DNA from: Ostreococcus lucimarinus
Taxonomy: Eukaryota
Assembly (NCBI GenBank): GCA_000092065.1
Contig: CP000581.1
DNA: 64,000 nucleotides
Reading direction: 5' to 3' (one strand)
Part shown: positions 1 to 64,000 of the stretch, one piece after another
Numbering within the stretch: position 1 is the first letter of the stretch
How the letters are laid out: each line of letters begins with the position of its first letter
Made by a program: the position numbers and the translations under genes
The notes under the pieces: generated by a model
What the model was told of the DNA's origin: nothing
Databases searched by the model: none
What the model saw: only the letters and a program-made list of their open reading frames with translations

Positions 1-658
1 ATCGACGCTCTCGCACACGCTCCGCCCGAGATGCAACGTTGCATCCGAATCCAACCAAATCACTCGATCGCACGACCCAGAGCGGAGAAGATCGCGAACG
101 AGAAACACTTTCGCCCAATACGGCGACGCCGACTCCGGCGGCCGCTCCAACCGGTACGAACACGACGGCCCGTCGCCCTCGCACGTCGCTCGATTGTGCG
201 CCATCAGCCGTCCTTCCATCGCATCGAACGCCGGTCGACCGATTCGGGTATCCGACTGCGACACGCACGTCGTCGTCGTCGTCGTCGTCGACGCCGTCTC
301 GTCAACAGCATCGACTTCGCGTTCACGGTGCATCGCGCGCGCGCGCATCGATCGTACTCCTCGTCACGCGTCGTCGTCGCGCGGTGTCGAAGACGATCGA
401 CGCCACCCTTGCGCTTTACTCAAACCCGCGTCGTCGTCGTCGGCGGCGGCTCCGGCGTCACGGCCGTCGATCGGCGCAGTTCTGTCGACGCGTTTCGTGT
501 TGGGAGTGGATCCGAGCTTTTACTTTGACGCGGATTCTAATCGAAGTTTGCTCGTAACACCCACACGCGTTGGTTTTCGCGACGTAACGAGAGTCCGTTC
601 TGAGGAGGAGGAAACGAGAGAGTTTTTGTATGAGATTGCAAACGCATACTCGACGCTT

Positions 659-2443
659 TTAGCGAGCCTCGGCGACGTGCGCGCTCTCGACGGTAGCTAT
701 GTGTGTGGTTTTGTAAGTCCTCGGTGGCGTACGCGGTACGTCGGCACAAATCGTTCGAATCACGCCGACGCCTTTCGTTCGTCCTTCGCGGAAAATGATG
801 CGCGTCCCTTCGCACAAAAATTCAGGCCTGTGGCACCACTCGAATGTCACCATGGCTCGATCGCCCATGCGTAACAAGTCTTTGCCTTCGATTGCGCTGA
901 TACGCGCCGCTTGTCGCACGGTGAGAGCGTGTAGCACTGGCGAATAGTTCACCCGAAGCGTGGTCGGGTGCGCCAAGATGATGACTTCTGCCTTGAATAC
1001 CCACGTAGCTTTCGGCTGAACGCTCGCGTCGCACAAAACCATGCCTTTACGAATTTCTTCCTTATGGATGTGCCCTTTCTTCGGCTTAATGGCGAAGCTT
1101 GCCGTGTTCCCTTGACCGACTGCTTCGACCGCCACACGCTTATTTTGGATGCTCTTTACCTGCACTGGCGTGAATGCGCCGCGGCCATCAGGCCCGAGTA
1201 ACATCGACGCGTGCGTCGTAATTTTTCCGCTCACGACGAGACCGCTCACCACCGTGCCGATACCTTGCACACTGAAAGATTCATCCAAGTGCACAAGCGC
1301 GCGGTCGCCTTCAAGCGGCTTGAATGTCCGCCTGCTTGGAATGTGATTCAAGAACATCCTTATCAGATCGAGTCCTAGTCCCGTGACGCACGACGCCTGA
1401 AATATCGGCGTGATCACGCCGCCGGCGATGTTCTTTACAGATGTCATGACATCGATGTCATCGCGCACGAGGATGGGCGTTTTATGTACGCCCGGGCGCT
1501 TGAGCATCTTCATAAGAGCGTCTAGCGTCGCCACTCTGTTCTCTTCGCTCGCCATGTCAACCTTGGTGACGATGACGAAAAAAGGTACCTTCAAGCCGAG
1601 CATAATTGATAAATGCTCCCGCGTCATGCCTATGATTCCGCCTCTGTTCGCGTCTACGCACATGAGCGCGAAATCAGGCAGCGACCCAGCGATGCCATGC
1701 ATCGTCGTTCGTAAGTACTTTTCGTGCCCGCACAAGTCGCTAAAATGCACGACTTTCGACGACGCCGCGCAGATTTGCTCCCACCTCAACTGATGTGCCT
1801 CTCGTACGTCTGGGTTGGAGTAGTTGATTATATTTCCTTTCGCATCGAATCCCATAATTTGCGACGAGATCGAACTCGTCCTTCCGCTCTCGAGCTCGTG
1901 TTTATGTCGAAACACGCCCCCGCGCGCCAGTCCTCGACCGTTATCCAAACCACCTTTTGTGAGCACGCCCAAAACCGTTGATTTCCCGGAATCCACATTT
2001 CCCAACGTCGTTATTCTGATCTCTTTGTGTTCGCTCGAGCACGGGCGTCGACGCACCAAAAACGTCGCGATTCGCTTTCCCGTCTTCGTCCGCCGTTCGC
2101 ACACCACCGACACATCGCACTCGATAGCCTCTGCCATTCGTTTCAACGTCGCCACGCTCTCCTCCATCTCGCATTCGCTCAATCCGAACACCGTCCCGTC
2201 GTCGTCCACTCCTAAATCGTACAACGCCTCGCCCGCGCCCTCCGCGAGGCAGCGCCAGTGGAGCTGCGTCACGAGTTCCTCGAATCGCTCGGGGGCGACG
2301 TCCACCAAACGCCGCTTGTACTCGCGATTTCCATCGTCGCGCTCGGGTTCGAGCGCGCGCGCGAGCTGATCGAACCCGAACGCGTCCGTCGGCGAGCTCG
2401 ACGATTTTTTGGCGGCCGCGGTCGCTGACGCGGCATCCGTCAT
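659..2443 (-). CDS. GTPBP1: GTP-binding protein 1 family (EF-Tu-like translational GTPase)
   Basis: 594-aa ORF with a P-loop motif GNVDSGKST and EF-Tu-like GTPase plus beta-barrel domains, typical of the GTPBP1/GTPBP2 family. ATG at 2443 and TAA at 659-661 were checked in the sequence. Confidence 0.85.
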   Translation of the reverse strand: MTDAASATAAAKKSSSSPTDAFGFDQLARALEPERDDGNREYKRRLVDVAPERFEELVTQLHWRCLAEGAGEALYDLGVDDDGTVFGLSECEMEESVATLKRMAEAIECDVSVVCERRTKTGKRIATFLVRRRPCSSEHKEIRITTLGNVDSGKSTVLGVLTKGGLDNGRGLARGGVFRHKHELESGRTSSISSQIMGFDAKGNIINYSNPDVREAHQLRWEQICAASSKVVHFSDLCGHEKYLRTTMHGIAGSLPDFALMCVDANRGGIIGMTREHLSIMLGLKVPFFVIVTKVDMASEENRVATLDALMKMLKRPGVHKTPILVRDDIDVMTSVKNIAGGVITPIFQASCVTGLGLDLIRMFLNHIPSRRTFKPLEGDRALVHLDESFSVQGIGTVVSGLVVSGKITTHASMLLGPDGRGAFTPVQVKSIQNKRVAVEAVGQGNTASFAIKPKKGHIHKEEIRKGMVLCDASVQPKATWVFKAEVIILAHPTTLRVNYSPVLHALTVRQAARISAIEGKDLLRMGDRAMVTFEWCHRPEFLCEGTRIIFREGRTKGVGVIRTICADVPRTPPRTYKTTHIATVESAHVAEAR

Positions 2444-2620
2444 GAATGTCGCCGGCGCGTCGCGCGCGCGCGGTTCGCGCGGTCCGCGACGCGCGCGCGC
2501 GGTTCGCGCGTGATTTAGTCGCGCGAGCGCGAGAACGACGCGGGCGGGCGTCGAGAAGTGCGGGACGTCGTGGTTGCTGAATCGAAGCGAGTTGGTTACA
2601 ACCGTCTGACCGTGCCGCCG

Positions 2621-5600
2621 TCACGAGACGGAGACCGAGGTCATGTTCCACTCTAAGATGTCGACGGCTTGCCAGAGATCTCCCGTGGCGGCGGTGAAGC
2701 CGACCCACGCGCTGCCGCTCGTGGCGGAGTCGCGCAAGATGCTCTCGATGTTGAAAGGGACGCTCATCAGCGGTGAGGACATGTCGTCGAGGTAGACGGA
2801 GACGACTCCGAGGGAGTCGGCGGTGTGCGCGCTGAGGGCGGTGGACAAACCGGTGATTTCACCGGACTCGATGGCGAAAAACATCTCCTCAGAGGTGATG
2901 TTGGGCTTGTACGTGATGAAGACTTCGTGAATCTGACCGTCGGTGATGCTCGTCGTGGGCACGGAACCGTCAAGAGCGACGGTCGCGAGGCTCGCCGCCG
3001 AATGCGCCGTGTTTGGGGATTTACCGCGAGTGTGAATCGCGACGTGACTCTCACGTGGTTCGTTATATGCTGCGGTGAACACGGTGTCGAACTCGAACGC
3101 AATCGAATTGGTGATGCCACCGTATCCCAATCCGGGACCATCGAACCCGATGTCTGTCGCTCCCGGCGCCGAAGCGCTATCGTCGCGAATGACAAACGCA
3201 AAGCCGTCGCCGCCCGAAGTCGTACACTTTTCATAGAGCTTAGTGTGTAAAGACTGCACGAACGCACCGCTGACGCTCTCGGCGTAGTCACATGTGACTG
3301 TCGGTTGCGTGATCATGAACTTGAAGGTCACGTTGAATCCTTGCGCGACTTGCTGTTGCTGTGGATACCACACCGCGCCGCTCGCGTTTCGCACGGGATC
3401 GATGACCCGTAGTGCTTTGTAGTCGCACGCCCCGAGCTCGTCGGTTTCTTGGCTCGCCGTACGCGAGAGTCGTGTGCGCAGCGTCCCAAATGAGTCTATA
3501 CGTCTTGGTCCGCGAGCAGCATTTTGCGTGGTCGTCGTTTTCTGCCCAAAGTCTTGCGTCCACCAACCACCCGTAACGCGCCACGAGCCGCTCGCCCAGC
3601 TCCGCTCCATCTTTGAACTTTTCTTTTCCTCGCTCGCTTGCAGCCAAACCCGCTCACATGTTGGAGGTACGGGCTCGGGTTCAGTTCTCCAGTCGGCGAC
3701 GCACGTACACCGCTGATCGGCCCATTCTGCGACGTAGTCCAACACTCTCTCCGAATACGGGTTCCAGTCACGATCGAGACGTGACTGTGCCTCGGTCCAG
3801 TCTTCCGGCATACTCGCGCTCGTGGTGATGATTCCTAAATAGTTCGACCCCGTTTTCTTGCCGTGCAGTCTATGACCAGCCCGATACGTCGCCCCCGTGC
3901 AAAACGGATAAATAACACCGACGAATTCCGGTTTCACTTGCAACGCTTGATATTCGCTCGTATTCGTCACTCGACTACCAGTGACGACGACTGTGTTCAC
4001 CGTGTTCGGCACGCTCGTGGAGCTGATCACATCCGCTCGTCCGCTCACAAAAATCGACTGCCAAGAATCTAAATATTCTTGCTCGACGGAAGTGTAGCCG
4101 TATTCGACGCTTTCAGTGACATCAATAACTGCAGCGTTAGCAATCTGCGAATCCGGCTCGATGGTGTAGATCGTCTCCGTGTTCGTCGACGATTCGGTGT
4201 ACGTCAAAGATCCTCCTCGGATCTGTTCTTTCGTGAATGGACCGATCACTACACCGCTTGGAAGTTTAACGAGGAAGATTTCTTCGCACGCATTCGCGTT
4301 GGTCTTCCTATCCGTGGCATCCGCCGCTAAACACGAGCCACATGCGTCGAGCGTTTTACCGCTATTCGGCACGCCGTCACAACCGCAACATCCGCCGCCC
4401 CCCGCTGCACACGCGGTGATGAAAGCATCGGGGTCGCTACACCCGCTACCAACCTCGCCAACTTGTACGAGCAGCGTCTTCGCTCCCGAAACGGCGTCGA
4501 TACTATACATTCTTGTGTCGTCAGAGTCGTAGCACGCGTCTTGCACTTTACCGCTCGCGACGATGCCGTCGCAACCGACGCAATCCAAGCCGTTGCTACT
4601 CCCTCCACAAATCCCACACACATCCACCTCAGTCGATCCACCACACACATCGCAATCATCTGGATACAAGCCCTCTAACGGCCCTACCGGAAGCGGCGTC
4701 GCGCTCGTCGCACAACCTAAACAAGACGAAAGCTGCCCCTTGCAAACGCCGCACGCGTCGCGATTGTTTGTCACTTGCGGTAAAGCCGTGAGCTCTGGAT
4801 AGCACATCGTCGTACCTGGAACAGCGGCCTGCGTGGCGACGAGCGCCCATGCATCTTTGAACGCCTGTTCTGCCTGTTCATAGAGCGTCTGCGCCGCAGC
4901 CTTGTGTCTTGGTTCTACCAGCGCGCGAAACGTCGTCATCGTCGCCGCCGCCGCCGCGAACGCCTCTTGCCCTTGCGTCCATAAATTTTCTATCTGCGTG
5001 TGCTCGGCTGGTTTCACACCGTTGGGGTAGTACGATGCGCCGTCGATGCATTCACAACACAAATCTTGCGCGCTCGTCCCGAAAGCCACGCCGGCGCAAT
5101 CGCAGCACCAGCTCCACAGCGACGGATCCGTTCCCGAGCACCCGTTCCCGCCGCACACCCCGCACACGTCCATCACCGCTCCGCTATTCGCGACTCCATC
5201 GCACCCGACGCAGCCACCGAGATGATGATCCGGGACCCCCTCTCGCGAAAACGTCGCGTCCGTCGGCGCTTTACAATTCCCGCACGCGTCCGTCGTCGCG
5301 GCGCCGCCCGTGACGCTCGCGCAGTCCTCGCACGTGGCGTTAAACGTACACGTTATGGACGTATCGCTCTTATCGCACGCCGTCCCGCACGCCCCGCACG
5401 CATCGAACACCTTCCCACTGTTCGTCACGCCATCGCATCCCTGACACGCCGCGCCGTCCCCGCCGCACGTCCCGCACGCGTCCACGACGCGTTCGCGAAA
5501 CGCCGCCGTCCCCGCGTACGTCACCGTCGTCCCCGTCCCCGTCGACGGCATCACGCTGAACGCCCCTCGCGCCGGCACCGCGACGCTCGCGAGCGCGAGC

Positions 5601-5650
5601 ACCCCCCCCACGATCGCCCGCGCCGCCGTCGCCGGTCGTCGCCGTCCCAT
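2621..5650 (-). CDS. secreted cysteine-rich repeat protein with C-terminal L-type (legume-like) lectin domain
   Basis: Internal Met MGRRRPATAARAIVGGVLALASVAVPARG gives a signal-peptide-like start at 5650; the longer ORF to 6292 begins at an alternative codon and is low-complexity. Many tandem D-x-C-G-x-C-G-G-D/N-G...C-D-G-V-x-N-S-G modules follow. The C-terminal ~230 aa carries legume-lectin motifs (GDGFAFVI, LGYGG..NSIAFEFDT, HVAIHT, WVGFTAATGD). Confidence 0.7.
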   Translation of the reverse strand: MGRRRPATAARAIVGGVLALASVAVPARGAFSVMPSTGTGTTVTYAGTAAFRERVVDACGTCGGDGAACQGCDGVTNSGKVFDACGACGTACDKSDTSITCTFNATCEDCASVTGGAATTDACGNCKAPTDATFSREGVPDHHLGGCVGCDGVANSGAVMDVCGVCGGNGCSGTDPSLWSWCCDCAGVAFGTSAQDLCCECIDGASYYPNGVKPAEHTQIENLWTQGQEAFAAAAATMTTFRALVEPRHKAAAQTLYEQAEQAFKDAWALVATQAAVPGTTMCYPELTALPQVTNNRDACGVCKGQLSSCLGCATSATPLPVGPLEGLYPDDCDVCGGSTEVDVCGICGGSSNGLDCVGCDGIVASGKVQDACYDSDDTRMYSIDAVSGAKTLLVQVGEVGSGCSDPDAFITACAAGGGGCCGCDGVPNSGKTLDACGSCLAADATDRKTNANACEEIFLVKLPSGVVIGPFTKEQIRGGSLTYTESSTNTETIYTIEPDSQIANAAVIDVTESVEYGYTSVEQEYLDSWQSIFVSGRADVISSTSVPNTVNTVVVTGSRVTNTSEYQALQVKPEFVGVIYPFCTGATYRAGHRLHGKKTGSNYLGIITTSASMPEDWTEAQSRLDRDWNPYSERVLDYVAEWADQRCTCVADWRTEPEPVPPTCERVWLQASEEKKSSKMERSWASGSWRVTGGWWTQDFGQKTTTTQNAARGPRRIDSFGTLRTRLSRTASQETDELGACDYKALRVIDPVRNASGAVWYPQQQQVAQGFNVTFKFMITQPTVTCDYAESVSGAFVQSLHTKLYEKCTTSGGDGFAFVIRDDSASAPGATDIGFDGPGLGYGGITNSIAFEFDTVFTAAYNEPRESHVAIHTRGKSPNTAHSAASLATVALDGSVPTTSITDGQIHEVFITYKPNITSEEMFFAIESGEITGLSTALSAHTADSLGVVSVYLDDMSSPLMSVPFNIESILRDSATSGSAWVGFTAATGDLWQAVDILEWNMTSVSVS

Positions 5651-6104
5651 CGCGCGTCGTCGTCGCGTCGCGTCCCAACGACTCGCGCGTTGCGCGCGCG
5701 CCCGCCGCACCGCGACGCGCCCGCGCGCCCGCGGCGCGGTCGTCCGAGCGCGACCGCGCGTCGCGGGCCTCGCGTCGCGATCCGCGGCGTCGCGGCGCCG
5801 GCGCGCGCGCGTCCGCGCGCGCGGGCCGCCCGCGGCGGTCGCGCGGGCGCGACGGCCGCGGGTGTTCGGACATTTCGTAGCTGCACAAACAGTGTGACGA
5901 AAACTACCGATTGCACGCGCCACGCATAGAACGCAAAAAAACCCGATCGAGGTCCGCGCGCGGTGCGTTTTATATCGAGCAAATCTCGCGCGGCGAAGAT
6001 ACGATAACGGCGAAGATACGAGGCGCGACGACGCCCGTCGGCGCGCGGCACACTCGCGCGGGCCCGGCGCGACGCGCGCGCCGCACGCGACGACGACGCG
6101 AACG

Positions 6105-8030
6105 ATGGCGATGGCGCCCGCGCGCGCGGCGACGCGCGGCGCGACGACGATGCGGCGAAACGCGACGCTCGGCGGAGGACGAACGATGGGACGCGCGATG
6201 GTCGTCGCGGGACGCGACGCGGGACGACGACGCGCGGTGGGGACGCGCGCGGTGCAGACGCCGATGAAACCGGCGGAGGAACGCGAGTCCACGGAAGAAG
6301 CGGCGCCGTTCGAGAGGGAGTATAAGGATTACGCGACGGGATACGCGTCGGTGCCGGGGCTGGCGTACGAAAACATGGGTTGGGTGACCGAGGTGGAGGG
6401 CGAGATCCCGAAGGAGATGGTCGGGACGCTGCTGCGCAACGGGCCGGCGATGTACGAGAGAGATGGGTTCGTGAAGAGTTATCTCGATGGGGACGGTATG
6501 GTGACGTCGATCGCGATCAAGGATGGGAAGGCGTACTTTCGGAACAAGTTCGTGCGCACGGAGCACTTCGATAAGGAGGAGGAACTCGGGAAGTATACCG
6601 AACCGAGCATCTTCACCGCGAGCGATCCGAGAAAGCCTGCGTTCTTTTATAGATTGTTTAACGATATTTTGGGGGGGGATCTCTCGCGTAAGCAAAACGG
6701 GGCGTACAACGTGTTGAACTGGGGCGATTCGCTCGTCGCCGTGGATTACAAAAAACCGTACGCGTTGAACCCGGATACTTTGGAAACTATCGGTCACGGT
6801 GCGTGCGATTTGTCTTCCGTCATGCACACGTCTCACTACCGCACTGTCACCGAGCCCGATGGTAGCCGTCGTTGCGTGGCGTTCTTGAATGAAGTCGACT
6901 GGCGCGCCAACGCTGGCGTCGGGACTACGAAAGCCGTCTTCTATGAGTTTGACGAACAAGGCAAGGAAGTGTCTCGTCGTGCGTACGACTACCCGGCTTC
7001 ATACGTGCACGATTTGGTCGTCACCGAAAACTACTACATCTTGTTCGATTGCCCGATCAAGATAGATTTCCCGGCCGTCTTCACAAAGTACATCTTTGAA
7101 AGATCGTGCTTGTCCGAGCTCATCTGCGAAGACACCGAACGACGCCCATTATTCCGTATTTTCCCGCGCCGTGGTGATTCGAGAGAAGTTCAAACCGCTC
7201 CGGCCGATTATTGGTGCTACGCCTACCACCATGTGAACGGTTTTGAAGATAAGGATGGCAACGTCGTCTTCGACACGTGTACTTGGGATAAGTTCACGTT
7301 GTACTTTACCGATATTTGCAACCCGAACGGTAAGGACAACTACCCGCGTATGAAGTTGAGCCGATTCTTGATTGATATGAAGAAGCTCGAAGCCAAGCAC
7401 ACTGAGTTAAGCGACGTTCCGTGCGAGCTCCCGATTACTAGCTGGGACTACACTGGGGCGCCGTATGAGCACATGTACCTCAGCACCTCCGTCGGTCGAA
7501 CCGCAGAAGGTGTCAACGGCCCGATGCAGGCGCTCACCAAGGCGTCGCTCAAATCTGATGGTGATAAGCTCTACTACGAGGAACAGTGGGTGCCGGGTGA
7601 CAGAAAGTTCGCCATGGAGCCCTTCTTCGTGCCACGGCCTGGAGGCACGGCGGAGGACGATGGTTGGGTCGTCGCGCTCGTCCACGATGCTGCGTACGAT
7701 AAGAGTACGTTCGGTGGTCGTGGTACCGAGATGGTGATCATTGATGCTCAAAAGTTCTCCGAAGGTCCGGTCGCGCGACTTCGCTTGCCCACGTACGTGC
7801 CGTTCGGCGTGCACGGTTCGTGGAGCCCGAAGTACGTCGCGGGTCCGCCCAAGGAAGACGAGCTTGCGAGATTAGCTGAGATGCGCGCGAGAAACGACGG
7901 CAAGGCCATCAGTCTCGGCGCGAGTGCGGCAGAACCGGTGATTCACAACACGCCGACGCCGCAGGCGATCGGTCTGACCGTCGCCGGTATCGCCCTCGGC
8001 ATCACCGCGTTCAGCACGATTCTTCAATAA
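6105..8030 (+). CDS. carotenoid cleavage dioxygenase (RPE65/CCD family), probably organelle-targeted
   Basis: 641-aa ORF with CCD family motifs (YAYHHVNGFED, EPFFVPR) and conserved His positions. It has an Arg/Ala-rich N-terminal presequence and a C-terminal hydrophobic helix IGLTVAGIALGITAFSTIL. ATG at 6105 checked. Confidence 0.85.
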   Translation: MAMAPARAATRGATTMRRNATLGGGRTMGRAMVVAGRDAGRRRAVGTRAVQTPMKPAEERESTEEAAPFEREYKDYATGYASVPGLAYENMGWVTEVEGEIPKEMVGTLLRNGPAMYERDGFVKSYLDGDGMVTSIAIKDGKAYFRNKFVRTEHFDKEEELGKYTEPSIFTASDPRKPAFFYRLFNDILGGDLSRKQNGAYNVLNWGDSLVAVDYKKPYALNPDTLETIGHGACDLSSVMHTSHYRTVTEPDGSRRCVAFLNEVDWRANAGVGTTKAVFYEFDEQGKEVSRRAYDYPASYVHDLVVTENYYILFDCPIKIDFPAVFTKYIFERSCLSELICEDTERRPLFRIFPRRGDSREVQTAPADYWCYAYHHVNGFEDKDGNVVFDTCTWDKFTLYFTDICNPNGKDNYPRMKLSRFLIDMKKLEAKHTELSDVPCELPITSWDYTGAPYEHMYLSTSVGRTAEGVNGPMQALTKASLKSDGDKLYYEEQWVPGDRKFAMEPFFVPRPGGTAEDDGWVVALVHDAAYDKSTFGGRGTEMVIIDAQKFSEGPVARLRLPTYVPFGVHGSWSPKYVAGPPKEDELARLAEMRARNDGKAISLGASAAEPVIHNTPTPQAIGLTVAGIALGITAFSTILQ

Positions 8031-8155
8031 GTCGATTCGTGTCGACAAGCAAAAACTTATTACTCGTCGTACCTTAGTAGCAAGCAAGATGCAAACGTAT
8101 ATGTAGAACTATTCAAGAACAAACCATCTAAATCTTTTGTTACAAGAGCGCCACC

Positions 8156-9820
8156 TCATCTACTCCTCGCCTTGAGCAGGTCCTCGTCTGAATCGACAAA
8201 TTTGATATTTGTCTTCAACTCGCTAATGTGTAAATTGGACAACGCGTCCAGTTCGTTCGGTGAATCCGTGAGCGCGCGTTCGACACTGTAACGTTCACAA
8301 AACGTCTCAATGCGATCCCACGCGTTCTGCAATTCGTCATCTGGAACTGTAATCACTAGACGTAAGTATCCGGGCGCGTGAAAGCACGTGCCCGGCAACA
8401 CGAGTACTGATTCCTCCGCAAGCAGGCGCTTGGCGAAGGTGACATCAGTGAAAAACCCATTTGCGTCCTTGAACGCATCACCATTCATTTTCAACAGCAC
8501 ATACATCGCTCCTTGAGGTTCACAAGGAACAGTCAAACCACGAACTCGCGCACAGCGTTCGACGCAGCGCTGGCTTGCGCGACGCAAGACGCCGAGCGTA
8601 GCCTTTAGCCACTCCGTCTCGTTGGCTTTGAAAATTCCCGGAATCGCGGCTTGGATCGGCGTCGGCGGACCTAACGACACCTGACACAAGTTGTTAATCG
8701 CAAGCTGCACGCCTGCAGTCTGTAGAATATGATCGTAGTCGTGAAGGACAAGCCAACCAATGCGCCATCCGGGCGCGAGCCAGCGCTTGCTCAACGCACT
8801 CACCACCATGACGGGAACTCTACCACTAAAAGCTGCGATCGACAGAAACGGCCTGTCTTCATCGAAAGCGACGTCTTCGTACACTTCATCGGCGATGATT
8901 GGCAAGCGCAACTCGTGGCAAGTCTCGCAAATTTCTCGCAGGTGACCTTCACTAAACACCGCGCCGCAAGGATTGCTCGGGTTATTCACGACGATCGCCA
9001 CCGTGTTTTCGTCCCGAAGCCTGCGAACATCGTCAATCTTGACTTCCCATCCATTTTCGTCGTCTAAATCATAAAACTTGTATCCCAAACCGTGCCTATG
9101 ACACAAAGTTTCATACAACGGAAAACCGGGCCTCGGCAGTAAAATGTTTGCTCCCTCCACCGCCATCGCCGCGAACGAGTGTGAGAGCGCCTCGGAGCAA
9201 CCAACTGTCATGAAAACGTCCTCTGTTCTCAACGGTGGACGATCGGGTAACGAATACCGCATCGCCACCGCCGCCCGCGCGGTCGCCGAACCCGCGCTCG
9301 CCGTGTACCCGTTGTGCGCGCTCGTCGAGAACGCCCCAGCCACCTCATCCATCGCCGTCTTCGGCGGCAAAAGGTGTCCAAACACCGTCGGATCTCCTTG
9401 CGCGAGCGATATCAGCCTCTTCTCGGGATTCGCCAACCCGACCATCTCGTCCACGATTCGCCGAATGGGATTACACAGCTCCTTCAGCGCGCTCGCTCGA
9501 ACGTTCCACCCGTCTCTGTGATAGCCATCGACGCTTCGTCGTCGCTCGACCGTCATCGACCGACGTCCCGTGGACGCCTTCCCCTCGAGCTCGTGCGCGC
9601 TGGCGGTCATGACGCTTCGCGCGTTCGCAGCGCTATTTCGGGCGAGCCGCCGGTCGTCGTCGAACGCGACGCCGCGCCGCGCGTTCGGCGCGCGCGTTCG
9701 ATGCGAGCGCGCGGGAAAGCGGTCTACTGCTTTCGCCTCGCGCGTCGTTCGCGTCGCGCGCGGTGGTGCGCGCGCAAGAGGCGCGTTTTGACGGCTGATG
9801 GGCGTAAGGGACGACGTCAC
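8156..9820 (-). CDS. TAT: tyrosine aminotransferase (class I/II PLP aminotransferase)
   Basis: Aminotransferase class-I signatures are present (NPSNPCGAVFS; PLP-lysine context SKRWLAPGWRIGWLV) in the TAT/nicotianamine aminotransferase subfamily. The start is ambiguous: the longest ORF begins at 9820, and the internal ATG at 9610 (MTASAHELEG) gives a more typical length. Confidence 0.8.
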   Translation of the reverse strand: MTSSLTPISRQNAPLARAPPRATRTTREAKAVDRFPARSHRTRAPNARRGVAFDDDRRLARNSAANARSVMTASAHELEGKASTGRRSMTVERRRSVDGYHRDGWNVRASALKELCNPIRRIVDEMVGLANPEKRLISLAQGDPTVFGHLLPPKTAMDEVAGAFSTSAHNGYTASAGSATARAAVAMRYSLPDRPPLRTEDVFMTVGCSEALSHSFAAMAVEGANILLPRPGFPLYETLCHRHGLGYKFYDLDDENGWEVKIDDVRRLRDENTVAIVVNNPSNPCGAVFSEGHLREICETCHELRLPIIADEVYEDVAFDEDRPFLSIAAFSGRVPVMVVSALSKRWLAPGWRIGWLVLHDYDHILQTAGVQLAINNLCQVSLGPPTPIQAAIPGIFKANETEWLKATLGVLRRASQRCVERCARVRGLTVPCEPQGAMYVLLKMNGDAFKDANGFFTDVTFAKRLLAEESVLVLPGTCFHAPGYLRLVITVPDDELQNAWDRIETFCERYSVERALTDSPNELDALSNLHISELKTNIKFVDSDEDLLKARSR

Positions 9821-9933
9821 CTCGATAAGGCGTTCAGGCGTTTGCCTCGAAAACGCCGACCGCGCCTCGAACGTGTACCTAAATGCATCTTCTATGACAC
9901 GCGAGAACTAAATCTAAGAACTAAGATGGAATG

Positions 9934-10896
9934 CTAAAGTTTCGAGCGCGCGCGGATGACGTCGTCACCGCGCGCGGCGTCGAAGAAATCGAGCGCCGAG
10001 CGCGCCACGTCTCGAGGAATTTCCATCGGCGCCAAGTGGCCGTTATCCGGAAATTCAATCAGACGACCGTCGCGCACGGCGGCCGCGATCGCGGGAGCGA
10101 TGACCGCGGAATATATGGGCGACGCCCCGTCGGGCGTCGTCGACCTTCCTCGCGCGATGGCGACCGGGCACGCTATACTTTTCAACTCTCCGAACGCCGT
10201 CGTCTCCTTATCGCCCGCTCGATAGATACCAATCTCTGTCTCCGTCGAGCACGCCAACCGCACGCCGCCATCATCGTCCGGAACAAAACCGCCTTTATTC
10301 ACGTACGCGTCCAGCGCGTCTTCGCTCCAGGCGCTCATCGGCGGCTTGCTCTTATACGCGTTCAACGCCTCGGCCGCGTTCGCGAATCTCGCCCTTCGCC
10401 TCGACGCGCTCTTCACCATGTACGCCGTGCTCGCCATCAGCGGTGATCCCGGCGAGACGTCCAGCGTCGGCACATCGCTCGAAGAAACCACAAAAATCGG
10501 TTCGAACGCGTAAATCGCGCGAAACGTCCCGGGTCTGCGCGCCTCGCACATCAACAACGCGTGTCCGCCGCACGAGTGCCCGAACGCCGCGCATCGGTGC
10601 AACCCGAGCGCGGTGACCACCGCCGCGCAATCGTCCGCGAGCGCACCCCACGTCAGCGCATCGACGCTCACGGCGTCGCTCGCGCCGTGCCCGCGGAAAT
10701 CGAGCGCGTAGCACGCGTAGCCGCGGTCGCAGAGCGCGCGCGCGAGCGGCTCGAAGACACCGCCGTGAAAGCCGTTCGCGTGCGCGAGCACCACCTTGGG
10801 GGCGCGCTCGCGCGCGACGTCGCGCGAGAGCGCGCGCGGGAGGTACTCGCGCACGTGCACGCCCGCGCCGTCGGCGGACGTCACGCGCGACGACAT
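9934..10896 (-). CDS. alpha/beta-hydrolase fold protein
   Basis: 320-aa ORF with a nucleophile elbow GHSCGG, an HGG oxyanion-like motif (HANGFHGG) and the overall alpha/beta-hydrolase pattern. Confidence 0.65.
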   Translation of the reverse strand: MSSRVTSADGAGVHVREYLPRALSRDVARERAPKVVLAHANGFHGGVFEPLARALCDRGYACYALDFRGHGASDAVSVDALTWGALADDCAAVVTALGLHRCAAFGHSCGGHALLMCEARRPGTFRAIYAFEPIFVVSSSDVPTLDVSPGSPLMASTAYMVKSASRRRARFANAAEALNAYKSKPPMSAWSEDALDAYVNKGGFVPDDDGGVRLACSTETEIGIYRAGDKETTAFGELKSIACPVAIARGRSTTPDGASPIYSAVIAPAIAAAVRDGRLIEFPDNGHLAPMEIPRDVARSALDFFDAARGDDVIRARSKL

Positions 10897-11181
10897 CTGC
10901 GGCGCCGTGCGGTTGGCGTCACGTATAAAGGCACATAAAACCCCATCATTTCAAGGGGACCGAAGTGGTCGTTTGAAATCGAAGCGCTTCGCGCGCGCGC
11001 CGCACTCACCGACGCGACGCGGTCGTGCTTCGCGCGCGCGCACGCGCTCCCAAACTTCTTTCGCGCGCGTGCGTTCGTCGCGCTCGGCGCGCGAGGCGCG
11101 GGACGCGACGAGACGCGACGAGACGCGTCGTGAAAATTTGAATTCGAGACGCCGCGCGGGACGCCGCGGCTCACGCGCGCG

Positions 11182-12081
11182 ATGACGCTGTCGCGCATCG
11201 ATGAGACGGCGACCCAGCGCGTGGGGTCGCTGGAAGTCATTTTCGGCCCGATGTTCAGCGGGAAGTCCACGGAACTGCAGCGACGATTGCGCAGGCACAC
11301 GATGGCGAGTCGACGCGTGCTCGTGGTGAAGTACGCGGGAGATAACAGATACGACGACGCGGTCGGGACGACGACGGCGGCGGTGACGCACGATTTGGCG
11401 ACGATGCCGGCGCTGCCGACGAAAGATTTGAGGAATATCGATAACGTGGCGCACAATTACGACGTGATCGGAATCGACGAGGGACAGTTTTTCGACGACG
11501 TCGCCGCGTTTTGCGAAAAGTGGGCGCACGCGGGTAAGACTGTCATTGTCGCGGCGCTCGACGCGACGTTTCAGCGCAAGCCGTTCAATTCGGTGCTTCA
11601 ACTGGTGCCGTTGGCAGAAAATGTGACCAAGTTGACGGCGGTGTGCACGGATTGCGCGGCGGATGCCGCTTTCACGGCGCGCACGACAAAGGAGACGAGC
11701 GTCGAACTCATCGGCGGGGCGTCGCAGTACAAGGCGGTGTGCCGGGCGTGTTACGGTAAGTACGCGGCCGAGGCGCACGAAAACGGTGCAACGGAGGCTG
11801 CTGCGACGACGACAGTGACGCCGCTTGCGAAACGCGTGGCGGATCGCATGAGCGAACTTAGCTTGAAAACGCCCGCACCGACGGATGGCTCGTTCACTTT
11901 CGCCACGCCAGCGACGCCCAATCTGGGACGCGCGACGAGTCAAAAAGTCGAAAATGTGGACGGGTCGGTGTTAAAGAGCGCCAAGAAGTCGCGAGGCTTC
12001 GGCGGGCCGGGACGCTCGCCGTTAAACGACTTCATCACCGGCGCTGGTTTCCATCGTTCGCCGCTCAGCACTCTGAGGTAG
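11182..12081 (+). CDS. TK: thymidine kinase (TK1 type) with ~100-aa Ala/Thr/Ser-rich C-terminal extension
   Basis: P-loop GPMFSGKSTEL, the VIGIDEGQFF and VIVAALDATFQRKPF motifs, and the C-terminal zinc ribbon CTDC...CRAC identify it. ATG at 11182 checked, and a TGTAA sits 48 bp after the stop. Confidence 0.9.
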   Translation: MTLSRIDETATQRVGSLEVIFGPMFSGKSTELQRRLRRHTMASRRVLVVKYAGDNRYDDAVGTTTAAVTHDLATMPALPTKDLRNIDNVAHNYDVIGIDEGQFFDDVAAFCEKWAHAGKTVIVAALDATFQRKPFNSVLQLVPLAENVTKLTAVCTDCAADAAFTARTTKETSVELIGGASQYKAVCRACYGKYAAEAHENGATEAAATTTVTPLAKRVADRMSELSLKTPAPTDGSFTFATPATPNLGRATSQKVENVDGSVLKSAKKSRGFGGPGRSPLNDFITGAGFHRSPLSTLR

Positions 12082-12128
12082 TCTGCGCGCGACGACGATG
12101 GTTTATTAGACTTAAATCCCGCCTCGCG

Positions 12129-12133
12129 CTGTA
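12129..12133 (+). terminator. TGTAA putative polyadenylation signal 48 bp after the thymidine kinase stop
   Basis: GCGCTGTAAAGTACG lies in the AT-richer convergent spacer 12082..12193. Confidence 0.35.
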
Positions 12134-12193
12134 AAGTACGCGAGTAGCAAGTTTGTAGAACGCTATTAGTCTCTCATCACACTCTCGTCACAA

Positions 12194-14119
12194 CTAGTTT
12201 CTAAAACGATCCCCGAGCCCACCCCCGGCGCGCTTCAACATTTCTTCGGGTTTCAACTGCCCAGGCTTCTTCAGCTTGAGATCGGTGTCACGGTCGAACG
12301 GTCGATACTCCCAGTTCGTACCATCGTTCGGATCGTCCCTCTTCTTATCCCTGTCCTTTTCCTTTTTATCCTTCTTGTCCTTTTTTTCTCGCTTCGTAGA
12401 TTCACGTTGCCTCTCTTGGTGAATTTCCACTAACGATTTAGACCGTCGAGTCGCGTTGAACTCTTCGACTAAACGCTTCGTCTCTTCCTCCTTTGCCTTC
12501 GCCGCGGGCAATGCGTATTGCTGTTCTTGAGCTTGTAAAAATAGCTGTTTCTCGCGTTCAGCCGCTTGTTGTGGCGTGTCTGTCCACGCTGCTTCCATTT
12601 CAGCCGTGCGCGCAACCTTTTCTGTTTTGGAAAACGCCGTGACATTCGCCGTCGGGGGTCCTTGGTTCGGACGCTTCTCCGGGGGTAGGTGCGTCATCCA
12701 CTCTTCTCTGGTGTTGCCGTCGTCTTTCGCCCCATCTAGCAACTCGTCGTCCCCGGGTAAGGGCGTACCCTTCATGCGGCGCCATGCCGCCTTTTCGCGC
12801 TCGCCGGCTAGCCACTGCTCAAACTCTTCGCGCTCGTTCGCCTCATTTCGCTTCGCATCCACAACTGCGCGTTGCGTTGGATCTGACAACGCGCTGTGCG
12901 CCTTTTTGATGGCGTCGAACGCATCCTTAGCGTCTTCGTGCGCGCACTTGTCCGGGTGCACCATGAGCGAAAGCTTCCAGTATTTCTTCTTGATAAAGCC
13001 TGCGGTATCTTCCGGAGAAACACCAAGTATGTCGTACGCATCGCCCCCGCGCCTCAGCGTACGCACAAGTCGCATGGCACACGCTTCCCGACTCTCATCA
13101 CTCGTACTCTCCATTTCGGCGACAAGTTCTGGAGGTGGCGGCCCGAATGTGACATCAAACGCTAAATCCGCCGCAGCGGCCTCAAGCATACTTTTCGGCG
13201 GCGCCATTGGTCCGAGAACACGCTTCGCCGACAAGTCCGTGTCAGCACCGCTCGTGACCGGCGGTGGGCGCGAGCTGGGACCGATGTCTGCGCTCGCTGA
13301 GGCCGGCGGCCTCTGCGTGGGACCCGGCGCAGAAGGTTTGGGCTCATCTCGCTCACTATCACTTTCGCGCTCGGCCATGAATGCGTGCGCTTCTTCGCCA
13401 GTCAAAACCTGTATTTCCGTCGACGGTTTCGCATTCGCGCGCTTCGCCGCTCTGGCCTCGTCCTTTTTCGCCTTCGCCGCGGCGACGACTTCGGGATCGA
13501 GTCCGAGCCAAGGCTCGCGAGCGCGCGACAGACTCGCCAACGCGTCCGGTGTCTCGTCGAAGACCGCACCGAATCTACTAGACAAACTCAAATCACCATC
13601 ACCGAGCGCCCACGCCCCGGTCTTGGACGATCTCACCAAGCACGCGTTATCAAAGAAATACTCCAAGTATTTCCGCACGCGCTCGTCGGCGACGCCCGCC
13701 GTGGCCACCCCTCGTCCACCATCCACCGCGCGCAGCAGCTCCCTAAAGCTCTCGCGTTCGCTCGGAAATTTCGCGAGCATGTGCCTCAACGCCTCCGCCG
13801 CGTCCCTTCCCCTCGATACTTGTTCCCGAACGCTTCGCCGCTCGTCCCGCTCGTCGCTCGACGACGCGCTCGACGACGTCCCGCTCGACGACGTCCCATC
13901 CCGTCGCCGCCGTTTCGTCCCTCGCTCCCGCTCGCGTTTCCTCTTTTTCTCCTTGCTCGTCTTCTTTCTCTTCTTCTTCTCCTTCTTCCGCCGTCGCCGT
14001 TCGTCGTCGTCGTCGTCGTCGCCGCCGCGAAGTTTCTCTCTTTGATGCGCCGCGTACGCCGCGTTCAGCGCTTGCACGCTCGTCAGCGCCGCGGACAGCT
14101 GCGGATGATTCCCCACCAT
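12194..14119 (-). CDS. J-domain (DnaJ) protein with K/R/E-rich low-complexity regions
   Basis: A J-domain is present (DAYDILGVSPEDTAGFIKKKYWKLSLMVHPDKCAHEDAKDAFDAIKKAHSALSD). The N-terminal 186 codons of the long ORF (to 14677) begin at a non-ATG start and run antisense to the YggS gene, so the start was set at the internal ATG 14119 (MVGNHPQL). A poly-D/K/R/E tract (DDDDDDERRRRKKEKKKRKK) follows. Confidence 0.7.
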   Translation of the reverse strand: MVGNHPQLSAALTSVQALNAAYAAHQREKLRGGDDDDDDERRRRKKEKKKRKKTSKEKKRKRERERGTKRRRRDGTSSSGTSSSASSSDERDERRSVREQVSRGRDAAEALRHMLAKFPSERESFRELLRAVDGGRGVATAGVADERVRKYLEYFFDNACLVRSSKTGAWALGDGDLSLSSRFGAVFDETPDALASLSRAREPWLGLDPEVVAAAKAKKDEARAAKRANAKPSTEIQVLTGEEAHAFMAERESDSERDEPKPSAPGPTQRPPASASADIGPSSRPPPVTSGADTDLSAKRVLGPMAPPKSMLEAAAADLAFDVTFGPPPPELVAEMESTSDESREACAMRLVRTLRRGGDAYDILGVSPEDTAGFIKKKYWKLSLMVHPDKCAHEDAKDAFDAIKKAHSALSDPTQRAVVDAKRNEANEREEFEQWLAGEREKAAWRRMKGTPLPGDDELLDGAKDDGNTREEWMTHLPPEKRPNQGPPTANVTAFSKTEKVARTAEMEAAWTDTPQQAAEREKQLFLQAQEQQYALPAAKAKEEETKRLVEEFNATRRSKSLVEIHQERQRESTKREKKDKKDKKEKDRDKKRDDPNDGTNWEYRPFDRDTDLKLKKPGQLKPEEMLKRAGGGLGDRFRN

Positions 14120-14215
14120 CGCGCGCGTGCGTTCGCGCGCGCGCGCGTCGCGCAGTACCGCCGGCGTCGGCGAATCGCGCGCGTCGCGCGGCATTCGTCG
14201 TCGCGCCCGAGCGCC

Positions 14216-14935
14216 ATGGTCATGGCGTCGCAAACCGCGCGTCAACTCAGCGACGTCGTCGCGCGCGTCGCCAGCGCCGCGGCGAAGGCGAACCGCGCGC
14301 AGGGCGCCGTGCGCTTGGTCGCGGTGAGCAAAACGAAACCCGTGGAACAGCTCAAGGAGTGCTACGACGCGGGACATCGCGACTTCGGTGAAAACTACGT
14401 GCAAGAGATGATCGAAAAAGTGCCGCGCATGCCCGAAGACACGCGCTGGCACTTCATCGGACACCTGCAGAGCAATAAATGTAAGGCCCTGCTCGAGGCG
14501 TGCCCGCGGCTGGCGATGCTGGAGACGGTGGACAGCGCGAAGCTGGCGAATAAGCTGAACGCGGCGGTGCCGGAGGGGCGCGTCGACGCGCTGCGAGTGC
14601 TGGTGCAGGTGAATACGAGCGGGGAAGCGTCGAAACACGGCGTCGAACCGGGTGATTGCGTGACGCTGGCGAAACACATCGTGAGCGAGTGCCCGCGGTT
14701 GAAGTTTGCGGGATTGATGACGATCGGGATGCCGGATTACACGAGCAAGCCGGAAAATTTCGAGACGCTGCGCAAGTGCCGGGAAGAGGTGTGCGCGGCG
14801 CTCGGGATGAGCGAGAGCGAGTGTGAGTTGAGCATGGGGATGAGCGGGGATTTCGAAGCGGCGATAGCGATGGGGAGCACGAACGTGCGCGTGGGGAGCA
14901 CGATCTTCGGTGCGCGGGATTACTCTAAGAAATAG
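14216..14935 (+). CDS. PLPBP: YggS/PLPBP (PROSC) family pyridoxal-phosphate-binding protein
   Basis: The 239-aa C-terminal part of ORF 13385..14935 has the alanine-racemase-N-like fold family motif VRLVAVSKTKP (PLP-binding Lys) and HFIGHLQSNK. The upstream 277 codons are low-complexity and antisense to the J-domain gene, so the start was set at ATG 14216. Confidence 0.85.
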   Translation: MVMASQTARQLSDVVARVASAAAKANRAQGAVRLVAVSKTKPVEQLKECYDAGHRDFGENYVQEMIEKVPRMPEDTRWHFIGHLQSNKCKALLEACPRLAMLETVDSAKLANKLNAAVPEGRVDALRVLVQVNTSGEASKHGVEPGDCVTLAKHIVSECPRLKFAGLMTIGMPDYTSKPENFETLRKCREEVCAALGMSESECELSMGMSGDFEAAIAMGSTNVRVGSTIFGARDYSKK

Positions 14936-15046
14936 TCGCGACGCTCTCGCGCGCGCTTTTTAATTCTTCGCTTGCATTCTTTTTACGTTGTTCGCCGCAC
15001 TTCCAGCCTCGGCGACGCGCGCGCGGAGGTCGGCGCGCGCGCGCGC

Positions 15047-15254
15047 GATGGCTGGTAAGTCCAACGCTCCCATCGCGCTCGCGCTCGCCGCGTTCGCGAG
15101 CGCGACGTTCGCGTTCCCGCTGTGGTACTGCTACGCCCCGAGCAAACCGATGTGGACGCAGGACGAGAGTCTGAGCGTGGCGGCGGTGCGACGAGGGGCG
15201 TTCATGAACAGCGGATCGCGAGACGTCGGACTCGATCGAGGGAAACCGGCGTGA
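15047..15254 (+). CDS. small hypothetical single-pass membrane protein (68 aa)
   Basis: ATG 15047 gives MAGKSNAPIALALAAFASATFAFPLWYCYAP, a hydrophobic helix, then a polar tail. Two TGTAA pentamers lie 51 and 69 bp downstream of the stop. Confidence 0.3.
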
Positions 15255-15304
15255 GCGTCGATGGACGGCGACAGGGTAAGGTACGGCGAGGTACGGCGAC
15301 AGGT

Positions 15305-15327
15305 GTAAAGTAGGCGAGAGGTGTAAA
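15305..15327 (+). terminator. pair of TGTAA putative polyadenylation signals downstream of the small ORF 15047..15254
   Basis: GGTGTAAAG and GGTGTAAAAAC lie 51 and 69 bp after the stop. TGTAA is the known poly(A) signal of green algae. Confidence 0.4.
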
Positions 15328-15407
15328 AACAAAAAAAATTGAAATCAACGACAACGGGTCTGTCTACTGTCCTAACGAAGAGATTCCGCGCGCATTCGAT
15401 CGCTCGG

Positions 15408-16457
15408 TCATTCGCCCGCGGCGGCGATGACACCCGCCACGATGGCGGCGACGGCGCCCGCCGACGCGACGCGAAGCTCGGGATCGAAGACGCTCTTGCC
15501 GTGCTCCGCCGCCTTGGAGATGGCTGGGTCGAGTGGAACTTTACCCAGAAACGGCACGTTGAACTGCGCGCACATGGCTTCGGCGCCGCCTTTCGAGGGC
15601 GCAAATACGTCCGTGCGCGCGCTGAGCGAATCCGCGAGCTCGGGCGCGTGCGTCGCCAAAAGCTCGCGCACGCGACTCGTCTCATCCGCGCCCGTGTCCT
15701 CGTTCACGAACGACATCTCGCGCATGGGCACGCGAAGTCCGGACATGTTTTCCACCACCCCCAAAACCTTGATGCCGGTCTTTTTGCAAAAGTTGAGCTC
15801 CTTGCGCACGTCCGCCACCGCCACCTCTTGCGGCGTCGTCACCACCAGCGCGCCGTCCACGCCCGCCTCCTTCAAATACTGCACCACGCTCAAGTGCTCG
15901 TCCGACGTCCCGGGCGGCGCGTCGACGATCAAGTAATCCAGCTCCCCCCACTCCGTGTCCGCCAAGAACTGCTTGATCAAACCATTCTTCCTCGGCCCTC
16001 GCCAAATCACCGCGTCGTCTCGATTCGGCAGCATGAACCCGATCGACATCACCGCCAGATTCTCCTCCACGTACACCGGCGACCACCCAGAGTTACTCTT
16101 GTGCACCTCCGCCTCCGCGTCGCCGCACATCGTCGGCACCGACGGTCCGCAGATGTCCACGTCCAGCAGTCCAACCTCTTTCCCTCGTCCCGCGAGCCCG
16201 AACGCCAACTGCGCCGCGAACGTGCTCTTCCCGACCCCGCCCTTGCCGCTCAGCACCAATATCTTTCGCCGCACCCCGCGCAGGCGCTCGGCGACGCGCG
16301 TCGCGTCCGCGTCGGTGCCCTCGCGCGCTTTCGCCGCCTCGCCCGACGCGCACGCCGCGCGATTGGGACACCCCGCGCACGACGCCTCGCGCCCGGCGCG
16401 CGCGCTCGCGGTTCCCGGGCACGCCTCCGGCGCGTTCTCGGGCCTGTCGTCCGCCAT
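15408..16457 (-). CDS. NBP35: cytosolic Fe-S cluster assembly P-loop ATPase NBP35 (Mrp/NBP35 family)
   Basis: N-terminal 4-Cys ferredoxin-like motif ([27 protein letters not shown]), Walker [15 protein letters not shown] and the Mrp/ParA signature. The start was set at the internal ATG 16457 ([13 protein letters not shown]), because the longer ORF to 17045 starts at a non-ATG codon and would overlap the divergent neighbour. Confidence 0.85.
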
Positions 16458-16599
16458 CGTCGCGCGCGGCGACGCGACGCGCGCGCGAGTGCGGCGGACG
16501 GCGCCGACCTCCAGCGCAACACCATCCGGAAGAAAACGCGGCAGAAGCGCGCGCGCAGCGTCGGCCGCTCGAGCGCGCGGCGCTCGAGCCGCGCGCGCG

Positions 16600-19500
16600 A
16601 TGACGGACAACGCGCACGCGCACGCGCGGCGCGGCCGCGCGAGCGAAGACGCGAACGAGCGCGCGAGGACGGCGCGACGAAGCGTCGATGCGTGGGCGAT
16701 GCACGACGCGGCGAGACCGCTCGACGGCGCCGTGGGCGACGCGAATCGCGAGCGTCGGGCGTCGGGAAGCGAGACGACGTCGGTGACGCTATCCGTCGGC
16801 GATGGACGCGCGCGAACGGGCGAGGGAGGGGCGCCGCGAGCGCCGCCGGGGGCGTTCGCGATGCAATCGCGCGCGCTCGCGGAGGAGGAAAAACGCGTGT
16901 ACGAGACGAGACGGACGTCGTGGGAGGCGCTGGCGCGCGAAGCGCGCGAAAAATGCGCGCAAGGGACGCTGCGGGACGTGTGGTTGCGCGAAAGGCTGTC
17001 GAACATCACGAGAAAGACGCACGAGGGGGAGCGGACGGCGCTCATGACTGATTACTTCGCCGACGCGGACGATCGCGTGGCGGTGGAGGGAGTTGATGGC
17101 GTGCGAAGAGGGATGACGCATCGTGAATTGCGAGTTTTGATCGATCGAGTGTGTGAAAAAGATATGCCCGAGTGGGGCGTGCGCGCGCACGGTGGGAGAA
17201 TCGCGGTGGTGGTGCCAAACGGGCCCGAACTCATGACTTCTTTGATGTGCGTGTTGCAGCGACACTGCGCGGTGCCCATCAATCCGGTGACGACGCAAGA
17301 GGAGATTGAAGAAGAGCTGTTGAATACGAACGCGAAAGTGTTGTTGTATCAACGTGACGGGGGTAAGGGCGATGTTAAGATGCGTCGGTTGTGCAAGAAG
17401 CTCAAGTTGACGCCTTTGATCATCACGCCGAGCCCGACAGTGGCGGGCGATTTCACTCTCATCGGCGATCCGTACGGCTTAGCCACAGAAGAGGACTCGG
17501 CTGGGAACGACATCGAGCTCATGCAAGCCGACCGCTTGGCTTTGATTCTACACACGTCTGGGAGCACGGGGAAAAAGAAGGTTGTTCCCATTGCGATGTC
17601 GCAAATCCTTATCGGCGCCGCCGCCATCGCGGCGTCTTGCGGCTTGAATGAAGACGATATTTGCTGCAACTTCATGCCGTTGTTCCACGTCGGAGGTATC
17701 TTAAGAAATGTACTGGCGCCAATCATGTCCGGTGGATCCACGGTTGCTATGCCTTTCTTCGATGTCGACAACTTTTGGGAAGTCCTCGAGAGCAAAAAGT
17801 GCACGTGGTACTACGGCGCGCCGACTATGCACATGCTCATCGTAAAGTCCGCGGAAACCATGGCGAAGAACGACAAGGGATCAGTAAAGACATGTGTGAG
17901 GTTTGTCGCCAACGCTGCGGGCCCGTTACAACCGGCGACCGCGACGGAACTTCGACGCTTGTTCAACAACGCCTCGGTTTTGCCTTCGTACGGTATGACG
18001 GAGTGCATGCCTATCTCGTGCCCGCCCATGGGATACGCGTTAGAGCGCCCGGGGACTTCTGGTCGATCAATCGGGCCGGAAATCGGCATCATAGACGATA
18101 GCGGTAATCTTTGCCCTTCTGGTGCGGTTGGGAACATCATGGTGCGTGGCCCTCTCGTGTTGACCGGGTACGAGGGCGAAGCGCCCGGTTCGAGCGGATT
18201 TGAGCCGGGAGGCTGGTTTAACACTGGCGACATGGGTAGGATGGATGATGATGGTTATTTGTACGTCACTGGTCGGACGAAAGAAGTCATTAATAGAGGA
18301 GGGGAAATCATCTCGCCGGTTGAGATTGAGGAAGCGCTCGCGTCGCTACCGGCAGTGTCTGAGTGCGTCGCCATCTCTGTCCCACACGGTACGCTTCAAG
18401 AAGTTGTTGGGGTCTTGGTTGTTCCAGTGAAAGGTGGACAAGTTCCCGGTATGCGGCAAATCGTACAGCACGTCGCCAAACGTTTGCCACCGTCCAAGTG
18501 GCCGCAGTGCCTTATTTTAGCGAGTGGCATTCCGAAGTCCATCACGGGAAAAGTGAGTCGCAGCGTGATCACTAGGCAGCTGCGACTACCTTCGCTCGAA
18601 GATGGTATGCGGGAGTTAGAAACAACGTTTGAAGCAGACTTTGCGGACAACGCCCTCTCTGGGGCACAGGCATTGAATGTAGACAACGCCTCGTCAGAAG
18701 TCGTGCAAGCGCTTCTTCTAGTGCCTGGCGTCAACGACGCCGGAGCTTGGATGGATAGCACCGGCTCAATCATCGCTGTCGTTACCCCGAAAACGCTCGA
18801 TGCGTCATCGGTGAGCTCGGCATCCACGCGTTACCTTCCTGGTTATCTTGAACCAAAGGAAATCTTGCCCGTGGCGTCAGTCCCACGAGATGCGCAAGGC
18901 GCCATCGAAGTTTCCAAAGTTTACGAAATGATGCGCCAAGATTTGACAGACGCTCCAGCGAACCCCAATCAAGAGCTTCTCGCGCATTTGTGGGGCGAAG
19001 TGCTCGGTACGGATTCGAGCATGATATCCATCAAGGATGATTTCTTCCTGAGCGGCGGCTCGTCCATTGCGGCGGGTCAACTCGCGGGTTTGATTCGCAA
19101 GAAGTTTGAAGTCAACATCACCGGAGCGGATATGTTCGAGCTTCGCACGATTCAAAGAATTGCGCAGATGATCGACAAGCGTACGAAGGAGGCGGAGAGC
19201 TCGGATAGTAAGCCGACGCACGCTCCACGACCCGTCGGCCCGGTTGACTGGGTCACGCCGAAGTCAAGCTTGGGCATCATCCCGAGCATCGTGCAGCTAA
19301 TGCCCTTGTACCTGATCAAGCCATTCTACAACATGGCACGTTGGGTTTTGTTCTTGATGTGCTGGTCGCACGTGTTCCACTACCTCGGTCCGAGCTTGCA
19401 TTGGATGAGGCGCGAGCACTTCATGGCTAAGGCTCAAAAGTTTGGCATGAATGAGGCGCATTCGCACTTTTACAGTACCGTGCAGCTTCTGTCGTTCTTC

Positions 19501-21759
19501 GTGGCGATATTCTTTGTAGCTTTGATCGTGTCGATACTGTTCCCACTTAGCGCGATCGTGTTCAAGTGGGTAGTGTTGGGGCGATTACAAGCGGGATCGT
19601 ATCCACTTTGGGGGCAGTACTACTTGCGATGGTTCTTAGTCGAGCAAGTGACCAAGATTGCGGGTCTCGGCATTTTTGATCTTTCTCCATGGTTGTTCAC
19701 TTGGTACATGCGCATGATGGGGGCTTCGATTGGAAAAAGTTCATATGTTAGCCCGAAAGCCATCATCGGCGACTTTGATCTTATCACGATTGAAAAGAAC
19801 ACCACTGTAGATGAAGGGTGCAACATTCGCGCCTTTGAAGCGCGTCGCGGCGGTATGCGTCTGTCGCCAATTTTCATCGGTGAAGGTTGCACGCTGTGCG
19901 TCCACGCGGTGTGCGGGCCGGGCGCATACGTTCCAGCTGGTTCGACACTTGCCGCTTTCACATCCTGGAGAGAGATGGATCCGCAACAAGTCCGGCCCGT
20001 GAGCACGAAAACGGCACAAATGCACTCGGAAACGCCGCGGTTGGCGTCGCGTTTGTTCGTCGCGTTTCCCATCGTTTTCACGTGCTTCTTCGTTCGTTGG
20101 CTGCCGTGGGTTTTAGTGCTGCGCGTCGTCCAGCAACACTCCATCGGAGATAACTTACTCACGCACGCGGGTATGGCAAACTGGAGACAAGAGCTCGACA
20201 CACTTGACAACGACTACGACGCGCTCGAAGTGTTCGTCACGCTGCTCGGGCGTTTGAGCTGGACGGATTGCATCGAATGGTTTATGGACCCGTTTCGGCT
20301 GGGTTGCATAGCGCTTGCGCGTCTGATGCACGCGACTGCCGGCCCGTTTGTACAGCTTTTCGCGACGATTCTAGTCAAGCGCGTCATCATTGGTAAGTTT
20401 AAATCTGGCGGCTTACCGCAAGCGCCGGCGGCGCGCGAGTGGGAATTGACACGTCGCTACATCATGCGTAAACTTTGCCCTAATGGCAAGTTTTACGGTG
20501 CGACGGATCTACTAGGTAAGCATTACCAGTACACAACGTATATTTACCGTGCGCTTGGCGCGACGGTTGGTGAGCGCATATTCTGGCCAGGCTCTGGCGT
20601 CATCGTCGGGGACGGAATGTACGATCTTTTGCACATAGAAGACGATGTCGTGTGGGGATCACGTTCTGCGGTGTATCCAGCAGATACCATCGGAGCTCTT
20701 CCCATACGTATTCGGCGTGGCGCGAACATCAGCGACCGTTGCGTCATCTTTGGAGGCGTTACTGTGATGCCGAACGCGTGCCTCGGCTCTGGGAGCGTCG
20801 CCGCTCGCAAGATGACGATTGCGAGCGGGTCGATTTGGGTCGGCAGTCGCAATGGCGTAGCCGTACAACTCGACCCTGGCGGTGCGTCGAGTATGATGGA
20901 TGAGCGCCAGACCGCGAAGCCATTCGGACGTGCAACGTACTTGGGACAAGCGACGTACCCCGTCGTCCCGTGGTACTTCATGCCCGTGATTTGTATCAGC
21001 GTGCAAATTTTCAAAGCCGCCGCGAACATGTTGCCGATTTACGTCGCGTGGTACGCCACCGCGTACATCTCCAGAGTATACCTTGACGAAGATTGGCAAA
21101 CTCTCGACGCGACACGGTACTTGAGCATCTTGTTCGTCGTATTCTTGATTTTGCGCGGTGTTCAAACGACGTTCAATCTCGTGAATTCCATCTTTCTGAA
21201 GTGGATCATCGTCGGTCGACGCACGCCCGGAAACTATCCGTGGGACACTAGTTCGTATTGTTTCCGCTGGAAACTGTGCGATATCATGAGCGACACGACA
21301 GATTTAATGCTTCTCTCCGGAAGCGAACATTTGTGCCGATACTTCCGCGCGAAAGGAGCCAACATTGGGCAGAACGTTTGTTTGTACCCCACGGGAGCGG
21401 ATCCGCCCATGCCCGAACCAGACTTGGTCACTATTGGCGACGGCGCGTGCATCAATTTCGCCCACGTCATCGCGCACACGAATACGTTGGGCGCTTTTGC
21501 GCTGAACAACATTCTCATTCGCGAACGCTCGACCCTCTGCATGGAGAGTCGTGTCATGGGTGGCACGAAAGTCGGAGCAGATTCCATTCTCCTCGAACAC
21601 ACGCTCGCAATGGTGGGTGACGATGTTGAACGCGGGGGGATCTGGCAAGGATGGCCCGTACAAATGGTTTTGAATTCGTGCGAACGCCCGCGCGGAAAGT
21701 CGTCGCCGTCAGGCCCCGAGAAGGCAAGTCCGATGGCCAAATCATATGGGGCCATGTAA
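16600..21759 (+). CDS. NRPS-like adenylation (AMP-binding) + carrier-protein enzyme fused to polytopic membrane domain with three left-handed beta-helix (hexapeptide-repeat) blocks
   Basis: AMP-binding motifs ([56 protein letters not shown]) and a phosphopantetheine site [15 protein letters not shown]-terminal ~900 aa has three repeats of hydrophobic helices followed by hexapeptide-like [LIV]GxxxxI repeats. The first 215 codons of ORF 15955.. are antisense to NBP35, so the start was set at ATG 16600. Confidence 0.8.
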
Positions 21760-21857
21760 ATACTGTATCTACTATAGACACATCACATATTCTATTCGTT
21801 TCAATTTGGTTTTTGTTTTTGCCGTTGTGAATGTAAAAATGTTTTGTCACACTTCAC

Positions 21858-22832
21858 CTACTCTGGAAACCAGTCGACGCCCGCGTCGAAGGCGCCGTCG
21901 CCTCGCTCCATTTCTTTCGCTATCAACTCTAAGCCTAAAGGATAATTATTCGATAACACTCGCGATATCAACGCCACCTCGTCCCAGTGCGTTTTCAGCG
22001 CCGCCTCCACGCCCTCGGACTCACCGTGCGCCTCGCGAATGCTCTTCGCCCACTCGTCGGCGAGCACGATTTTTCCAAGGTGTTTGCGCAACGCGGGATC
22101 GAGCAACGCCGTCATCTGTGCCTCCGCGGTGACCCCCGGCGGTTTCGCCTTCATCGGCGCACGCATTTCCTTCGCGAAATACCACACCGTAAACATGAAA
22201 CGTTCGCGCATCGCCGGCATCACGCGATGCAATCCAAACTCGGACGAAAAAATCACCACTCGTCCCGCCTTCGGCGCGATCGTCACCCGTCCTCGCGGAA
22301 AAGGGTACAACGCCAGCGCGCCGCCGTCCCTCGCCTCGCACCAGTCTTCGTCCAAGTACGCGCACATCGTCACCCGCCTCGAATCTAAACTCGCGTCGCT
22401 GTCGAAGTGCAGCGGAAAACATCCGCCCGCGCCTTCGTTCACTTGCAGTTTCGTCGACGTTCTATCGAGCGCGCCGCCGCCGAGCGCGCCGAACGCCTCG
22501 TTCAGCGCCTCCATCACCGACGTCTCTTTCGCCAGCTCGTTCACCAACGGCGCGCTCGCCGCGTCTTCCTTCGACAACCGATGCACCTCGCACTCGTACA
22601 CGTGCGGTTTCGCGAGCGCGACGACGCCCTCGCGCGCGAACAGCGACGCGTTCGCGACGAACGCACCGCGTCGCCGCAGCGCGTTGAATTCATCTTTCAG
22701 CGCGCGCGCGCGCGCGACGTCGAAGGCGTCGTCCAAAACGACGTAACCGTGTCGCGCGAGTCGCGCCTTGGCGTCGCCGGCGACGAGCGCGCGCGCGATC
22801 GCGGCGTAGGCGCCGGTGAAGCGCCGCGACAT
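21858..22832 (-). CDS. 2-oxoglutarate/Fe(II)-dependent dioxygenase, prolyl 4-hydroxylase-like
   Basis: A double-stranded beta-helix with H-x-D...H (LHFDSD ... GLHRVMPA) and the RVVIFSS Arg/2OG-binding strand. ATG at 22832 checked. Confidence 0.6.
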   Translation of the reverse strand: MSRRFTGAYAAIARALVAGDAKARLARHGYVVLDDAFDVARARALKDEFNALRRRGAFVANASLFAREGVVALAKPHVYECEVHRLSKEDAASAPLVNELAKETSVMEALNEAFGALGGGALDRTSTKLQVNEGAGGCFPLHFDSDASLDSRRVTMCAYLDEDWCEARDGGALALYPFPRGRVTIAPKAGRVVIFSSEFGLHRVMPAMRERFMFTVWYFAKEMRAPMKAKPPGVTAEAQMTALLDPALRKHLGKIVLADEWAKSIREAHGESEGVEAALKTHWDEVALISRVLSNNYPLGLELIAKEMERGDGAFDAGVDWFPE

Positions 22833-22878
22833 GTCGTTCGGGACGAACCGTTAAAAAACGTCGAGACAGCGCGACGCG

Positions 22879-24282
22879 ATGGCGCCCGACGACGTCGAGC
22901 GCGCGGTGCCTCTCGAGGACGACGTCGAGCGGCCGCTTCGCGACGTCGCGAGCGACGGCGACGACGACGACGACGACGCGAGCGAGGACGCGCGCGCGTC
23001 GGCCGGAGACTTGGCGACGATTTTCGCGCTGTGGAACACGATGGTCGGCAGCGCGGTGCTCGCGGTGCCGTGGGCGTTCACGGAGAGCGGATTAGCGCTG
23101 GGCGCGGCGAGCGCGGTCGTTATGACGTGCGCGATGGCGTACACGGCGACGCTGGTGCTGCGGTACGGCGCGCGGGGAGGGCACGACGACTTGGCGGGGA
23201 TGTGCGGCGCGGCGCTGGGACCGCGAGCGAGAGCGGGGTGCAACGCGGCGATGGCGCTGATGATGGCGCAGTGCGTGGTGGTGTTCGACATGATGCTGTC
23301 GACGAGCGTGTACGGCATCGTCAAGGGGTTCGCAGATTTGGCGAAAATGCCGGCGACCGGTGGCGGCGGGACGACGGCGCTGGCGGCGACGCTCGCGTCT
23401 TCGAATTCCACGGGCTGGGCGACGTGCACGAACGCCGCGAAAGACGCCGCGAAGTGTTGGAATCCGTTCACGGCGGTGGGTGTCACCGCCGTTGCGCTGA
23501 TGTGTCTCGGAAGTCTGAAGAATCTCGACGGTTTCGTCGCCGTGAGCGTGCTCGGGCCCTTCTTCATGACGTACTTGATTTTGTTCATCGTATTCAAATC
23601 AGTCGTGGCGTCGGCGCCCGTGGCGCCGATCGCGCCGTACGCGAACTTTTCGACGTTTAAAAAGACGGCGGGGGTGTTGTCGAGCTGTTTATTTTCCCAT
23701 CACGCCGTGATTCCGGTGTGCCGGGCGAACAGTAAGTCGAAAAATAACGGGCGGAATCTTCTCGTCGCGTACGTGTTGGCGCTGATGTCGTACCTGGCGC
23801 CGGCGTTGGCTGGGAATTTCAGCGCTGCGTACGTCGCCGTGCGACGGGGGCCGAACGGTTCGTCTCGGGCGGCAAATTTCTTGCGCGTGTTTCCACCGAG
23901 CGATTACTATACTCTATCCGCGCACGTGGCGGTGACGGTACAGTTCTTGACCATGGTCCCGCTGCTCTTGTACATTCTGCGAACGCAAGTCTTTGGCCTG
24001 CTTCCGCAATTTCCAGCCAAGTACCACGGCGCGGCGTCGTTCGCGGTCAACTTTGCCGCGATCGCTCTCGGCTCCTTCTGCGCGGCGCATCCCGACATCG
24101 ACATCGGTATGATTCTTTCCAAGTGCGGCGCCGTGTTCGGCTTGATTTTCGCCTACGCGGCCCCCGTGCTCGTACACGTATTCGGACGCCGAGGAAATCG
24201 TCACCCTCTGTGGAACCACATCGCGCACGGCACCATTCTCGCCGTCGGCGTCGCCATCGCCCTCGCGCAATTCGTCGATTGA
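22879..24282 (+). CDS. amino acid transporter (AAAP/SLC38-like family)
   Basis: 467 aa with ~10-11 hydrophobic helices. The N-terminal motif IFALWNTMVGSAVLAVPWAF is typical of the amino acid/auxin permease family, preceded by an acidic cytosolic tail. Confidence 0.7.
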   Translation: MAPDDVERAVPLEDDVERPLRDVASDGDDDDDDASEDARASAGDLATIFALWNTMVGSAVLAVPWAFTESGLALGAASAVVMTCAMAYTATLVLRYGARGGHDDLAGMCGAALGPRARAGCNAAMALMMAQCVVVFDMMLSTSVYGIVKGFADLAKMPATGGGGTTALAATLASSNSTGWATCTNAAKDAAKCWNPFTAVGVTAVALMCLGSLKNLDGFVAVSVLGPFFMTYLILFIVFKSVVASAPVAPIAPYANFSTFKKTAGVLSSCLFSHHAVIPVCRANSKSKNNGRNLLVAYVLALMSYLAPALAGNFSAAYVAVRRGPNGSSRAANFLRVFPPSDYYTLSAHVAVTVQFLTMVPLLLYILRTQVFGLLPQFPAKYHGAASFAVNFAAIALGSFCAAHPDIDIGMILSKCGAVFGLIFAYAAPVLVHVFGRRGNRHPLWNHIAHGTILAVGVAIALAQFVD

Positions 24283-24408
24283 ACGACCGTCGCTCGCGCA
24301 GTATGTATTTATTTCTTCTCGCGAGACGACGCGCTGTTGTACCATGTCACCATTCTCGAGCCACCTCACAACCTTCACAACCTTCACAACCTCGCGCGTC
24401 TGAACGCG

Positions 24409-24946
24409 ATGTCGTCGTTCACCCTCGCGTCGAGCGCGCCCTCAAAGACGATCGCGCGCGCCCACGCGCGGCGCGGCGCCGCGCGCGGCGCCCGCGTCGT
24501 CGTGCACGCGGCGAAAAAGAAGCAAGATGCCACCGAAGAGGACGAGGCGAAGATCGACTTCAAAGGCTTGAAGCAGCTCATAAGCATGGGCCTCGGCACG
24601 ATCAGCGGGGACATCACGGAAATTAACTTGGACGATCCCACGAGAACGGTCGTGATGGAGCTCGGTGCGTCGCGTCGATCGCCTTCGCCGCGCGCGGCGC
24701 GACGGCTGGATATGTTTTTGGGAGCGCGGCGTTATCCCGGACGACTGACGATGCGTTTGCGCGCGCGACGACGCAGAGGCGAATAATTTTGAAGACAAAG
24801 ATGGCAAACCGTTGAATTTTATCAATAACGATGGGTTCGTCGGCGAGAAAGGGGAGAGTGTTAGCGTTTTGAATTACGCGGTGCCTGTGCTCTTGGGGGC
24901 GGCGTCCATAGCGGGCGTCGTGGCCACGCTTAAAGCGCTCGCGTAA
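24409..24946 (+). CDS. small two-exon gene: transit-peptide-like N-terminus + C-terminal transmembrane helix (possible small thylakoid protein); exons 24409..24664 and 24801..24946
   Basis: Exon 1 ends at a canonical donor G|GTGCGT (24665) and the acceptor is AAAG|AT (24800/24801). Phase-1 splicing restores the frame and continues ...TRTVVMELDGKPLNFINNDGFVGEKGESVSVLNYAVPVLLGAASIAGVVATLKALA* with stop at 24944-46. The N-terminus MSSFTLASSAPSKTIARAHARRGAARGARVVVHA resembles a chloroplast transit peptide. Confidence 0.45.
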
Positions 24947-24987
24947 GTGTTGTATTACCTACTGATGATGTTCGTGTGTGATTGCGA

Positions 24988-25698
24988 TTACAAATCGTCG
25001 TCGCGCACGTCGACGTCGGCATCGTCGCACGCGCCGGCGAAGATGGGGTTACGCACGACGATTTTAGCTCCGTCGCGCGTCGTCCAGTCCGTTTCAAGGC
25101 GTTCTGAATACTCATTCGCGTCGTCGAGTTCGGCGCGATCACGAAGGTAACGACGTCGTAGACGTACGTTTTCGTCGGTGACTACCTTCAGTCGTCGCGC
25201 GAGCGCCTGCGCGTCTTCCATCATTCGGCGTAATCGAGCCGCCGCATGCGTCGCCGCCGCGTCTCTTCGCTTGGCCCATTCTTCGATGAGCCTCGCGCGC
25301 TCGTTCGAAGCCTTCAACTCGCCTCGCGCGTCCTTCACATCCTTTTTCGCGTCTTGCACCATCTCCATCAGCGCCTTTCGCGCTTTCGCTCCGCGTTCGA
25401 GCTCGTACCGCGCCTTACGCTCTGAGTCTAAATTAAGCCTCTGCGCTCGTCCAAGCTCCCTTCGCAACGATTGGCACGCCGCCGTCGCCGCGTTCGCCCG
25501 CTCGCGCTCGCATTTCGCCTCCTTCCCCGCGCACTCTAGCGCGTCTCTCGCCTCCGCGAGCGCCCGCGCCGTCTCCGTCGCGCGTCGCGCGTGATACTCC
25601 ATCCTCGCCACGAGCGCATTCTGTTGTCGGTTCGTCTTCTCCATCTCCATCGCCGCGTCCGCGCCGGCGACGCGCGTCATCGTCACCACCGCCGGCAT
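24988..25698 (-). CDS. coiled-coil protein (hypothetical)
   Basis: 237 aa from the internal ATG 25698. It has long heptad-like E/R/A/K-rich stretches and converges on the previous gene with a ~40-bp 3' spacer. A TGTAA lies on its own strand just after the stop. Confidence 0.45.
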   Translation of the reverse strand: MPAVVTMTRVAGADAAMEMEKTNRQQNALVARMEYHARRATETARALAEARDALECAGKEAKCERERANAATAACQSLRRELGRAQRLNLDSERKARYELERGAKARKALMEMVQDAKKDVKDARGELKASNERARLIEEWAKRRDAAATHAAARLRRMMEDAQALARRLKVVTDENVRLRRRYLRDRAELDDANEYSERLETDWTTRDGAKIVVRNPIFAGACDDADVDVRDDDL

Positions 25699-25927
25699 CG
25701 CCGTCGTCGTTCGCGCGCGTCCGCGCCCTCGCGACGCCGCCGTCGCGCGCGCGCGCGTCGTTATCTCGCGCCAATCGCGCGACTCCAAAAGTCACCCGAG
25801 AGAAACCGCGCGGCCGAAAGTCGACACCCGGCACGGCCTGGAGACGCGCGCCGCACGACGCGACGCGGCGCCGCGACGACGGCCGCGACCTCGCGCGACC
25901 GCTCGAGAGGAATCGCGCGCGCGCTCA

Positions 25928-25963
25928 AATCGCCGTCGACGTCGAATCGCCGTCGACGTCGAC
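25928..25963. promoter_or_regulatory. 17-bp tandem direct repeat, each copy containing the palindrome TCGACGTCGA (ACGT core), in the bidirectional promoter 65-100 bp upstream of the ABCB ATG
   Basis: The sequence is AATCGCCGTCGACGTCG AATCGCCGTCGACGTCGAC, and the second copy forms the perfect 12-bp palindrome GTCGACGTCGAC. Confidence 0.4.
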
Positions 25964-26027
25964 GCGCGCGACGGAGGCGCCGCGAAGAGAAACGACGCGA
26001 ACGACGCGTGACGTCGACCGGGACGTG

Positions 26028-29000
26028 ATGGGAAAACACGACACGAAGTCGGACGACGCGACGCCGGATGACGCGGAAGCGCGCGACGTGAAGACGGAGA
26101 TGGTGCCGCTGTCGACGATGTTTCGATTTTACGAGCCGGTGGACATGGCGCTGCTCGCGGCCGGGGCGTTGTTCTCGGCGCTGGGCGGAGCGCTTTTCCC
26201 GGCCGTCAACGTGGCGTTCGGGAACATGCTCGATTCGACGGCGGTGGGGGACGTGGGATCGAAGATTAACAACGCGGTGATCGCGATGGAAATCGTGGCG
26301 GTGTCTCTTGGAGTGAGCTTGACGCTCGGGTACTGGTTCACGTCGTGGGGGGCGGCGCGCGCGGCGAGAAATATGCGAAGCGCGTTCGTGCGAGCGATGT
26401 TGGCGCAGGATATCAACTTTTTTGAAAGCAAAAAGGCCGGGGAAATCGCGACTCTCACGGGGGCAACCGTGAACGACTTTCAAACGGGAATGTCGAAGAA
26501 ATTTGCGGAGCTCATTCAGAGTGGCTTCAGTATGGCTGGTGGCTTTGGCGTCGGATTTTACTTCAATGCCGAATTATCCGGCGTGATTCTCGCCACCGTT
26601 CCTCTTCTCGGTTTCGCGACGTTTTTTCTGATTAAATCGATCCAGGATATGCAGAAAGGGAACGTGGAGTACGAAAGTGCTGCAGCCGTGGCGACGGAGA
26701 CCATCGGAGCCATTCGCGTGACGAACGCGTTGAATTATCAAAACGTCGCGACGAATCGCTTCAAGGCAAATTTAGGCAAGGCGCAGCGACACGGCGCAAA
26801 GCAAATTTGGAAAGCGTCTTTCGCGGGTGGGGGGCTCTTTGCTTCGATGTTCATCATGTATGCCTTAGGTTTGTGGTACGGTGCCAAGCTCATCGCCGAT
26901 AGTAAGGTGGACGCCATCGCGAGCTACCCACCGCCTGCCGGTTTGACCGATGTCACCGACGCGACGTGGGGCGCGCACGCGACGTTCGCGCGTCAAATGT
27001 GTGTTTACACGAATGAACCAACGAAAAACTACACCGGCGAAGCACTATTACAATGTGCGTGCGGATTGGATTACAGTATGGCGCTCCTGACAACATCACC
27101 AAACTGCGGTTGCGGTTATCGACTGTCGACGACGTTCGGAGGCGTTCTTGACTCGGCCGCATCGCCATGCCTGACGGGCGGTACCATTGTGATGGTCTTC
27201 TTTTCAATCTTGTTCGGTGGCTTCGCCCTGGGACAGGCTGGTCCTGCGATCGAGGCTCTAGCGAAAGCAAGGATGGCCGCGTTTAAAATCTACGGCGTCA
27301 TCGATCGCAAACCTGAAAACGGAATAGACACGCGTAAACCTACAGGCGTCGATCCAATCACGCCCATGCGTGGTGAAATAGTCTTCAAAGACGTTGACTT
27401 TGAGTACTCGCCACAGCGACCAGTGTTCAGCGGTCTCAATCTCACCATCGAGGGAGGTGCAGTGGTTGCGCTCGTCGGCGCTTCAGGATGCGGTAAGAGT
27501 ACGATTACGAAGCTCGTCGAACGCTTTTACGACCCGATGAGCGGTACCATCTTTCTTGATGGTGTCGACTTGCGAAATATTCGCATCGATAAATTACGCG
27601 CGAATATTGGCATCGTCTCTCAGGAACCACTTCTCTTTGAGGCATCTATCGCCGACAACATCGCCGCCGGACGCCCTCAAGCGATAGGTGGTTCGAAAGC
27701 TTCTATGGACGAAATCGTCGCTGCCGCCGAAGCAGCGTGCGCGCATGAATTCATCATGTCGTTTCCGAATGGATACAATACCATGGTCGGTGGGAAGAAC
27801 TCCAAACTATCTGGAGGACAAAAGCAACGCATCGCCATCGCCCGCGCCGCGCTGCGCAACCCGGCAATATTGATTCTCGACGAGGCGACTTCAGCGCTCG
27901 ACACCGAAAATGAGATGCTTGTGCAAGACGCTCTCGATGGATTAGTGCACTCTGTCGCTGGTGGGCAACGCACTACCATCGTCATCGCACACAGATTGAC
28001 AACAGTTCGTGACGCCAACAAGATCGTCGTGCTTGGCAGCAAGGATGCCGCCGCTGGGTTGGCGGGTGGTGGTGGTGGTGCACATGGCTCAATTGTTCTC
28101 GAACAGGGCACGCACGACGAGCTCATGGCGCTCGGCTCAAAGGGCATGTACAGAAACCTGGTTGGGTTGACCAAGGATGATGGCTCTAAGCGCGTCAAGC
28201 GATCTGCGTCACTCTCCTCCTTTCAGTCAGTGCGTCGCGAAACGAGCGAATTCGGCGAAGAATTCACAAAGAAAGACGTTCAAGTTACGGCAAATAAGCC
28301 GACCGAGGTGTACAAAGTGAGCGCGGCGCGCGTGTGGAAGTACAGCAAGGAGGACGTTCCTTTGCTCATCACTGGCATGTTCTTCGCCATCGCGAATGGC
28401 TGCGTCATGCCATCCGTCGCCTTCGTCTTCGCCGAGCTGTTGACTGTCTTTTACATGGATGACATTACTTACATGCGAGAAAGATCCGCTGTTCTTTCGG
28501 GTGCGATGGGTGCCGTCGCCGTCGGAGCGTTTTTGGTAATGGGAACGCAAGGGGGTATTTTTGGTAACATCGGCGAGCGTCTCACGACGCGTTTACGCAT
28601 TCACTTATTCAGATCAATCATGCGCCAAGATGTTGCCTTCTTTGACGAGAAGGAGAACACCGTTGGCGCGTTGACGACACTTCTCCAAGCCGACACGACA
28701 AAAGTTCGCACTATGACGGGTCAAAGTTTTGGAAGCGTGATTCAAGCCGCCGCCGCGCTTACGTTTGGTCTCACTGTGAGCCTCACAGCGTCGTGGAAGT
28801 ACGGTCTCGTGCTGCTTGCATGCGTTCCCGTTTTGAGTATCGGTGAAATGCTGAATATGAAAAATCTTGCTGATAGCACGTCGCTGGACGAAACCGTCGC
28901 CGAAGGTTCCGCTCGGGTGTCCGAGACGGTGACGATGATTAAAGACGTACACGCCTTCGGTCTTGAGGATAAAATGGCGGAGAATTACGATGCAGCTATA

Positions 29001-30224
29001 TCGACGACGACGGCGGAAGAGCGACGCAAGGCTTTGCGCACTGGTGGTTCGTTTGGCCTCGCGCAAGCTTTGACGATGGGCTTCTACGGGTTCGCCTTTT
29101 GGTGGGGTGGGCAGTTGATCGGCAAAGGAGAGCTCACTTTCATGGATTTCATGAAGTCGCTTTGGGCGCTGGGCTTCTGCGCTGCAGGCGCGGGGCAAGC
29201 GGCTACTTTTGCCGGCGATAATCGCGATGGCACGGCATCGGCCGGGCGTATTTTCAAGATGATCGATCGCGTGCCGCCGGTGAACGCGCAACCGTTCATT
29301 CAAGTCTCCGGCATTGAGGAGACCGCTCGCCAAGTCCCGACTTCGTCGAGCGACACTGACGAGAAGAAGTTTGGCAAAGTCATCGACAACTTGAAGGGAA
29401 AGATCGAGTTCAAGGGCGTGTTCTTTAGCTACCCAACTCGTGATGCGCCAGTTCTTGGGGGATTGGACCTCCAAGTGAATCCGGGGCAGACTGTGGCGCT
29501 GATCGGGCAATCAGGAAGCGGTAAGTCGACGGCGATTCAACTCCTCGAACGGTTTTATGAAATCGTTCGCGTCAGTCAACGAATCACAGACGACGATAAC
29601 GGTAACGATTTCAAGATTGCGATCGAAGGCGCGGGGTCAGCGGGTAAGATTTACATCGATGGCGTCGATCTCTCTGAGTTAGACTTGATGTGGTTCAGAA
29701 GCAATGTGGGTTTAGTCGAGCAAGAACCGACGCTCTTTTCAGGAAGCGTGCACGATAACATCGCGGCGGGCATGCCCGGCGGCATCGCAACTCGCGACCA
29801 AGTCATCGCTGCGGCGAAAACAGCCAATGCACACGAATTCATCGTTCGCATGCCCGACGGTTACGATTCCGACGTCGGCATCGGTGGTGGCCGTGTCTCT
29901 GGGGGCCAAAAGCAGCGCATCTCCATCGCGCGTGCCATCGTCAACGATCCCCGCATCTTACTCCTCGACGAAGCTACCTCGGCGCTCGATAACGAGTCAG
30001 AACGTCTCGTTCAAGCCGCTCTTGACGGTTTACTCGCCGACGGCAGCAAGCGCTCGACAATCGTCATCGCCCATCGCCTGTCGACGATTCGAAACGCCGA
30101 CAAGATTTTCCTGCTCGAAAATGTCGACAACGCCGGCGGCGTCGTCGCCGAGAGCGGCACTCACGCCGAGCTCATCCGCGCCGGCGGCAAATATAAAGCA
30201 TTGACGTCTGCATACGACCAGTGA
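26028..30224 (+). CDS. ABCB: full-length ABC transporter, subfamily B (P-glycoprotein/MDR type, TMD-NBD-TMD-NBD)
   Basis: Two Walker A sites (GASGCGKST, GQSGSGKST), two ABC signatures (LSGGQKQRIAIARA, VSGGQKQRISIARA) and two Walker B sites (ILILDEATSALD, ILLLDEATSALD), with 6+6 TM helices. The first ATG is at 26028, because the ORF was called from GTG 26025. A TGTAA lies 9 bp after the stop. Confidence 0.9.
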   Translation: MGKHDTKSDDATPDDAEARDVKTEMVPLSTMFRFYEPVDMALLAAGALFSALGGALFPAVNVAFGNMLDSTAVGDVGSKINNAVIAMEIVAVSLGVSLTLGYWFTSWGAARAARNMRSAFVRAMLAQDINFFESKKAGEIATLTGATVNDFQTGMSKKFAELIQSGFSMAGGFGVGFYFNAELSGVILATVPLLGFATFFLIKSIQDMQKGNVEYESAAAVATETIGAIRVTNALNYQNVATNRFKANLGKAQRHGAKQIWKASFAGGGLFASMFIMYALGLWYGAKLIADSKVDAIASYPPPAGLTDVTDATWGAHATFARQMCVYTNEPTKNYTGEALLQCACGLDYSMALLTTSPNCGCGYRLSTTFGGVLDSAASPCLTGGTIVMVFFSILFGGFALGQAGPAIEALAKARMAAFKIYGVIDRKPENGIDTRKPTGVDPITPMRGEIVFKDVDFEYSPQRPVFSGLNLTIEGGAVVALVGASGCGKSTITKLVERFYDPMSGTIFLDGVDLRNIRIDKLRANIGIVSQEPLLFEASIADNIAAGRPQAIGGSKASMDEIVAAAEAACAHEFIMSFPNGYNTMVGGKNSKLSGGQKQRIAIARAALRNPAILILDEATSALDTENEMLVQDALDGLVHSVAGGQRTTIVIAHRLTTVRDANKIVVLGSKDAAAGLAGGGGGAHGSIVLEQGTHDELMALGSKGMYRNLVGLTKDDGSKRVKRSASLSSFQSVRRETSEFGEEFTKKDVQVTANKPTEVYKVSAARVWKYSKEDVPLLITGMFFAIANGCVMPSVAFVFAELLTVFYMDDITYMRERSAVLSGAMGAVAVGAFLVMGTQGGIFGNIGERLTTRLRIHLFRSIMRQDVAFFDEKENTVGALTTLLQADTTKVRTMTGQSFGSVIQAAAALTFGLTVSLTASWKYGLVLLACVPVLSIGEMLNMKNLADSTSLDETVAEGSARVSETVTMIKDVHAFGLEDKMAENYDAAISTTTAEERRKALRTGGSFGLAQALTMGFYGFAFWWGGQLIGKGELTFMDFMKSLWALGFCAAGAGQAATFAGDNRDGTASAGRIFKMIDRVPPVNAQPFIQVSGIEETARQVPTSSSDTDEKKFGKVIDNLKGKIEFKGVFFSYPTRDAPVLGGLDLQVNPGQTVALIGQSGSGKSTAIQLLERFYEIVRVSQRITDDDNGNDFKIAIEGAGSAGKIYIDGVDLSELDLMWFRSNVGLVEQEPTLFSGSVHDNIAAGMPGGIATRDQVIAAAKTANAHEFIVRMPDGYDSDVGIGGGRVSGGQKQRISIARAIVNDPRILLLDEATSALDNESERLVQAALDGLLADGSKRSTIVIAHRLSTIRNADKIFLLENVDNAGGVVAESGTHAELIRAGGKYKALTSAYDQ

Positions 30225-30232
30225 TCGTGTCT

Positions 30233-30237
30233 TGTAA
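30233..30237 (+). terminator. TGTAA putative polyadenylation signal 9 bp after the ABCB stop
   Basis: CTTGTAAATC lies immediately after TGA 30222-30224. Confidence 0.4.
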
Positions 30238-30356
30238 ATCACGCACCATTTTTTACTCCAGCTGTGCTTTGATTCGCGCCGCGACTCGGCCCGCGCGTTC
30301 TCAGCTGTCGCTCGAAGTGTCCAAGAATTCAAACTCACGCTTCACATCGCACCGCG

Positions 30357-33191
30357 ATGTCTTCGCCGTCGCGCGATCGTTCGGGAGTTGTGGACACGAC
30401 CAACGCGCACGCGATGCCGTCGCCGACGCGCGCGTCTAAGTCGCCGACGCGCGCGGTAGCGACAATCGACTTGACGAATTCAAATTTCGGTCCGAACGCG
30501 ACGACGACGACGACGAGTAAGAAGCGCAAGGTGGACGCGGCGAAGGAGGCGGAGAAGCTCGCCAAGGCGCAGGCGGCGCAGGCGGCGAAGGAGGCGAAGG
30601 AGGCGGCCAAGGCGGAGAAGGCGCGACGCCGCGAGGAGGAGAAGGCGGCCAAGGAAGCGGCCAAGGCGGAGAAGGAACTAGAAATGGCGAGGGCGAAGGC
30701 GGCGAAGGAAGCGGCCAAGGTGGAGAAGGAACTAGAAATGGCGAGGGCGAAGGCGGAGAAGGAAGCGGCCAATGCGGAGAAGGAACGCGAAGCGGCGGCG
30801 CTGAAGGCAGAGAAGGCGAAATCGAAGGCGGAGAAGGAGGCGGCGGAGAAGGCGAAATTAGAGGAGAAGCGGCGACTCGAGGCGAAAAAGGCCAAGGAAG
30901 CGAACGTTTTCGCGCAATTTTTTGTGAAGTCGCCAGCGGTGAAATCGAAACCCGTGGTGACGCCGGAAGTGCGAACGCCGGAGGTTTCGCGAGAGGTGCG
31001 GGAAAAGTTGGATGATATCGTGCGCGCGGAGGATGCCGTCGAGGATATGGACGCGATTCGTGAAACGTCTTTGAAACGTTGGAAGACCAAGCGTAAAGAA
31101 TGTAGAATTGAGAAACGATGGGGTGCGCGACGCATCCAACGGGACGTCGAGGTGACATCTGTGCTTTGCTTTTCTTTGCTGAGTAAGCGCAAGCGCGACG
31201 ATGACGGGATGGTTCACAAGAGTGCGCGTCAACGCCGCTTGTTTGATATCGATGTCGCCTTATACGAGCGCCCCGCATTTTGGGGAACTGGACCGTTTCC
31301 AAACCGTCCGGCGAACGCATCCGTTGTGACTGGAAGAAGGCCGTTCGGACAAGAAAAAGATGTTGATTACGAATATGATTCCGCGGAGGAATGGGAAGGC
31401 GCTGACCAAGGCGAAAGCCTTTCGGATGAAGACATCGACGAAGAAGACGACATGCCGCAGGCTTCAGATGATGAGGACGATGGTTTTATCGCAGGCGACG
31501 ACGAGATGGCCGATGAACCCAGGCATTTCGACGCTGCAGCTATTGGCGATGATGCGGAAATGACGCAAAAGCGAAGCACGATGGCGATGCTTGCCAACCG
31601 TTCACGCCGCTCGGCGGCTCCGCTCGTGATTTCTAAATTAGCCACGACAGTTGCTGAAAATGGCGGAGAATCAAGTTTGTTACGCCTGTTCGCGTTGGAG
31701 GCGCCGTTTTCGAACGCGCCGCGCATTAGCCTCAAAGTGTCAACTTCACAGCCGGCGTCGGCGGTGAAAGCGTCGAAGACGGTTTCGAAAGCGGCCAAGA
31801 CTGCCACAAAAAAGAGTGCGGACGACATACTTCAGGAAAATCTCCGAATGCTGGTCATCTTCCTTTTGAGAAACCCGTCGTTGAAAGTGAACCAGGTGAA
31901 AGCCAAGTTCCTCGAAGAAGCTTGTCACTCAATCGCCGGTTTGAATCACTCGGCGGTGAAACGAAAGATCATGGAAATTGCGACGCATGTGTCGAATCGC
32001 TGGATCATTACGGAGAAGGCTATGCAAGACGCCGGTGTGAGTGACGAAGAGGTTGCAGAGCTGCGAGCTAACGCTGTCGTTCCAGCAAAGAGTACGGTGA
32101 AAAAACGCAAAATCGAGCAAGGCGATGGCGCCGCTGCGGCTCCACGAACTTTGGAGACATTCTTCGGCAAAACAGAGCAGGAAAAACTTCCCACCGCGAC
32201 GGACGCGCCAATCTGGAATCTCGCGATTGCGAGTATGTCGAGGTCGAAAGACTCCAAAGGGATGTTCCGGGATGATTACAAGCACATTTTTGACGAGTCG
32301 AACTTGAAAGCGTGCGTTGAACAGGGGGTTGTTCCCGATTCGTTTGTTTCATGTCTGATCAGAAGCGTCGGCGCCAAATCGCAAAAGACGGCATTCCGTA
32401 TTGCGTGTGAGAAATTGCTCGTGGTTGTGTTTCGCACGCTCGGGAACGGCCAAAATGGTGTTTCGGAGCGCAAGCTCGTCACACCAGCCCGTGCGAGCGT
32501 CGATGCCGCTTGCGGTGGAGATGCGCTCGTGAGCGCGATAACTTCTTGCATAGAAAGTGGACAGGAGTCGTTGAAACTCGCGGCATTGGAGATAATGGAT
32601 GCGCTTTTGTGTGACCCTACGGCGGGAATGAAATTCGTGACCAATCGCATGTTCTCCAAACAAGTGATGCAGCTCATGATTGATGCGCTGGGCAGACGCA
32701 ACGAAGAGTTTTCCGTTCTCGCCATGCGCATTCTCTGCCGCGCCCTCGGCAGTCAAACTGCGATTGAGACGTGCTCTGCCTTACGCCCGGAGGAGTTCCT
32801 GACGTTATCGCGAGAACTTGCAAAGGGCATACGTTACCAGTCGCCGGACATTCGCGACAATGTCCGCCACGTCTCGTCCGGTTTGAACTTTCTCGAGAAA
32901 TGTTTCTCGATGGAAGCCTGGACGAGCGCGGTCGACCGCAACGCTTGCCGCAAAACTCTCGTCACCGTGTTGGGTGCGTGCATCGTACATCGCGAAGACG
33001 CCCTCGATTGGACGAACGAAGTCACGACTGTTTTGCTTAATATTTTGATCGGAACGATGGAGGTGCTTGAAATTACGTCCGAGGACAAGATACAAATGCG
33101 GAACGCTCTCAACGCGCTGTGGACGTCGAACGATGGGCAAGTCAAGCAACTCGTCGAGAAGGTCCAAAACGCACTAGAAAATGTCTGTTGA
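30357..33191 (+). CDS. chromatin assembly factor 1 subunit A (p150/FAS1)-like protein
   Basis: A K/E/R-rich charged coiled-coil (KER) region with in-frame 54-bp repeats is followed by an acidic D/E cluster (SDEDIDEEDDMPQASDDEDDGFIAGDDE) and a conserved C-terminal region, matching the CAF1A-like architecture. The assignment is moderate. Confidence 0.5.
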   Translation: MSSPSRDRSGVVDTTNAHAMPSPTRASKSPTRAVATIDLTNSNFGPNATTTTTSKKRKVDAAKEAEKLAKAQAAQAAKEAKEAAKAEKARRREEEKAAKEAAKAEKELEMARAKAAKEAAKVEKELEMARAKAEKEAANAEKEREAAALKAEKAKSKAEKEAAEKAKLEEKRRLEAKKAKEANVFAQFFVKSPAVKSKPVVTPEVRTPEVSREVREKLDDIVRAEDAVEDMDAIRETSLKRWKTKRKECRIEKRWGARRIQRDVEVTSVLCFSLLSKRKRDDDGMVHKSARQRRLFDIDVALYERPAFWGTGPFPNRPANASVVTGRRPFGQEKDVDYEYDSAEEWEGADQGESLSDEDIDEEDDMPQASDDEDDGFIAGDDEMADEPRHFDAAAIGDDAEMTQKRSTMAMLANRSRRSAAPLVISKLATTVAENGGESSLLRLFALEAPFSNAPRISLKVSTSQPASAVKASKTVSKAAKTATKKSADDILQENLRMLVIFLLRNPSLKVNQVKAKFLEEACHSIAGLNHSAVKRKIMEIATHVSNRWIITEKAMQDAGVSDEEVAELRANAVVPAKSTVKKRKIEQGDGAAAAPRTLETFFGKTEQEKLPTATDAPIWNLAIASMSRSKDSKGMFRDDYKHIFDESNLKACVEQGVVPDSFVSCLIRSVGAKSQKTAFRIACEKLLVVVFRTLGNGQNGVSERKLVTPARASVDAACGGDALVSAITSCIESGQESLKLAALEIMDALLCDPTAGMKFVTNRMFSKQVMQLMIDALGRRNEEFSVLAMRILCRALGSQTAIETCSALRPEEFLTLSRELAKGIRYQSPDIRDNVRHVSSGLNFLEKCFSMEAWTSAVDRNACRKTLVTVLGACIVHREDALDWTNEVTTVLLNILIGTMEVLEITSEDKIQMRNALNALWTSNDGQVKQLVEKVQNALENVC
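30651..30792 (+). repeat. in-frame 54-bp tandem repeat (2.6 copies) inside the CAF1A-like coding region
   Basis: The nucleotide unit AAGGAAGCGGCCAAGG(C/T)GGAGAAGGAACTAGAAATGGCGAGGGCGAAGGCGG encodes AKEAAKAEKELEMARAKA repeats. Confidence 0.8.
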
Positions 33192-33248
33192 AACAAATGA
33201 TACACTTTGATCGATTGAAATGAAATACACTATAGTTCAGCTATTCCG

Positions 33249-34813
33249 TCAACGCCTCGTCGGCGCGGTGTTTTGACGAAGGATGTTGTTTCGACTCTTG
33301 ATCGCTTTGCTACCGCTGCCCTCGTTCGCTATCGCTCCCACTTGCATGTACGGATATTCTCCGGCATGTCCGAGCAGACGCGGCGGAAATTCTAATGTTC
33401 CGAGCGCGAGGGTCGTTACCGATTTAAGTTTTTCACTCGATACCGGCGTGAGGATGTAAACGTAGCGGTTGTCAACATCGATTCCTCTCACGACGCCGAC
33501 GCCGACGCATTCAGCGCAATAGCGTCCAGGTGCGGCGGATTTCAACAGTCCGACGACCGCACCGTTGAGCGCCATCAGCGCCTCGCGCGCATCCAAATCG
33601 CTTTGCAATACGTGCAAAGTGATGTCGTCAAACGACACGCGCCACGGTGTCGCCGTCGTCAAGTCGAAAGCCGTCGCCGCGAACGCTTCGTTTTCGCCCA
33701 AATCGTCCAGTTCGAGAGCGCCTTCGTGAGGTCGCTCGTTGCACATCGCCACTGTTTGTCGAGACCAAGCGAGCCAGGACAACGCGCGCGAATCGCTGGG
33801 TGACCTTTTCGTGTCTTTCGACTTCGTCCCGCCCGGAGACGCATCGTTCGCGATGTTTTCGTACGTTTCTACGCTCGTCTCCTCTGTCTCCGCGTCGGCG
33901 CCCTTTGGCGCCGTCCCGAAACCGGCGGCGACTTCGTACGTCGTCACTCGCGGGTTCGAAGTCTCCGGAACGTTTGCGTCGTGAAACCAGTACACATCGT
34001 CGGGCACGTTCCTACTCGCGACGTGCGAATTTATGTTAATCACGTAACACGATTCCGTGCTTCGACCGACGGCGCGCAGAATTTCCTCCGCGAGCTCCAA
34101 TCCGAGTCCCTTCACCCAACCGCTCGCGTTCACCACGAGCGCCGGTTTGTCTTCACCCAGCGCCGCCCACGCGTCGACGCACGCGAGTGCCCCTTCGACG
34201 TACGCGTCTGGATCGCCCTGCGGGCTCACGTCGCCGACGAAGCTCGCGTACAGCGGCGCGCTCGGAGCGCCCTCGAATTCCGCGCCGCTCGCCTGATGCG
34301 TCTGCGGCGGCCCGAGCAACGGCGCGCGTAAAATCGTCAGCGACACCATCCCGGGCGCCGTCAACTCGGGCTGTCCACAATCCAAATCCAACCACCCACA
34401 CACCCCTCGTTCGCGCAAAATCACGTTCGCCGCGTGCCGAGCGAGCGTGCTCTTCCCCACGCCCTTCGGCCCGACGAACGCCGCCGCGAACGCCTCCCTC
34501 GTCCTCGTCGCCGCCTCCCGCACGCGCGTCAGCGCGCGCTCCCAATCTCTCGACACCATCGTCGGCGTCCATCCCAACGCCCGCGCTTCCCTCGCCCCGC
34601 ACACCGCGTACGCCCCGCCGCCGCGCACCGCTCGGAACTCCAACGTCGCCCCGCCGCCGCCGCTCGCCGCGCACGTCGTCGCGCTCGCCATCCCCGCCGC
34701 GCTCCGCACCACCACCTCCTCCGCCGTCGCCCGCGACGCCGCGAGCGCGTACCCGCCGACCGTCACCGCGCCATCGACGCACCGCGCGACGCACGCGCCG
34801 TCCACGCACGCGA

Positions 34814-34848
<35 letters not shown>

Positions 34849-34982
34849 CGCGAAAGCGCGATCGTTCGACGCTCGACGCCGTACGGCGCGCGAACGGCGC
34901 GCGTCGCGCGCGCGTCGTCGCCGTCGCGCGCGCCGTCGTTTTCAGCGCGCGCGCGCGACGCGCGGCGCTTCCTCGGCGGCAT
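33249..34982 (-). CDS. GRC3: polynucleotide 5'-hydroxyl kinase GRC3/NOL9 (Clp1 family)
   Basis: Clp1-type P-loop FVGPKGVGKSTLARH, the N-terminal beta domain and the C-terminal Clp1 domain are present. A (GD)n run GDGDGDGDGDG lies near the N-terminus. ATG at 34982 checked. Confidence 0.75.
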
Positions 34983-35020
34983 CGAGTGCGGCGACTCGAC
35001 GCGCGCGACTCGACGACGCG

Positions 35021-36001
35021 ATGCCGCGCGCGACCGCGACCGCGACGGCGCGCGCGACGGCGCGCGCGACGGGACGCGCGCGGACGCGGACGCGGACGCG
35101 GACGCGCGCGCGCGACGCGCGACGCGCGCGCGACGGCGACGCGCGACGCGGGACGGACGCGGCGGCGGCGACGCGACGCGACGCGAACGCGCGACGCGTG
35201 ACGAGCGCGCGCGCGACGGGACGCGACGCGAACGCGCGACGGACGTGCGAGGTGCACGACCTGTCGACGGCGCTGACGCCGTACGACGAGGCGTGGGCGT
35301 GGCAGCGAGGATTTCTCGAGCGCGCGCTCGAGCGCGGCGACGACGCGAACGACGCAGCGATACTGCTGCAACACCCGCCGACGGTGACGCTGGGCGCGGG
35401 ATCGACGGTGGATAACTTGAAATTTAACGTCGATCGACCGCCGACGGGGTTCGAGGTGCGACGGTGCGAGCGGGGGGGGGAGGCGACGTATCACGGGCCG
35501 GGGCAGTTGGTGCTGTATCCGATTCTAAACTTGGCGCGCGCGCCGCACGAGGCTGATTTGCACTGGTACATGCGCGCGCTGGAATCCGTGGCGCTGGAGG
35601 CGATGATTGAGTTAGGGTTGGACGCGGCCAAGTGCGGACGCGTGGATGGGTTGACGGGGGCGTGGTGCGACGGGCACAAGGTGGCGGCGGTGGGCGTGCG
35701 CGCGCGACGATGGGTGTCCTACCACGGCGTCGCCCTGAACGTCTGTCCCGACCTCTCGCACTTCGCCAACATCATCCCGTGCGGCATAGGCGATAAACCG
35801 GTCGGTAGCGTCTCCCAGCTCTTGCGAGGGGACGTCGGTCTGGTGAGTTCGGCGTCCGAAGCCACGCCGCTCGTCCCTCGCGAGAGCGCCGACGCCGACG
35901 ACGTCGCGTTGATGCTCGACGCTCGCGACGCCTTCCTGAGCGCGTTCGCGCGCGTGTTCGATTTAGATTTAGAAATCACTCCGACCAAGCCATCGTTTTA
36001 G
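35021..36001 (+). CDS. LIPB: octanoyltransferase LipB (lipoyl(octanoyl) transferase) with Arg/Ala/Thr-rich presequence
   Basis: LipB core motifs are present (LLQHPPTVTLG, RRCERGGEATYHGPGQLVLYPIL, CG..DKPVGS, with the catalytic Cys/Lys region). The first ATG in frame is 35021, and the preceding 278 codons of ORF 34187.. are antisense to GRC3. The ~85-aa N-terminal RTRTR/ARD repeat tract is probably an organellar targeting peptide. Confidence 0.8.
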   Translation: MPRATATATARATARATGRARTRTRTRTRARDARRARDGDARRGTDAAAATRRDANARRVTSARATGRDANARRTCEVHDLSTALTPYDEAWAWQRGFLERALERGDDANDAAILLQHPPTVTLGAGSTVDNLKFNVDRPPTGFEVRRCERGGEATYHGPGQLVLYPILNLARAPHEADLHWYMRALESVALEAMIELGLDAAKCGRVDGLTGAWCDGHKVAAVGVRARRWVSYHGVALNVCPDLSHFANIIPCGIGDKPVGSVSQLLRGDVGLVSSASEATPLVPRESADADDVALMLDARDAFLSAFARVFDLDLEITPTKPSF

Positions 36002-36117
36002 GCCGGTGTTTTAGTTCTTAGCCACGCGGTGTCGCCGCGAGACCGCGACGCCGTCGCGAGACCGCCGTCGCACCCGCCGTCGAAAAAGTCAAACCTCCCC
36101 ACTTCGCGCTCGCGCGC

Positions 36118-37230
36118 ATGCGTCGCGCGTTACTCTCCCACGCGCGCGTTCCAGCACTCTCGCGCGACTGTACGGCGTCGCACGCGCGTCCGTTCGCGCG
36201 TCGCGCGACCGCGCGCGCCGTCATGTCTGAGGTGATTCAGGGTGCCCACGCGATATCGGTTCCCGCGCCCATGGCGACGCGCGATCCGTTTCTGTTCTGC
36301 GTCTACCACAAAGACCTCTTCCCGGCCGGCGACGCGAAAATGCAAGCGCCGAGGCGCGGGAACGGCGCTGACTTTGACGCCAAACAGCCGTACAGAATGT
36401 ACCACGGCGACAACATTCCCGGCTTCCCGCAGCACCCGCATCGAGGATTCGAGACGATAACGGCGGTGATGAAAGGAACGATCGATCACAGCGACTCGCA
36501 CGGGAACGCCGGGCGGTACGGGGATGGGGATTTGCAATACATGACGGCGGGCGCGGGTATCGTTCACGGCGAGATGTTCCCGTTGAAACACGACGACAAG
36601 CCGAACACGTTGCAGTTGTTTCAGATTTGGTTGAACCTGCCGAGTGCGGATAAGATGGTTGAGCCCGCTTTTGTGATGCACTGGAGCGAGGACATACCGG
36701 TGCGAAAGCGAGACGGCGTGGAAATCACGGTTTGGACCGGAGAGTACGACGGCGTCAAGGCGCTCGCGCCCACGCCCAATTCGTGGGCCGCAAAGCCGGA
36801 GAACGACGTAGGAGTATATTTGTTGAAGATGGAACCAGGCGCGGCGTTTACCCTCGCCCGTGCGCGCGGTGGCAAGTCGACGAATCGTTCGTTATACTTT
36901 TGCGAAGGGAGCGCGATTGAAGTTTGCGGTCAAACGCTCGATCGTAAAGCCGTGCTGGACGTGGATGCGTCGCGTGAAGTTCAGGTAAAGAATATTGGTG
37001 AAGACGAAGTTATCATTCTCGTCTTGCAAGGAAAGCCTATCGGCGAGCCTGTGGCGCAGCACGGGCCTTTCGTAATGACGTCTGAAGCTGAAATTCGCCA
37101 AGCCTTTTCAGACTATAGACAAACCCAATTCGGTGGCTGGCCTTGGCCCGAAGACGCCGTAGTGTTTCCCCGGGAGAAAGGAAGATTCGCTCTGACCGGG
37201 GGCGTAGAATCCGCTCCACCTGCACGCTGA
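36118..37230 (+). CDS. pirin (bicupin)
   Basis: The N-terminal cupin motif HPHRGFETITAVMKG and the second cupin domain are present, and the length fits. The start may instead be the ATG at 36223 (MSEVIQGAH). A TGTAA lies 5 bp after the stop. Confidence 0.85.
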   Translation: MRRALLSHARVPALSRDCTASHARPFARRATARAVMSEVIQGAHAISVPAPMATRDPFLFCVYHKDLFPAGDAKMQAPRRGNGADFDAKQPYRMYHGDNIPGFPQHPHRGFETITAVMKGTIDHSDSHGNAGRYGDGDLQYMTAGAGIVHGEMFPLKHDDKPNTLQLFQIWLNLPSADKMVEPAFVMHWSEDIPVRKRDGVEITVWTGEYDGVKALAPTPNSWAAKPENDVGVYLLKMEPGAAFTLARARGGKSTNRSLYFCEGSAIEVCGQTLDRKAVLDVDASREVQVKNIGEDEVIILVLQGKPIGEPVAQHGPFVMTSEAEIRQAFSDYRQTQFGGWPWPEDAVVFPREKGRFALTGGVESAPPAR

Positions 37231-37234
37231 GACT

Positions 37235-37239
37235 GTAAA
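37235..37239 (+). terminator. TGTAA putative polyadenylation signal 5 bp after the pirin stop, followed by a T9 run
   Basis: GACTGTAAATGATGTTAGTTTTTTTTT. Confidence 0.4.
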
Positions 37240-37300
37240 TGATGTTAGTTTTTTTTTCAAGTTTGAGGAAATTTCTCGAACATCCGAGGGTGGTCAGAAA

Positions 37301-38281
37301 ATGACCCCCACCGCCGTTTACCCTCGAAGCAACTTCGTGCGGAGAGGCTATCGCGTGTTCATCCTTCTTCCGCTGCGACTGTGCGCGTTCGTGACGACGC
37401 TCGGTTTGCTTTGGGTGGAAAGCGTGGCGCACATTTTGCTGTGTTTTCTTCTCAACGTTCGCTTGGGCCCCCGAGCGACTCAGCACGCCGCCGAGGAGGC
37501 CGGTACCAACTCTCGCGTCGCATTCGTGAATGATTGGCTCAAGCTACGACTTAATGCGGAGTATCCCACATGGTTCATGAAGTTTCACGACACACATCTT
37601 CGTGTCGCGCATTTTGCGGCAAAGGTGGCATTGTTCTGCTTGGGATACTCGAAACTGGACGTCCAAGGCGAGCGTGATCCGCAAGCTGATGTACTCGTGT
37701 GCAATCACCGTGGAATCATCGACGCGCTGGTGTTGTCCTTCGCGCTTAATCAAGTGCCAATCTTCGTCGGTGGAGCGTCCATTGTCGAGCTGCCGTTCCT
37801 GCGAGAACTTGGGATCTCCTTGGACTTGTATTTCGTCGACGAATCCATGCGAAAGTTTGCGGTGTACGAATTACGCGACCTCCTCAGCCCTAAATCTTCC
37901 ACTCGTCGTCGGCCGCTCGTCGTATTCCCCGAAGGTTCGGCTGATTATGGCACGAGTCTTCGAACATGGATTCATCCGGGATGCTTTCAGATCGTGTCCG
38001 CTGAGCGTATGCAGGGTGTCGCACTCACGTTCCAGGGACTCGGAGAATTTTCACCTACGTGGCCGTTGTCGTCGAGACTGCACACCTTATTCGGCATACT
38101 GTTCTTTTTGGCACAGATTCCGTCGAATCGATCACGCGTGGAGTTTATCAAACCAAAAGTAGCAGAAAATGCGACTAGGGAGGAGATGATGGAAGACTTC
38201 AGGCGAGCGATCGCGAGCGCTCTCGATGTCCCCGTGGCGAACGAGCGCGGCGGCTACGATATGCCACATCGCGAGCGATGA
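37301..38281 (+). CDS. lysophospholipid acyltransferase (PlsC/LPCAT-LPEAT-like)
   Basis: Acyltransferase motif I NHRGIIDALVL (the NHx4D motif) and motif III FPEGS are present, with N-terminal hydrophobic helices. ATG at 37301 checked. Confidence 0.7.
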   Translation: MTPTAVYPRSNFVRRGYRVFILLPLRLCAFVTTLGLLWVESVAHILLCFLLNVRLGPRATQHAAEEAGTNSRVAFVNDWLKLRLNAEYPTWFMKFHDTHLRVAHFAAKVALFCLGYSKLDVQGERDPQADVLVCNHRGIIDALVLSFALNQVPIFVGGASIVELPFLRELGISLDLYFVDESMRKFAVYELRDLLSPKSSTRRRPLVVFPEGSADYGTSLRTWIHPGCFQIVSAERMQGVALTFQGLGEFSPTWPLSSRLHTLFGILFFLAQIPSNRSRVEFIKPKVAENATREEMMEDFRRAIASALDVPVANERGGYDMPHRER

Positions 38282-38314
38282 ACGTGCAAACAATTGTTGC
38301 TACAAACATGTGTG

Positions 38315-40345
38315 CTACCACACGTCCTGATGGTATCTAAACTCTGCCTTCAGGCGACGTAAAATCTCCTCCGCTTCGTGCGCCGCGTAGTCGCCCTCGC
38401 GCATCAACACACTCAGGAGCGCCTTGTTCACATCCTTTGCCATGTTCTTCGCGTCACCGCAAATGAACACCGCGCCCTCGTTTTTGCCCACGGTACCTTT
38501 GACGATTGGGTACACCGTCGACGCCTTTTCGATAATCTTGTCCTGCACGTACACCTTCTTCGGCCCGTCGCGGCTAAACGCCACGTCCAGGTCGGTAATC
38601 ACGCCCTCTCGCAACGCGGTCTGCATCTCTGCTTCGTATATGAAATCGCGATCTTTGTTACGGCATCCAAAGAACAGCATCGCCGGGCCTAACTTGGCAC
38701 CAGAAGCTTGAAGCGCCGTGCGCTCTTGCAAGAAACCTCGGAAAGGGGCGTAGCCGGTGCCTGGTCCAATCATGATAACAGGCGCTTCTGGATTTGTCGG
38801 CAGTCGGAAAGTGCTCGTTCGCACGAAAATCGGAATCTTTTGGCCTTCAGCCGCGCGCTGTAAGAATGTACTCGCGACACCTTCGTGCATGCGACCGGTG
38901 AAGACTTTCTCTTTGACGACGGCGACGGTGGCGGTGACGACGTTTTTGTTAGCCGCCGGACTTGAGCTGATGCTGTAAAATCGAGCCGCTAAACGAGGCG
39001 CAACGGCGCCAAAGAATAATCCAATATCTGGAACAGCGCTGGAGTAGTCCTCCATCACCTCCAAAAGCGATCTGTGGGGCTTCGTTATGTACTTTGCGAA
39101 TTCATCCTTGCCCGCCGGCGAGGCTAAAAAGGCGAGCTTTTCTGCGTCCTTGCCCGAAGCGACGGAGGCGAGCGCAGCGAGCGCTTGCTTTCGAGGGGGC
39201 GTTAAAACGTCCGCGTACCGCGCAATCGCATCTCCGACCGTCATGGGCGTCGCGAACGGCTCGGCGAGCGACGCAGGAGCACCACTCGGCTTCACCAAAC
39301 GGAAGACCTCGTCGACGTCGAGCTTCAGCGCTTTGGCTACGCGCTTCGTGACGTCCTTACCGTTCTCCGCAAACACGCCCAAGTGGTCGCCCGTCTTGTA
39401 CTGCACGCTCGAGCCTGAAATATCAAACTCTACGTGAACGCAACTTCGATCGGCATCTTTACTGAAGAGTTCGCGCACAACTTTGACGGAGGAGAGGTAC
39501 GGCTTTGCCGCCGTCGGCGCGACGCGCGTGTTAGAGTGCTCCTTTTCGTATTTGGCCGCCTGACTCGCCGCTGCGCGCTCGCCGTCGCTACCACGCATAA
39601 TGATGACGTCGTAACGAGGCAACTCCTCGTCGCCGCCGTCGGAATGTAAACCAAACTTGGCCTCGAACGCGGGCCAAAACGCCTCGATCCAATTTTCAAA
39701 GTCTTGCTCCAAGCACTGGTCGTCGTCTCCCAAGTGAAGCTTCAGCAGCGGTTGAGCGCCTAAATCCACCAAAGCCTTGTGAACCATCTTCGCCGCCGCG
39801 TTGAACTGTTCGTAGCAACGATTACCGAGCCCGAACACGCTGAACGTTACGTTTTCCAACAAATCCGGCATCCGCCCGTCGCTCGCGCAGTCCCGCGCCC
39901 AATACACGAAATCCGAGCTCGTATCCGTCGGTTCCCCGTCCCCGTACGTCGATTGCAGAAACACACAGCACCCGGTCTCCGCCACGAGCGCGTCCTCGGC
40001 GTGCATGGAATCCACGGTTTCGAGATCCACCGCGCGCGCCGCCACGGCGGCGCCGTACCGCGCGCGCGCGTGCGCCACCACCTCCCGCGCGTACCGCTCG
40101 CTCGTCCCCGTCTGCGTGCCGTAAAACACGCTCAGACGCACTTTCCCCGCGTCGTCGAACGTCTCTTTCGCCGTCGCCGGCGCCCGCCCGCGACCGAGCG
40201 CGCCGAACCACGACGCCGTCGTCATCGTCCCATCTTTCCCCGTCGCGTTCGACGCCGCGCGCACCGCGATCAACCCGACGACCGAGGCGCAGAGCACGGT
40301 CGCGCTCGCGAGCACCAGCGCGTCGCTCGACGCGAGCGCGTCCAT
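38315..40345 (-). CDS. CPR: NADPH-cytochrome P450 reductase
   Basis: N-terminal membrane anchor, then a flavodoxin domain (SVFYGTQTGTSERYA), an FAD-binding motif RFYSISSSP, an NADPH-binding motif GPGTGYAPFRGFLQER and the C-terminal ...DVW end. Confidence 0.9.
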   Translation of the reverse strand: MDALASSDALVLASATVLCASVVGLIAVRAASNATGKDGTMTTASWFGALGRGRAPATAKETFDDAGKVRLSVFYGTQTGTSERYAREVVAHARARYGAAVAARAVDLETVDSMHAEDALVAETGCCVFLQSTYGDGEPTDTSSDFVYWARDCASDGRMPDLLENVTFSVFGLGNRCYEQFNAAAKMVHKALVDLGAQPLLKLHLGDDDQCLEQDFENWIEAFWPAFEAKFGLHSDGGDEELPRYDVIIMRGSDGERAAASQAAKYEKEHSNTRVAPTAAKPYLSSVKVVRELFSKDADRSCVHVEFDISGSSVQYKTGDHLGVFAENGKDVTKRVAKALKLDVDEVFRLVKPSGAPASLAEPFATPMTVGDAIARYADVLTPPRKQALAALASVASGKDAEKLAFLASPAGKDEFAKYITKPHRSLLEVMEDYSSAVPDIGLFFGAVAPRLAARFYSISSSPAANKNVVTATVAVVKEKVFTGRMHEGVASTFLQRAAEGQKIPIFVRTSTFRLPTNPEAPVIMIGPGTGYAPFRGFLQERTALQASGAKLGPAMLFFGCRNKDRDFIYEAEMQTALREGVITDLDVAFSRDGPKKVYVQDKIIEKASTVYPIVKGTVGKNEGAVFICGDAKNMAKDVNKALLSVLMREGDYAAHEAEEILRRLKAEFRYHQDVW

Positions 40346-41031
40346 CGCGCGCGGCGAACTCGCGCGCCGCGCCTTCGCGCGCGCCTATGCGCGCACGCGC
40401 CTCCCCTATGCGCGCACCAGTGACGACGCCATTACGCAAAACTTACGCGCCCGCGATCGTCGATTCGCTCGCCCCGCGCGCGAGATTCGCCCATCATCCT
40501 GAAGATAAACTCACACATAAAACGCTACTCGGACAAACGACATGGCGTCAGGATCGCTTCAATGTGCGGTCACCCGCGCCGTCGCGATCGCGCGGTCGTC
40601 GTTCGAAACGACCGGCGGCCGCCGCCGCGTCGACGCGCGGCACGTCCACGCGCGCGACGACGCGGCAAAGCGACGCGCGATCGAAGCGACGCGGCGACGC
40701 GACGCGACGCGACGCGATCTCGCGCGAGGCGAGATTCGGGCGACGCTCGAGCGCGCGCGACGACGATACGGACGGTAATCGCGTCGCATCGGACGCATCG
40801 CGTCGCGACCTATCCATCCGACCGCGGGGCGCGGGCGCGCGGTGACGCGCGCGGCGTTCGACGGGCGCGACGGCGCGCGGGAAACGCGAGATAAAGGGTG
40901 GTTCGCGATCGCTCGGGGTGAGACGCGCGCTCGGGCGACGGTGAGGCGCGCGCGCGAGGGTCGAGGAGACGGACGCGGGCGACTGGGCGCCGCGACGCCG
41001 GACTCGAGACGCGGGACGCGCGAGAGGGACG

Positions 41032-42327
41032 ATGACGGCGTCGAGAGGCGACAGCGCGATGATGGGCGACGATGAGATGGCGGCGGGAGCGATCGGGGCG
41101 ATGCAAGGGGCGGCGTTCGCGGCGTTTGCGAATCCGGTCGATTTGAGCGCGACCCCGCCGACGCGGGGGTTCGCGGTGGGGAGCGCGCCGGGATTTTATC
41201 CAGGGGTTGGTGGTGCGTTGGCGGGGGCGTCGGGGATCGGACGAGGTGGAAATATGATCGCAGGGACGTCACCGAACTTTTTGGCGGGAACGTCGCCGGG
41301 ATCGCTCGGGTCGTCGCCGTCGTTTTACGGGTCGTCGCCGACGGCGATTCCGCAAGTCGTTCGGCCGAAGGCGCCCATGGACCGCGGGATCGGGTTTCCG
41401 GGATTGTCTTCCTCGCTTCCGGGTAAGCATCACATCGGATCTCCTAATAGTGGATTTAGTGCGTTTAGTCCTCCGATGAACTTGAAGGACTCGCCGCGAG
41501 CGATGGCGCACTTTTCGTCCTCGCCTCCAGTCAAGTCGGGCGGCGTGCACAAGCCGCCGTCGGGCGCGACGAAGGCGAAGAAGATGGAGATCGCCCGAGC
41601 TGCGGTCAACGAGGTGACTGCTGCGGCCGTAGCCGTGTCGTCGATGCCCGGCGCTTCGATGAGCGCGTCGATGCCGCTGAACTCGAGCGGTAAACCGCAA
41701 AAGAGTGTGTACCGAGGGGTTAGACAACGGCCGTGGGGCAAGTACGCAGCCGAAATCAGAGACCCCACGCGCGGGTCAAGGCTTTGGTTGGGTACGTTCG
41801 ATTCTGCCGAAGAAGCGGCTTTGGCGTACGACGCCGCGGCTCGTGCGATCCGCGGCGACGCCGCAGTGACGAACTTTGGCAAAGACGTTCCGATCCCAGC
41901 GTCTGTACGAGCGCAGTTGCCTCCGCTTCCGACGCGTCCGGTGCAAGGCAGAGGCGGGACGCCGCGAGACGACAGCGCGTTGTCCGGGCGCATGTCAAAA
42001 TTGTCGACTTCGAATAAGCCTGCGAAGAACCTTGAAGAAGAGGCCGAGATGTTACTCATGCTTCAAGCCGCGGATAGCGATACGAAGACGAGCACGCCTG
42101 ACAAATCTGATTCGGTGGAGGACCAAGCCACGGGAATGGATCTCGAGGAAGATAACGGGGCGAGTTCGGTGACCGTTGGCTTGACTTTGCGCGCGCAAAA
42201 GTCCAACGCTCCGCCAAGTGCTCCCGCGCCGGCAGCAAGAATTCAGCAGACCGATGCATCTAACGCGATGATTTCGGCGTTGAAGGCTTCGACCGTCAGT
42301 ACGCGTACGCGCCGCGGCGGCGCGTAA
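41032..42327 (+). CDS. AP2/ERF domain transcription factor
   Basis: A single canonical AP2 domain [56 protein letters not shown] is flanked by low-complexity G/S/A-rich regions. ATG at 41032 checked. Confidence 0.85.
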
Positions 42328-42479
42328 AAGCAAGCATTTAAACGTCCGCGCACCAAAGAGGGCGAGCGAGCCGCGATAGAAACACAAAATGTTATAGTAA
42401 AAGCTCTCGGTGCATATTAAAACTCAACGTACGATAGTCAAGCCGACAAGCGCATGGCGCATGTGGTAAATACAGCGCT

Positions 42480-43940
42480 TTAAATTAACGTCGCGAACGC
42501 GACCAAGGACCCGAAGGCGAGCGCCGCGGCGACGCCGGCGGGCGCGCCGCTCGAACGCGGTTCGTTGTCGCGAGCACTCATATATGCATCGTAGTTTTCG
42601 AGCGTAATATCATTCGGGCATGACGTATCGGCGCACTTTGAAGTTGATAAGCACAGTCCGTAGGTCCCGCAGCAATCGTTCGCCGTGCAAATTGATTCGA
42701 GATACGAAAGCGTCGGCGCGCCGCTCGAGCATTGAAAGTCGCAGTTCGGCACTTGTCGAGTCACCATTTCACCATCAGGGCAACGCAGAACGTCCGGTGG
42801 ACAGTGAGTGAAACCATTTGGGCCCGAGGATGTCTCGACGCTCGGTCCAGGTGCGGGAGCCAAATCATCATCGTCGACGAAGCCGTTATTCGACACGCCA
42901 TCCGTTTCAAGCATCCAGTCGATGAGAGAAGGGCCAAAATCTGCCGTAAAGGTCAGCGCGGTCGCGAGTTCGGTGTTCAAACCCGAAACAAGTCGAAGCT
43001 CGGTGCGACCACCGACGTCGCACTGGCTCGTGTTGCCAAAGTGCACGAGATCAGTATCTGGGTTGTTCGGGAGCAGCTTTTGGCGAGAGACGAGCGCGTC
43101 TGCAGTCGTGACTTTCGCCGACGCATCGCACCCGTTGTGATCGGCCCAGCCAGCCAACGTTTGTTCAACGGAAGGTACAGGTTTACCTTCGAATCGACCG
43201 CCATCGACGGGAATGTTGTCGAGTTCACCATGGATGGCCAAGACGTTCACTGGCGTCTTTGTCGTCGCCGTGAACGCGGCGCAGTTGGATTGCGCGTCCG
43301 CGAAGGTCAGACCAGAGATAGATACGATACCCGAGATTAAATCGGGCTTCTCGCAAGCCATGCGATACGCCATGAACCCACCGTTCTCCCAACCGACGAT
43401 GTAAACCTTGTCCTCGGCGACGTTGTACTGAGACTTCACGGCTCGGATGACTTGCGCGAGATGTTCGACGTCGTCGACGGGTTCCCACGTCTCCGGATCC
43501 CCCGGGCGTAACGAGAAGCGTCCAGCTGCGCAGCACGCGGGTGTTGCAGCCCAAGATCTACATCCGTAGCGAGTGTTCAAAATACCACCAAGTCGAGTGC
43601 ACGATGAGCACCAGAATCGATTTCTCGTCCCTTCGGGAAGTGCGAGGATGAACTCGCGAGAATCCACCTGCTCGGTGAAGCGCAAAATTCGGTTTGTGGA
43701 GTCGCCATCCATGCAGCGCCCGTGGAGAAGAACGATGAGAGGAACATCTGGTGGTACATTTGTCGCGTTATCCTCGCCGGGCACGGAGACGTCGGGGATG
43801 TAGAGCGTGATTGGGTCTCTGTCTTCTCCCGAGGCGTACACGATGTCCACCTCCTGCCTCGCGACGGCGGAGACGCGAGAGGCGCCGAGCAGTAAGATGA
43901 GAAAAACCGAGTAGAAAGCGCTTGAGACTTTGCAAATCAT
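42480..43940 (-). CDS. secreted esterase/PHB-depolymerase-family (alpha/beta hydrolase) homolog with Cys-rich C-terminal region and GPI-anchor-like signal
   Basis: Signal peptide MICKVSSAFYSVFLILLLGASRVSA from the internal ATG 43940. Esterase_phb-like motifs PLIVLLHGRCMDGDS, and VYIVGWENGGFMA where the usual GxSxG Ser is replaced by Glu. The C-terminus has a Ser-rich omega region plus the hydrophobic tail GVAAALAFGSLVAFATLI. Confidence 0.6.
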   Translation of the reverse strand: MICKVSSAFYSVFLILLLGASRVSAVARQEVDIVYASGEDRDPITLYIPDVSVPGEDNATNVPPDVPLIVLLHGRCMDGDSTNRILRFTEQVDSREFILALPEGTRNRFWCSSCTRLGGILNTRYGCRSWAATPACCAAGRFSLRPGDPETWEPVDDVEHLAQVIRAVKSQYNVAEDKVYIVGWENGGFMAYRMACEKPDLISGIVSISGLTFADAQSNCAAFTATTKTPVNVLAIHGELDNIPVDGGRFEGKPVPSVEQTLAGWADHNGCDASAKVTTADALVSRQKLLPNNPDTDLVHFGNTSQCDVGGRTELRLVSGLNTELATALTFTADFGPSLIDWMLETDGVSNNGFVDDDDLAPAPGPSVETSSGPNGFTHCPPDVLRCPDGEMVTRQVPNCDFQCSSGAPTLSYLESICTANDCCGTYGLCLSTSKCADTSCPNDITLENYDAYMSARDNEPRSSGAPAGVAAALAFGSLVAFATLI

Positions 43941-44021
43941 AGTGTTGTGTTTGAAGTTGAGTCTGAAATGCACGACTATTCGCGCGCGAGTCTCGAAATG
44001 GCGTCCATATAACGCCCGCGT

Positions 44022-44147
44022 CTCGGGCTCGTCGCGCCGCCTCGGGAACGCCGCCTCGATTCGATTCATAACAACACCGACGTGCCTGCCCCTCGGGCTC
44101 GTCGCGCCACCTCGGGAACGCCGCCTCGATTTATAACAACACCGACG
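44022..44147. repeat. tandem duplication, period ~70 bp (copy 1 at 44022..44082, copy 2 at 44092..44147), two mismatches plus a 5-bp indel
   Basis: The direct repeat is CTCGGGCTCGTCGCGCC(G/A)CCTCGGGAACGCCGCCTCGAT(TCGAT)TCATAACAACACCGACG. Copy 2 overlaps the last codons and stop of the LRR gene. Confidence 0.8.
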
Positions 44148-45684
44148 AAGGTTGACACTGCGAGTAATACGCATCAAAGTACACGCAAGAGTTGCCAGGC
44201 GCACAGCACTTGGGTCCGTCGTAAAGTGCGCCGGCGCACTGCTCCCACTGCGCGTTACAGGGCAGGCACTCGGACCTGTCGTCGTCAATTCGAGTGCACG
44301 TTAGACCGCGCTTGCAGCAAGTTGGGCCGTCGAAAGATTTCCCACCACATTTCTGATACGCGTCTGAACATGGCACACACTGCTTCCCACCGAACTCGAA
44401 AGGAACGCTGAGACACGTACCTTCCTCGCAGCACGTTTCTTTCCTTCCGCTGAGTTCCCAGATGGAACAGCCTTCGCCTGGCGCAGCGCATTGACATGAC
44501 CCCAAACCGAGAAGCGTGCCCGCTGTTTCCGGCCAAAGTTGACAAAGTTCCCACGGTTTGTCGCACTCGGCTTCCTTTTGCTCCTTCGTGGCGAATGGTA
44601 AGTCTGGAAGTGCACCGCAAAGCCCAGCGTTGTTTGCCAGGCTAATCATTTTGAGATTCGGCAGAGACGCCTTGGATAGAGTCACCGGACCCGTGAATCG
44701 GCAGCGATCGAGCAGCACGCCCTCGAGCCGCTTTAGCCGAGAAAGTTCGTTGATCGAACCCGTAAGCAAATTTTCGTGCACGTCGAGGAACGTCAAGTTT
44801 CGCGGTAGGAATCGAGGTAAAGTTCCGCTCAAAAAGTTGCCTTCGACGATCAAGGACTCGAGCGCCAGGGCGGAGGACCAGTCGCTCGGTATAAACCCGC
44901 TGATGAAGTTATCGTCCAGATTTAACGTTCGAAGGCGTGGAAGTGTGGCGAGCTCTTGTGGAATGGCGCCGTGGAGTTGGTTCCCGGACACGTCCATGGA
45001 TTCGAGTTCGACGAGATTCCCGACGCTCGCCGGGAGAGCGAGACGATCCGTCTTCAAACCGAGCATATTTCTGTGCAAATTCAACTCTCTGAGCTTGACG
45101 AGATTACCGATTTCTGCGGGAACGCTGCCCGAAAGTTGATTGCCAAAGTGAACCCCCGGAAATCCGTACACTTCGCGCTTGTCGACGGGTACCGACGCGT
45201 CGAATCGTCTCTGTCTCTCTGTGAAGCCGCCGTCCAAATTCAGGACTTCGAGCGACGTCAAAGTCCCGATCGACTTCGGAATCGGTCCCTCGAGCGTGTT
45301 CAAATTCAAATGCAGCTCCACGAGATTCGGCATCGCCAACAAGAACTCCTCGGAAATCGTTCCCTCGAGCGCGTTATCGCTCGCGTCCAACGTCGTCAAC
45401 CGCTCCATCCTCGGCACGCGCGCCGGCAGCCTCCCTCGCAGCCCTCGTCCGCGCAACCGTATCTTCACCACCCTCCCGTTTTCATCGCACGCCACCGTCC
45501 CGTCCCCGATCGCGCACACGTCCCCGATCGCCAGCGCGCGTCCCAGCGCCTCGTCGTCCCTCGCGCTCGCCAGCAGCGTCCTCACCGCCTCCGCGTCGCC
45601 CGCGTCCGTCGCCCGCGTCGCCATCGCTCGCATCGCCGCCATCGCGACGCACGTCGCCGTCCCCGCGCGTCGCTTTCGCCCCAT
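44131..45684 (-). CDS. plant-type leucine-rich-repeat protein with two C-terminal CBM1-like cysteine modules
   Basis: About 12 LRRs of LxxLxLxxNxLxGxIP type. The C-terminal 100 aa holds two modules resembling fungal-type CBM1 ([33 protein letters not shown] and [33 protein letters not shown]). The start was set at the internal ATG 45684 (MGRKRRAG). The N-terminus is poly-Asp/Arg-rich and the signal peptide is uncertain. Confidence 0.65.
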
Positions 45685-45846
45685 CCCGTCGTCGTCGTCG
45701 TCGTCGTCGTCGTCGCGCCTTCGCGTCGCACCGTGTGGTCGACGACAATCGGCGACACAAAACGTCAATCGTCGCGGTCGGGCGGTCGGTCGCCGCGCGC
45801 GCGGTCGAAGGTTCTGGATGTCGACGACGGGTGCGCGGCGCGATTA

Positions 45847-48800
45847 ATGGCGCGCGACGGAACGCGACGCGCGTCGTCGGCGTCGGCGTCGACGTCGACG
45901 ATCGAGATGACCGCGCCCGTCTACCCCGCGTGGTCGAACGCGCCGGCGCGGACGCTGGCGCATCACGACAGCGACGAAACCGTCGGGATCGCGTCGGCGT
46001 CGGTGGACGATCGGCGCGCGCGCGCGGGCGGGCACAACGAGCTCGAGCGCGAGCCGGGGAAGGCGCTGTGGAGACTGGTGCTGGAACAGTTCGATGACGC
46101 GCTGGTGAAGGTGCTGCTGGCGGCGGCGGCGGTGTCGCTGGCGCTGGCGTACGCGGAGGGCGGCGCGGAGGAGGGACTCGCGGCGTACGCGGAGCCGGCG
46201 GTCATCGCGCTGATTTTGGTGCTGAACGCGATCGTCGGGGTGTGGCAGGAGAGCAACGCGGAGCGCGCGCTGGATGCGCTGAAGGAGATGCAGAGCGAAC
46301 ACGCGAAGTGCCTGAGAGACGGTCGATGGAACGGCTCGCTCGAGGCGCGGGAATTGGTGCCGGGGGACGTGGTGGAGCTGAAGACGGGCGATCGAGTGCC
46401 GGCGGATTGTCGAGTGATTCGATTGAAGACGGCGACGGTGCGCGTGGAGCAGGCGTCGTTGACTGGGGAATCCGTGGCGGTGGATAAGCGCGTGGAGAGC
46501 GTGAAGGATGAAGACATCGAGTTGCAAGGGAAGACGTGCATGCTGTTCGCCGGCACGGCGGTGTCCAACGGATGCTGTCTGTGCGTGGTGAACTCGACGG
46601 GTATGTCGACCGAGATCGGGAAGATTCAGTCGCAAATCAAAGAAGCGAGCGAGGAAGAGGAGGATACGCCGCTGAAGCAAAAGCTCGATCGATTCGGTGA
46701 GAGCTTGACGATGATGATTGGCGTCATTTGCCTTCTCGTGTGGTTGATCAACTACAGGCACTTTGTTCAATTTGAGTTCAAGGCTGGGTCAACGATCCCC
46801 AGCGTGGCGTTTGATCTCGTGAAGTGTACGTATTATTTCAAAATCGCCATCGCTCTCGCCGTGGCGGCTATTCCCGAAGGCTTACCGGCGGTAATCACGA
46901 CGTGCTTGGCGCTCGGTACAAGAAAGATGGCGAAGAAGAACGCCATCGTTCGCAAGTTGCCGAGCGTGGAAACTCTTGGTTGCACGAGTGTTATTTGCAG
47001 CGACAAGACGGGTACGTTGACCACGAATCAAATGTCTGCCGTAAAGCTCATCACCGTGCGCGATGAGACTCACTTGACGACATACACCGTCGAAGGGACG
47101 ACGTACAACCCCACCGAGGGTGGCGTCGTCGGCGCGCCGAAAAAGCTTGACGCGAGTTTGCGCGCCATCGCTAAGATTTCTGCTTTGTGCAACGGCGCTC
47201 AGTTGGAGTACAAAAACGATGCGTACAAGTGCGTCGGTGAACCGACGGAAGGTGCGCTCAAAGTTTTGTGCGAGAAGATTGGTTTGGATGACATGCGCGG
47301 CGTCGCCAAGAAGCGCTCCTCCAAACCCGAGCAACACGCACAAATCGTGTGCGACATGATTGAAAGTGCACACGACGTCCGGGCAACTTTAGAATTCGAT
47401 CGTGATCGCAAGTCGATGAGCGTCATCGCGAGTGAAAAGACCGATAGCAAGCGGGGTAGCGCCAACGAACTCCTCGTCAAGGGGGCGCCTGAAGTGTTGC
47501 TTGAACGCTGCGCGTTTGTGCAGATGCCGGACGGCGCGACGGCGCCGCTTTCCGCAACGATGCGAAATGTCATCCTCAACGAACAAGCGACGATGGCTCG
47601 CGACGCGCTGCGATGTCTCGCGTTCGCGAAAAAGGTTTCGCTTGGTGATTTGTCTTCGTACGACGGATCAGAGAAGCACAAGGCGCACAAGGTGCTCAAG
47701 GATCCGTCCGCGTACGCGTCCATCGAATCCGATTTAATCTTCGTTGGCATGACTGGTTTGCGAGATCCCCCGAGACCGGAAGTCGCTGGAGCCATTAAGG
47801 CGTGTCACACTGCCGGTATTCGCGTTATCGTCATCACCGGCGACAACAAGCTTACCGCGGAGGCGATTTGCACCGAAATTGGCGTCTTCAAGTCTTCGGC
47901 GGACGTTAAGGGGAAATCCTTCACCGGTCGTGAATTCGCTGCGATGTCCAAATCTAAGCAACTCAAAGCGCTTCTTGGTGAAGGCGGTCGCGTGTTCAGT
48001 CGCACTGAGCCCAAACACAAGCAAGACATCGTTCGTCTCCTTCGCGATAGCGGCGACGTAGTCGCCATGACGGGCGACGGTGTCAACGACGCGCCGGCGT
48101 TGAAGCTCGCGGATATCGGTATCGCCATGGGTATCGCCGGTACTGAGGTCGCGAAGGAAGCGTCCGACATGGTTCTCGCCGACGACAACTTCAGCACCAT
48201 CGTCGAAGCCGTCTCCGAGGGTAGAAGCATCTACAACAACATGAAGGCGTTCATTCGATACATGATTTCTTCCAATGTCGGCGAAGTGGTGAGCATTTTC
48301 CTTACCGCTGCGCTTGGCATGCCCGAGGGCTTGGTGCCGGTGCAGCTTCTTTGGGTGAATCTCGTCACCGATGGTCCTCCGGCCACGGCGCTCGGTTTCA
48401 ATCCTCCGGACAAAGACATCATGACGAAGCCGCCGAGACGAAAGGACGAAGATCTCTTATCCAACTGGGTCATGTTCAGATACGCCGTCGTCGGTCTTTA
48501 CGTCGGCGTCGCTACCGTGGGCGCGTTCGCGATTTGGTTCACGCGCACTAGTTTCATGGGTATCGACTTGAGCCAAGACGGTCACACGCCCGTGACTTTC
48601 AAGCAGCTGACAAACTGGGGCGAGTGCGCGAGCTGGAAAAATTTCAAGGGAGGCAAATTCACCGCCGGCGGCGTCGCGTACTCTTACACCGGTAAGCACG
48701 CGTGCGATTACTTCGAGGCGGGCAAAGTGAAAGCGTCGACGCTTTCGCTCACTGTTCTTGTCGCGATCGAGATGTTCAATGCGCTCAACGCGCTTTCGGA

Positions 48801-49056
48801 GGACGGATCGTTGGTGACCATGCCGCCGTGGCGCAACCCGTACCTCCTCATCGCCATGCTTGTCTCCTTTGGCTCGCACTTCTTGATCATGTACGTTCCG
48901 TACTTCGCGGAAATTTTCTCCATCGTCCCGCTGGATTTCAACGAATGGATGCTCGTCCTTCTGTGCGCCGCACCGGTGTGCTTGATCGACGAAGTTCTGA
49001 AGGTTTTCGGCCGCGTCTCGGCGCGAAGAGAACTCAAGGCTCGACTCGGGTACTAG
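45847..49056 (+). CDS. ECA: sarco/endoplasmic reticulum-type Ca2+-ATPase (P2A-type, SERCA/ECA)
   Basis: Phosphorylation site [12 protein letters not shown], the KGAPE and DPPR motifs, the hinge [13 protein letters not shown] and 10 TM helices. Upstream codons of ORF 44956.. are antisense to the LRR gene. The first ATG is at 45847; the ATG at 45907 (MTAPVYPAW) aligns better with plant ECA N-termini. Confidence 0.9.
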
Positions 49057-49578
49057 AGTTCTACGTAGCACGCGTCGTCGAACGGTACTCGCCAGACGAT
49101 GAATTTAATTAATACGAAGCGCTTAACGTTATATTACACGCAACCCTGCCTATCGCGACGACGCCCCGGGGAACGTCGACACCATTTCGTTCACCACCGG
49201 TCCCGCGAGCTTAAAAACCAGCAGCACGCACACCAAGCAGAAAGCCGCGAATCCCGCCTTCAGCACCGTGGAGAACGTCTCGCTCTCCAGCAGCGCGTTC
49301 TCTTCCTGCACGGGCTTCACGTAGTCGCGCGACGCGCCCTCGTCGTCTTCGACCGCGCGCGTCGCGACGCGCCGACGTCGCTCGAGCGTCACCGTCGCCG
49401 TCGCCATCGCCGCCGTCGTCGCTCGCACCGTCGCCGTCGTCGCCGTCGCTCGAGCGACGCGCGCGCGTCGACCGAAGTGCGTCGTCTTCGCCGCCGCGCG
49501 CGGCGCCGTCGCGCGCACCGTCGTCGTCGTCGTCGCCATCGCGCGTCGTCGAGTGACCACGGCCCTCGCGTCCGTCAG

Positions 49579-50745
49579 ATGGCGCCTCTCGCGGCGCTCG
49601 ACGCTGTCCAGCGCGCGCGACGAGCGTCGGACGCGATCGAATCCGTCAAGACGTGGCTCCCGGACGCGCACGCGATGGACGACGCGATGCGACGCGCGCG
49701 CGTGAGCGCTGAAGGCGCGCCGGCAGTCAACGAACGCGCGCGCGAGGCGACGGCGCAGCGCGAGCGCGGGAACGCGGCGTATCGCGAAGGGAAATACGCG
49801 GCGGCGATCGAACACTACGACGCGTCGTGCGCGGTCGAGCGAAACGCGGCGGCGCTGGCGAATCGAGCGATGTGCTGGTTGAAGCTGGAGAAGTGGGACG
49901 CGGCGGAGGCGGATTGCTCGAGCGCGTTGGCGCTCGACGCGGTCGCGTTCGGGGTCAAGGCGTACCAGCGACGAGGTATGGCGCGACGGGAGATGGGAAA
50001 GTATTTGGAGAGTGCGATGGATTTCGAGGAAGCGCTGCGGTTGGAGCCGACGAGTAAGATTTTGAAGGAGGAGCGGGCGAAGAGTCAACGCGCGTTCGAG
50101 CTCGAGGCGAAGATACGGCCAACGCAGGCGCGCGTGAAAATACCCGTCGAGCACGATCGAGCGGTCGAGCGTGGTGATGATAGTTTAGTTGACGTCGATA
50201 TGGGCGCAGTTGAGAACGCGGCGTCGTGCGCGCGCGATAGCGTTGAGACGAGTCGACGCCCGGCGCCGGCGCCGGAGACCGGTCGCGACGACGATTTGGT
50301 GAGCAAGGCGGCGGCGATCGCGGCGAGCAAACCCGTCGTCGCTCCACGAAATGGCGCTGAGTTCGAACGCGCGTACAGACGCGAGATGAAAGCCGCGGCT
50401 TCGACGACATCGGCATCGCGTCGAGCGGAGATTCTCATCCTCGTCCCGCCGGACAAGTTGGAGACGATGTTCGCCGGCGGCCTCGACCCCGACATCCTCG
50501 CCGACGTCGCCACCATCGCCCTCGAGCATTGGTACGCCAAAGACGAAAACGCGTCCGCCGCTCTCGAGTGGCTCGAGCGTTTACGAGCCGTGCCTCGCTT
50601 CGCCGTCTCCGCGGCGCTTCGCCCGAGCGCCTCGTCCCGAGCGCTCGAGCGCGCTTTCGCCGCCGCGCGCGCCACCGCCGCGCGCGACGCGCGCGCGACG
50701 GCTCGCCTCGAGGCATTACGCGAAGCCTTTCGCGTTTTAGCTTAG
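49579..50745 (+). CDS. TPR-repeat protein (RPAP3/TTC4-like co-chaperone adaptor)
   Basis: Three TPR motifs (AAYREGKYAAAIEHYDASCAVERNAAALANRAMCWLKLEKWDAAEADCSSALALD...KAYQRRGMARREMGKYLESAMDFEEALRLEP). The upstream part of ORF 49099.. is a (GTC/GCC)n low-complexity tract, so the start was set at ATG 49579. A TGTAA lies 48 bp after the stop. Confidence 0.6.
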   Translation: MAPLAALDAVQRARRASDAIESVKTWLPDAHAMDDAMRRARVSAEGAPAVNERAREATAQRERGNAAYREGKYAAAIEHYDASCAVERNAAALANRAMCWLKLEKWDAAEADCSSALALDAVAFGVKAYQRRGMARREMGKYLESAMDFEEALRLEPTSKILKEERAKSQRAFELEAKIRPTQARVKIPVEHDRAVERGDDSLVDVDMGAVENAASCARDSVETSRRPAPAPETGRDDDLVSKAAAIAASKPVVAPRNGAEFERAYRREMKAAASTTSASRRAEILILVPPDKLETMFAGGLDPDILADVATIALEHWYAKDENASAALEWLERLRAVPRFAVSAALRPSASSRALERAFAAARATAARDARATARLEALREAFRVLA

Positions 50746-50792
50746 TCCAGTAGCGCGCCGCGCGGTCGTGGGTCTCGTCCGAGAATCACAGT

Positions 50793-50797
50793 GTAAT
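50793..50797 (+). terminator. TGTAA putative polyadenylation signal 48 bp after the TPR gene stop
   Basis: CAGTGTAATCCAGTAATCC. Confidence 0.35.
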
Positions 50798-50948
50798 CCA
50801 GTAATCCAACCTTCGACCAACCTCCGAGAGTGGGGCAATCGACCGTTCACGACTCAGCCGCGACGTTTCAGTTCGGCGAAAGGTCCCGCCGTCCGGTCGG
50901 CACGACGTCCGCAATCGGCGAACCGTCACACCGCGACTGCCGTCGCTC

Positions 50949-51575
50949 ATGGCGTCGCCGTCGGCGTCGCTGAGCGAAGGACGCGCGGTTGGCAAAAAGT
51001 CGCGCATTTCCGAAACCGTGTGCGAGGTGCGGTCGTACGCGAGCGAGTCCGACGACGAATGCGCGACGAAAGATCACCGCACGAAATCAAACTGGAGCGC
51101 GCGACCTCTCGGTTTGCGAAAGTCAAACTCGAGCGAGACGGTGGATGCGCGAAGCGGCGGGCGCGAAGCGGAGTATGAAATCGTGCGCGAGCGAAGATTG
51201 AGTGGGACAGAGGCGCGTGCGTTGGATGCGGATTCGATGTACGCGCGGGTGCGGTCGTTGAAAACGACGGAGGCTAGAAACGAAGACGCCGCCGAGCGAA
51301 GGCGACACGGTTCGTTTGATGTTTTGAACTTGCTCCAGGCGCTCGGCTCGGTTCATATGAGTCCAACGAGTCCAACGACGAGCGATCCTCTACCCACAGT
51401 CGTGTGCGAGTACACGGATGAGGGTGTGGAGGAGGAAGTGAGCTCTGGTACGTCGAGGCGCTGGCGTGGAGACGGCCCGAACGACGACCGCGCGGAGGAC
51501 GACGACTCTCAACCGAACGTCGGATCATTGCGGTCGACGTCGAGCTTCGTCAACACGCGGTCACTTGCGGCGTGA
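50949..51575 (+). CDS. hypothetical Ser-rich protein (208 aa)
   Basis: The ORF begins at a true ATG. It lies in a gap between two confident genes, TGTAA pentamers occur downstream and no domain is recognised. Confidence 0.3.
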   Translation: MASPSASLSEGRAVGKKSRISETVCEVRSYASESDDECATKDHRTKSNWSARPLGLRKSNSSETVDARSGGREAEYEIVRERRLSGTEARALDADSMYARVRSLKTTEARNEDAAERRRHGSFDVLNLLQALGSVHMSPTSPTTSDPLPTVVCEYTDEGVEEEVSSGTSRRWRGDGPNDDRAEDDDSQPNVGSLRSTSSFVNTRSLAA

Positions 51576-51689
51576 GGAAAATGGCCGTCGAATAATGTAC
51601 TTTACTTCATTCATGTTTCCTGTTCTTCAATTCTTGCACTGTTGAACATGCTACTTCTACGCATAGATGCCAGCTTGTAATCCACCATC

Positions 51690-53438
51690 CTAATCAGAAA
51701 TTTCACCCGCTGCGACGAGAAATGCGTGCTGTGCCGTCGATTCCTGCGTTTGTCGCCGCGCTTGACCTGGCGGCGGCGGTCCCTGTGGAAGCGGCGGCGG
51801 CGGTGCCTCCCAATCCATGCACGTGTTCTTCTCTGGCGGATGGCTCGAAGGCGGCGGTGACGGAACTTCTTCGCGTACGCTTGAGCGTAGTAACGACAGG
51901 TCTATGTCGCCGACGTCGATACCACCGTATTGATTTCCGAGCATCGCGGCGATGTCGTCAAATTCGTCTGCGTTGACGCCGTCTGCCTGTACTTTGATCG
52001 CCGGCTCTGGTTGCCGCTGTAGGCGCCTGTCAAACTCCTTCGCTTGTTGCTTCACTTTTTCGTGTCTAAATTTCGAGATCGCCTGCTTCCCGATCAGGAT
52101 CTCAGTCTCTGAAAGCACTTCTCGACCTTCCCAGATGGATAAGACTTTTTGAACCGCTCGACGTCTGTGTCTCGCGTGCGCCTCGCCGATGGTGGCGCCG
52201 TCTTGTACTTCGACGCCCTTCATCTCTGTCGCTTCATCAATCCTTACGATGGCGATCATGTGCTTCACAATGTCGGTCAGATGCTTGCGTAGCGCCTTTT
52301 TGTACATTGCGTGCGTGGCTTCGGATCCTCCGCGCGCGTCAACACGACTGGCTTGAACGATGGAGTCGAGCAGATAAAACAGAGTCAACCGTGTAGAAGC
52401 GGACGTCGCGAGGTCGGCGATTCGTTCTCTGAGCGTCGAAACCAAGACTTCAGGAACGGCTTCGTACTTTGAAATGCTAAGAGCCTCCTGAGTGTACTCA
52501 TACATCACTTGTCGACTCATCCTGAGATCAGGAAGCTTCGAAATGAATGCGTCGACGGCGGAACGCGCCGCCGAACTCAAACTCGAACTCGCCTCCTCGG
52601 GTTCGCCCCTCGTGTCCTCTCTCATCGATTGCGTTCGTATGTCGTTGACGATACTCATGACATCTAACGATGGTCGTTTGGCCGCCGCCACTGGCGTCTT
52701 TGGCCGATCCGCGAGCGTTTTCTTGCGCTCCTCGTGCTGTTTAATTCTCTCAGCCACGAGCGCCTCCGCCTTCTCGACGTTCTTCTCGGCTCCCCAAATC
52801 TCGACCACCGCATTTTTTGTCGGATGACACCGCAGCGACGCGCCAGATTTCCACTGTAACACCGGTATGTTATCCGAATTCTTCCCCATGACGTACACGA
52901 GCGCTTGAGCGTTTCCGCAATCCACCTCGATCCAGATCCCCGGCTCCGGCGTCGGCGATTTCGGCGTCTTCGCGCGTTCGTGTTCCACGCTCGACACCAG
53001 CCCTCCTCGCGCACCCGTACCAATCGTCCCCACGGCCTTCGTCGTTCTCCAATCTTCATCCTCTGCCTCCTCTCCTTCCTTCCGCACCTCTTCGTACTCG
53101 TCCGAGTCCTCGTCCGACCACGCGCGCTTCGCCTTTTTCGCCTTTCTCCCCGCGTCGCCCTTCGCCTTCCCCGCCTTCTCTCCTCCTCGCGATCGCCGCG
53201 CGACCTTGATCCCGCGCGACGCCGCGTATTTCGCGTACCCCGCGCGCTCGCTCATCGGCGGGCAGCTCGCGCGATTCGTGTGCGGCGTCGCGCGACACTT
53301 TTGGCATCCGCCGAGCGACCAGCGGCACTTCGGACACCCGAGGACGTCGAACGACGCGGGATGCGACGGCGCGGCGGCGGCATCGCCGCGGACATCGCCG
53401 TCGTCGACGCGCGCGTCCGTCGCGGGCGGCTCAGACAT
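51690..53438 (-). CDS. KH-like + CID (RPR) domain protein with N-terminal CxxC...CxxC zinc motif and Pro-rich tail
   Basis: The CID/RPR domain is recognisable at the C-terminal half (TRLTLFYLLDSIVQASRV ... ALRKHLTDIVKHMIAIV). There is a KH-like GxxG segment (VMGKNSDNIPVLQWKSGA) and an N-terminal motif GCPKCRWSLGGCQKCR. The start was set at the internal ATG 53438 (MSEPPATD). Confidence 0.55.
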   Translation of the reverse strand: MSEPPATDARVDDGDVRGDAAAAPSHPASFDVLGCPKCRWSLGGCQKCRATPHTNRASCPPMSERAGYAKYAASRGIKVARRSRGGEKAGKAKGDAGRKAKKAKRAWSDEDSDEYEEVRKEGEEAEDEDWRTTKAVGTIGTGARGGLVSSVEHERAKTPKSPTPEPGIWIEVDCGNAQALVYVMGKNSDNIPVLQWKSGASLRCHPTKNAVVEIWGAEKNVEKAEALVAERIKQHEERKKTLADRPKTPVAAAKRPSLDVMSIVNDIRTQSMREDTRGEPEEASSSLSSAARSAVDAFISKLPDLRMSRQVMYEYTQEALSISKYEAVPEVLVSTLRERIADLATSASTRLTLFYLLDSIVQASRVDARGGSEATHAMYKKALRKHLTDIVKHMIAIVRIDEATEMKGVEVQDGATIGEAHARHRRRAVQKVLSIWEGREVLSETEILIGKQAISKFRHEKVKQQAKEFDRRLQRQPEPAIKVQADGVNADEFDDIAAMLGNQYGGIDVGDIDLSLLRSSVREEVPSPPPSSHPPEKNTCMDWEAPPPPLPQGPPPPGQARRQTQESTAQHAFLVAAGEISD

Positions 53439-53521
53439 CGCGCGCGGTCGCGCGCGGCGGTGTGCGGGACGACGCGATCGCAATCCGGTTGGCCGATGAC
53501 TTTCGCGGTTTGATTGTGTTT

Positions 53522-53567
53522 GACTACGAGCTACGGGCTACGAGCTACGAGCTACGAGCTACGAGCT
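53522..53567. repeat. heptanucleotide microsatellite (CTACGAG)x6
   Basis: A direct read of the 127-bp spacer between the JmjC stop and the KH/CID start gives ACTACGAGCTACGGGCTACGAGCTACGAGCTACGAGCTACGAGCTAA. Confidence 0.85.
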
Positions 53568-55092
53568 AAAACCAGAAATTGACGCTCACGGACGAGGTCA
53601 AGGAACGGACGTAGTGCCAGTGACCTTTGGGCATGAACAGGACGTCGCCGGGCGCGAGGATGGTTTCCAGAAACTTTGCGGCGAGCGCGCGGGGATGCTC
53701 GCGAGAGACGGTCGGGCTCTCGGGATCGACGGGCGACCGGGTGAAATTATTCACGTTTGAGCCGCGCAGGGTGTCGGTGTCGGCGACGTAAAGGTGTGGA
53801 GTCTCACTCACGGCGTAGATGCGGACGTATTTGTACCCGGATACTTGGCAGAGGAGGTTGAGGTACGGGTCGCGATGAATCGCGGTTCTCGTGCCGGCCG
53901 TGCCCAGCCACAGGTTGACCGCGGATGTCTCCACGCGAAGCCTGCCTAAGGTGTACGGAATCACCGTGAACGTGCTCTGAAGTTCGGGTATTTGGTGGAA
54001 TATCGGGTGCTGCGAGACGTACGCCACCTTGTCGCTCGTCGGCGCGCCGTCGTGCGCCGCGTTGGAAGGCGCGAGAAAATCGCGCGCAAACGATCCGAGC
54101 GTGGTGATCCCGACGCCGTGGCTATCGAACGCCGTACCGTATTCCACGGGAACGATTGTGTCCGCATACTTTTCGAACGCGTCGAGATTTTTAAAAACGT
54201 CCAACGCGGCCCAGTTCTCGCCGTCCTCGTCGAGATGGCCTCGAATCACGACCGGAGTCTCCGAGGCGACGAAGTCTGCGTAAAATCGCGGCGCCGTTAA
54301 CGAGCGCGCGTCCTCGAAATGAATCTGTCGGCTCGGTTCGATCGTCGGAACCCCACTCATCGGTAGCGTCGTCGGAATCGCGCTGTTCAAAGGAAACGCC
54401 CGGCGTCCCTCGGCGTCGTCGGGCTGAAACGCGCGTTCGACGAGTAAAATGGCGCTCGCGCACCACGTCGGAACGCACCCTCGCTCGAATAACGTCGTCG
54501 CGGTGAGTAAATCCAACCCAATCCTCCCCAGCCGCTCTCTCGCGCTCCATTCCGCCCCCCGACACGCCGCGCTCGCCGTGGGATCGTCCTCGAGCGCGCC
54601 TTCGTCGACGTCTTCCCCCGCGTCGCTCGCCGTCGCCGCGACGCCCGCGACGACGAGCCATCCGTGCGCCAGCGTGTGCGCCTCCAAGAACCCACTCACC
54701 GGCCAATTCCCTCGTCCCAACTGTTCGCCGCACGCCTCGATCGTCCGTTTCGCCCATCGCGCGCACGCGTCCCACGTCTCCGCTCGCGCGTTCGCCGCGC
54801 ACCTCGCGAGCGCGTCCCTCGCGCGTCGTCCGCTCGGCGCGAACTCCTCCAGCTCCGCCGCCGTCGACGCCCACCCCGCGTCGTGCGCGCGCGCGATTTC
54901 CTCCGCCACCGCTCGCGCGTCGCGCGTCGCGCCGTCCCTCGCGCGCGCGCCGCTCCACAGCTCGCGCGCGTTTTCGAAGAACGCGTGCGTCGCCGCCGCG
55001 CGCGCGTCCCTCGCGTCGTCGCGCGCGCGCGCCGTCGTCGCGCGCGCGCCGTCGTCGCGCCCGAACGCGTCCCACGCGTCGGCGGTCGCCAT
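53566..55092 (-). CDS. JmjC-domain 2OG/Fe(II) oxygenase (hydroxylase/demethylase-like)
   Basis: A C-terminal JmjC cupin carries the Fe-binding HxD...H (TAIHRDPYLNLLCQVSGYKYVRIY ... LFMPKGHWHYVRSL). The start was set at the internal ATG 55092, because the longer ORF begins at TTG 55494 through low-complexity sequence. The stop at 53566-68 was verified. Confidence 0.7.
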   Translation of the reverse strand: MATADAWDAFGRDDGARATTARARDDARDARAAATHAFFENARELWSGARARDGATRDARAVAEEIARAHDAGWASTAAELEEFAPSGRRARDALARCAANARAETWDACARWAKRTIEACGEQLGRGNWPVSGFLEAHTLAHGWLVVAGVAATASDAGEDVDEGALEDDPTASAACRGAEWSARERLGRIGLDLLTATTLFERGCVPTWCASAILLVERAFQPDDAEGRRAFPLNSAIPTTLPMSGVPTIEPSRQIHFEDARSLTAPRFYADFVASETPVVIRGHLDEDGENWAALDVFKNLDAFEKYADTIVPVEYGTAFDSHGVGITTLGSFARDFLAPSNAAHDGAPTSDKVAYVSQHPIFHQIPELQSTFTVIPYTLGRLRVETSAVNLWLGTAGTRTAIHRDPYLNLLCQVSGYKYVRIYAVSETPHLYVADTDTLRGSNVNNFTRSPVDPESPTVSREHPRALAAKFLETILAPGDVLFMPKGHWHYVRSLTSSVSVNFWF

Positions 55093-55674
55093 GCGCGCGC
55101 CGCTGTCGCGACGTCGCGTCTTCGCGGCGGCGCGGCGCCGATCGACACAGAACGACGCTCGGATGCCGGCCGAGGAAGACGCCGTCGAGCTCGGCTCGTG
55201 CTTCGAGCGGTTCACGAGCGCGGTGTGCGCGTCGTCGGCGTTCGGCGCGGTCGTCGGGTGCGCGCGCGCGGCGTGGGGGGCGGACGCGCCCGCGGTGTTC
55301 CGATCGCGCTCGTTTCCCGCGGTCGCGAAGACCGCGGGCGCGCTCGCGAGCGGCGCGGCGCTGTTCGGCGCCATCGGAGGCGCGTACGCGAGCGTGACGT
55401 GCGCGGCGGAGAGCGCGCGGAACGCGAGGGACGCGTACAACGGCGCGCTGGGGGGGCTGGCGAGCGGCGCGGTGGTGGGGTTGCGCAACGGCAAGGTCGG
55501 ACACGCGGCGAGCGCGGGGGCGGCGTTCGCGCTCGCGAGCGCGGCGGTGGACGCGTCGGGACGGAAGATCGCGCGAGGCGACGCGTGGGAAGACAGGGCG
55601 ACGCCGGAGCGGATCGCGTATCCGTATCGCGAAAGACGCTAGGGCGAACGCGAGGCGATCGAGTCGAGCGGGAC

Positions 55675-55711
<37 letters not shown>

Positions 55712-55955
55712 AGGCGCGCGCGCGTCGGAGACGCACCGCGAGGACGGACGAGTCGATGCCGCGATCGTCATCGCGATCGACGCCGCGCGCGTATTGTAAC
55801 ATCATTCGAGGACGTGAAGTCGAACATCTTCGTCGCGCGCTTCGATTTCGCGGCGTCGAATTGAGATTCAAACCACCCGCGACAGCTCCTCCATAAATCG
55901 CCGCTCGACGTCCGCGCGCGCCTCGCACTCGCGCGCGGACGTCGACGCGATCGGC

Positions 55956-57779
55956 ATGGGCATCGCGTCCCTCCTTCCGACGCTGAAATCCATCTCAAGA
56001 CACGCGCACGTCGGCGAAACGTACGCGGGACAAGTCGTTTGCGTCGACGCCTACGTCTGGCTTCATCGCGGTGCCTACGCGTGCTCGCGCGAGCTGTGCG
56101 AGGGATTGCCGACGCGCAAGCACGTGGAATACTTTTTAAATCGCGCGCGAACGCTGAAACGGGCGAACGTGCGGGCGATATACGTGTTCGACGGTGGACG
56201 ATTGCCGGGGAAGGCGAACGAGGAGGCGCAGCGGAGACGAAATCGAAGCGAAGCGCTGGCCAAGGCGAAAGCGCACGCGAGGCAGGGGAACGCGAGCGCG
56301 GCGAATGATTTTTATGTGCGAGCGGTGGATATCACGCCGGAGATGGCGCGGGAGGTGATCGAGGCGCTGGCGAGGGAAGGATTCGAGAGCTTGACGGCGC
56401 CGTACGAGGCGGATGCGCAGATGGCGTACTTGGTGAAGAATGGCTTCGTGGCGGGAGTGATCACGGAGGATAGCGATTTGATCGCGCATGGGTGTCGGAG
56501 CGTGTTCACAAAGATGGCAGGTGATGGTTCTGGCATAGAAATCCGCTTCGAGGAGTTGGGGAGGAATCGCGGGTTGAGTTTCGTCGGGTTCACGCCCGAT
56601 ATGTTTTTGGAAATGTGCGTACTCAGCGGGTGTGATTATTTACCGTCTTTGAACGGCGTGGGGGTGAAGAAGGCGCACAGCCTGATTCGAAGATTCAAAA
56701 CTTACAATAAGGTCTTGCGTCACATGAAGTTTGAGGGGATAGCGGTGCCGAAGGATTACGAGTCGCGTTTCGTCGACGCGTTGCTCACGTTCAAATATTC
56801 GTGGGTGTATTGCCCGCAAAGGCGAGAGATCGTGAACTTGAACGATCCAGTGGGGGTGTTGGATCAGAGTTTGATTGACGACTTACCGAGACTCATAGGT
56901 GCGTATCATCCGCCCGAGGTAGCGAGAGCGTTGGCGAACAACGAGGTGCATCCAATGACGCTCGAGGCTTTCGGCGGAGTGCGAGCGCCTCATCGTCGAC
57001 AGCACATAGCCGCGTTGGCGCCATCGACGAGCGCGCCGATCCTAAGGCCTGAAGACGCATGTGACGACGACGCGCTCGGCGCGCTGCCGGAAAGACCTTT
57101 GACATCGACGAAGCAAAACGCTTTCACGAGTTTTTTGCGCGAAAAGCCCGAGGACGACGTGCAGACGTATCGAGCTGCGCTCGTGCGCGCAAGTGCACCG
57201 ATGCAAATCGTGCAGCCACCTCGCGTCGGAAAGTCGTTTTACGCCGCGATCCAGGGTCACGAGATTAAAACGCCGCTGGATAAGCGGCTGCGTAGACAGA
57301 GTACGGATCGCCCGATCGTGGCCCGCGAAGAGGCGCTGAGAGTGCCGGACTCGGTGGAGAAGATCACGCCCAAGCATAACTCGCGATTGCCGAAGGATAT
57401 TTCAAACATTACGGGACGCGTGATTTACGAAACACCGATCGTGCAGACGTCAGTGAAGAAGAGTCCATACTTTGCGAACGTGAAGACGCCGCCGAAATCA
57501 ACCGGACCATCCGAGTTGTACGCAAAGATCGCGAAAGATTCGATCGATCGAGTCAAACAGAGCGTACATGTCGAACTCGGCGTCGCGGAACCTTCGACAC
57601 ATGCCACCAAGCGCCAAGAACGAACGCCGACGAGAACGACACCCGCGAGAGCGGCGAAGAAGTCTCGCGCCGCCGGGACGTCGTCGAGCAGACGACGCGG
57701 CGACGGACAAAAGCGAAAAACCGGTAACGACAAGTTTTGGCAAATGTCGCTCTTCGAGTCGTTCGCGTTCGAAAAATAA
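55956..57779 (+). CDS. EXO1: exonuclease 1 (XPG/Rad2 family 5'-3' exonuclease)
   Basis: The XPG-N domain (MGIASLLPTLKSI...VCVDAYVWLHRG) and XPG-I domain (VITEDSDLIAHGC) with the H3TH fold, followed by a disordered C-terminal tail. ATG at 55956 checked. Confidence 0.85.
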   Translation: MGIASLLPTLKSISRHAHVGETYAGQVVCVDAYVWLHRGAYACSRELCEGLPTRKHVEYFLNRARTLKRANVRAIYVFDGGRLPGKANEEAQRRRNRSEALAKAKAHARQGNASAANDFYVRAVDITPEMAREVIEALAREGFESLTAPYEADAQMAYLVKNGFVAGVITEDSDLIAHGCRSVFTKMAGDGSGIEIRFEELGRNRGLSFVGFTPDMFLEMCVLSGCDYLPSLNGVGVKKAHSLIRRFKTYNKVLRHMKFEGIAVPKDYESRFVDALLTFKYSWVYCPQRREIVNLNDPVGVLDQSLIDDLPRLIGAYHPPEVARALANNEVHPMTLEAFGGVRAPHRRQHIAALAPSTSAPILRPEDACDDDALGALPERPLTSTKQNAFTSFLREKPEDDVQTYRAALVRASAPMQIVQPPRVGKSFYAAIQGHEIKTPLDKRLRRQSTDRPIVAREEALRVPDSVEKITPKHNSRLPKDISNITGRVIYETPIVQTSVKKSPYFANVKTPPKSTGPSELYAKIAKDSIDRVKQSVHVELGVAEPSTHATKRQERTPTRTTPARAAKKSRAAGTSSSRRRGDGQKRKTGNDKFWQMSLFESFAFEK

Positions 57780-57866
57780 TATCGCACGATCGCGTCTAGT
57801 CCATTATTATCTTAGTCTACCATCGTTACATTGGAATTCGTCCGCCTCTTCGCGCGCCGCGAGTCG

Positions 57867-58490
57867 TCACCGCCTCGCGAACGCGTTCGGGATTCGCCCC
57901 GTGCGCACATCTCGCAGCATTTCCCCCGACCGCGCGTGCTTCTCCATCAATCTCGCGCGCACAAACTCGCTCGCCGTCTTCGGCACCGCCCCCCCCCCGT
58001 CGTCGTCCTCCGCGTCCAGCGCCACGACCTCGAAACCGTCCCGCTCGTACGCCCGTCGTTTCGCCTTCTTCCCCTTCTTCTTCTTCTTCTCCCGCTTCCG
58101 CTCCCCCATGTGCGCCTCGTACGCGTCCAACTCATCGTCATCGCGCCTCGCCCGCTTCTTCTCCCCGAACACCGCGTCGACGACGCTCTCCGGCAGCGCC
58201 TCGAGTTCGTCATCCGCCGCCGCCGCCGCCATCGCCGCCTCCGTCCGTTTCGTCCGCGCCTCCGCCTTCGCTTTCGCGCGCGCGTCCTCCGCGTCTCGTC
58301 GCGCGACTTTCGCCGCGTTCTCGCTCGCCTTCGCGCGCGCCCGCGCCGCGCGCTCGTCGTCGCGCCGCCTCGCGACGTCGGCGCGCGCGCCGCGTCCCGA
58401 CACTTCCTCGGGCGCGTCGTCGTCGCTCGCGCCCGCGTCGCGCGCGCCGCGCGTCGTCGTCGCGCGCGCCGATCGACGCGTCGCCGGCAT
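57867..58490 (-). CDS. small basic K/R/E-rich protein (probable nuclear/nucleolar; hypothetical)
   Basis: 207-aa ORF from a true ATG at 58490 with a charged low-complexity centre (KKRARRDDDELDAYEAHMGERKREKKKKKGKKAKRR) and a conserved-looking C-terminal block ...EFVRARLMEKHARSGEMLRDVRTGRIPNAF. No family is assigned. Confidence 0.4.
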   Translation of the reverse strand: MPATRRSARATTTRGARDAGASDDDAPEEVSGRGARADVARRRDDERAARARAKASENAAKVARRDAEDARAKAKAEARTKRTEAAMAAAAADDELEALPESVVDAVFGEKKRARRDDDELDAYEAHMGERKREKKKKKGKKAKRRAYERDGFEVVALDAEDDDGGGAVPKTASEFVRARLMEKHARSGEMLRDVRTGRIPNAFARR

Positions 58491-58582
58491 CGCCGCGCGT
58501 CGATCGCGAGCGCGCTCGCGCGCGTCGTCGTGTGGCCGTCGCGCGCGCGCGGTCGCGTCGATTCGTCACTCGGCCGCGCGCC

Positions 58583-59311
58583 ATGACGCGCGCGCGCGCG
58601 ACGAGCGAGATCACGTGCGGCGACGCGCGACGAGGGTGCGGCGCGCTGCTCAGCTACCCCACCGGATCGCCGCTCGTGCGGTGCGCGCTGTGCGATCACG
58701 TGACGCGAACGCCGGCGGCGACGGATCCGACGCGGCGACGCGCGGTGGCATTCGATTTCGATTTCGACGACGCGGGCGCGCGCGACCGCGAGGCGCAGGC
58801 GCGGTGCGTGGGATGCGACGTCGTCATGCGATTTCCCGCGGACGCGACGCACGTGCGGTGCGCGATGTGCGACGCGGTGAACGTGAACGCGCGAACGGGG
58901 ACGAGGGCGCCGCGCGCGAGCGGGACGCGAGCGTCGTCGGCGCTCGCCGCGCGCGACGCGGCGCGGGAGCGCGCGACGCGGAACGCCGACGACGCTTGGG
59001 CGCGAGGGACGGCGTACGTGCGGTGCGAGGGGTGTCGGGTGACGCTGGCGTATCCGGGAGGGTCGGCGTCGGTGCGGTGCTCGGCGTGCGGCGCGGTGAC
59101 GCGGTGCGCGGAACGCGCGACGCCAAGCACGACGGGGGAGGGGAGTTCGGTGAAGAGCGCGCGGGGAGGAGACCACGCGACGTTGACGAGCGACAATTTA
59201 GTCGTCGTGGAGAATCCGCCGACGGTGAGTGAGAGTGGGAAAATCGTGTCGAACATCGCCGTCGGCGTGCGGTTGGGGAGCGACGGCGGGGAATCGCGGC
59301 GCGGCGAGTAG
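58583..59311 (+). CDS. LSD1-type zinc-finger protein (three zf-LSD1 repeats)
   Basis: Three C-x2-C-x(9-10)-[YF]P-x-G-x-x-x-V-R-C-x2-C units (CGDARRGCGALLSYPTGSPLVRCALCDHV, CVGCDVVMRFPADATHVRCAMCDAV, CEGCRVTLAYPGGSASVRCSACGAV). The first ATG is at 58583, because the ORF was called from GTG 58532. Confidence 0.75.
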   Translation: MTRARATSEITCGDARRGCGALLSYPTGSPLVRCALCDHVTRTPAATDPTRRRAVAFDFDFDDAGARDREAQARCVGCDVVMRFPADATHVRCAMCDAVNVNARTGTRAPRASGTRASSALAARDAARERATRNADDAWARGTAYVRCEGCRVTLAYPGGSASVRCSACGAVTRCAERATPSTTGEGSSVKSARGGDHATLTSDNLVVVENPPTVSESGKIVSNIAVGVRLGSDGGESRRGE

Positions 59312-59435
59312 GACGTAGTCATTTCGCGGTCGAGCCGAGAAACGCCGCGATCGAGATGAATGTGTTTTGTAGCACTATTTTACAAGCAAGCGTGTATCGA
59401 TACAACCCCGATCCGAGAATCCGAGGTCTCCCGTC

Positions 59436-60116
59436 CTAAATCTTCTCGATCGCCCTAATCTTAAAGCCCAACGCTATCCACTCCATCTCCAAGTCCCGAA
59501 CCGTGCTCGGCATGTCCGCGTACTCCGGTTCGCGCGCGAACCGAATCAAAAAGTTCGTCCGCCACTCCGACAGGCGTCTCGCCAGCGTCACGTGCCGCAG
59601 CACGTGTTCTCCCAGAAAATTTTCGTACGACTCCCCGCCCGGCTCGAAATCGCTCGTCGCCATGTTCGCCTCCTTCAACCGTTTCGACACCGCCTTCATC
59701 GCCCGCACCTTTTCCTCGAACGCCTCATCTCGCGTCGACTCACCCGGCTGTCGATGCAGCGCCAACCACGCGCCTCGATACTCGTACTCGTCCGCCGTCT
59801 CCGCGTACCGCCACGTCTCCCCTCCCTCGCTCGTCGCCGTCTCCCCGCCCCTCGCCGCGCGCTCGCCCCAGTCCGCCTCGTTCCTCTCGCGCTTCATCCG
59901 CTCCGCCCGTTCGACCGCGTTCGCCGTCCAATCGAACCCGTTTCGCTCGCGAAACGTCGTTCGACGTCGTCCGTCCCGGACGCGCGTCGCGCGTCGTCGC
60001 CGTCCGTCGTCGTCGTCGTCGCGCGCCGTCGCGCGCCGAGCGACGCGCGATCGCGACGCGCTCGAGCGCGTCGCGCGCGCGCGCGCCGTCGCGACGCGCG
60101 CGCCGAGCGACGCCAT
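59436..60116 (-). CDS. hypothetical protein with Arg-rich presequence (possible organellar protein)
   Basis: 226-aa ORF from a true ATG at 60116. It has an Arg/Ala-rich N-terminus, then an acidic/aromatic globular part (EYEYRGAWLALHRQPGES ... WRTNFLIRFAREPEYADMPSTVRDLEMEWIALGFKIRAIEKI). No family is recognised, and a TGTAA on its strand lies downstream of the stop. Confidence 0.4.
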   Translation of the reverse strand: MASLGARVATARARATRSSASRSRVARRATARDDDDDGRRRRATRVRDGRRRTTFRERNGFDWTANAVERAERMKRERNEADWGERAARGGETATSEGGETWRYAETADEYEYRGAWLALHRQPGESTRDEAFEEKVRAMKAVSKRLKEANMATSDFEPGGESYENFLGEHVLRHVTLARRLSEWRTNFLIRFAREPEYADMPSTVRDLEMEWIALGFKIRAIEKI

Positions 60117-60464
60117 GTGACGACCGCGCGACGTCCGACGACGCCGCGATGGCGCCGCGCGCGGGTGTGGCGTCGACGACGCCGCGCGACCCGCGACGCG
60201 CGCGACACAGCGCGACGCCGCGACGACGCGCGAGCGCGCGCGAGACGCGAGACGAACGCGCGAGCGCGCGACGCGTCGAACCGACGACGCGCGAAAGCGA
60301 CGAAAGGCGGCGGGAACGCGTCGAACGGGACCCGTCGCGCGCGGTGATTTTTGAAATTTTGAATTCGCGGCTGTCGAGCGCGTCGATCGCGAGGACGACG
60401 ACGGGAGACGCGGAGAAGACGACGCGGAAGCGACGAACGCGGATAGGCGGGAAGGACGGACGCG

Positions 60465-63400
60465 ATGCCGGCGCGGTCGAGGAAGAGCGAGGCGACGGCG
60501 ACGCGAGGAGGGAACGAAAACGCGGACGAGAGCGGGGCGCCGGCGAAGAAAAAGTCGAGGAGCGGCGCGCGTAAGAAGAAACCGACGACGGGTGGGGAGG
60601 CGTTGAAAAATAGAAACGAGAACGCGTCGGTGCAGAACGCGTCGGTGAGCGGAGATGGGGACGAAGACGCGGACGAGGGCTCGGGGGACTTGTTTGATCT
60701 GTTGCGCGTGGAAAACGCGGCGACGATTTTACACGCGAGTGATTGGCGAGCGCGGTACAACGCGAGCGAGATCTCGGCGGTGGCGGAGATTTATTCGTTA
60801 TTGTCGAAAGCGGCCGGTTGCTCGTCTGGGGTGACTGCGATTGAGTTGCAGAGAAGCGACTGCTTGATGATTATGAATCGCGTCGTCGAAGACATGGCGG
60901 CGGGGAATTTGTACGGCGACGATCCTTTGGCAAAACGTTCGCGAGATTTCAAGGGATTCCGTGAGAACTTCTTGGACTTTATCGATAAGTGCATTCGCGA
61001 CGCGAGCGAAGGCGGGGAGCTGTACGATGGTACGCTCTTCGCGACGCTGGCGGAGATCGTGAGCACGTGCGCCGGGAGCAAGGCGCGTCCGTTGCGCATG
61101 GCTGCCACGATGATGGGTTTACAGATGATTTCCAGTTTGATTACGGTGGTGAATAACTTGCAGAAGGCTCGCGATTTGAAACAAAACCAGGTGGACATCG
61201 AATTGAAGAAGAAAAAGTCTGGCGGCGAAGTGGTCAAGAGTTTGAAGCGCCAAATCGAAAGCGCGCAGGAACACATCGAGTTGGTGGAAGGTTACATGAA
61301 CGACATCTTCACTCACGTTTTCACGCATCGCTTCCGTGATTGCGACGAAAACATTCGCGCCGCGTGCATGACCGCGCTTGGGAAGTGGATGATGAAGCAT
61401 CAGCTCGTGTTCCTCACCGACTTTTACTTGAAATATCTCGGTTGGAGCTTGAACGATAAGAGCGCCGCTGTTCGACTCGAAGTTTTGCTCGCGCTGAAGA
61501 CTTTGGCGTCCAGCCAGTCTCACTTAGCTATGATGGATACGTTTATTGCTCGATTCCGTGGTCGCATGGCGGAAATGTTGCGCGACGTCGACGCCCACGT
61601 CGTCGTGGAGGCGGTGCGACTCGCCGCGGTTTTGCACGAGCACACCGAATTGGATCCTGAGCACATGAACTTTGTCACCGCGCTCATCATGGACAAGACT
61701 CCATCGATCCGTACCGCCGCGGCGAAAGCGACGAAGACACTGATGCACACGCTTACCGAGACGTACCGCAAGGCGCGAGGGATTTCCTATGATGATTCGA
61801 CAAACCCGGCGCTCGAGAAGGAACTTCACGGCATCGTGCAGCTCTTGAACGATCTCGGCGATGAAAATGGCGGGCACGGTAAAGTCATTGAAGGTTTGTC
61901 GGGGGTATATCCCGTCTTGGCACAACCTGGCTTTATCGCGGGCATCTTGAAGCACGACATGGAAATGGCAGACGCGGCCGTGATCGCGAACGTCTTGGTT
62001 CTCACCATGCGCAAGGCGATGGGCGAAGACGTCTCCAACTCGTACACCAAGACGGTGTCTCGACAAAGCGCAAAAATACGAAACGCGATCGAAGCTGCGC
62101 ACGAACAAATGACGAAAGATATCGGTAGCTTGATTCCGCAACTTCTGAGCAAGTATCAAGCCGAAGCTAACGTCATCGGTCCGCTTGTCGAAGTTGTTCG
62201 TTTTGTGAAACTCGAGCACTACTCGTTGCGTCACGAGGAGGATCAATTTACCGCTCTTGCCGAGCAAATAAAAGACATCTTCTTCAAGCACAGCGACAAG
62301 CGTACTTTGGAAGCCTGCGGTGAAGCGTTCAATTACTTCTGCAACGAGGGCTTCGAAGCTACGGCGCCTTTCGCACAACCGGTGCTCGACAGCACGGTGA
62401 ACGACTTGTCGGCTCGCCTATCTCCGGCGTTGAAGAAGGTTCGAGCTTTGATGGCCAAGAGCGATGAAAGCGTGCTGAACGAAAACGAGGGTTACGCGTT
62501 TGAGCTTCGCATGTGCTTGTATCGGGTGCGTGCTTTGATTTCAAAGTGCAATATCTCCAGCGGCGTGCGCGTGATTAACGACTTGTCTCAATACGTCGCC
62601 GACGTCTCGCGCGCCAACGTGCCAGTGGGTAAAGAATCTGTCGCCATGGCGTCCTCGTCTGTTTCTTTCGCTCTCATTTGGCAAGGCCTTGAACTAATGG
62701 ATAGTGATTCGGCGACGAGCGTCGAGGTGAACGAGCACTTGACCGAACGCGACGCCTTCTTGTCCAACGTGATGCACATCTTGCGTCGCGCCGAGGACTC
62801 GATTGCGGATTCGGACGATCTTCGGCGTTCTTTGATTTCCACCGTTTGCGATATGGTGCTGTATTATTACAACGCGAGCACACTGCCCGCGGCGCATCCT
62901 GCGAAAGTGTTGCAGCTGAAGCTCAACTCGGCGGACAGTGAAGCTGTGTGGCAGCAGTGCACCGCGTTGATCACGCCGGATGACGTCAAGCAAGACGCCG
63001 ACTTGGACTCGGCACGCCTCGCGTACCGCATGGCAGTGCACGAACAGCGTATCGCCTCCAACGGTGCGATCGGTGCAGACTTTTTGTCCAACTTCAAACT
63101 TACCGGCCCCTGGATCGATGCCGCCATCCGCACGTACTGCAGTGATTTACGCCGAACCGGTCCACAAGTGCTCGTGCGCGCTGTCTTGACAGCGTTGCAC
63201 AGCGCGTATGCAGAAGTCTTACAGACGGATCTCGGAAACCGACAAGTGCTCATCGAGGCGTTCACCGATCTCGCGACCCGATTGAGTGATATCTTTATGC
63301 TATCATCCAAACGCGATCGCTTGGTCATGCGCATCATGTTCGACGAGTCGCTCAAGTCTGTCCTTCTCCCCGAACCGTCGTACGACCGATTTTCCTTCTT

Positions 63401-63794
63401 GGCGTACGGACTGGGTCCCTTCCTCTCAAGACTGTCCGCCGTCGACGCCAAGGCTTTGACGACGTTCGTCGACGATGCGCTCGCCAAAGTCGATAGTGAG
63501 GACACGAGATGTACGCCATTGATTGATTTCGCCGATCAGCTCAACAAGCGTTCCAAGGGCGCGTCGGAGCGCCGCGCGCGTTGGGCGAGAAAACGCTCCG
63601 CGGAACAACAAGATGTAGACGTCAAGAAGTCCAAGGCCGACGACGGAGACGAGGACGAAGGCGATGATGATGCCATGGAGCAAGACGACACCATCGAAAC
63701 CGCCAACGATGACGCCGAAACCACCGCGGATGATCACACTTTGGACGACGGTCCGGTGGAGACCGCCGAGCGCAGTCGCTCGCGCCGCAAGTGA
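60465..63794 (+). CDS. SCC3: cohesin subunit SCC3/SA (STAG)
   Basis: The stromalin conserved domain FRDCDENIRAACMTALGKWMMKHQLVFLTDFYLKYLGWSLNDKSAAVRLEVLLALKTL sits in a HEAT/ARM-like alpha-solenoid of ~1100 aa with an acidic C-terminal tail. ATG at 60465 checked. Confidence 0.85.
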   Translation: MPARSRKSEATATRGGNENADESGAPAKKKSRSGARKKKPTTGGEALKNRNENASVQNASVSGDGDEDADEGSGDLFDLLRVENAATILHASDWRARYNASEISAVAEIYSLLSKAAGCSSGVTAIELQRSDCLMIMNRVVEDMAAGNLYGDDPLAKRSRDFKGFRENFLDFIDKCIRDASEGGELYDGTLFATLAEIVSTCAGSKARPLRMAATMMGLQMISSLITVVNNLQKARDLKQNQVDIELKKKKSGGEVVKSLKRQIESAQEHIELVEGYMNDIFTHVFTHRFRDCDENIRAACMTALGKWMMKHQLVFLTDFYLKYLGWSLNDKSAAVRLEVLLALKTLASSQSHLAMMDTFIARFRGRMAEMLRDVDAHVVVEAVRLAAVLHEHTELDPEHMNFVTALIMDKTPSIRTAAAKATKTLMHTLTETYRKARGISYDDSTNPALEKELHGIVQLLNDLGDENGGHGKVIEGLSGVYPVLAQPGFIAGILKHDMEMADAAVIANVLVLTMRKAMGEDVSNSYTKTVSRQSAKIRNAIEAAHEQMTKDIGSLIPQLLSKYQAEANVIGPLVEVVRFVKLEHYSLRHEEDQFTALAEQIKDIFFKHSDKRTLEACGEAFNYFCNEGFEATAPFAQPVLDSTVNDLSARLSPALKKVRALMAKSDESVLNENEGYAFELRMCLYRVRALISKCNISSGVRVINDLSQYVADVSRANVPVGKESVAMASSSVSFALIWQGLELMDSDSATSVEVNEHLTERDAFLSNVMHILRRAEDSIADSDDLRRSLISTVCDMVLYYYNASTLPAAHPAKVLQLKLNSADSEAVWQQCTALITPDDVKQDADLDSARLAYRMAVHEQRIASNGAIGADFLSNFKLTGPWIDAAIRTYCSDLRRTGPQVLVRAVLTALHSAYAEVLQTDLGNRQVLIEAFTDLATRLSDIFMLSSKRDRLVMRIMFDESLKSVLLPEPSYDRFSFLAYGLGPFLSRLSAVDAKALTTFVDDALAKVDSEDTRCTPLIDFADQLNKRSKGASERRARWARKRSAEQQDVDVKKSKADDGDEDEGDDDAMEQDDTIETANDDAETTADDHTLDDGPVETAERSRSRRK

Positions 63795-64000
63795 GTCGAC
63801 GACGCGAACGCGAACTTAGGACATGTACACGGACAATCACGATGAATGAGATATAACAGCAAATATAGGGAAACATAGATGAAATTTTGTTACACAAAGA
63901 ATACGATTATACGCGTACACTTTTAAGCGATCGGCGCCGGTTGCAACTCGTGCGCAAGTCGTCTACGCGTGGCGACGTCGCCACCCGGCGGAAGTTCGCC

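What the first reader, a model, noticed from the sequence alone, without database searches (positions are those of the whole stretch)
2621..5650. Giant secreted protein combining tandem CxCGG cysteine-knot-like modules with a C-terminal legume-type lectin domain
More than 15 repeats of D-x-C-G-x-C-G-G-D/N-G..C.GCDGV.NSG..xDxCGxCG precede a well-conserved L-type lectin domain. The lectin carries all hallmark motifs, including the metal- and sugar-binding loop region (LGYGG..NS.AFEFDT, HVAIHT, GFTAATG). L-type lectins in non-plant or unicellular lineages are usually ER cargo receptors. Here the domain sits on a ~1,000-aa secreted, repeat-rich protein, which suggests a cell-surface or cell-cell recognition function such as gamete, scale or virus-receptor roles.
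Basis: partly seen in the sequence, partly recalled or inferred. Interest (0 to 1): 0.5.

Follow-up and report, generated by a model that had tools for sequence, protein, structure and literature searches.

The report
Secreted prasinophyte lectin with ADAMTS-like repeats
This is a real gene of the tiny marine green alga Ostreococcus lucimarinus that encodes a 1,009-residue secreted protein made of cysteine-rich spacer modules, an unknown conserved middle region and a sugar-binding-type (legume-type lectin) end domain; databases already label the lectin part, but nobody has studied what the protein does.

Summary
A single intron-free ORF (minus strand, ATG 5650 to stop 2621) encodes a 1,009-aa protein. 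It has an N-terminal signal-peptide-like segment, 50 cysteines and a C-terminal L-type lectin domain. Pfam PF00139 scores 41 bits against a cutoff of 26.3, and Foldseek matches legume lectins at E~1e-8.

Three details are wrong or overstated:
- There are 16 CxxC pairs, forming about 6 full ~28-aa modules plus 4 half-modules. That is not more than 15 full repeats.
- The modules are not cystine-knot-like. They are homologous to the C-terminal tip of the ADAMTS cysteine-rich domain (module profile vs ADAMTS5 E=1e-9, vs ADAMTS13 E=2e-7).
- The Ca2+/sugar-binding Asn of the lectin loop is Thr859 here, and the neighbouring aromatic residue is Val.

The protein is already in public databases (XP_001415928.1; UniProt A4RRM5, 'Legume lectin domain-containing protein') but is uncharacterised. 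Orthologues with the same architecture occur in other Ostreococcus, a Bathycoccus-like lineage (inferred from GC content), Pycnococcus/Pseudoscourfieldia and Prasinoderma.

About 280 conserved residues between the repeats and the lectin have no detectable relatives outside this family.

Most likely role: a secreted ligand-binding or adhesion protein of a wall-less cell. This is inferred and untested. Interest is modest.

The parts
2621..5650 (-). Complete single-exon CDS, 1,009 aa plus stop (TGA at 2621-2623). Equals XP_001415928.1 / UniProt A4RRM5.
   Evidence: The upstream ORF extension 5651-6292 has no ATG, is Arg-rich and overlaps the neighbouring gene on the other strand.
5564..5650 (-). 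Signal-peptide-like N-terminus (aa 1-29: basic n-region, 14-residue hydrophobic core, PARG|A).
   Evidence: This is the only Kyte-Doolittle peak above 1.4 in the protein. AF2 models a helix at 7-21. Orthologues have equivalent N-termini. No signal-peptide predictor was available.
5045..5482 (-). Cys-rich array I (aa 57-202): one half-module plus four CxxC-x12-CxxC modules of ADAMTS-CR-tip type.
   Evidence: Weak direct Pfam hit to PF19236, positions 90-112, E=0.13. The cysteines are nearly invariant across 24 homologues.
4760..5044 (-). Nearly Cys-free insert (aa 203-297; one Cys, C283) predicted as a helical hairpin (helices 215-242 and 251-275).
   Evidence: AF2 pLDDT ~80. This is one of the two least conserved regions in distant homologues, together with midA (13-32% identity).
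4286..4759 (-). Cys-rich array II (aa 298-455): three half-modules, two full modules and an intervening segment.
3923..4285 (-). Family-specific beta-rich domain 'midA' (aa 456-576) with a conserved GP(F/Y)T..E(L/I)..G motif.
3440..3922 (-). Family-specific conserved region 'midB' (aa 577-737) with invariant YPxCTG, HRLHGKK, WNP, DQxCxC, PPTC, GGWWxQDxG and RGPxR motifs. Fold unknown.
   Evidence: Invariant columns. AF2 pLDDT <50 over about 577-717. The profile finds only 36 representatives among 1.84 billion proteins; the complete ones are already-identified family members and none shows a different architecture. Nothing in the PDB.
2624..3439 (-). L-type (legume-type) lectin domain (aa ~738-1009).
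   Evidence: PF00139 41 bits > 26.3; PF18483 E=1.9e-13. Foldseek to Man-specific legume lectins, the M. jannaschii lectin domain 7elv, YwfG, VIP36 and ERGIC-53. Homologues at E down to 1e-39 carry PF00139/PF18483.
3044..3094 (-). Metal/sugar-binding loop C (aa 853-869, EFDTVFTAAYNEPRESH). Glu853, Asp855, Glu864 and His869 are kept. The canonical Asn is Thr859 (codon 3074-3076) and the aromatic residue is Val857.
   Evidence: Ungapped alignment to peanut lectin and 7elv. Family and outgroup alignments.

Best explanation
The locus is one intron-free nuclear gene of Ostreococcus lucimarinus. It encodes a soluble, secretory-pathway, disulfide-rich modular protein.

Domain order: signal peptide; two arrays of ~28-aa ADAMTS-cysteine-rich-tip-like modules separated by a helical hairpin; a lineage-restricted ~280-aa region (one confidently folded beta-rich domain plus one conserved segment of unknown fold); and a C-terminal L-type lectin beta-sandwich.

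Shown: the architecture, the homology of each known module, the conservation, and the absence of any membrane anchor.

Inferred mechanism:
- The protein is exported to the surface or surroundings of this wall-less cell.
- The Cys-rich arrays act as rigid, disulfide-stapled spacers or interaction modules, as the equivalent segment does in ADAMTS proteins.
- The lectin domain is the ligand-binding head. Ancestrally it was a Ca2+/Mn2+-dependent glycan binder.
- In O. lucimarinus the Asn-to-Thr and Trp-to-Val changes in loop C probably alter, or may abolish, canonical monosaccharide binding. The domain is nevertheless still under purifying selection.
- The likely role is extracellular glycan or ligand recognition and adhesion (glycocalyx organisation, cell-cell or cell-particle contact).
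For: Gene and identity:
- Single ORF and exact database identity.
- The N-terminal segment is the only hydrophobic stretch.

Lectin domain:
- Pfam hit above threshold.
- Structural match to legume lectins, E~1e-8, TMt up to 0.69.
- Homologues of the lectin domain alone reach E=1e-39.
- Glu853, Asp855 and His869 are invariant; Asp815 and Gly842-Gly845 are conserved.

Cys-rich modules:
- The module profile hits ADAMTS5 at E=1e-9 and ADAMTS13 at E=2.4e-7.
- Homologues' modules hit PF19236 positions 86-115.
- The cysteine pattern is non-random and conserved.

Conservation:
- CCD-lectin-GTPase synteny is kept in another Ostreococcus.
- Full-length transcripts exist for orthologues.
- The family occurs in Pycnococcus, Pseudoscourfieldia and Prasinoderma.
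- All domains are 43-74% identical among Ostreococcus-type orthologues.
Against: - There is no experimental or localisation evidence, and no signal-peptide predictor was run.
- Thr859 and Val857 replace two residues that are central to Ca2+/sugar binding. They are Asn and aromatic in all outgroup lectins and in the other genera. Carbohydrate binding in this species is therefore uncertain.
- PF18483 scores below its curated cutoff.
- The best-conserved orphan region (577-737) has no predicted fold. It could carry the real activity.
- The spacer role of the Cys modules is an analogy, not a test.
Confidence: 0.55

Rival explanations
1. The lectin fold is kept but has been repurposed. In Ostreococcus (except O. 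tauri) the canonical Ca2+/monosaccharide site is lost. The domain then binds a non-carbohydrate ligand or another protein, or is purely structural.
For: Thr859 replaces the Asn, and Val857 replaces the aromatic residue, in O. lucimarinus and five other Ostreococcus-type orthologues. O. tauri and all other genera and outgroups keep Asn. The substitution is fixed in environmental variants.
Against: The other metal ligands (Glu853, Asp855, Glu864, His869), the loop A Asp815 and the loop B glycines are all retained. The domain is as conserved as the rest of the protein (61-70%). A Thr hydroxyl could still contribute to a binding site.
Confidence: 0.22
2. The protein is an extracellular enzyme. The orphan conserved region (aa 577-737, with invariant His593, His596, Asp638, Asp645 and four Cys) is a new catalytic or metal-binding domain. 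The lectin serves as a carbohydrate-binding targeting module.
For: The region has dense invariant polar and His residues. ConA-like/L-type lectin domains do occur fused to other functional domains in relatives (CHRD, PNGase-labelled proteins).
Against: No match to any Pfam, NCBIfam or PDB family. AF2 gives no confident fold. No recognisable catalytic motif such as HExxH is present.
Confidence: 0.1
3. It is a specific recognition receptor, acting as a prasinovirus attachment factor or decoy, or as a gamete-recognition protein.
For: It is predicted to be secreted and carries a lectin fold. The same Cys-rich module occurs as perfect tandem arrays in giant-virus MAG proteins. The protein evolves somewhat faster than its neighbours (63% vs 71-84% identity).
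Against: No membrane anchor. Conserved synteny and what appears to be one orthologue per lineage (paralogues were not specifically searched) across deep prasinophyte lineages. Only 1-4 amino-acid differences among environmental O. lucimarinus-type sequences. The literature places viral resistance genes on the small outlier chromosome (PMC5371798), whereas this gene lies on the 1.15-Mb contig, which I take to be chromosome 1. No paper links this protein to infection or mating.
Confidence: 0.1
4. It is an ER-Golgi cargo receptor of the ERGIC-53/VIP36 type.
For: VIP36 and ERGIC-53 appear among the structural matches, at E~2e-6.
Against: No PF03388 hit. No transmembrane segment or C-terminal sorting tail. 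Legume, archaeal and bacterial lectins match better. The 450-residue Cys-rich N-terminus is foreign to that family.
Confidence: 0.02

Closest known systems
Bacterial/protist L-type lectin-domain proteins (Pfam PF18483/PF00139), e.g. oomycete 'Legume lectin domain-containing protein', bacterial 'Bacterial lectin', Lactococcus YwfG, the M. jannaschii lectin domain 7elv
   Same: Same lectin fold and sequence family: 30-38% identity over ~90% of the domain, E down to 1e-39. Three cysteines (C742, C787, C809) are shared with the stramenopile members. The domain sits on a secreted or surface protein.
   Different: Those proteins are mostly short (250-500 aa), or carry CHRD, PEP-CTERM or cell-wall anchor modules. 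None listed has the ADAMTS-CR-like arrays or the 280-aa orphan region. They keep the Asn/aromatic pair that is Thr/Val here.
Legume seed lectins (e.g. Centrolobium, Pterocarpus, pea, peanut lectins)
   Same: Best structural matches: Foldseek E~1e-8, TM ~0.6. The Glu/Asp/His metal ligands, the loop A Asp and the loop B Gly align.
   Different: Only ~17-18% identity. Seed lectins are single-domain oligomers. Asp132 is Glu864 here, Asn127 is Thr859 and Tyr125 is Val857.
C-terminal tip of the ADAMTS cysteine-rich domain (Pfam PF19236 positions ~86-115; ADAMTS5 9rwm, ADAMTS13 3ghm)
   Same: The 27-aa motif [25 protein letters not shown] is shared almost residue for residue.
   Different: ADAMTS proteins have one copy, at the end of a larger Cys-rich domain, next to protease, disintegrin, TSR and spacer domains. 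Here the motif is iterated and partly degenerate, and none of the other ADAMTS domains is present.
Tandem [26 protein letters not shown] arrays in protist surface proteins and giant-virus MAG proteins. A similar Cys pattern, CGXCGGXXXXCXGC, is described for amoebozoan integrin-beta-like proteins.
   Same: Same module. Hits include integrin-beta/VWA, Patched/RND, CUB and REJ-containing proteins. Giant-virus ORFs carry 6-9 perfect copies. The Cys pattern is described in bioRxiv 10.1101/2020.04.29.069435.
   Different: Those proteins lack the lectin domain and the orphan middle region. Their arrays are regular, whereas the Ostreococcus arrays are interrupted and degenerate.

Membership tests
L-type (legume-type) lectin domain, Pfam PF00139 / PF18483 | Profile-HMM match at or above the curated threshold | tested here: met
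   PF00139 41.0 bits against a cutoff of 26.3, E=2e-10, aa 790-1006. PF18483 gives E=1.9e-13 but 51.2 bits, below its 78.3 cutoff.
L-type (legume-type) lectin domain, Pfam PF00139 / PF18483 | ConA-like beta-sandwich fold | tested here: met
   AF2 pLDDT 71-93 over ~720-1009. Foldseek to legume lectins E~1e-8, and to 7elv with TMt 0.69.
L-type (legume-type) lectin domain, Pfam PF00139 / PF18483 | Mn2+/Ca2+ ligands Glu, Asp, Asp and His in the E-x-D...D...H loop | tested here: met
   Glu853, Asp855 and His869 are invariant in the family. The second Asp is Glu864 (Glu or Asp in homologues).
L-type (legume-type) lectin domain, Pfam PF00139 / PF18483 | Loop C Asn (Ca2+ ligand and sugar H-bond donor) with an adjacent aromatic residue | tested here: not met
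   Thr859 and Val857 in this protein. Asn and Trp/Tyr are present in O. tauri (Asn only), in the other genera and in all outgroups.
L-type (legume-type) lectin domain, Pfam PF00139 / PF18483 | Loop A Asp and loop B Gly of the monosaccharide-binding triad | tested here: met
   GGD815GFAF and G842-Y-G-G845 align with the ADG and GG motifs of reference lectins. They are invariant or nearly invariant.
L-type (legume-type) lectin domain, Pfam PF00139 / PF18483 | Actual carbohydrate binding | not testable with these tools
   Needs a glycan array or ITC with recombinant domain.
ERGIC-53/VIP36 cargo-receptor lectins (PF03388) | PF03388 match, type I transmembrane segment and cytosolic sorting tail | tested here: not met
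   No PF03388 hit at E<=1. No hydrophobic segment outside residues 7-25; the protein ends ...NMTSVSVS.
ADAMTS cysteine-rich domain (PF19236) / ADAMTS proteins | Match to the whole 115-position Cys-rich domain, plus reprolysin, disintegrin, TSR and spacer domains | tested here: not met
   Only profile positions ~90-112 match, at E=0.13 and 12.7 bits, below 21. No other ADAMTS domains were found.
ADAMTS cysteine-rich domain (PF19236) / ADAMTS proteins | Homology of the repeated module to the C-terminal GCDG...[11 protein letters not shown] motif | tested here: met
   Module profile A5 against the PDB: ADAMTS5 E=1e-9; ADAMTS13 E=2.4e-7. The profile includes three window modules, giant-virus MAG modules and modules modelled on family homologues.
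Cystine-knot domains | Match to a knot family, or six Cys in knot topology | tested here: not met
   No cystine-knot Pfam family at E<=10 on the Cys-rich segments. The spacing CxxC-x12-CxxC matches the ADAMTS motif instead. Disulfide topology itself was not determinable.
Plant L-type lectin receptor kinases | Lectin ectodomain plus a transmembrane helix plus a kinase domain | tested here: not met
   No kinase Pfam hit and no transmembrane segment.

The most novel reading that the evidence does not exclude
The family would be an ancient, prasinophyte-wide extracellular recognition system. It is present in Mamiellophyceae, Pycnococcaceae and the early-diverging Prasinoderma.

In this reading, the orphan 280-aa region is a new ligand-binding or catalytic domain that works together with the lectin head. 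The system would organise the glycocalyx of naked picoalgae or mediate attachment of particles such as prasinoviruses or bacteria.

The perfect arrays of the same ADAMTS-CR-like module in giant-virus proteins would then reflect host-virus exchange or mimicry of this surface scaffold.
Probability: 0.12. Interest if true: 0.6.

Novelty: new variant of a known kind. Interest (0 to 1): 0.33.

Why it matters
Ostreococcus and its relatives are among the most abundant marine picoeukaryotes. Ostreococcus has no cell wall or scales, so its few secreted adhesive proteins are prime candidates for contact with viruses, bacteria and mates.

This protein is one of very few lectin-domain proteins reported in prasinophyte genomes (PMC6362431). 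It is conserved from Prasinoderma to Ostreococcus.

It carries a well-conserved region with no relatives elsewhere. It also shows a natural Asn/Thr difference between O. tauri and O. lucimarinus at the key sugar/Ca2+ position, which is an easy handle for experiments.

Even so, both recognisable module types are well known and the lectin domain is already auto-annotated. The finding is a useful characterisation rather than a surprise.

Tried and rejected
- Pfam, NCBIfam and PDB sequence searches on the middle region found nothing.
- Foldseek against viral structures gave only generic ConA/LamG-like tail-fibre matches.
- The afdb50 fold library was unavailable.
- A recent 'cysteine-rich repeats' HGT preprint (bioRxiv 10.64898/2026.06.07.730663) describes a different Cys spacing and is not the same module.
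- Literature searches by accession and by topic found no study of this protein. The 'OtL' Ostreococcus tauri lectin in PMC6723950 is a homology model only, and its identity with the O. tauri orthologue is unverified.
- tblastn of the protein against the rest of the window found no paralogue.
- The long upstream ORF extension (to 6292) was rejected as coding. It has no ATG, is Arg-rich, and overlaps the divergent neighbouring gene.
Full report
**What is at the coordinates.**
- The window is Ostreococcus lucimarinus CCE9901 DNA. The flanking ORFs are exact or near-exact matches to its GTPase (XP_001415927.1) and its carotenoid-cleavage dioxygenase, on a 1.15-Mb contig.
- On the minus strand an ORF runs from 6292 to 2621. 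Its first in-frame ATG is at 5650. The upstream 214 codons are Arg-rich, contain no Met, and overlap the start of the divergent dioxygenase gene.
- From ATG 5650 the product is 1,009 aa. It is identical to XP_001415928.1 / ABO94220.1 ('predicted protein'), which is UniProt A4RRM5 ('Legume lectin domain-containing protein').
- The gene model and its lectin label therefore already exist as automatic annotation. No paper in the searchable library mentions the accessions or studies the protein.

**Checking the observation.**
- The protein has 50 cysteines, 43 of them between residues 59 and 455.
- In residues 30-455 there are 16 CxxC pairs, against 4.3+/-1.9 in 20,000 shuffles (maximum 12).
- There are five exact CxxC-x12-CxxC units against 0.04 expected, plus a sixth variant at 357.
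- Written out, these are six ~28-aa modules (first Cys at 69, 107, 147, 182, 357, 421) and four lone DxCGxCGG half-modules (57, 298, 331, 343).
- The only hydrophobic stretch is residues ~7-25, following MGRRR. This fits a cleavable signal peptide. There is no C-terminal anchor.

**The lectin domain is real.**
- Pfam PF00139 matches aa 790-1006 at 41 bits (cutoff 26.3, E=2e-10). PF18483 matches at E=1.9e-13 but below its own cutoff.
- An AlphaFold2 model built with 24 homologues gives pLDDT 71-93 for ~720-1009.
- Foldseek matches mannose-specific legume lectins at E~1e-8. It also matches the Methanocaldococcus jannaschii legume-lectin domain 7elv (TM 0.69), Lactococcus YwfG, VIP36 and ERGIC-53.
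- Searched alone, the domain finds lectin-domain proteins of Tetraparma, Phytophthora, Globisporangium and Guillardia (E 1e-39 to 1e-31, 35-38% identity). After those come many bacterial 'Bacterial lectin', CHRD-lectin and PEP-CTERM proteins.
- In alignments, Glu853, Asp855 and His869 are invariant. The second acidic ligand is Glu864. The loop A Asp815 and loop B Gly842-Gly845 are conserved.
- The Asn that ligates Ca2+ and hydrogen-bonds the sugar in legume lectins (PNA Asn127; established knowledge of the family) is Thr859. The neighbouring aromatic residue is Val857.
- Five other Ostreococcus-type orthologues share the Thr. O. tauri keeps Asn (EFDTVYN). Other genera and all outgroups have E-F-D-T-W/Y-x-N.
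- 'All hallmark motifs' is therefore overstated, and canonical sugar binding in this species is uncertain.

**The Cys-rich modules.**
- Homologues that share only the N-terminal part carry Pfam PF19236 (ADAMTS_CR_3). The match always covers only its last ~25-30 positions.
- The window protein itself reaches only E=0.13.
- A 28-column profile was built from three window modules, giant-virus MAG modules and modules modelled on family homologues. It matches ADAMTS5 (9rwm, [27 protein letters not shown]) at E=1e-9. It matches ADAMTS13 (3ghm, 3vn4, 6qig) at E~2.4e-7.
- The modules are thus iterated copies of the C-terminal tip of the ADAMTS cysteine-rich domain. They are not cystine knots.
- The same module occurs in very diverse protist surface-type proteins, including integrin-beta/VWA, Patched/RND, REJ and F5/8-C architectures.
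- A preprint describes a similar Cys pattern, CGXCGGXXXXCXGC, in amoebozoan integrin-beta (10.1101/2020.04.29.069435).
- The module also occurs as 6-9 perfect tandem copies in ORFs of giant-virus MAG contigs, one of which also has a CUB domain.

**The rest of the protein.**
- Between the two arrays lies a nearly Cys-free insert (one Cys, C283) predicted as a helical hairpin, with helices 215-242 and 251-275 and pLDDT ~80.
- Residues 577-737 are strongly conserved. Invariant motifs include YPxCTG, HRLHGKK, WNP, DQxCxC, PPTC, GGWWxQDxG and RGPxR. They get pLDDT <50 over about 577-717.
- A profile of 456-745 finds only 36 representatives among 1.84 billion proteins. The complete ones are already-identified family members, the rest are short fragments, and none shows a different architecture. 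It finds nothing in the PDB.
- This ~280-residue region is the truly unknown part.

**One gene, conserved.**
- Twenty-three homologues align collinearly over the whole length. Among Ostreococcus-type orthologues every domain is 43-74% identical, and the count of 16 CxxC pairs and ~50 Cys is preserved.
- In another Ostreococcus contig the dioxygenase-lectin-GTPase order is the same.
- A Bathycoccus-like orthologue (locus GC 46%) is a single 1,240-aa ORF in a different neighbourhood. MMETSP transcriptome ORFs of 1,240 and 1,230 aa span the signal peptide through the lectin end.
- Named members include Pycnococcus provasolii and Pseudoscourfieldia marina ('lectin domain-containing protein', 1,705 aa) and Prasinoderma coloniale. 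The architecture therefore spans deep prasinophyte lineages.
- The protein diverges somewhat faster than its neighbours (63% vs 71-84% identity to the same relative).
- Environmental O. lucimarinus-type copies differ by only 1-4 residues, and none of the differences is at position 859.

**Interpretation.**
- Shown: a secretory-type, anchor-less, disulfide-rich modular protein with ADAMTS-CR-tip-like arrays, a helical insert, an orphan conserved region and an L-type lectin domain.
- Inferred: export to the surface or medium of a wall-less cell; the Cys arrays acting as rigid spacers or interaction modules; the lectin acting as a ligand-binding head, with a remodelled site in most Ostreococcus.
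- Rivals considered:
  - a repurposed non-sugar-binding lectin fold;
  - an enzyme whose catalytic part is the orphan region;
  - a virus or gamete receptor;
  - an ER cargo receptor, effectively excluded by the missing membrane anchor and the absent PF03388 match.
- A scale-related role is unlikely, because the family is present in scale-less Ostreococcus (established knowledge).

**Verdict.**
- This is a correct and mostly accurate observation of an already auto-annotated but unstudied protein.
- It is a new domain combination of known module types plus one lineage-restricted region.
- Interest is modest.
- The most useful experimental handle is the natural Asn/Thr difference between O. tauri and O. 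lucimarinus in the metal/sugar loop.

Noticed in passing
window 5651-6292 (minus strand): The ORF stays open for 214 codons upstream of the true ATG. These codons are Arg-rich, contain no Met, and overlap the dioxygenase gene start on the plus strand. Several metagenomic gene calls (P0001 at 1,099 aa, P0133 at 1,082 aa, P0004 at 1,054 aa) include such spurious N-terminal extensions.
   Followed up: partly
O. tauri orthologue XP_022838293.1 (P0266) vs P0006: The public O. tauri model (759 aa, 'Concanavalin A-like lectin/glucanase, subgroup') starts at an internal Met inside the helical insert. A 97.8%-identical metagenomic ORF of 1,031 aa includes the signal peptide and the first Cys array. The O. 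tauri annotation therefore looks N-terminally truncated.
   Followed up: partly
L005:888-5849 (+) and L007:4587-6179 (+), giant-virus MAG contigs from IMG/VR: These ORFs carry 6-9 near-perfect tandem copies of the same 28-aa module, [26 protein letters not shown]. The L005 ORF also has a CUB domain. The next ORF, L005:6326-8077, is made of FNQ(D/N)IxxWNTSxV repeats.
   Followed up: partly
Protein cluster of P0015: MDA9081546.1, labelled 'Candidatus Dependentiae bacterium', is a 607-aa fragment in the >=90% identity cluster of the Bathycoccus-like orthologue. It is probably a eukaryotic contig mis-binned into a bacterial MAG. Similarly, P0303 is labelled 'archaeon' but sits among protist-type lectin homologues.
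   Followed up: no
window aa 859 (nt 3074-3076) and orthologues: There is a lineage-specific Asn-to-Thr change at the Ca2+/sugar-binding position. Thr is found in O. lucimarinus and five other Ostreococcus-type sequences. Asn is found in O. tauri and in every other genus and outgroup examined.
   Followed up: yes
window, 2-kb bins at 34001-36000, 40001-42000, 54001-56000 and 58001-60000: These bins have GC 0.68-0.71 against a background of 0.54-0.65. They were not examined further.
   Followed up: no

Follow-up and report, generated by a model that had tools for sequence, protein, structure and literature searches.

A plant-type leucine-rich repeat protein with C-terminal CBM1 modules, probably secreted, in the picoalga Ostreococcus lucimarinus

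CBM1 is still widely presented as the cellulose anchor of fungi (and oomycetes). What, then, is this module doing in a green picoalga, joined to the type of leucine-rich repeat (LRR) that land plants use in extracellular perception? The question is raised by a gene at 44131..45684 on the minus strand of a 64,000-nucleotide stretch (hereafter the window) of contig CP000581.1, assembly GCA_000092065.1, from chromosome 1 of Ostreococcus lucimarinus. An earlier note on this DNA, made from the letters alone, had read the gene as an LRR ectodomain of about 12 repeats fused to two CBM1-like modules, had called the architecture undescribed and had speculated on a role at a cell wall or on scales. Our analysis shows that the combination of LRR and CBM1 is real and conserved, that it was already noted in 2011 and that it does not amount to a new type of system.

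The coding sequence comprises a single, complete exon of 517 codons (stop codon at 44131-44133), and all of its parts are given here from the N- to the C-terminus on the minus strand. A probable but weak signal peptide (aa 1-26, 45607..45684), as suggested by hydropathy and by the N-termini of orthologues, is followed by a helical region with a two-cysteine LRR N-cap (aa 27-71, 45472..45606). In the structure model the helices lie at aa 28-40 and 44-53 (pLDDT 71-95), and in the alignment C57 and C66, located ahead of LRR1, are nearly invariant among orthologues; the family LRRNT_2 (PF08263) gave no Pfam match at E<=10 in the 517-aa protein. LRR 1-4 (aa 72-149, 45238..45471; Pfam LRR_8 at aa 95-152, strands in the model) and LRR 5-12 (aa 178-362, 44599..45153; 24-residue plant-specific type, Pfam LRR_4, LRR_1 and LRR_14) are separated at the LRR4/LRR5 boundary by a conserved 28-aa insertion or island (45154..45237), which is modelled with a pLDDT of 77-87 and in which conservation reaches 90% or more at D151, G152, G153, T155, Q158, Y173, G174, P176 and G177. 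The C-terminal cap and linker (aa 363-396, 44497..44598; cysteines C374 and C381) are modelled with low pLDDT (50-73) and carry an invariant CDKP..E.C.LWP motif, the invariant columns being C374, D375, K376, E379, C381, L383, W384 and P385. Three cysteine-rich modules complete the protein: module 0 with seven cysteines (aa 397-438, 44371..44496), CBM1 module 1 with six cysteines and a degenerate binding face (aa 439-475, 44260..44370), and CBM1 module 2 with six cysteines and an intact flat face (aa 476-512, 44149..44259), after which only 5 residues remain to the chain end.

The assignment of the last two modules to CBM1 is supported by sequence profiles, cysteine pattern and predicted fold. 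The family CBM_1 (PF00734) matches the whole protein in two stretches with 51.3 bits (gathering cut-off 20.6; E=1.1e-13), and scanned alone module 1 scores 39.6 bits (E=4.6e-10) and module 2 38.1 bits. Both share the spacing C-x6-C-[GA]-G-x7-C-C-x5-C-x9-C, which on the level of sequence is compatible with CBM1; the four canonical cysteines align with those of 1cbh, and two extra cysteines are invariant in the orthologue alignment. Module 2 matches the CBM of T. reesei CBHI (1cbh, E=2.2e-5), that of EGI (4bmf, 4.9e-5) and a xylanase CBM1 (6q8m, 9e-6). The small wedge-shaped, three-stranded beta fold of CBM1 is present in the AF2 prediction (pLDDT 71-90 for the CBM1 modules), and Foldseek superimposes the predicted C-terminus on 1cbh with 0.7 A over 34 columns (TM 0.88 normalised to 1cbh), on the cellobiose dehydrogenase CBM1 4qi4 with 0.8 A over 38 columns, and on 4bmf with a TM of 0.77. 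The domain order of the earlier note, with plant-type LRRs ahead of two CBM1 modules, is thereby borne out: the checks it had proposed, a CBM_1 profile search and an alignment with Trichoderma CBH1, gave a significant match and a compatible cysteine spacing, and the reading frame is free of any frame-breaking intron.

The two modules differ in the surface that would contact a glycan. In CBHI the cellulose-binding face is formed by Y5, Y31, Y32, N29 and Q34. Module 2 retains W480, Y506, Y507 and Q509, has D504 as the equivalent of N29, and reads CAG in place of CGG. Module 1 keeps Y443, and D, R and E stand for the equivalents of Y31, Y32 and Q34. The aromatic YYSQC pattern, which the note had seen in both modules, thus describes the last one only (the other reads DDRSEC). 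Pfam and the cysteines support CBM1 for both modules, but the cellulose-binding face is canonical in module 2 only. In the penultimate module YY and Q have been lost in all eight Ostreococcus-type lineages and are retained in P0010 and P0280. In Ostreococcus, module 1 has probably ceased to bind glycans; it may serve as a spacer. Module 0 was also considered as a third, degenerate CBM1, and this was rejected: it failed to match CBM_1 in each of five Ostreococcus-type lineages, in which the only match of module 0 alone was to p450 at chance level (E=0.052), and reached only E=0.11 in the orthologue from a relative with 44% GC. It is modelled as beta hairpins (pLDDT 61-79) and is an unclassified cysteine-rich spacer.

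One could extend the loss seen in module 1 to the entire C-terminus and regard the CBM1-like modules as disulfide-knotted structural or protein-interaction units, such as a stalk or an oligomerisation tail, that have given up carbohydrate binding. We consider this unlikely. It would account for the DDDR/E residues in place of the aromatic face of module 1 and for a module 0 that looks related, being cysteine-rich, and yet is not recognisable as CBM1; it also agrees with Foldseek returning knottin-like toxins and Dickkopf-type cysteine-rich folds at similarly weak E-values. In contrast, the last module has kept its W, YY and Q in all ten lineages compared (with TY for YY in P0010) across 36-67% overall divergence, which is hard to explain without selection on a flat glycan-binding face, and the 44%-GC orthologue has three modules, each with a complete triad.

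Compared with the fungal modules of T. reesei Cel7A/CBHI (1cbh) and Cel7B/EGI (4bmf), the algal ones share a length of about 36 aa, the four canonical cysteines and, in module 2, an intact flat W/Y...YY..Q face, at 41-47% sequence identity and with a predicted fold within 0.7-1.5 A. The putative extra disulfide pair, an N-terminal cysteine and the cysteine beside the second canonical one, resembles in the alignment the three-disulfide EGI type. Unlike their fungal counterparts, the algal modules have no glycoside hydrolase, LPMO or esterase as partner, stand in tandem without a Ser/Thr-rich linker and include one copy (module 1) without the aromatic face; the host, moreover, is a green alga and not a fungus.

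Is the protein exposed at the cell surface, and if so, is it held in the membrane? A transmembrane segment was not found in the 517 aa (highest 19-residue Kyte-Doolittle mean 1.1), nor did any kinase family match in Pfam, and since the chain ends 5 residues past the last CBM1 it lacks a membrane anchor, a tail and a kinase. The word ectodomain, and with it the comparison to receptor-like proteins, is therefore misplaced; the lack of a transmembrane segment makes this, in all probability, a secreted LRR protein instead. The N-terminus of this particular allele consists of a basic n-region (RKRR) and an Ala/Met/Val-rich stretch broken by Arg, and its best 10-aa hydropathy within aa 1-26 is a weak 1.63; at the aligned position the orthologues reach 2.5-3.9 (e.g. 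LFLFFFFALV, VVVVFVVVCV). We reasonably infer an extracellular protein for which tethering to a polysaccharide is possible.

We propose, and give it about an even chance, that the protein is a secreted LRR binding protein without membrane anchor which is tethered by its terminal CBM1 to a crystalline beta-glycan. The terminal CBM1 would dock on the flat surface of a crystalline glycan of the beta-1,4 type (one resembling cellulose, chitin or mannan) on the cell surface or close to it, and the concave face of the LRR solenoid would bind a protein or peptide that is conserved and probably the alga's own. The whole would work as a polysaccharide-tethered LRR adaptor or sensor, a functional analogue of the plant LRX proteins with a CBM1 anchor in place of the extensin domain. 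LRX proteins are wall-anchored, secreted plant LRR proteins without transmembrane segment or kinase, and they share with the O. lucimarinus protein, which is probably secreted too, the order of a plant-type LRR and a C-terminal module that fixes (in the alga, putatively) the protein in a polysaccharide matrix. The anchors differ, that of LRX being a Ser-Pro-rich, cross-linked extensin and that of O. lucimarinus CBM1, and no Pro-rich or SPPPP stretch occurs in the 517 aa. Beyond the generic LRR there is no homology between the two, so the comparison is an analogy only, and we know of no RALF-type ligand in Mamiellophyceae. Should the terminal module indeed bind a glycan, then some polysaccharide surface that has escaped recognition, its own or a foreign one, must matter to Ostreococcus, which is among the most abundant marine picoeukaryotes, and the protein would be a ready-made probe for that surface. 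The green lineage would in that case have evolved the tethering of an LRR protein to a polysaccharide on more than one occasion.

Several observations count against the proposed tether. On the side of the protein these would be the weak signal peptide of this allele, the charged surface that replaces the aromatic face in one of the two CBM1 modules, and, in module 2, the Asp at the N29 equivalent together with the change from CGG to CAG. On the side of the organism, Ostreococcus is described as naked, with neither wall nor scales (PMC3491373), which also makes the suggested association with scales unfit for Ostreococcus itself, although it could still fit the 44%-GC relative. A conservative screen for rosette-type CesAs in sequenced chlorophytes found only one CslA/C-like gene, speculated to encode a mannan synthase (PMC3091534), so no obvious self ligand is known for the CBM1. 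Only one receptor-like kinase is predicted for O. lucimarinus (PMC12757656), hence a downstream signalling route is not evident. CBM1 is under clear purifying selection in a picoalga without wall, scales or recognised cellulose synthase.

One way around this difficulty is to look for the ligand outside the alga. The protein might be a secreted adhesin for foreign material, its CBM1 binding the polysaccharide of other organisms (diatom chitin fibres, cellulosic thecae, detrital particles or marine snow are candidate targets) and its LRR binding the surface of the alga or a partner cell, with attachment or aggregation as the outcome. This, too, seems improbable to us. It fits with Ostreococcus having no known cellulose or wall of its own (PMC3491373, PMC3091534), with the absence of a membrane anchor, with the strongly conserved, intact terminal CBM1, and with the oomycete non-catalytic CBM1 proteins that are linked to adhesion on cellulosic substrates (PMC3160888). 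Particle attachment by Ostreococcus, however, is in evidence neither in our analysis nor in the literature surveyed, and the syntenic housekeeping neighbourhood and single-copy status of the gene are not specific to adhesion. Such non-catalytic proteins of oomycetes and red algae (Phytophthora CBEL/CBD; the Porphyra purpurea polysaccharide-binding protein) are secreted and carry repeated CBM1; a part in wall structure or adhesion is presumed for them (PMC3160888). They combine CBM1 with PAN/Apple domains or with no partner at all, whereas O. lucimarinus has a 12-repeat plant-type LRR solenoid (no PAN family of the CBEL type matched the 517-aa protein in Pfam at E<=10), and oomycetes and red algae possess cellulosic or polysaccharide walls, which Ostreococcus does not.

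The proposed endogenous tether could also be rescued from within. The supposedly naked Ostreococcus and its relatives may expose a thin or stage-specific layer of crystalline beta-1,4-glycan, for which the LRR-CBM1 protein would be a matrix-tethered sensor or adaptor; such a layer might be made by the lone CslA/C-like synthase, or might be the wall of a zygote or cyst stage that has so far escaped observation. We regard this specific version as decidedly unlikely; if it were true, the protein would be an early counterpart, within the green lineage, of the wall-anchored LRR proteins, independently built with a CBM1 anchor.

What the LRR part might bind can be approached through its conservation. 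The repeats conform to the 24-residue plant-specific consensus (LxxLxLxxNxLxGxIPxxLxxLxx), with repeat starts at aa 72, 96, 121, 145, 198, 227, 251, 275, 297, 320 and 344, and match the Pfam families LRR_4 (1.9e-16), LRR_1, LRR_8 and LRR_14. The full-length model shows about 12 strands, as the note had counted, mostly with pLDDT 85-98. Its best Foldseek matches are the plant receptor ectodomains RGFR1, GSO1, MIK2 and FLS2 (E ~1e-14 to 1e-13), with HAESA also among them, and outside the family the best sequence matches belong to plant LRR-RKs and RLPs (24-46% identity). Among orthologues the mean identity is 0.72 at the concave x-positions, 0.59 on the convex side and 0.78 in the hydrophobic core. 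A concave face nearly as conserved as the core and above the convex side speaks for a ligand that stays the same and against an arms race. Within the LRR domain (aa 56-396) this conserved face includes N202, H204, R205, D231, S233, D257, D258, E281, D301 and H303. Plant peptide-hormone receptors grip the C-terminus of their peptide with an RxR motif; a candidate in LRR11 ('DRCRF') was rejected, as its arginines occupy repeat positions 8 and 10 and not the beta-strand positions 3 and 5, and its central residue is Cys or Asn.

The same solenoid might be taken to indicate defence, either as an inhibitor of foreign hydrolases in the manner of PGIPs or as a decoy or receptor in prasinovirus attachment. 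PGIPs are secreted plant-type LRR proteins without membrane anchor, as is probably the O. lucimarinus protein, whose structural neighbours are immune and peptide receptors, and prasinoviruses are a major selective pressure in the Ostreococcus group. PGIPs and the LRR receptor-like proteins and kinases share with it the 24-residue plant-specific LRR and the cysteine-containing caps. The C-terminal CBM1 tail, in contrast, is absent from PGIPs, and the O. lucimarinus protein has none of the transmembrane helix, juxtamembrane region and kinase of RLP/RLK. A role in defence is nevertheless highly doubtful, because the gene is apparently single-copy, lies in a conserved block of chromosome 1 and not in a variable region, and has a concave face that is conserved and not hypervariable; immune LRR loci typically show the opposite.

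That the architecture is an artefact, i.e. a chimera of assembly or gene model or a chance cysteine-rich sequence, is effectively refuted by the Pfam matches (HMM E-values of 1e-9 to 1e-13), by the alignment of colinear orthologues from at least ten lineages, and by a continuous ORF whose identical product recurs on dozens of independent metagenome contigs. In translation the ORF is open throughout, and the exact 517-aa product was called on at least 68 marine metagenome contigs; these copies and the colinear orthologues indicate a gene without frame-breaking intron. A longer ORF reading to 45768 was set aside, since it starts with TTG, has no upstream ATG and is irrelevant for a eukaryote.

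The gene is flanked on its upstream side by a short divergent intergenic region (45685..45906) which it shares with a SERCA-type Ca-ATPase gene (45907-49056, plus strand); this Ca-ATPase is 100% identical to XP_001415608.1 of Ostreococcus lucimarinus CCE9901. A (GAC)9 repeat at 45688-45714 immediately precedes the ATG and has 8 copies in four same-species metagenome contigs. Downstream, at 42480..43940 on the minus strand, follows the gene of a secreted alpha/beta-hydrolase (feruloyl-esterase / PHB-depolymerase type), which has a hydrophobic tail and whose C-terminal region is Cys-rich (Pfam Abhydrolase_2 28.4 bits, Esterase_PHB weak; best PDB matches feruloyl esterase 9j07, 8.5e-8, and the PHB-depolymerase-family esterase 8daj). 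The synteny of this neighbour is conserved and its adjacency to the LRR-CBM1 gene was seen in all loci examined; as a block of about ten genes is syntenic in all of them, adjacency alone carries no specific functional signal. A tRNA scan of the whole window found none.

Orthologues occupy the same syntenic slot in at least eight Ostreococcus-type lineages and in the 44%-GC relative, with the gene order RPAP3-SERCA-[LRR-CBM1]-esterase-AP2-reductase kept in every sufficiently long locus. At 36-67% identity all of them contain LRR and CBM_1, and the homologue search returned one close cluster per lineage, which makes the gene apparently single-copy. In the 90% cluster of P0003, LRR-CBM1 sequences stand together with those of the neighbouring esterase; this database artefact is the only oddity that bears on a chimeric origin, for which no support was found. 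A word-indexed search with the C-terminal 177 aa alone was uninformative (29 candidates, two matches, both fragments of the same family) and was replaced by an exhaustive profile search.

The claim that the architecture is undescribed cannot be upheld, as Jones and Ospina-Giraldo (2011) mention an LRR region with two CBM1 modules in O. lucimarinus ABO94230 (PMC3160888). This accession lies 330 numbers from that of the adjacent SERCA (ABO93900), and no NCBI-sourced member was present among the 40 of 90 members of the 90% cluster that were examined; ABO94230 could be another model of the present gene, or else a paralogue from a second LRR+CBM1 family. Members of this second family were found in other GC-rich picoalgal contigs (P0379, P0432-P0449, P0299, P0334, P0370), all from marine metagenomes; in them a signal peptide precedes plant-type LRRs with an '...NP.LCG..P' cap and then CBM1 modules, the order also seen in the O. 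lucimarinus protein with its probable signal peptide. They differ in a shorter LRR region, in another N-terminal domain, in three to six CBM1 modules with wider spacing, and in another genomic neighbourhood, one copy being located on a 67%-GC contig of 1.57 Mb. Between the two families the LRR profile match reaches only E ~1e-16 to 1e-18.

The ORF at 44131-45684 (-) runs without interruption for 517 aa and combines plant-type LRRs with two CBM1 modules, as the earlier note had claimed; by Pfam, PDB comparison and structural modelling this combination is real and far beyond chance, and an artefact can be excluded. In the whole protein Pfam recognizes LRR_4 (E=1.9e-16) along with LRR_1, LRR_8 and LRR_14, and two stretches of CBM_1 (E=1.1e-13; 51.3 bits versus a curated cut-off of 20.6). 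Scanned alone, the modules at aa 439-475 and aa 476-512 score 39.6 and 38.1 bits. When the PDB was searched by sequence, the last module aligned to the CBM1 domains of T. reesei CBHI (1cbh) and EGI (4bmf) and of a GH10 xylanase (6q8m) at E 9e-6 to 5e-5. The C-terminal 177 aa were also modelled with AlphaFold (pLDDT 71-90 in the modules): the superposition has an rmsd of 0.7 A against 1cbh, with TM 0.88 when normalised to the target's 36 residues, and of 0.8 A against the cellobiose dehydrogenase CBM1. The full-length model (mean pLDDT 83.5; LRR region mostly 85-98) shows ~12 LRR strands, and its best PDB neighbours are plant LRR receptor ectodomains throughout (RGFR1, GSO1, MIK2, FLS2, HAESA, PSKR). 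With a significant CBM_1 match and an intact reading frame the observation stands.

The protein opens with a weak signal-peptide candidate (aa 1-26; a basic n-region, then an Ala/Met/Val-rich stretch), unlike the strongly hydrophobic cores at the N-termini of the aligned orthologues. Two helices with a two-cysteine cap (aa 27-71) and LRR1-4 (aa 72-149) lead to a conserved 28-aa insertion between LRR4 and LRR5 (aa 150-177; window 45154-45237 (-)). After LRR5-12 (aa 178-362; plant-specific, 24 residues per repeat) come a cap-and-linker segment whose motif C-D-K-P..E.C.LWP is invariant (aa 363-396), a module with seven Cys that is not recognized as CBM1 by Pfam (aa 397-438), the two CBM1 modules, five further residues and the stop codon. 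The insertion carries the signature DGGFT..Q...YG.PG, near-invariant in all orthologues, and is modelled as short strands (pLDDT 77-87); its placement is reminiscent of the island domains in plant BRI1 and PSKR-type receptors. A single N-glycosylation sequon is present. No hydrophobic segment of transmembrane strength was found along the 517 aa (maximum 19-residue Kyte-Doolittle mean 1.1), and for this reason the product is predicted to be a whole secreted LRR protein. It is no receptor-like "ectodomain", the term used in the earlier note.

The two CBM1 modules are unequal. Each holds six cysteines, the canonical four and one extra pair positioned as in three-disulfide EGI-type CBM1, in agreement with the PDB alignment. 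The cellulose face of CBHI includes Y5, Y31, Y32 and Q34, which align in the last module with W480, Y506, Y507 and Q509 (N29 corresponds to D504). The W, YY and Q of this module are retained in ten lineages of 36-67% overall identity, with a single exception (TY in the distant relative P0010). In the penultimate module YY and Q are replaced in 8/8 Ostreococcus-type lineages (D-R..E in O. lucimarinus). The most distant relatives, P0010 and P0280, retain F/Y-Y/F and Q there, so that the ancestor probably possessed at least two working CBM1 modules; P0280 has three complete ones. The Ostreococcus-type lineages, judged by these residues, keep one module under clear constraint.

LRR plus CBM_1 is found in all orthologues (P0002-P0010), and many contigs from marine metagenomes, Tara Oceans assemblies among them, carry a gene call for the identical 517-aa protein. 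Wherever contigs are long enough the gene order is constant: RPAP3-like, SERCA, LRR-CBM1, esterase, AP2, flavodoxin-FAD reductase. By its SERCA cluster, O. mediterraneus is one of these syntenic lineages. The same slot is occupied by P0280 on contigs of 44% GC, a composition compatible with Bathycoccus. The orthologue P0003 (499 aa) is called from a GTG and without a signal peptide, and is therefore N-terminally truncated. In its 90%-identity cluster (loci L001-L004) there are further members of 477 aa, which represent the neighbouring esterase ("polyhydroxybutyrate depolymerase") and make the cluster count of 302 unreliable; read-through or a fused ORF is probably the cause.

When 1.84 billion representatives were searched exhaustively with a profile of the C-terminal 173 columns (E<=0.001), 1225 proteins were returned, and the whole profile was matched by P0006, P0009 and P0280 only. 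Most other matches come from fungi, chytrids and oomycetes and have CBM1 in tandem, e.g. AA9-CBM1 arrays. Four matches (P0299, P0334, P0370, P0379) also have LRRs. Used as seeds, they lead to a second family, ~20 clusters in which the LRR region is shorter and the CBM1 modules number 3-6. This distinct family (P0432-P0449 in addition to the four seeds) is predicted to be secreted and comes from marine metagenomes. One copy (L016, 6001-7920) lies on a 67%-GC contig of 1.57 Mb among other neighbours, with RPN11-like and SGT1-like genes flanking. Some copies are carried by 61%-GC contigs, and Ostreococcus itself may thus have a paralogue. The second family beside the syntenic orthologues makes LRR-CBM1 a recurrent architecture among marine picoalgal genomes and no one-off.

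The LRR surface was scored at exposed beta-sheet positions 2, 3, 5, 7 and 8 of LxxLxLxxN. Mean identity to the reference is 0.72 on this concave face, 0.78 in the hydrophobic core and 0.59 on the convex side, with the strongest constraint in LRR4 and LRR6-10 (0.72-0.94; e.g. N202, H204, R205, D231, S233, D257, D258, E281, D301, H303). The conserved exposed face, the apparent single copy and the stable chromosomal position point to a fixed, probably endogenous ligand; a pathogen-driven arms race would not fit. An intact C-terminal CBM1 with neither catalytic domain nor membrane anchor is what a tether role would lead one to expect. The best-supported model is a secreted LRR adaptor or sensor on crystalline beta-glycan: the terminal CBM1 would dock onto the glycan, the protein would be located at the cell surface and the LRR would bind a protein partner. 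It would work much as plant LRX proteins do, its relatedness to them being limited to the LRR.

The main difficulty for the proposed glycan tether is the ligand in a naked alga. Within the Mamiellales, Ostreococcus is naked and non-flagellate, Micromonas is also naked but bears flagella, and Bathycoccus has scales (PMC3491373). A conservative screen for rosette-type CesAs found a single CslA/C-like gene in the sequenced chlorophytes, for which mannan synthesis was speculated (PMC3091534). A 2026 survey predicted one receptor-like kinase only in O. lucimarinus (PMC12757656). The naked cell, the lone CslA/C-like gene and the one predicted kinase leave room for rivals, one being adhesion to a foreign polysaccharide. 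Another is a PGIP-like or antiviral role, against which the conserved concave LRR face speaks. A third, re-use of the CBM1-like modules as non-glycan structural units, has the conserved aromatic face against it.

CBM1 outside fungi was surveyed by Jones and Ospina-Giraldo (PLoS One 2011, PMC3160888), where the architecture that the earlier note called undescribed for plant receptor-like proteins is already mentioned. An LRR with exactly two CBM1 modules, as they describe it, fits the present gene and fits the second family (3-6 modules) less well. The accession number of their O. lucimarinus protein, ABO94230, differs by 330 from the one of the adjacent SERCA, so it may represent a different locus or a product of another gene model. 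No other paper linking CBM1 substantively with Ostreococcus was found in the literature search. The earlier note thus correctly re-discovered an architecture noted before and uncharacterised, and novelty is low for that reason. Its observation is borne out, its interpretation in part. Added here are the predicted secreted, not receptor-like, nature, the synteny across Ostreococcus-type lineages and the 44%-GC relative, the binding face kept in the terminal module alone, the conserved concave LRR face and the second family. Biological interest is modest and centres on the purpose of a conserved cellulose-type binding module in a wall-less alga.

Directly downstream lies an alpha/beta-hydrolase (esterase) gene of 486 aa (42480-43940 (-)), whose product has a textbook N-terminal signal peptide, MICKVSSAFYSVFLILLLGASRVSA, and a C-terminal Cys-rich region with a hydrophobic tail. 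The stop-to-ATG gap is ~190 bp (61 bp under a 529-aa model). Among solved structures its best relatives are a feruloyl esterase, 9j07 (E=8.5e-8), and esterases of the PHB-depolymerase family. A wall-polysaccharide-type enzyme in an alga that has no wall, it adjoins the CBM1 gene in all lineages examined. Convergent with it, in the same conserved syntenic block, is an AP2/ERF-domain transcription factor gene (41032-42327 (+)). The 64-kb window has ~60% GC, long ORFs dense on both strands and no tRNA genes in a tRNA scan. The SERCA (Ca-ATPase) product (45907-49056 (+)) is identical over 1049/1049 residues to XP_001415608.1 / ABO93900.1 of O. lucimarinus CCE9901, encoded there on a contig of 1.15 Mb; this assigns the window to chromosome 1 of that strain or an identical one. 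The divergent intergenic region shared by the SERCA and LRR-CBM1 genes (~160-220 bp) contains a (GAC)9 repeat at 45688-45714 that ends 3 bp 5' of the LRR-CBM1 ATG. A longer ORF to 45768 was dismissed as a start: it opens with TTG, has no additional ATG and just translates the repeat. In four conspecific metagenome contigs the repeat is (GAC)8, and other lineages miss it; it is a polymorphic microsatellite in the 5'UTR or promoter.
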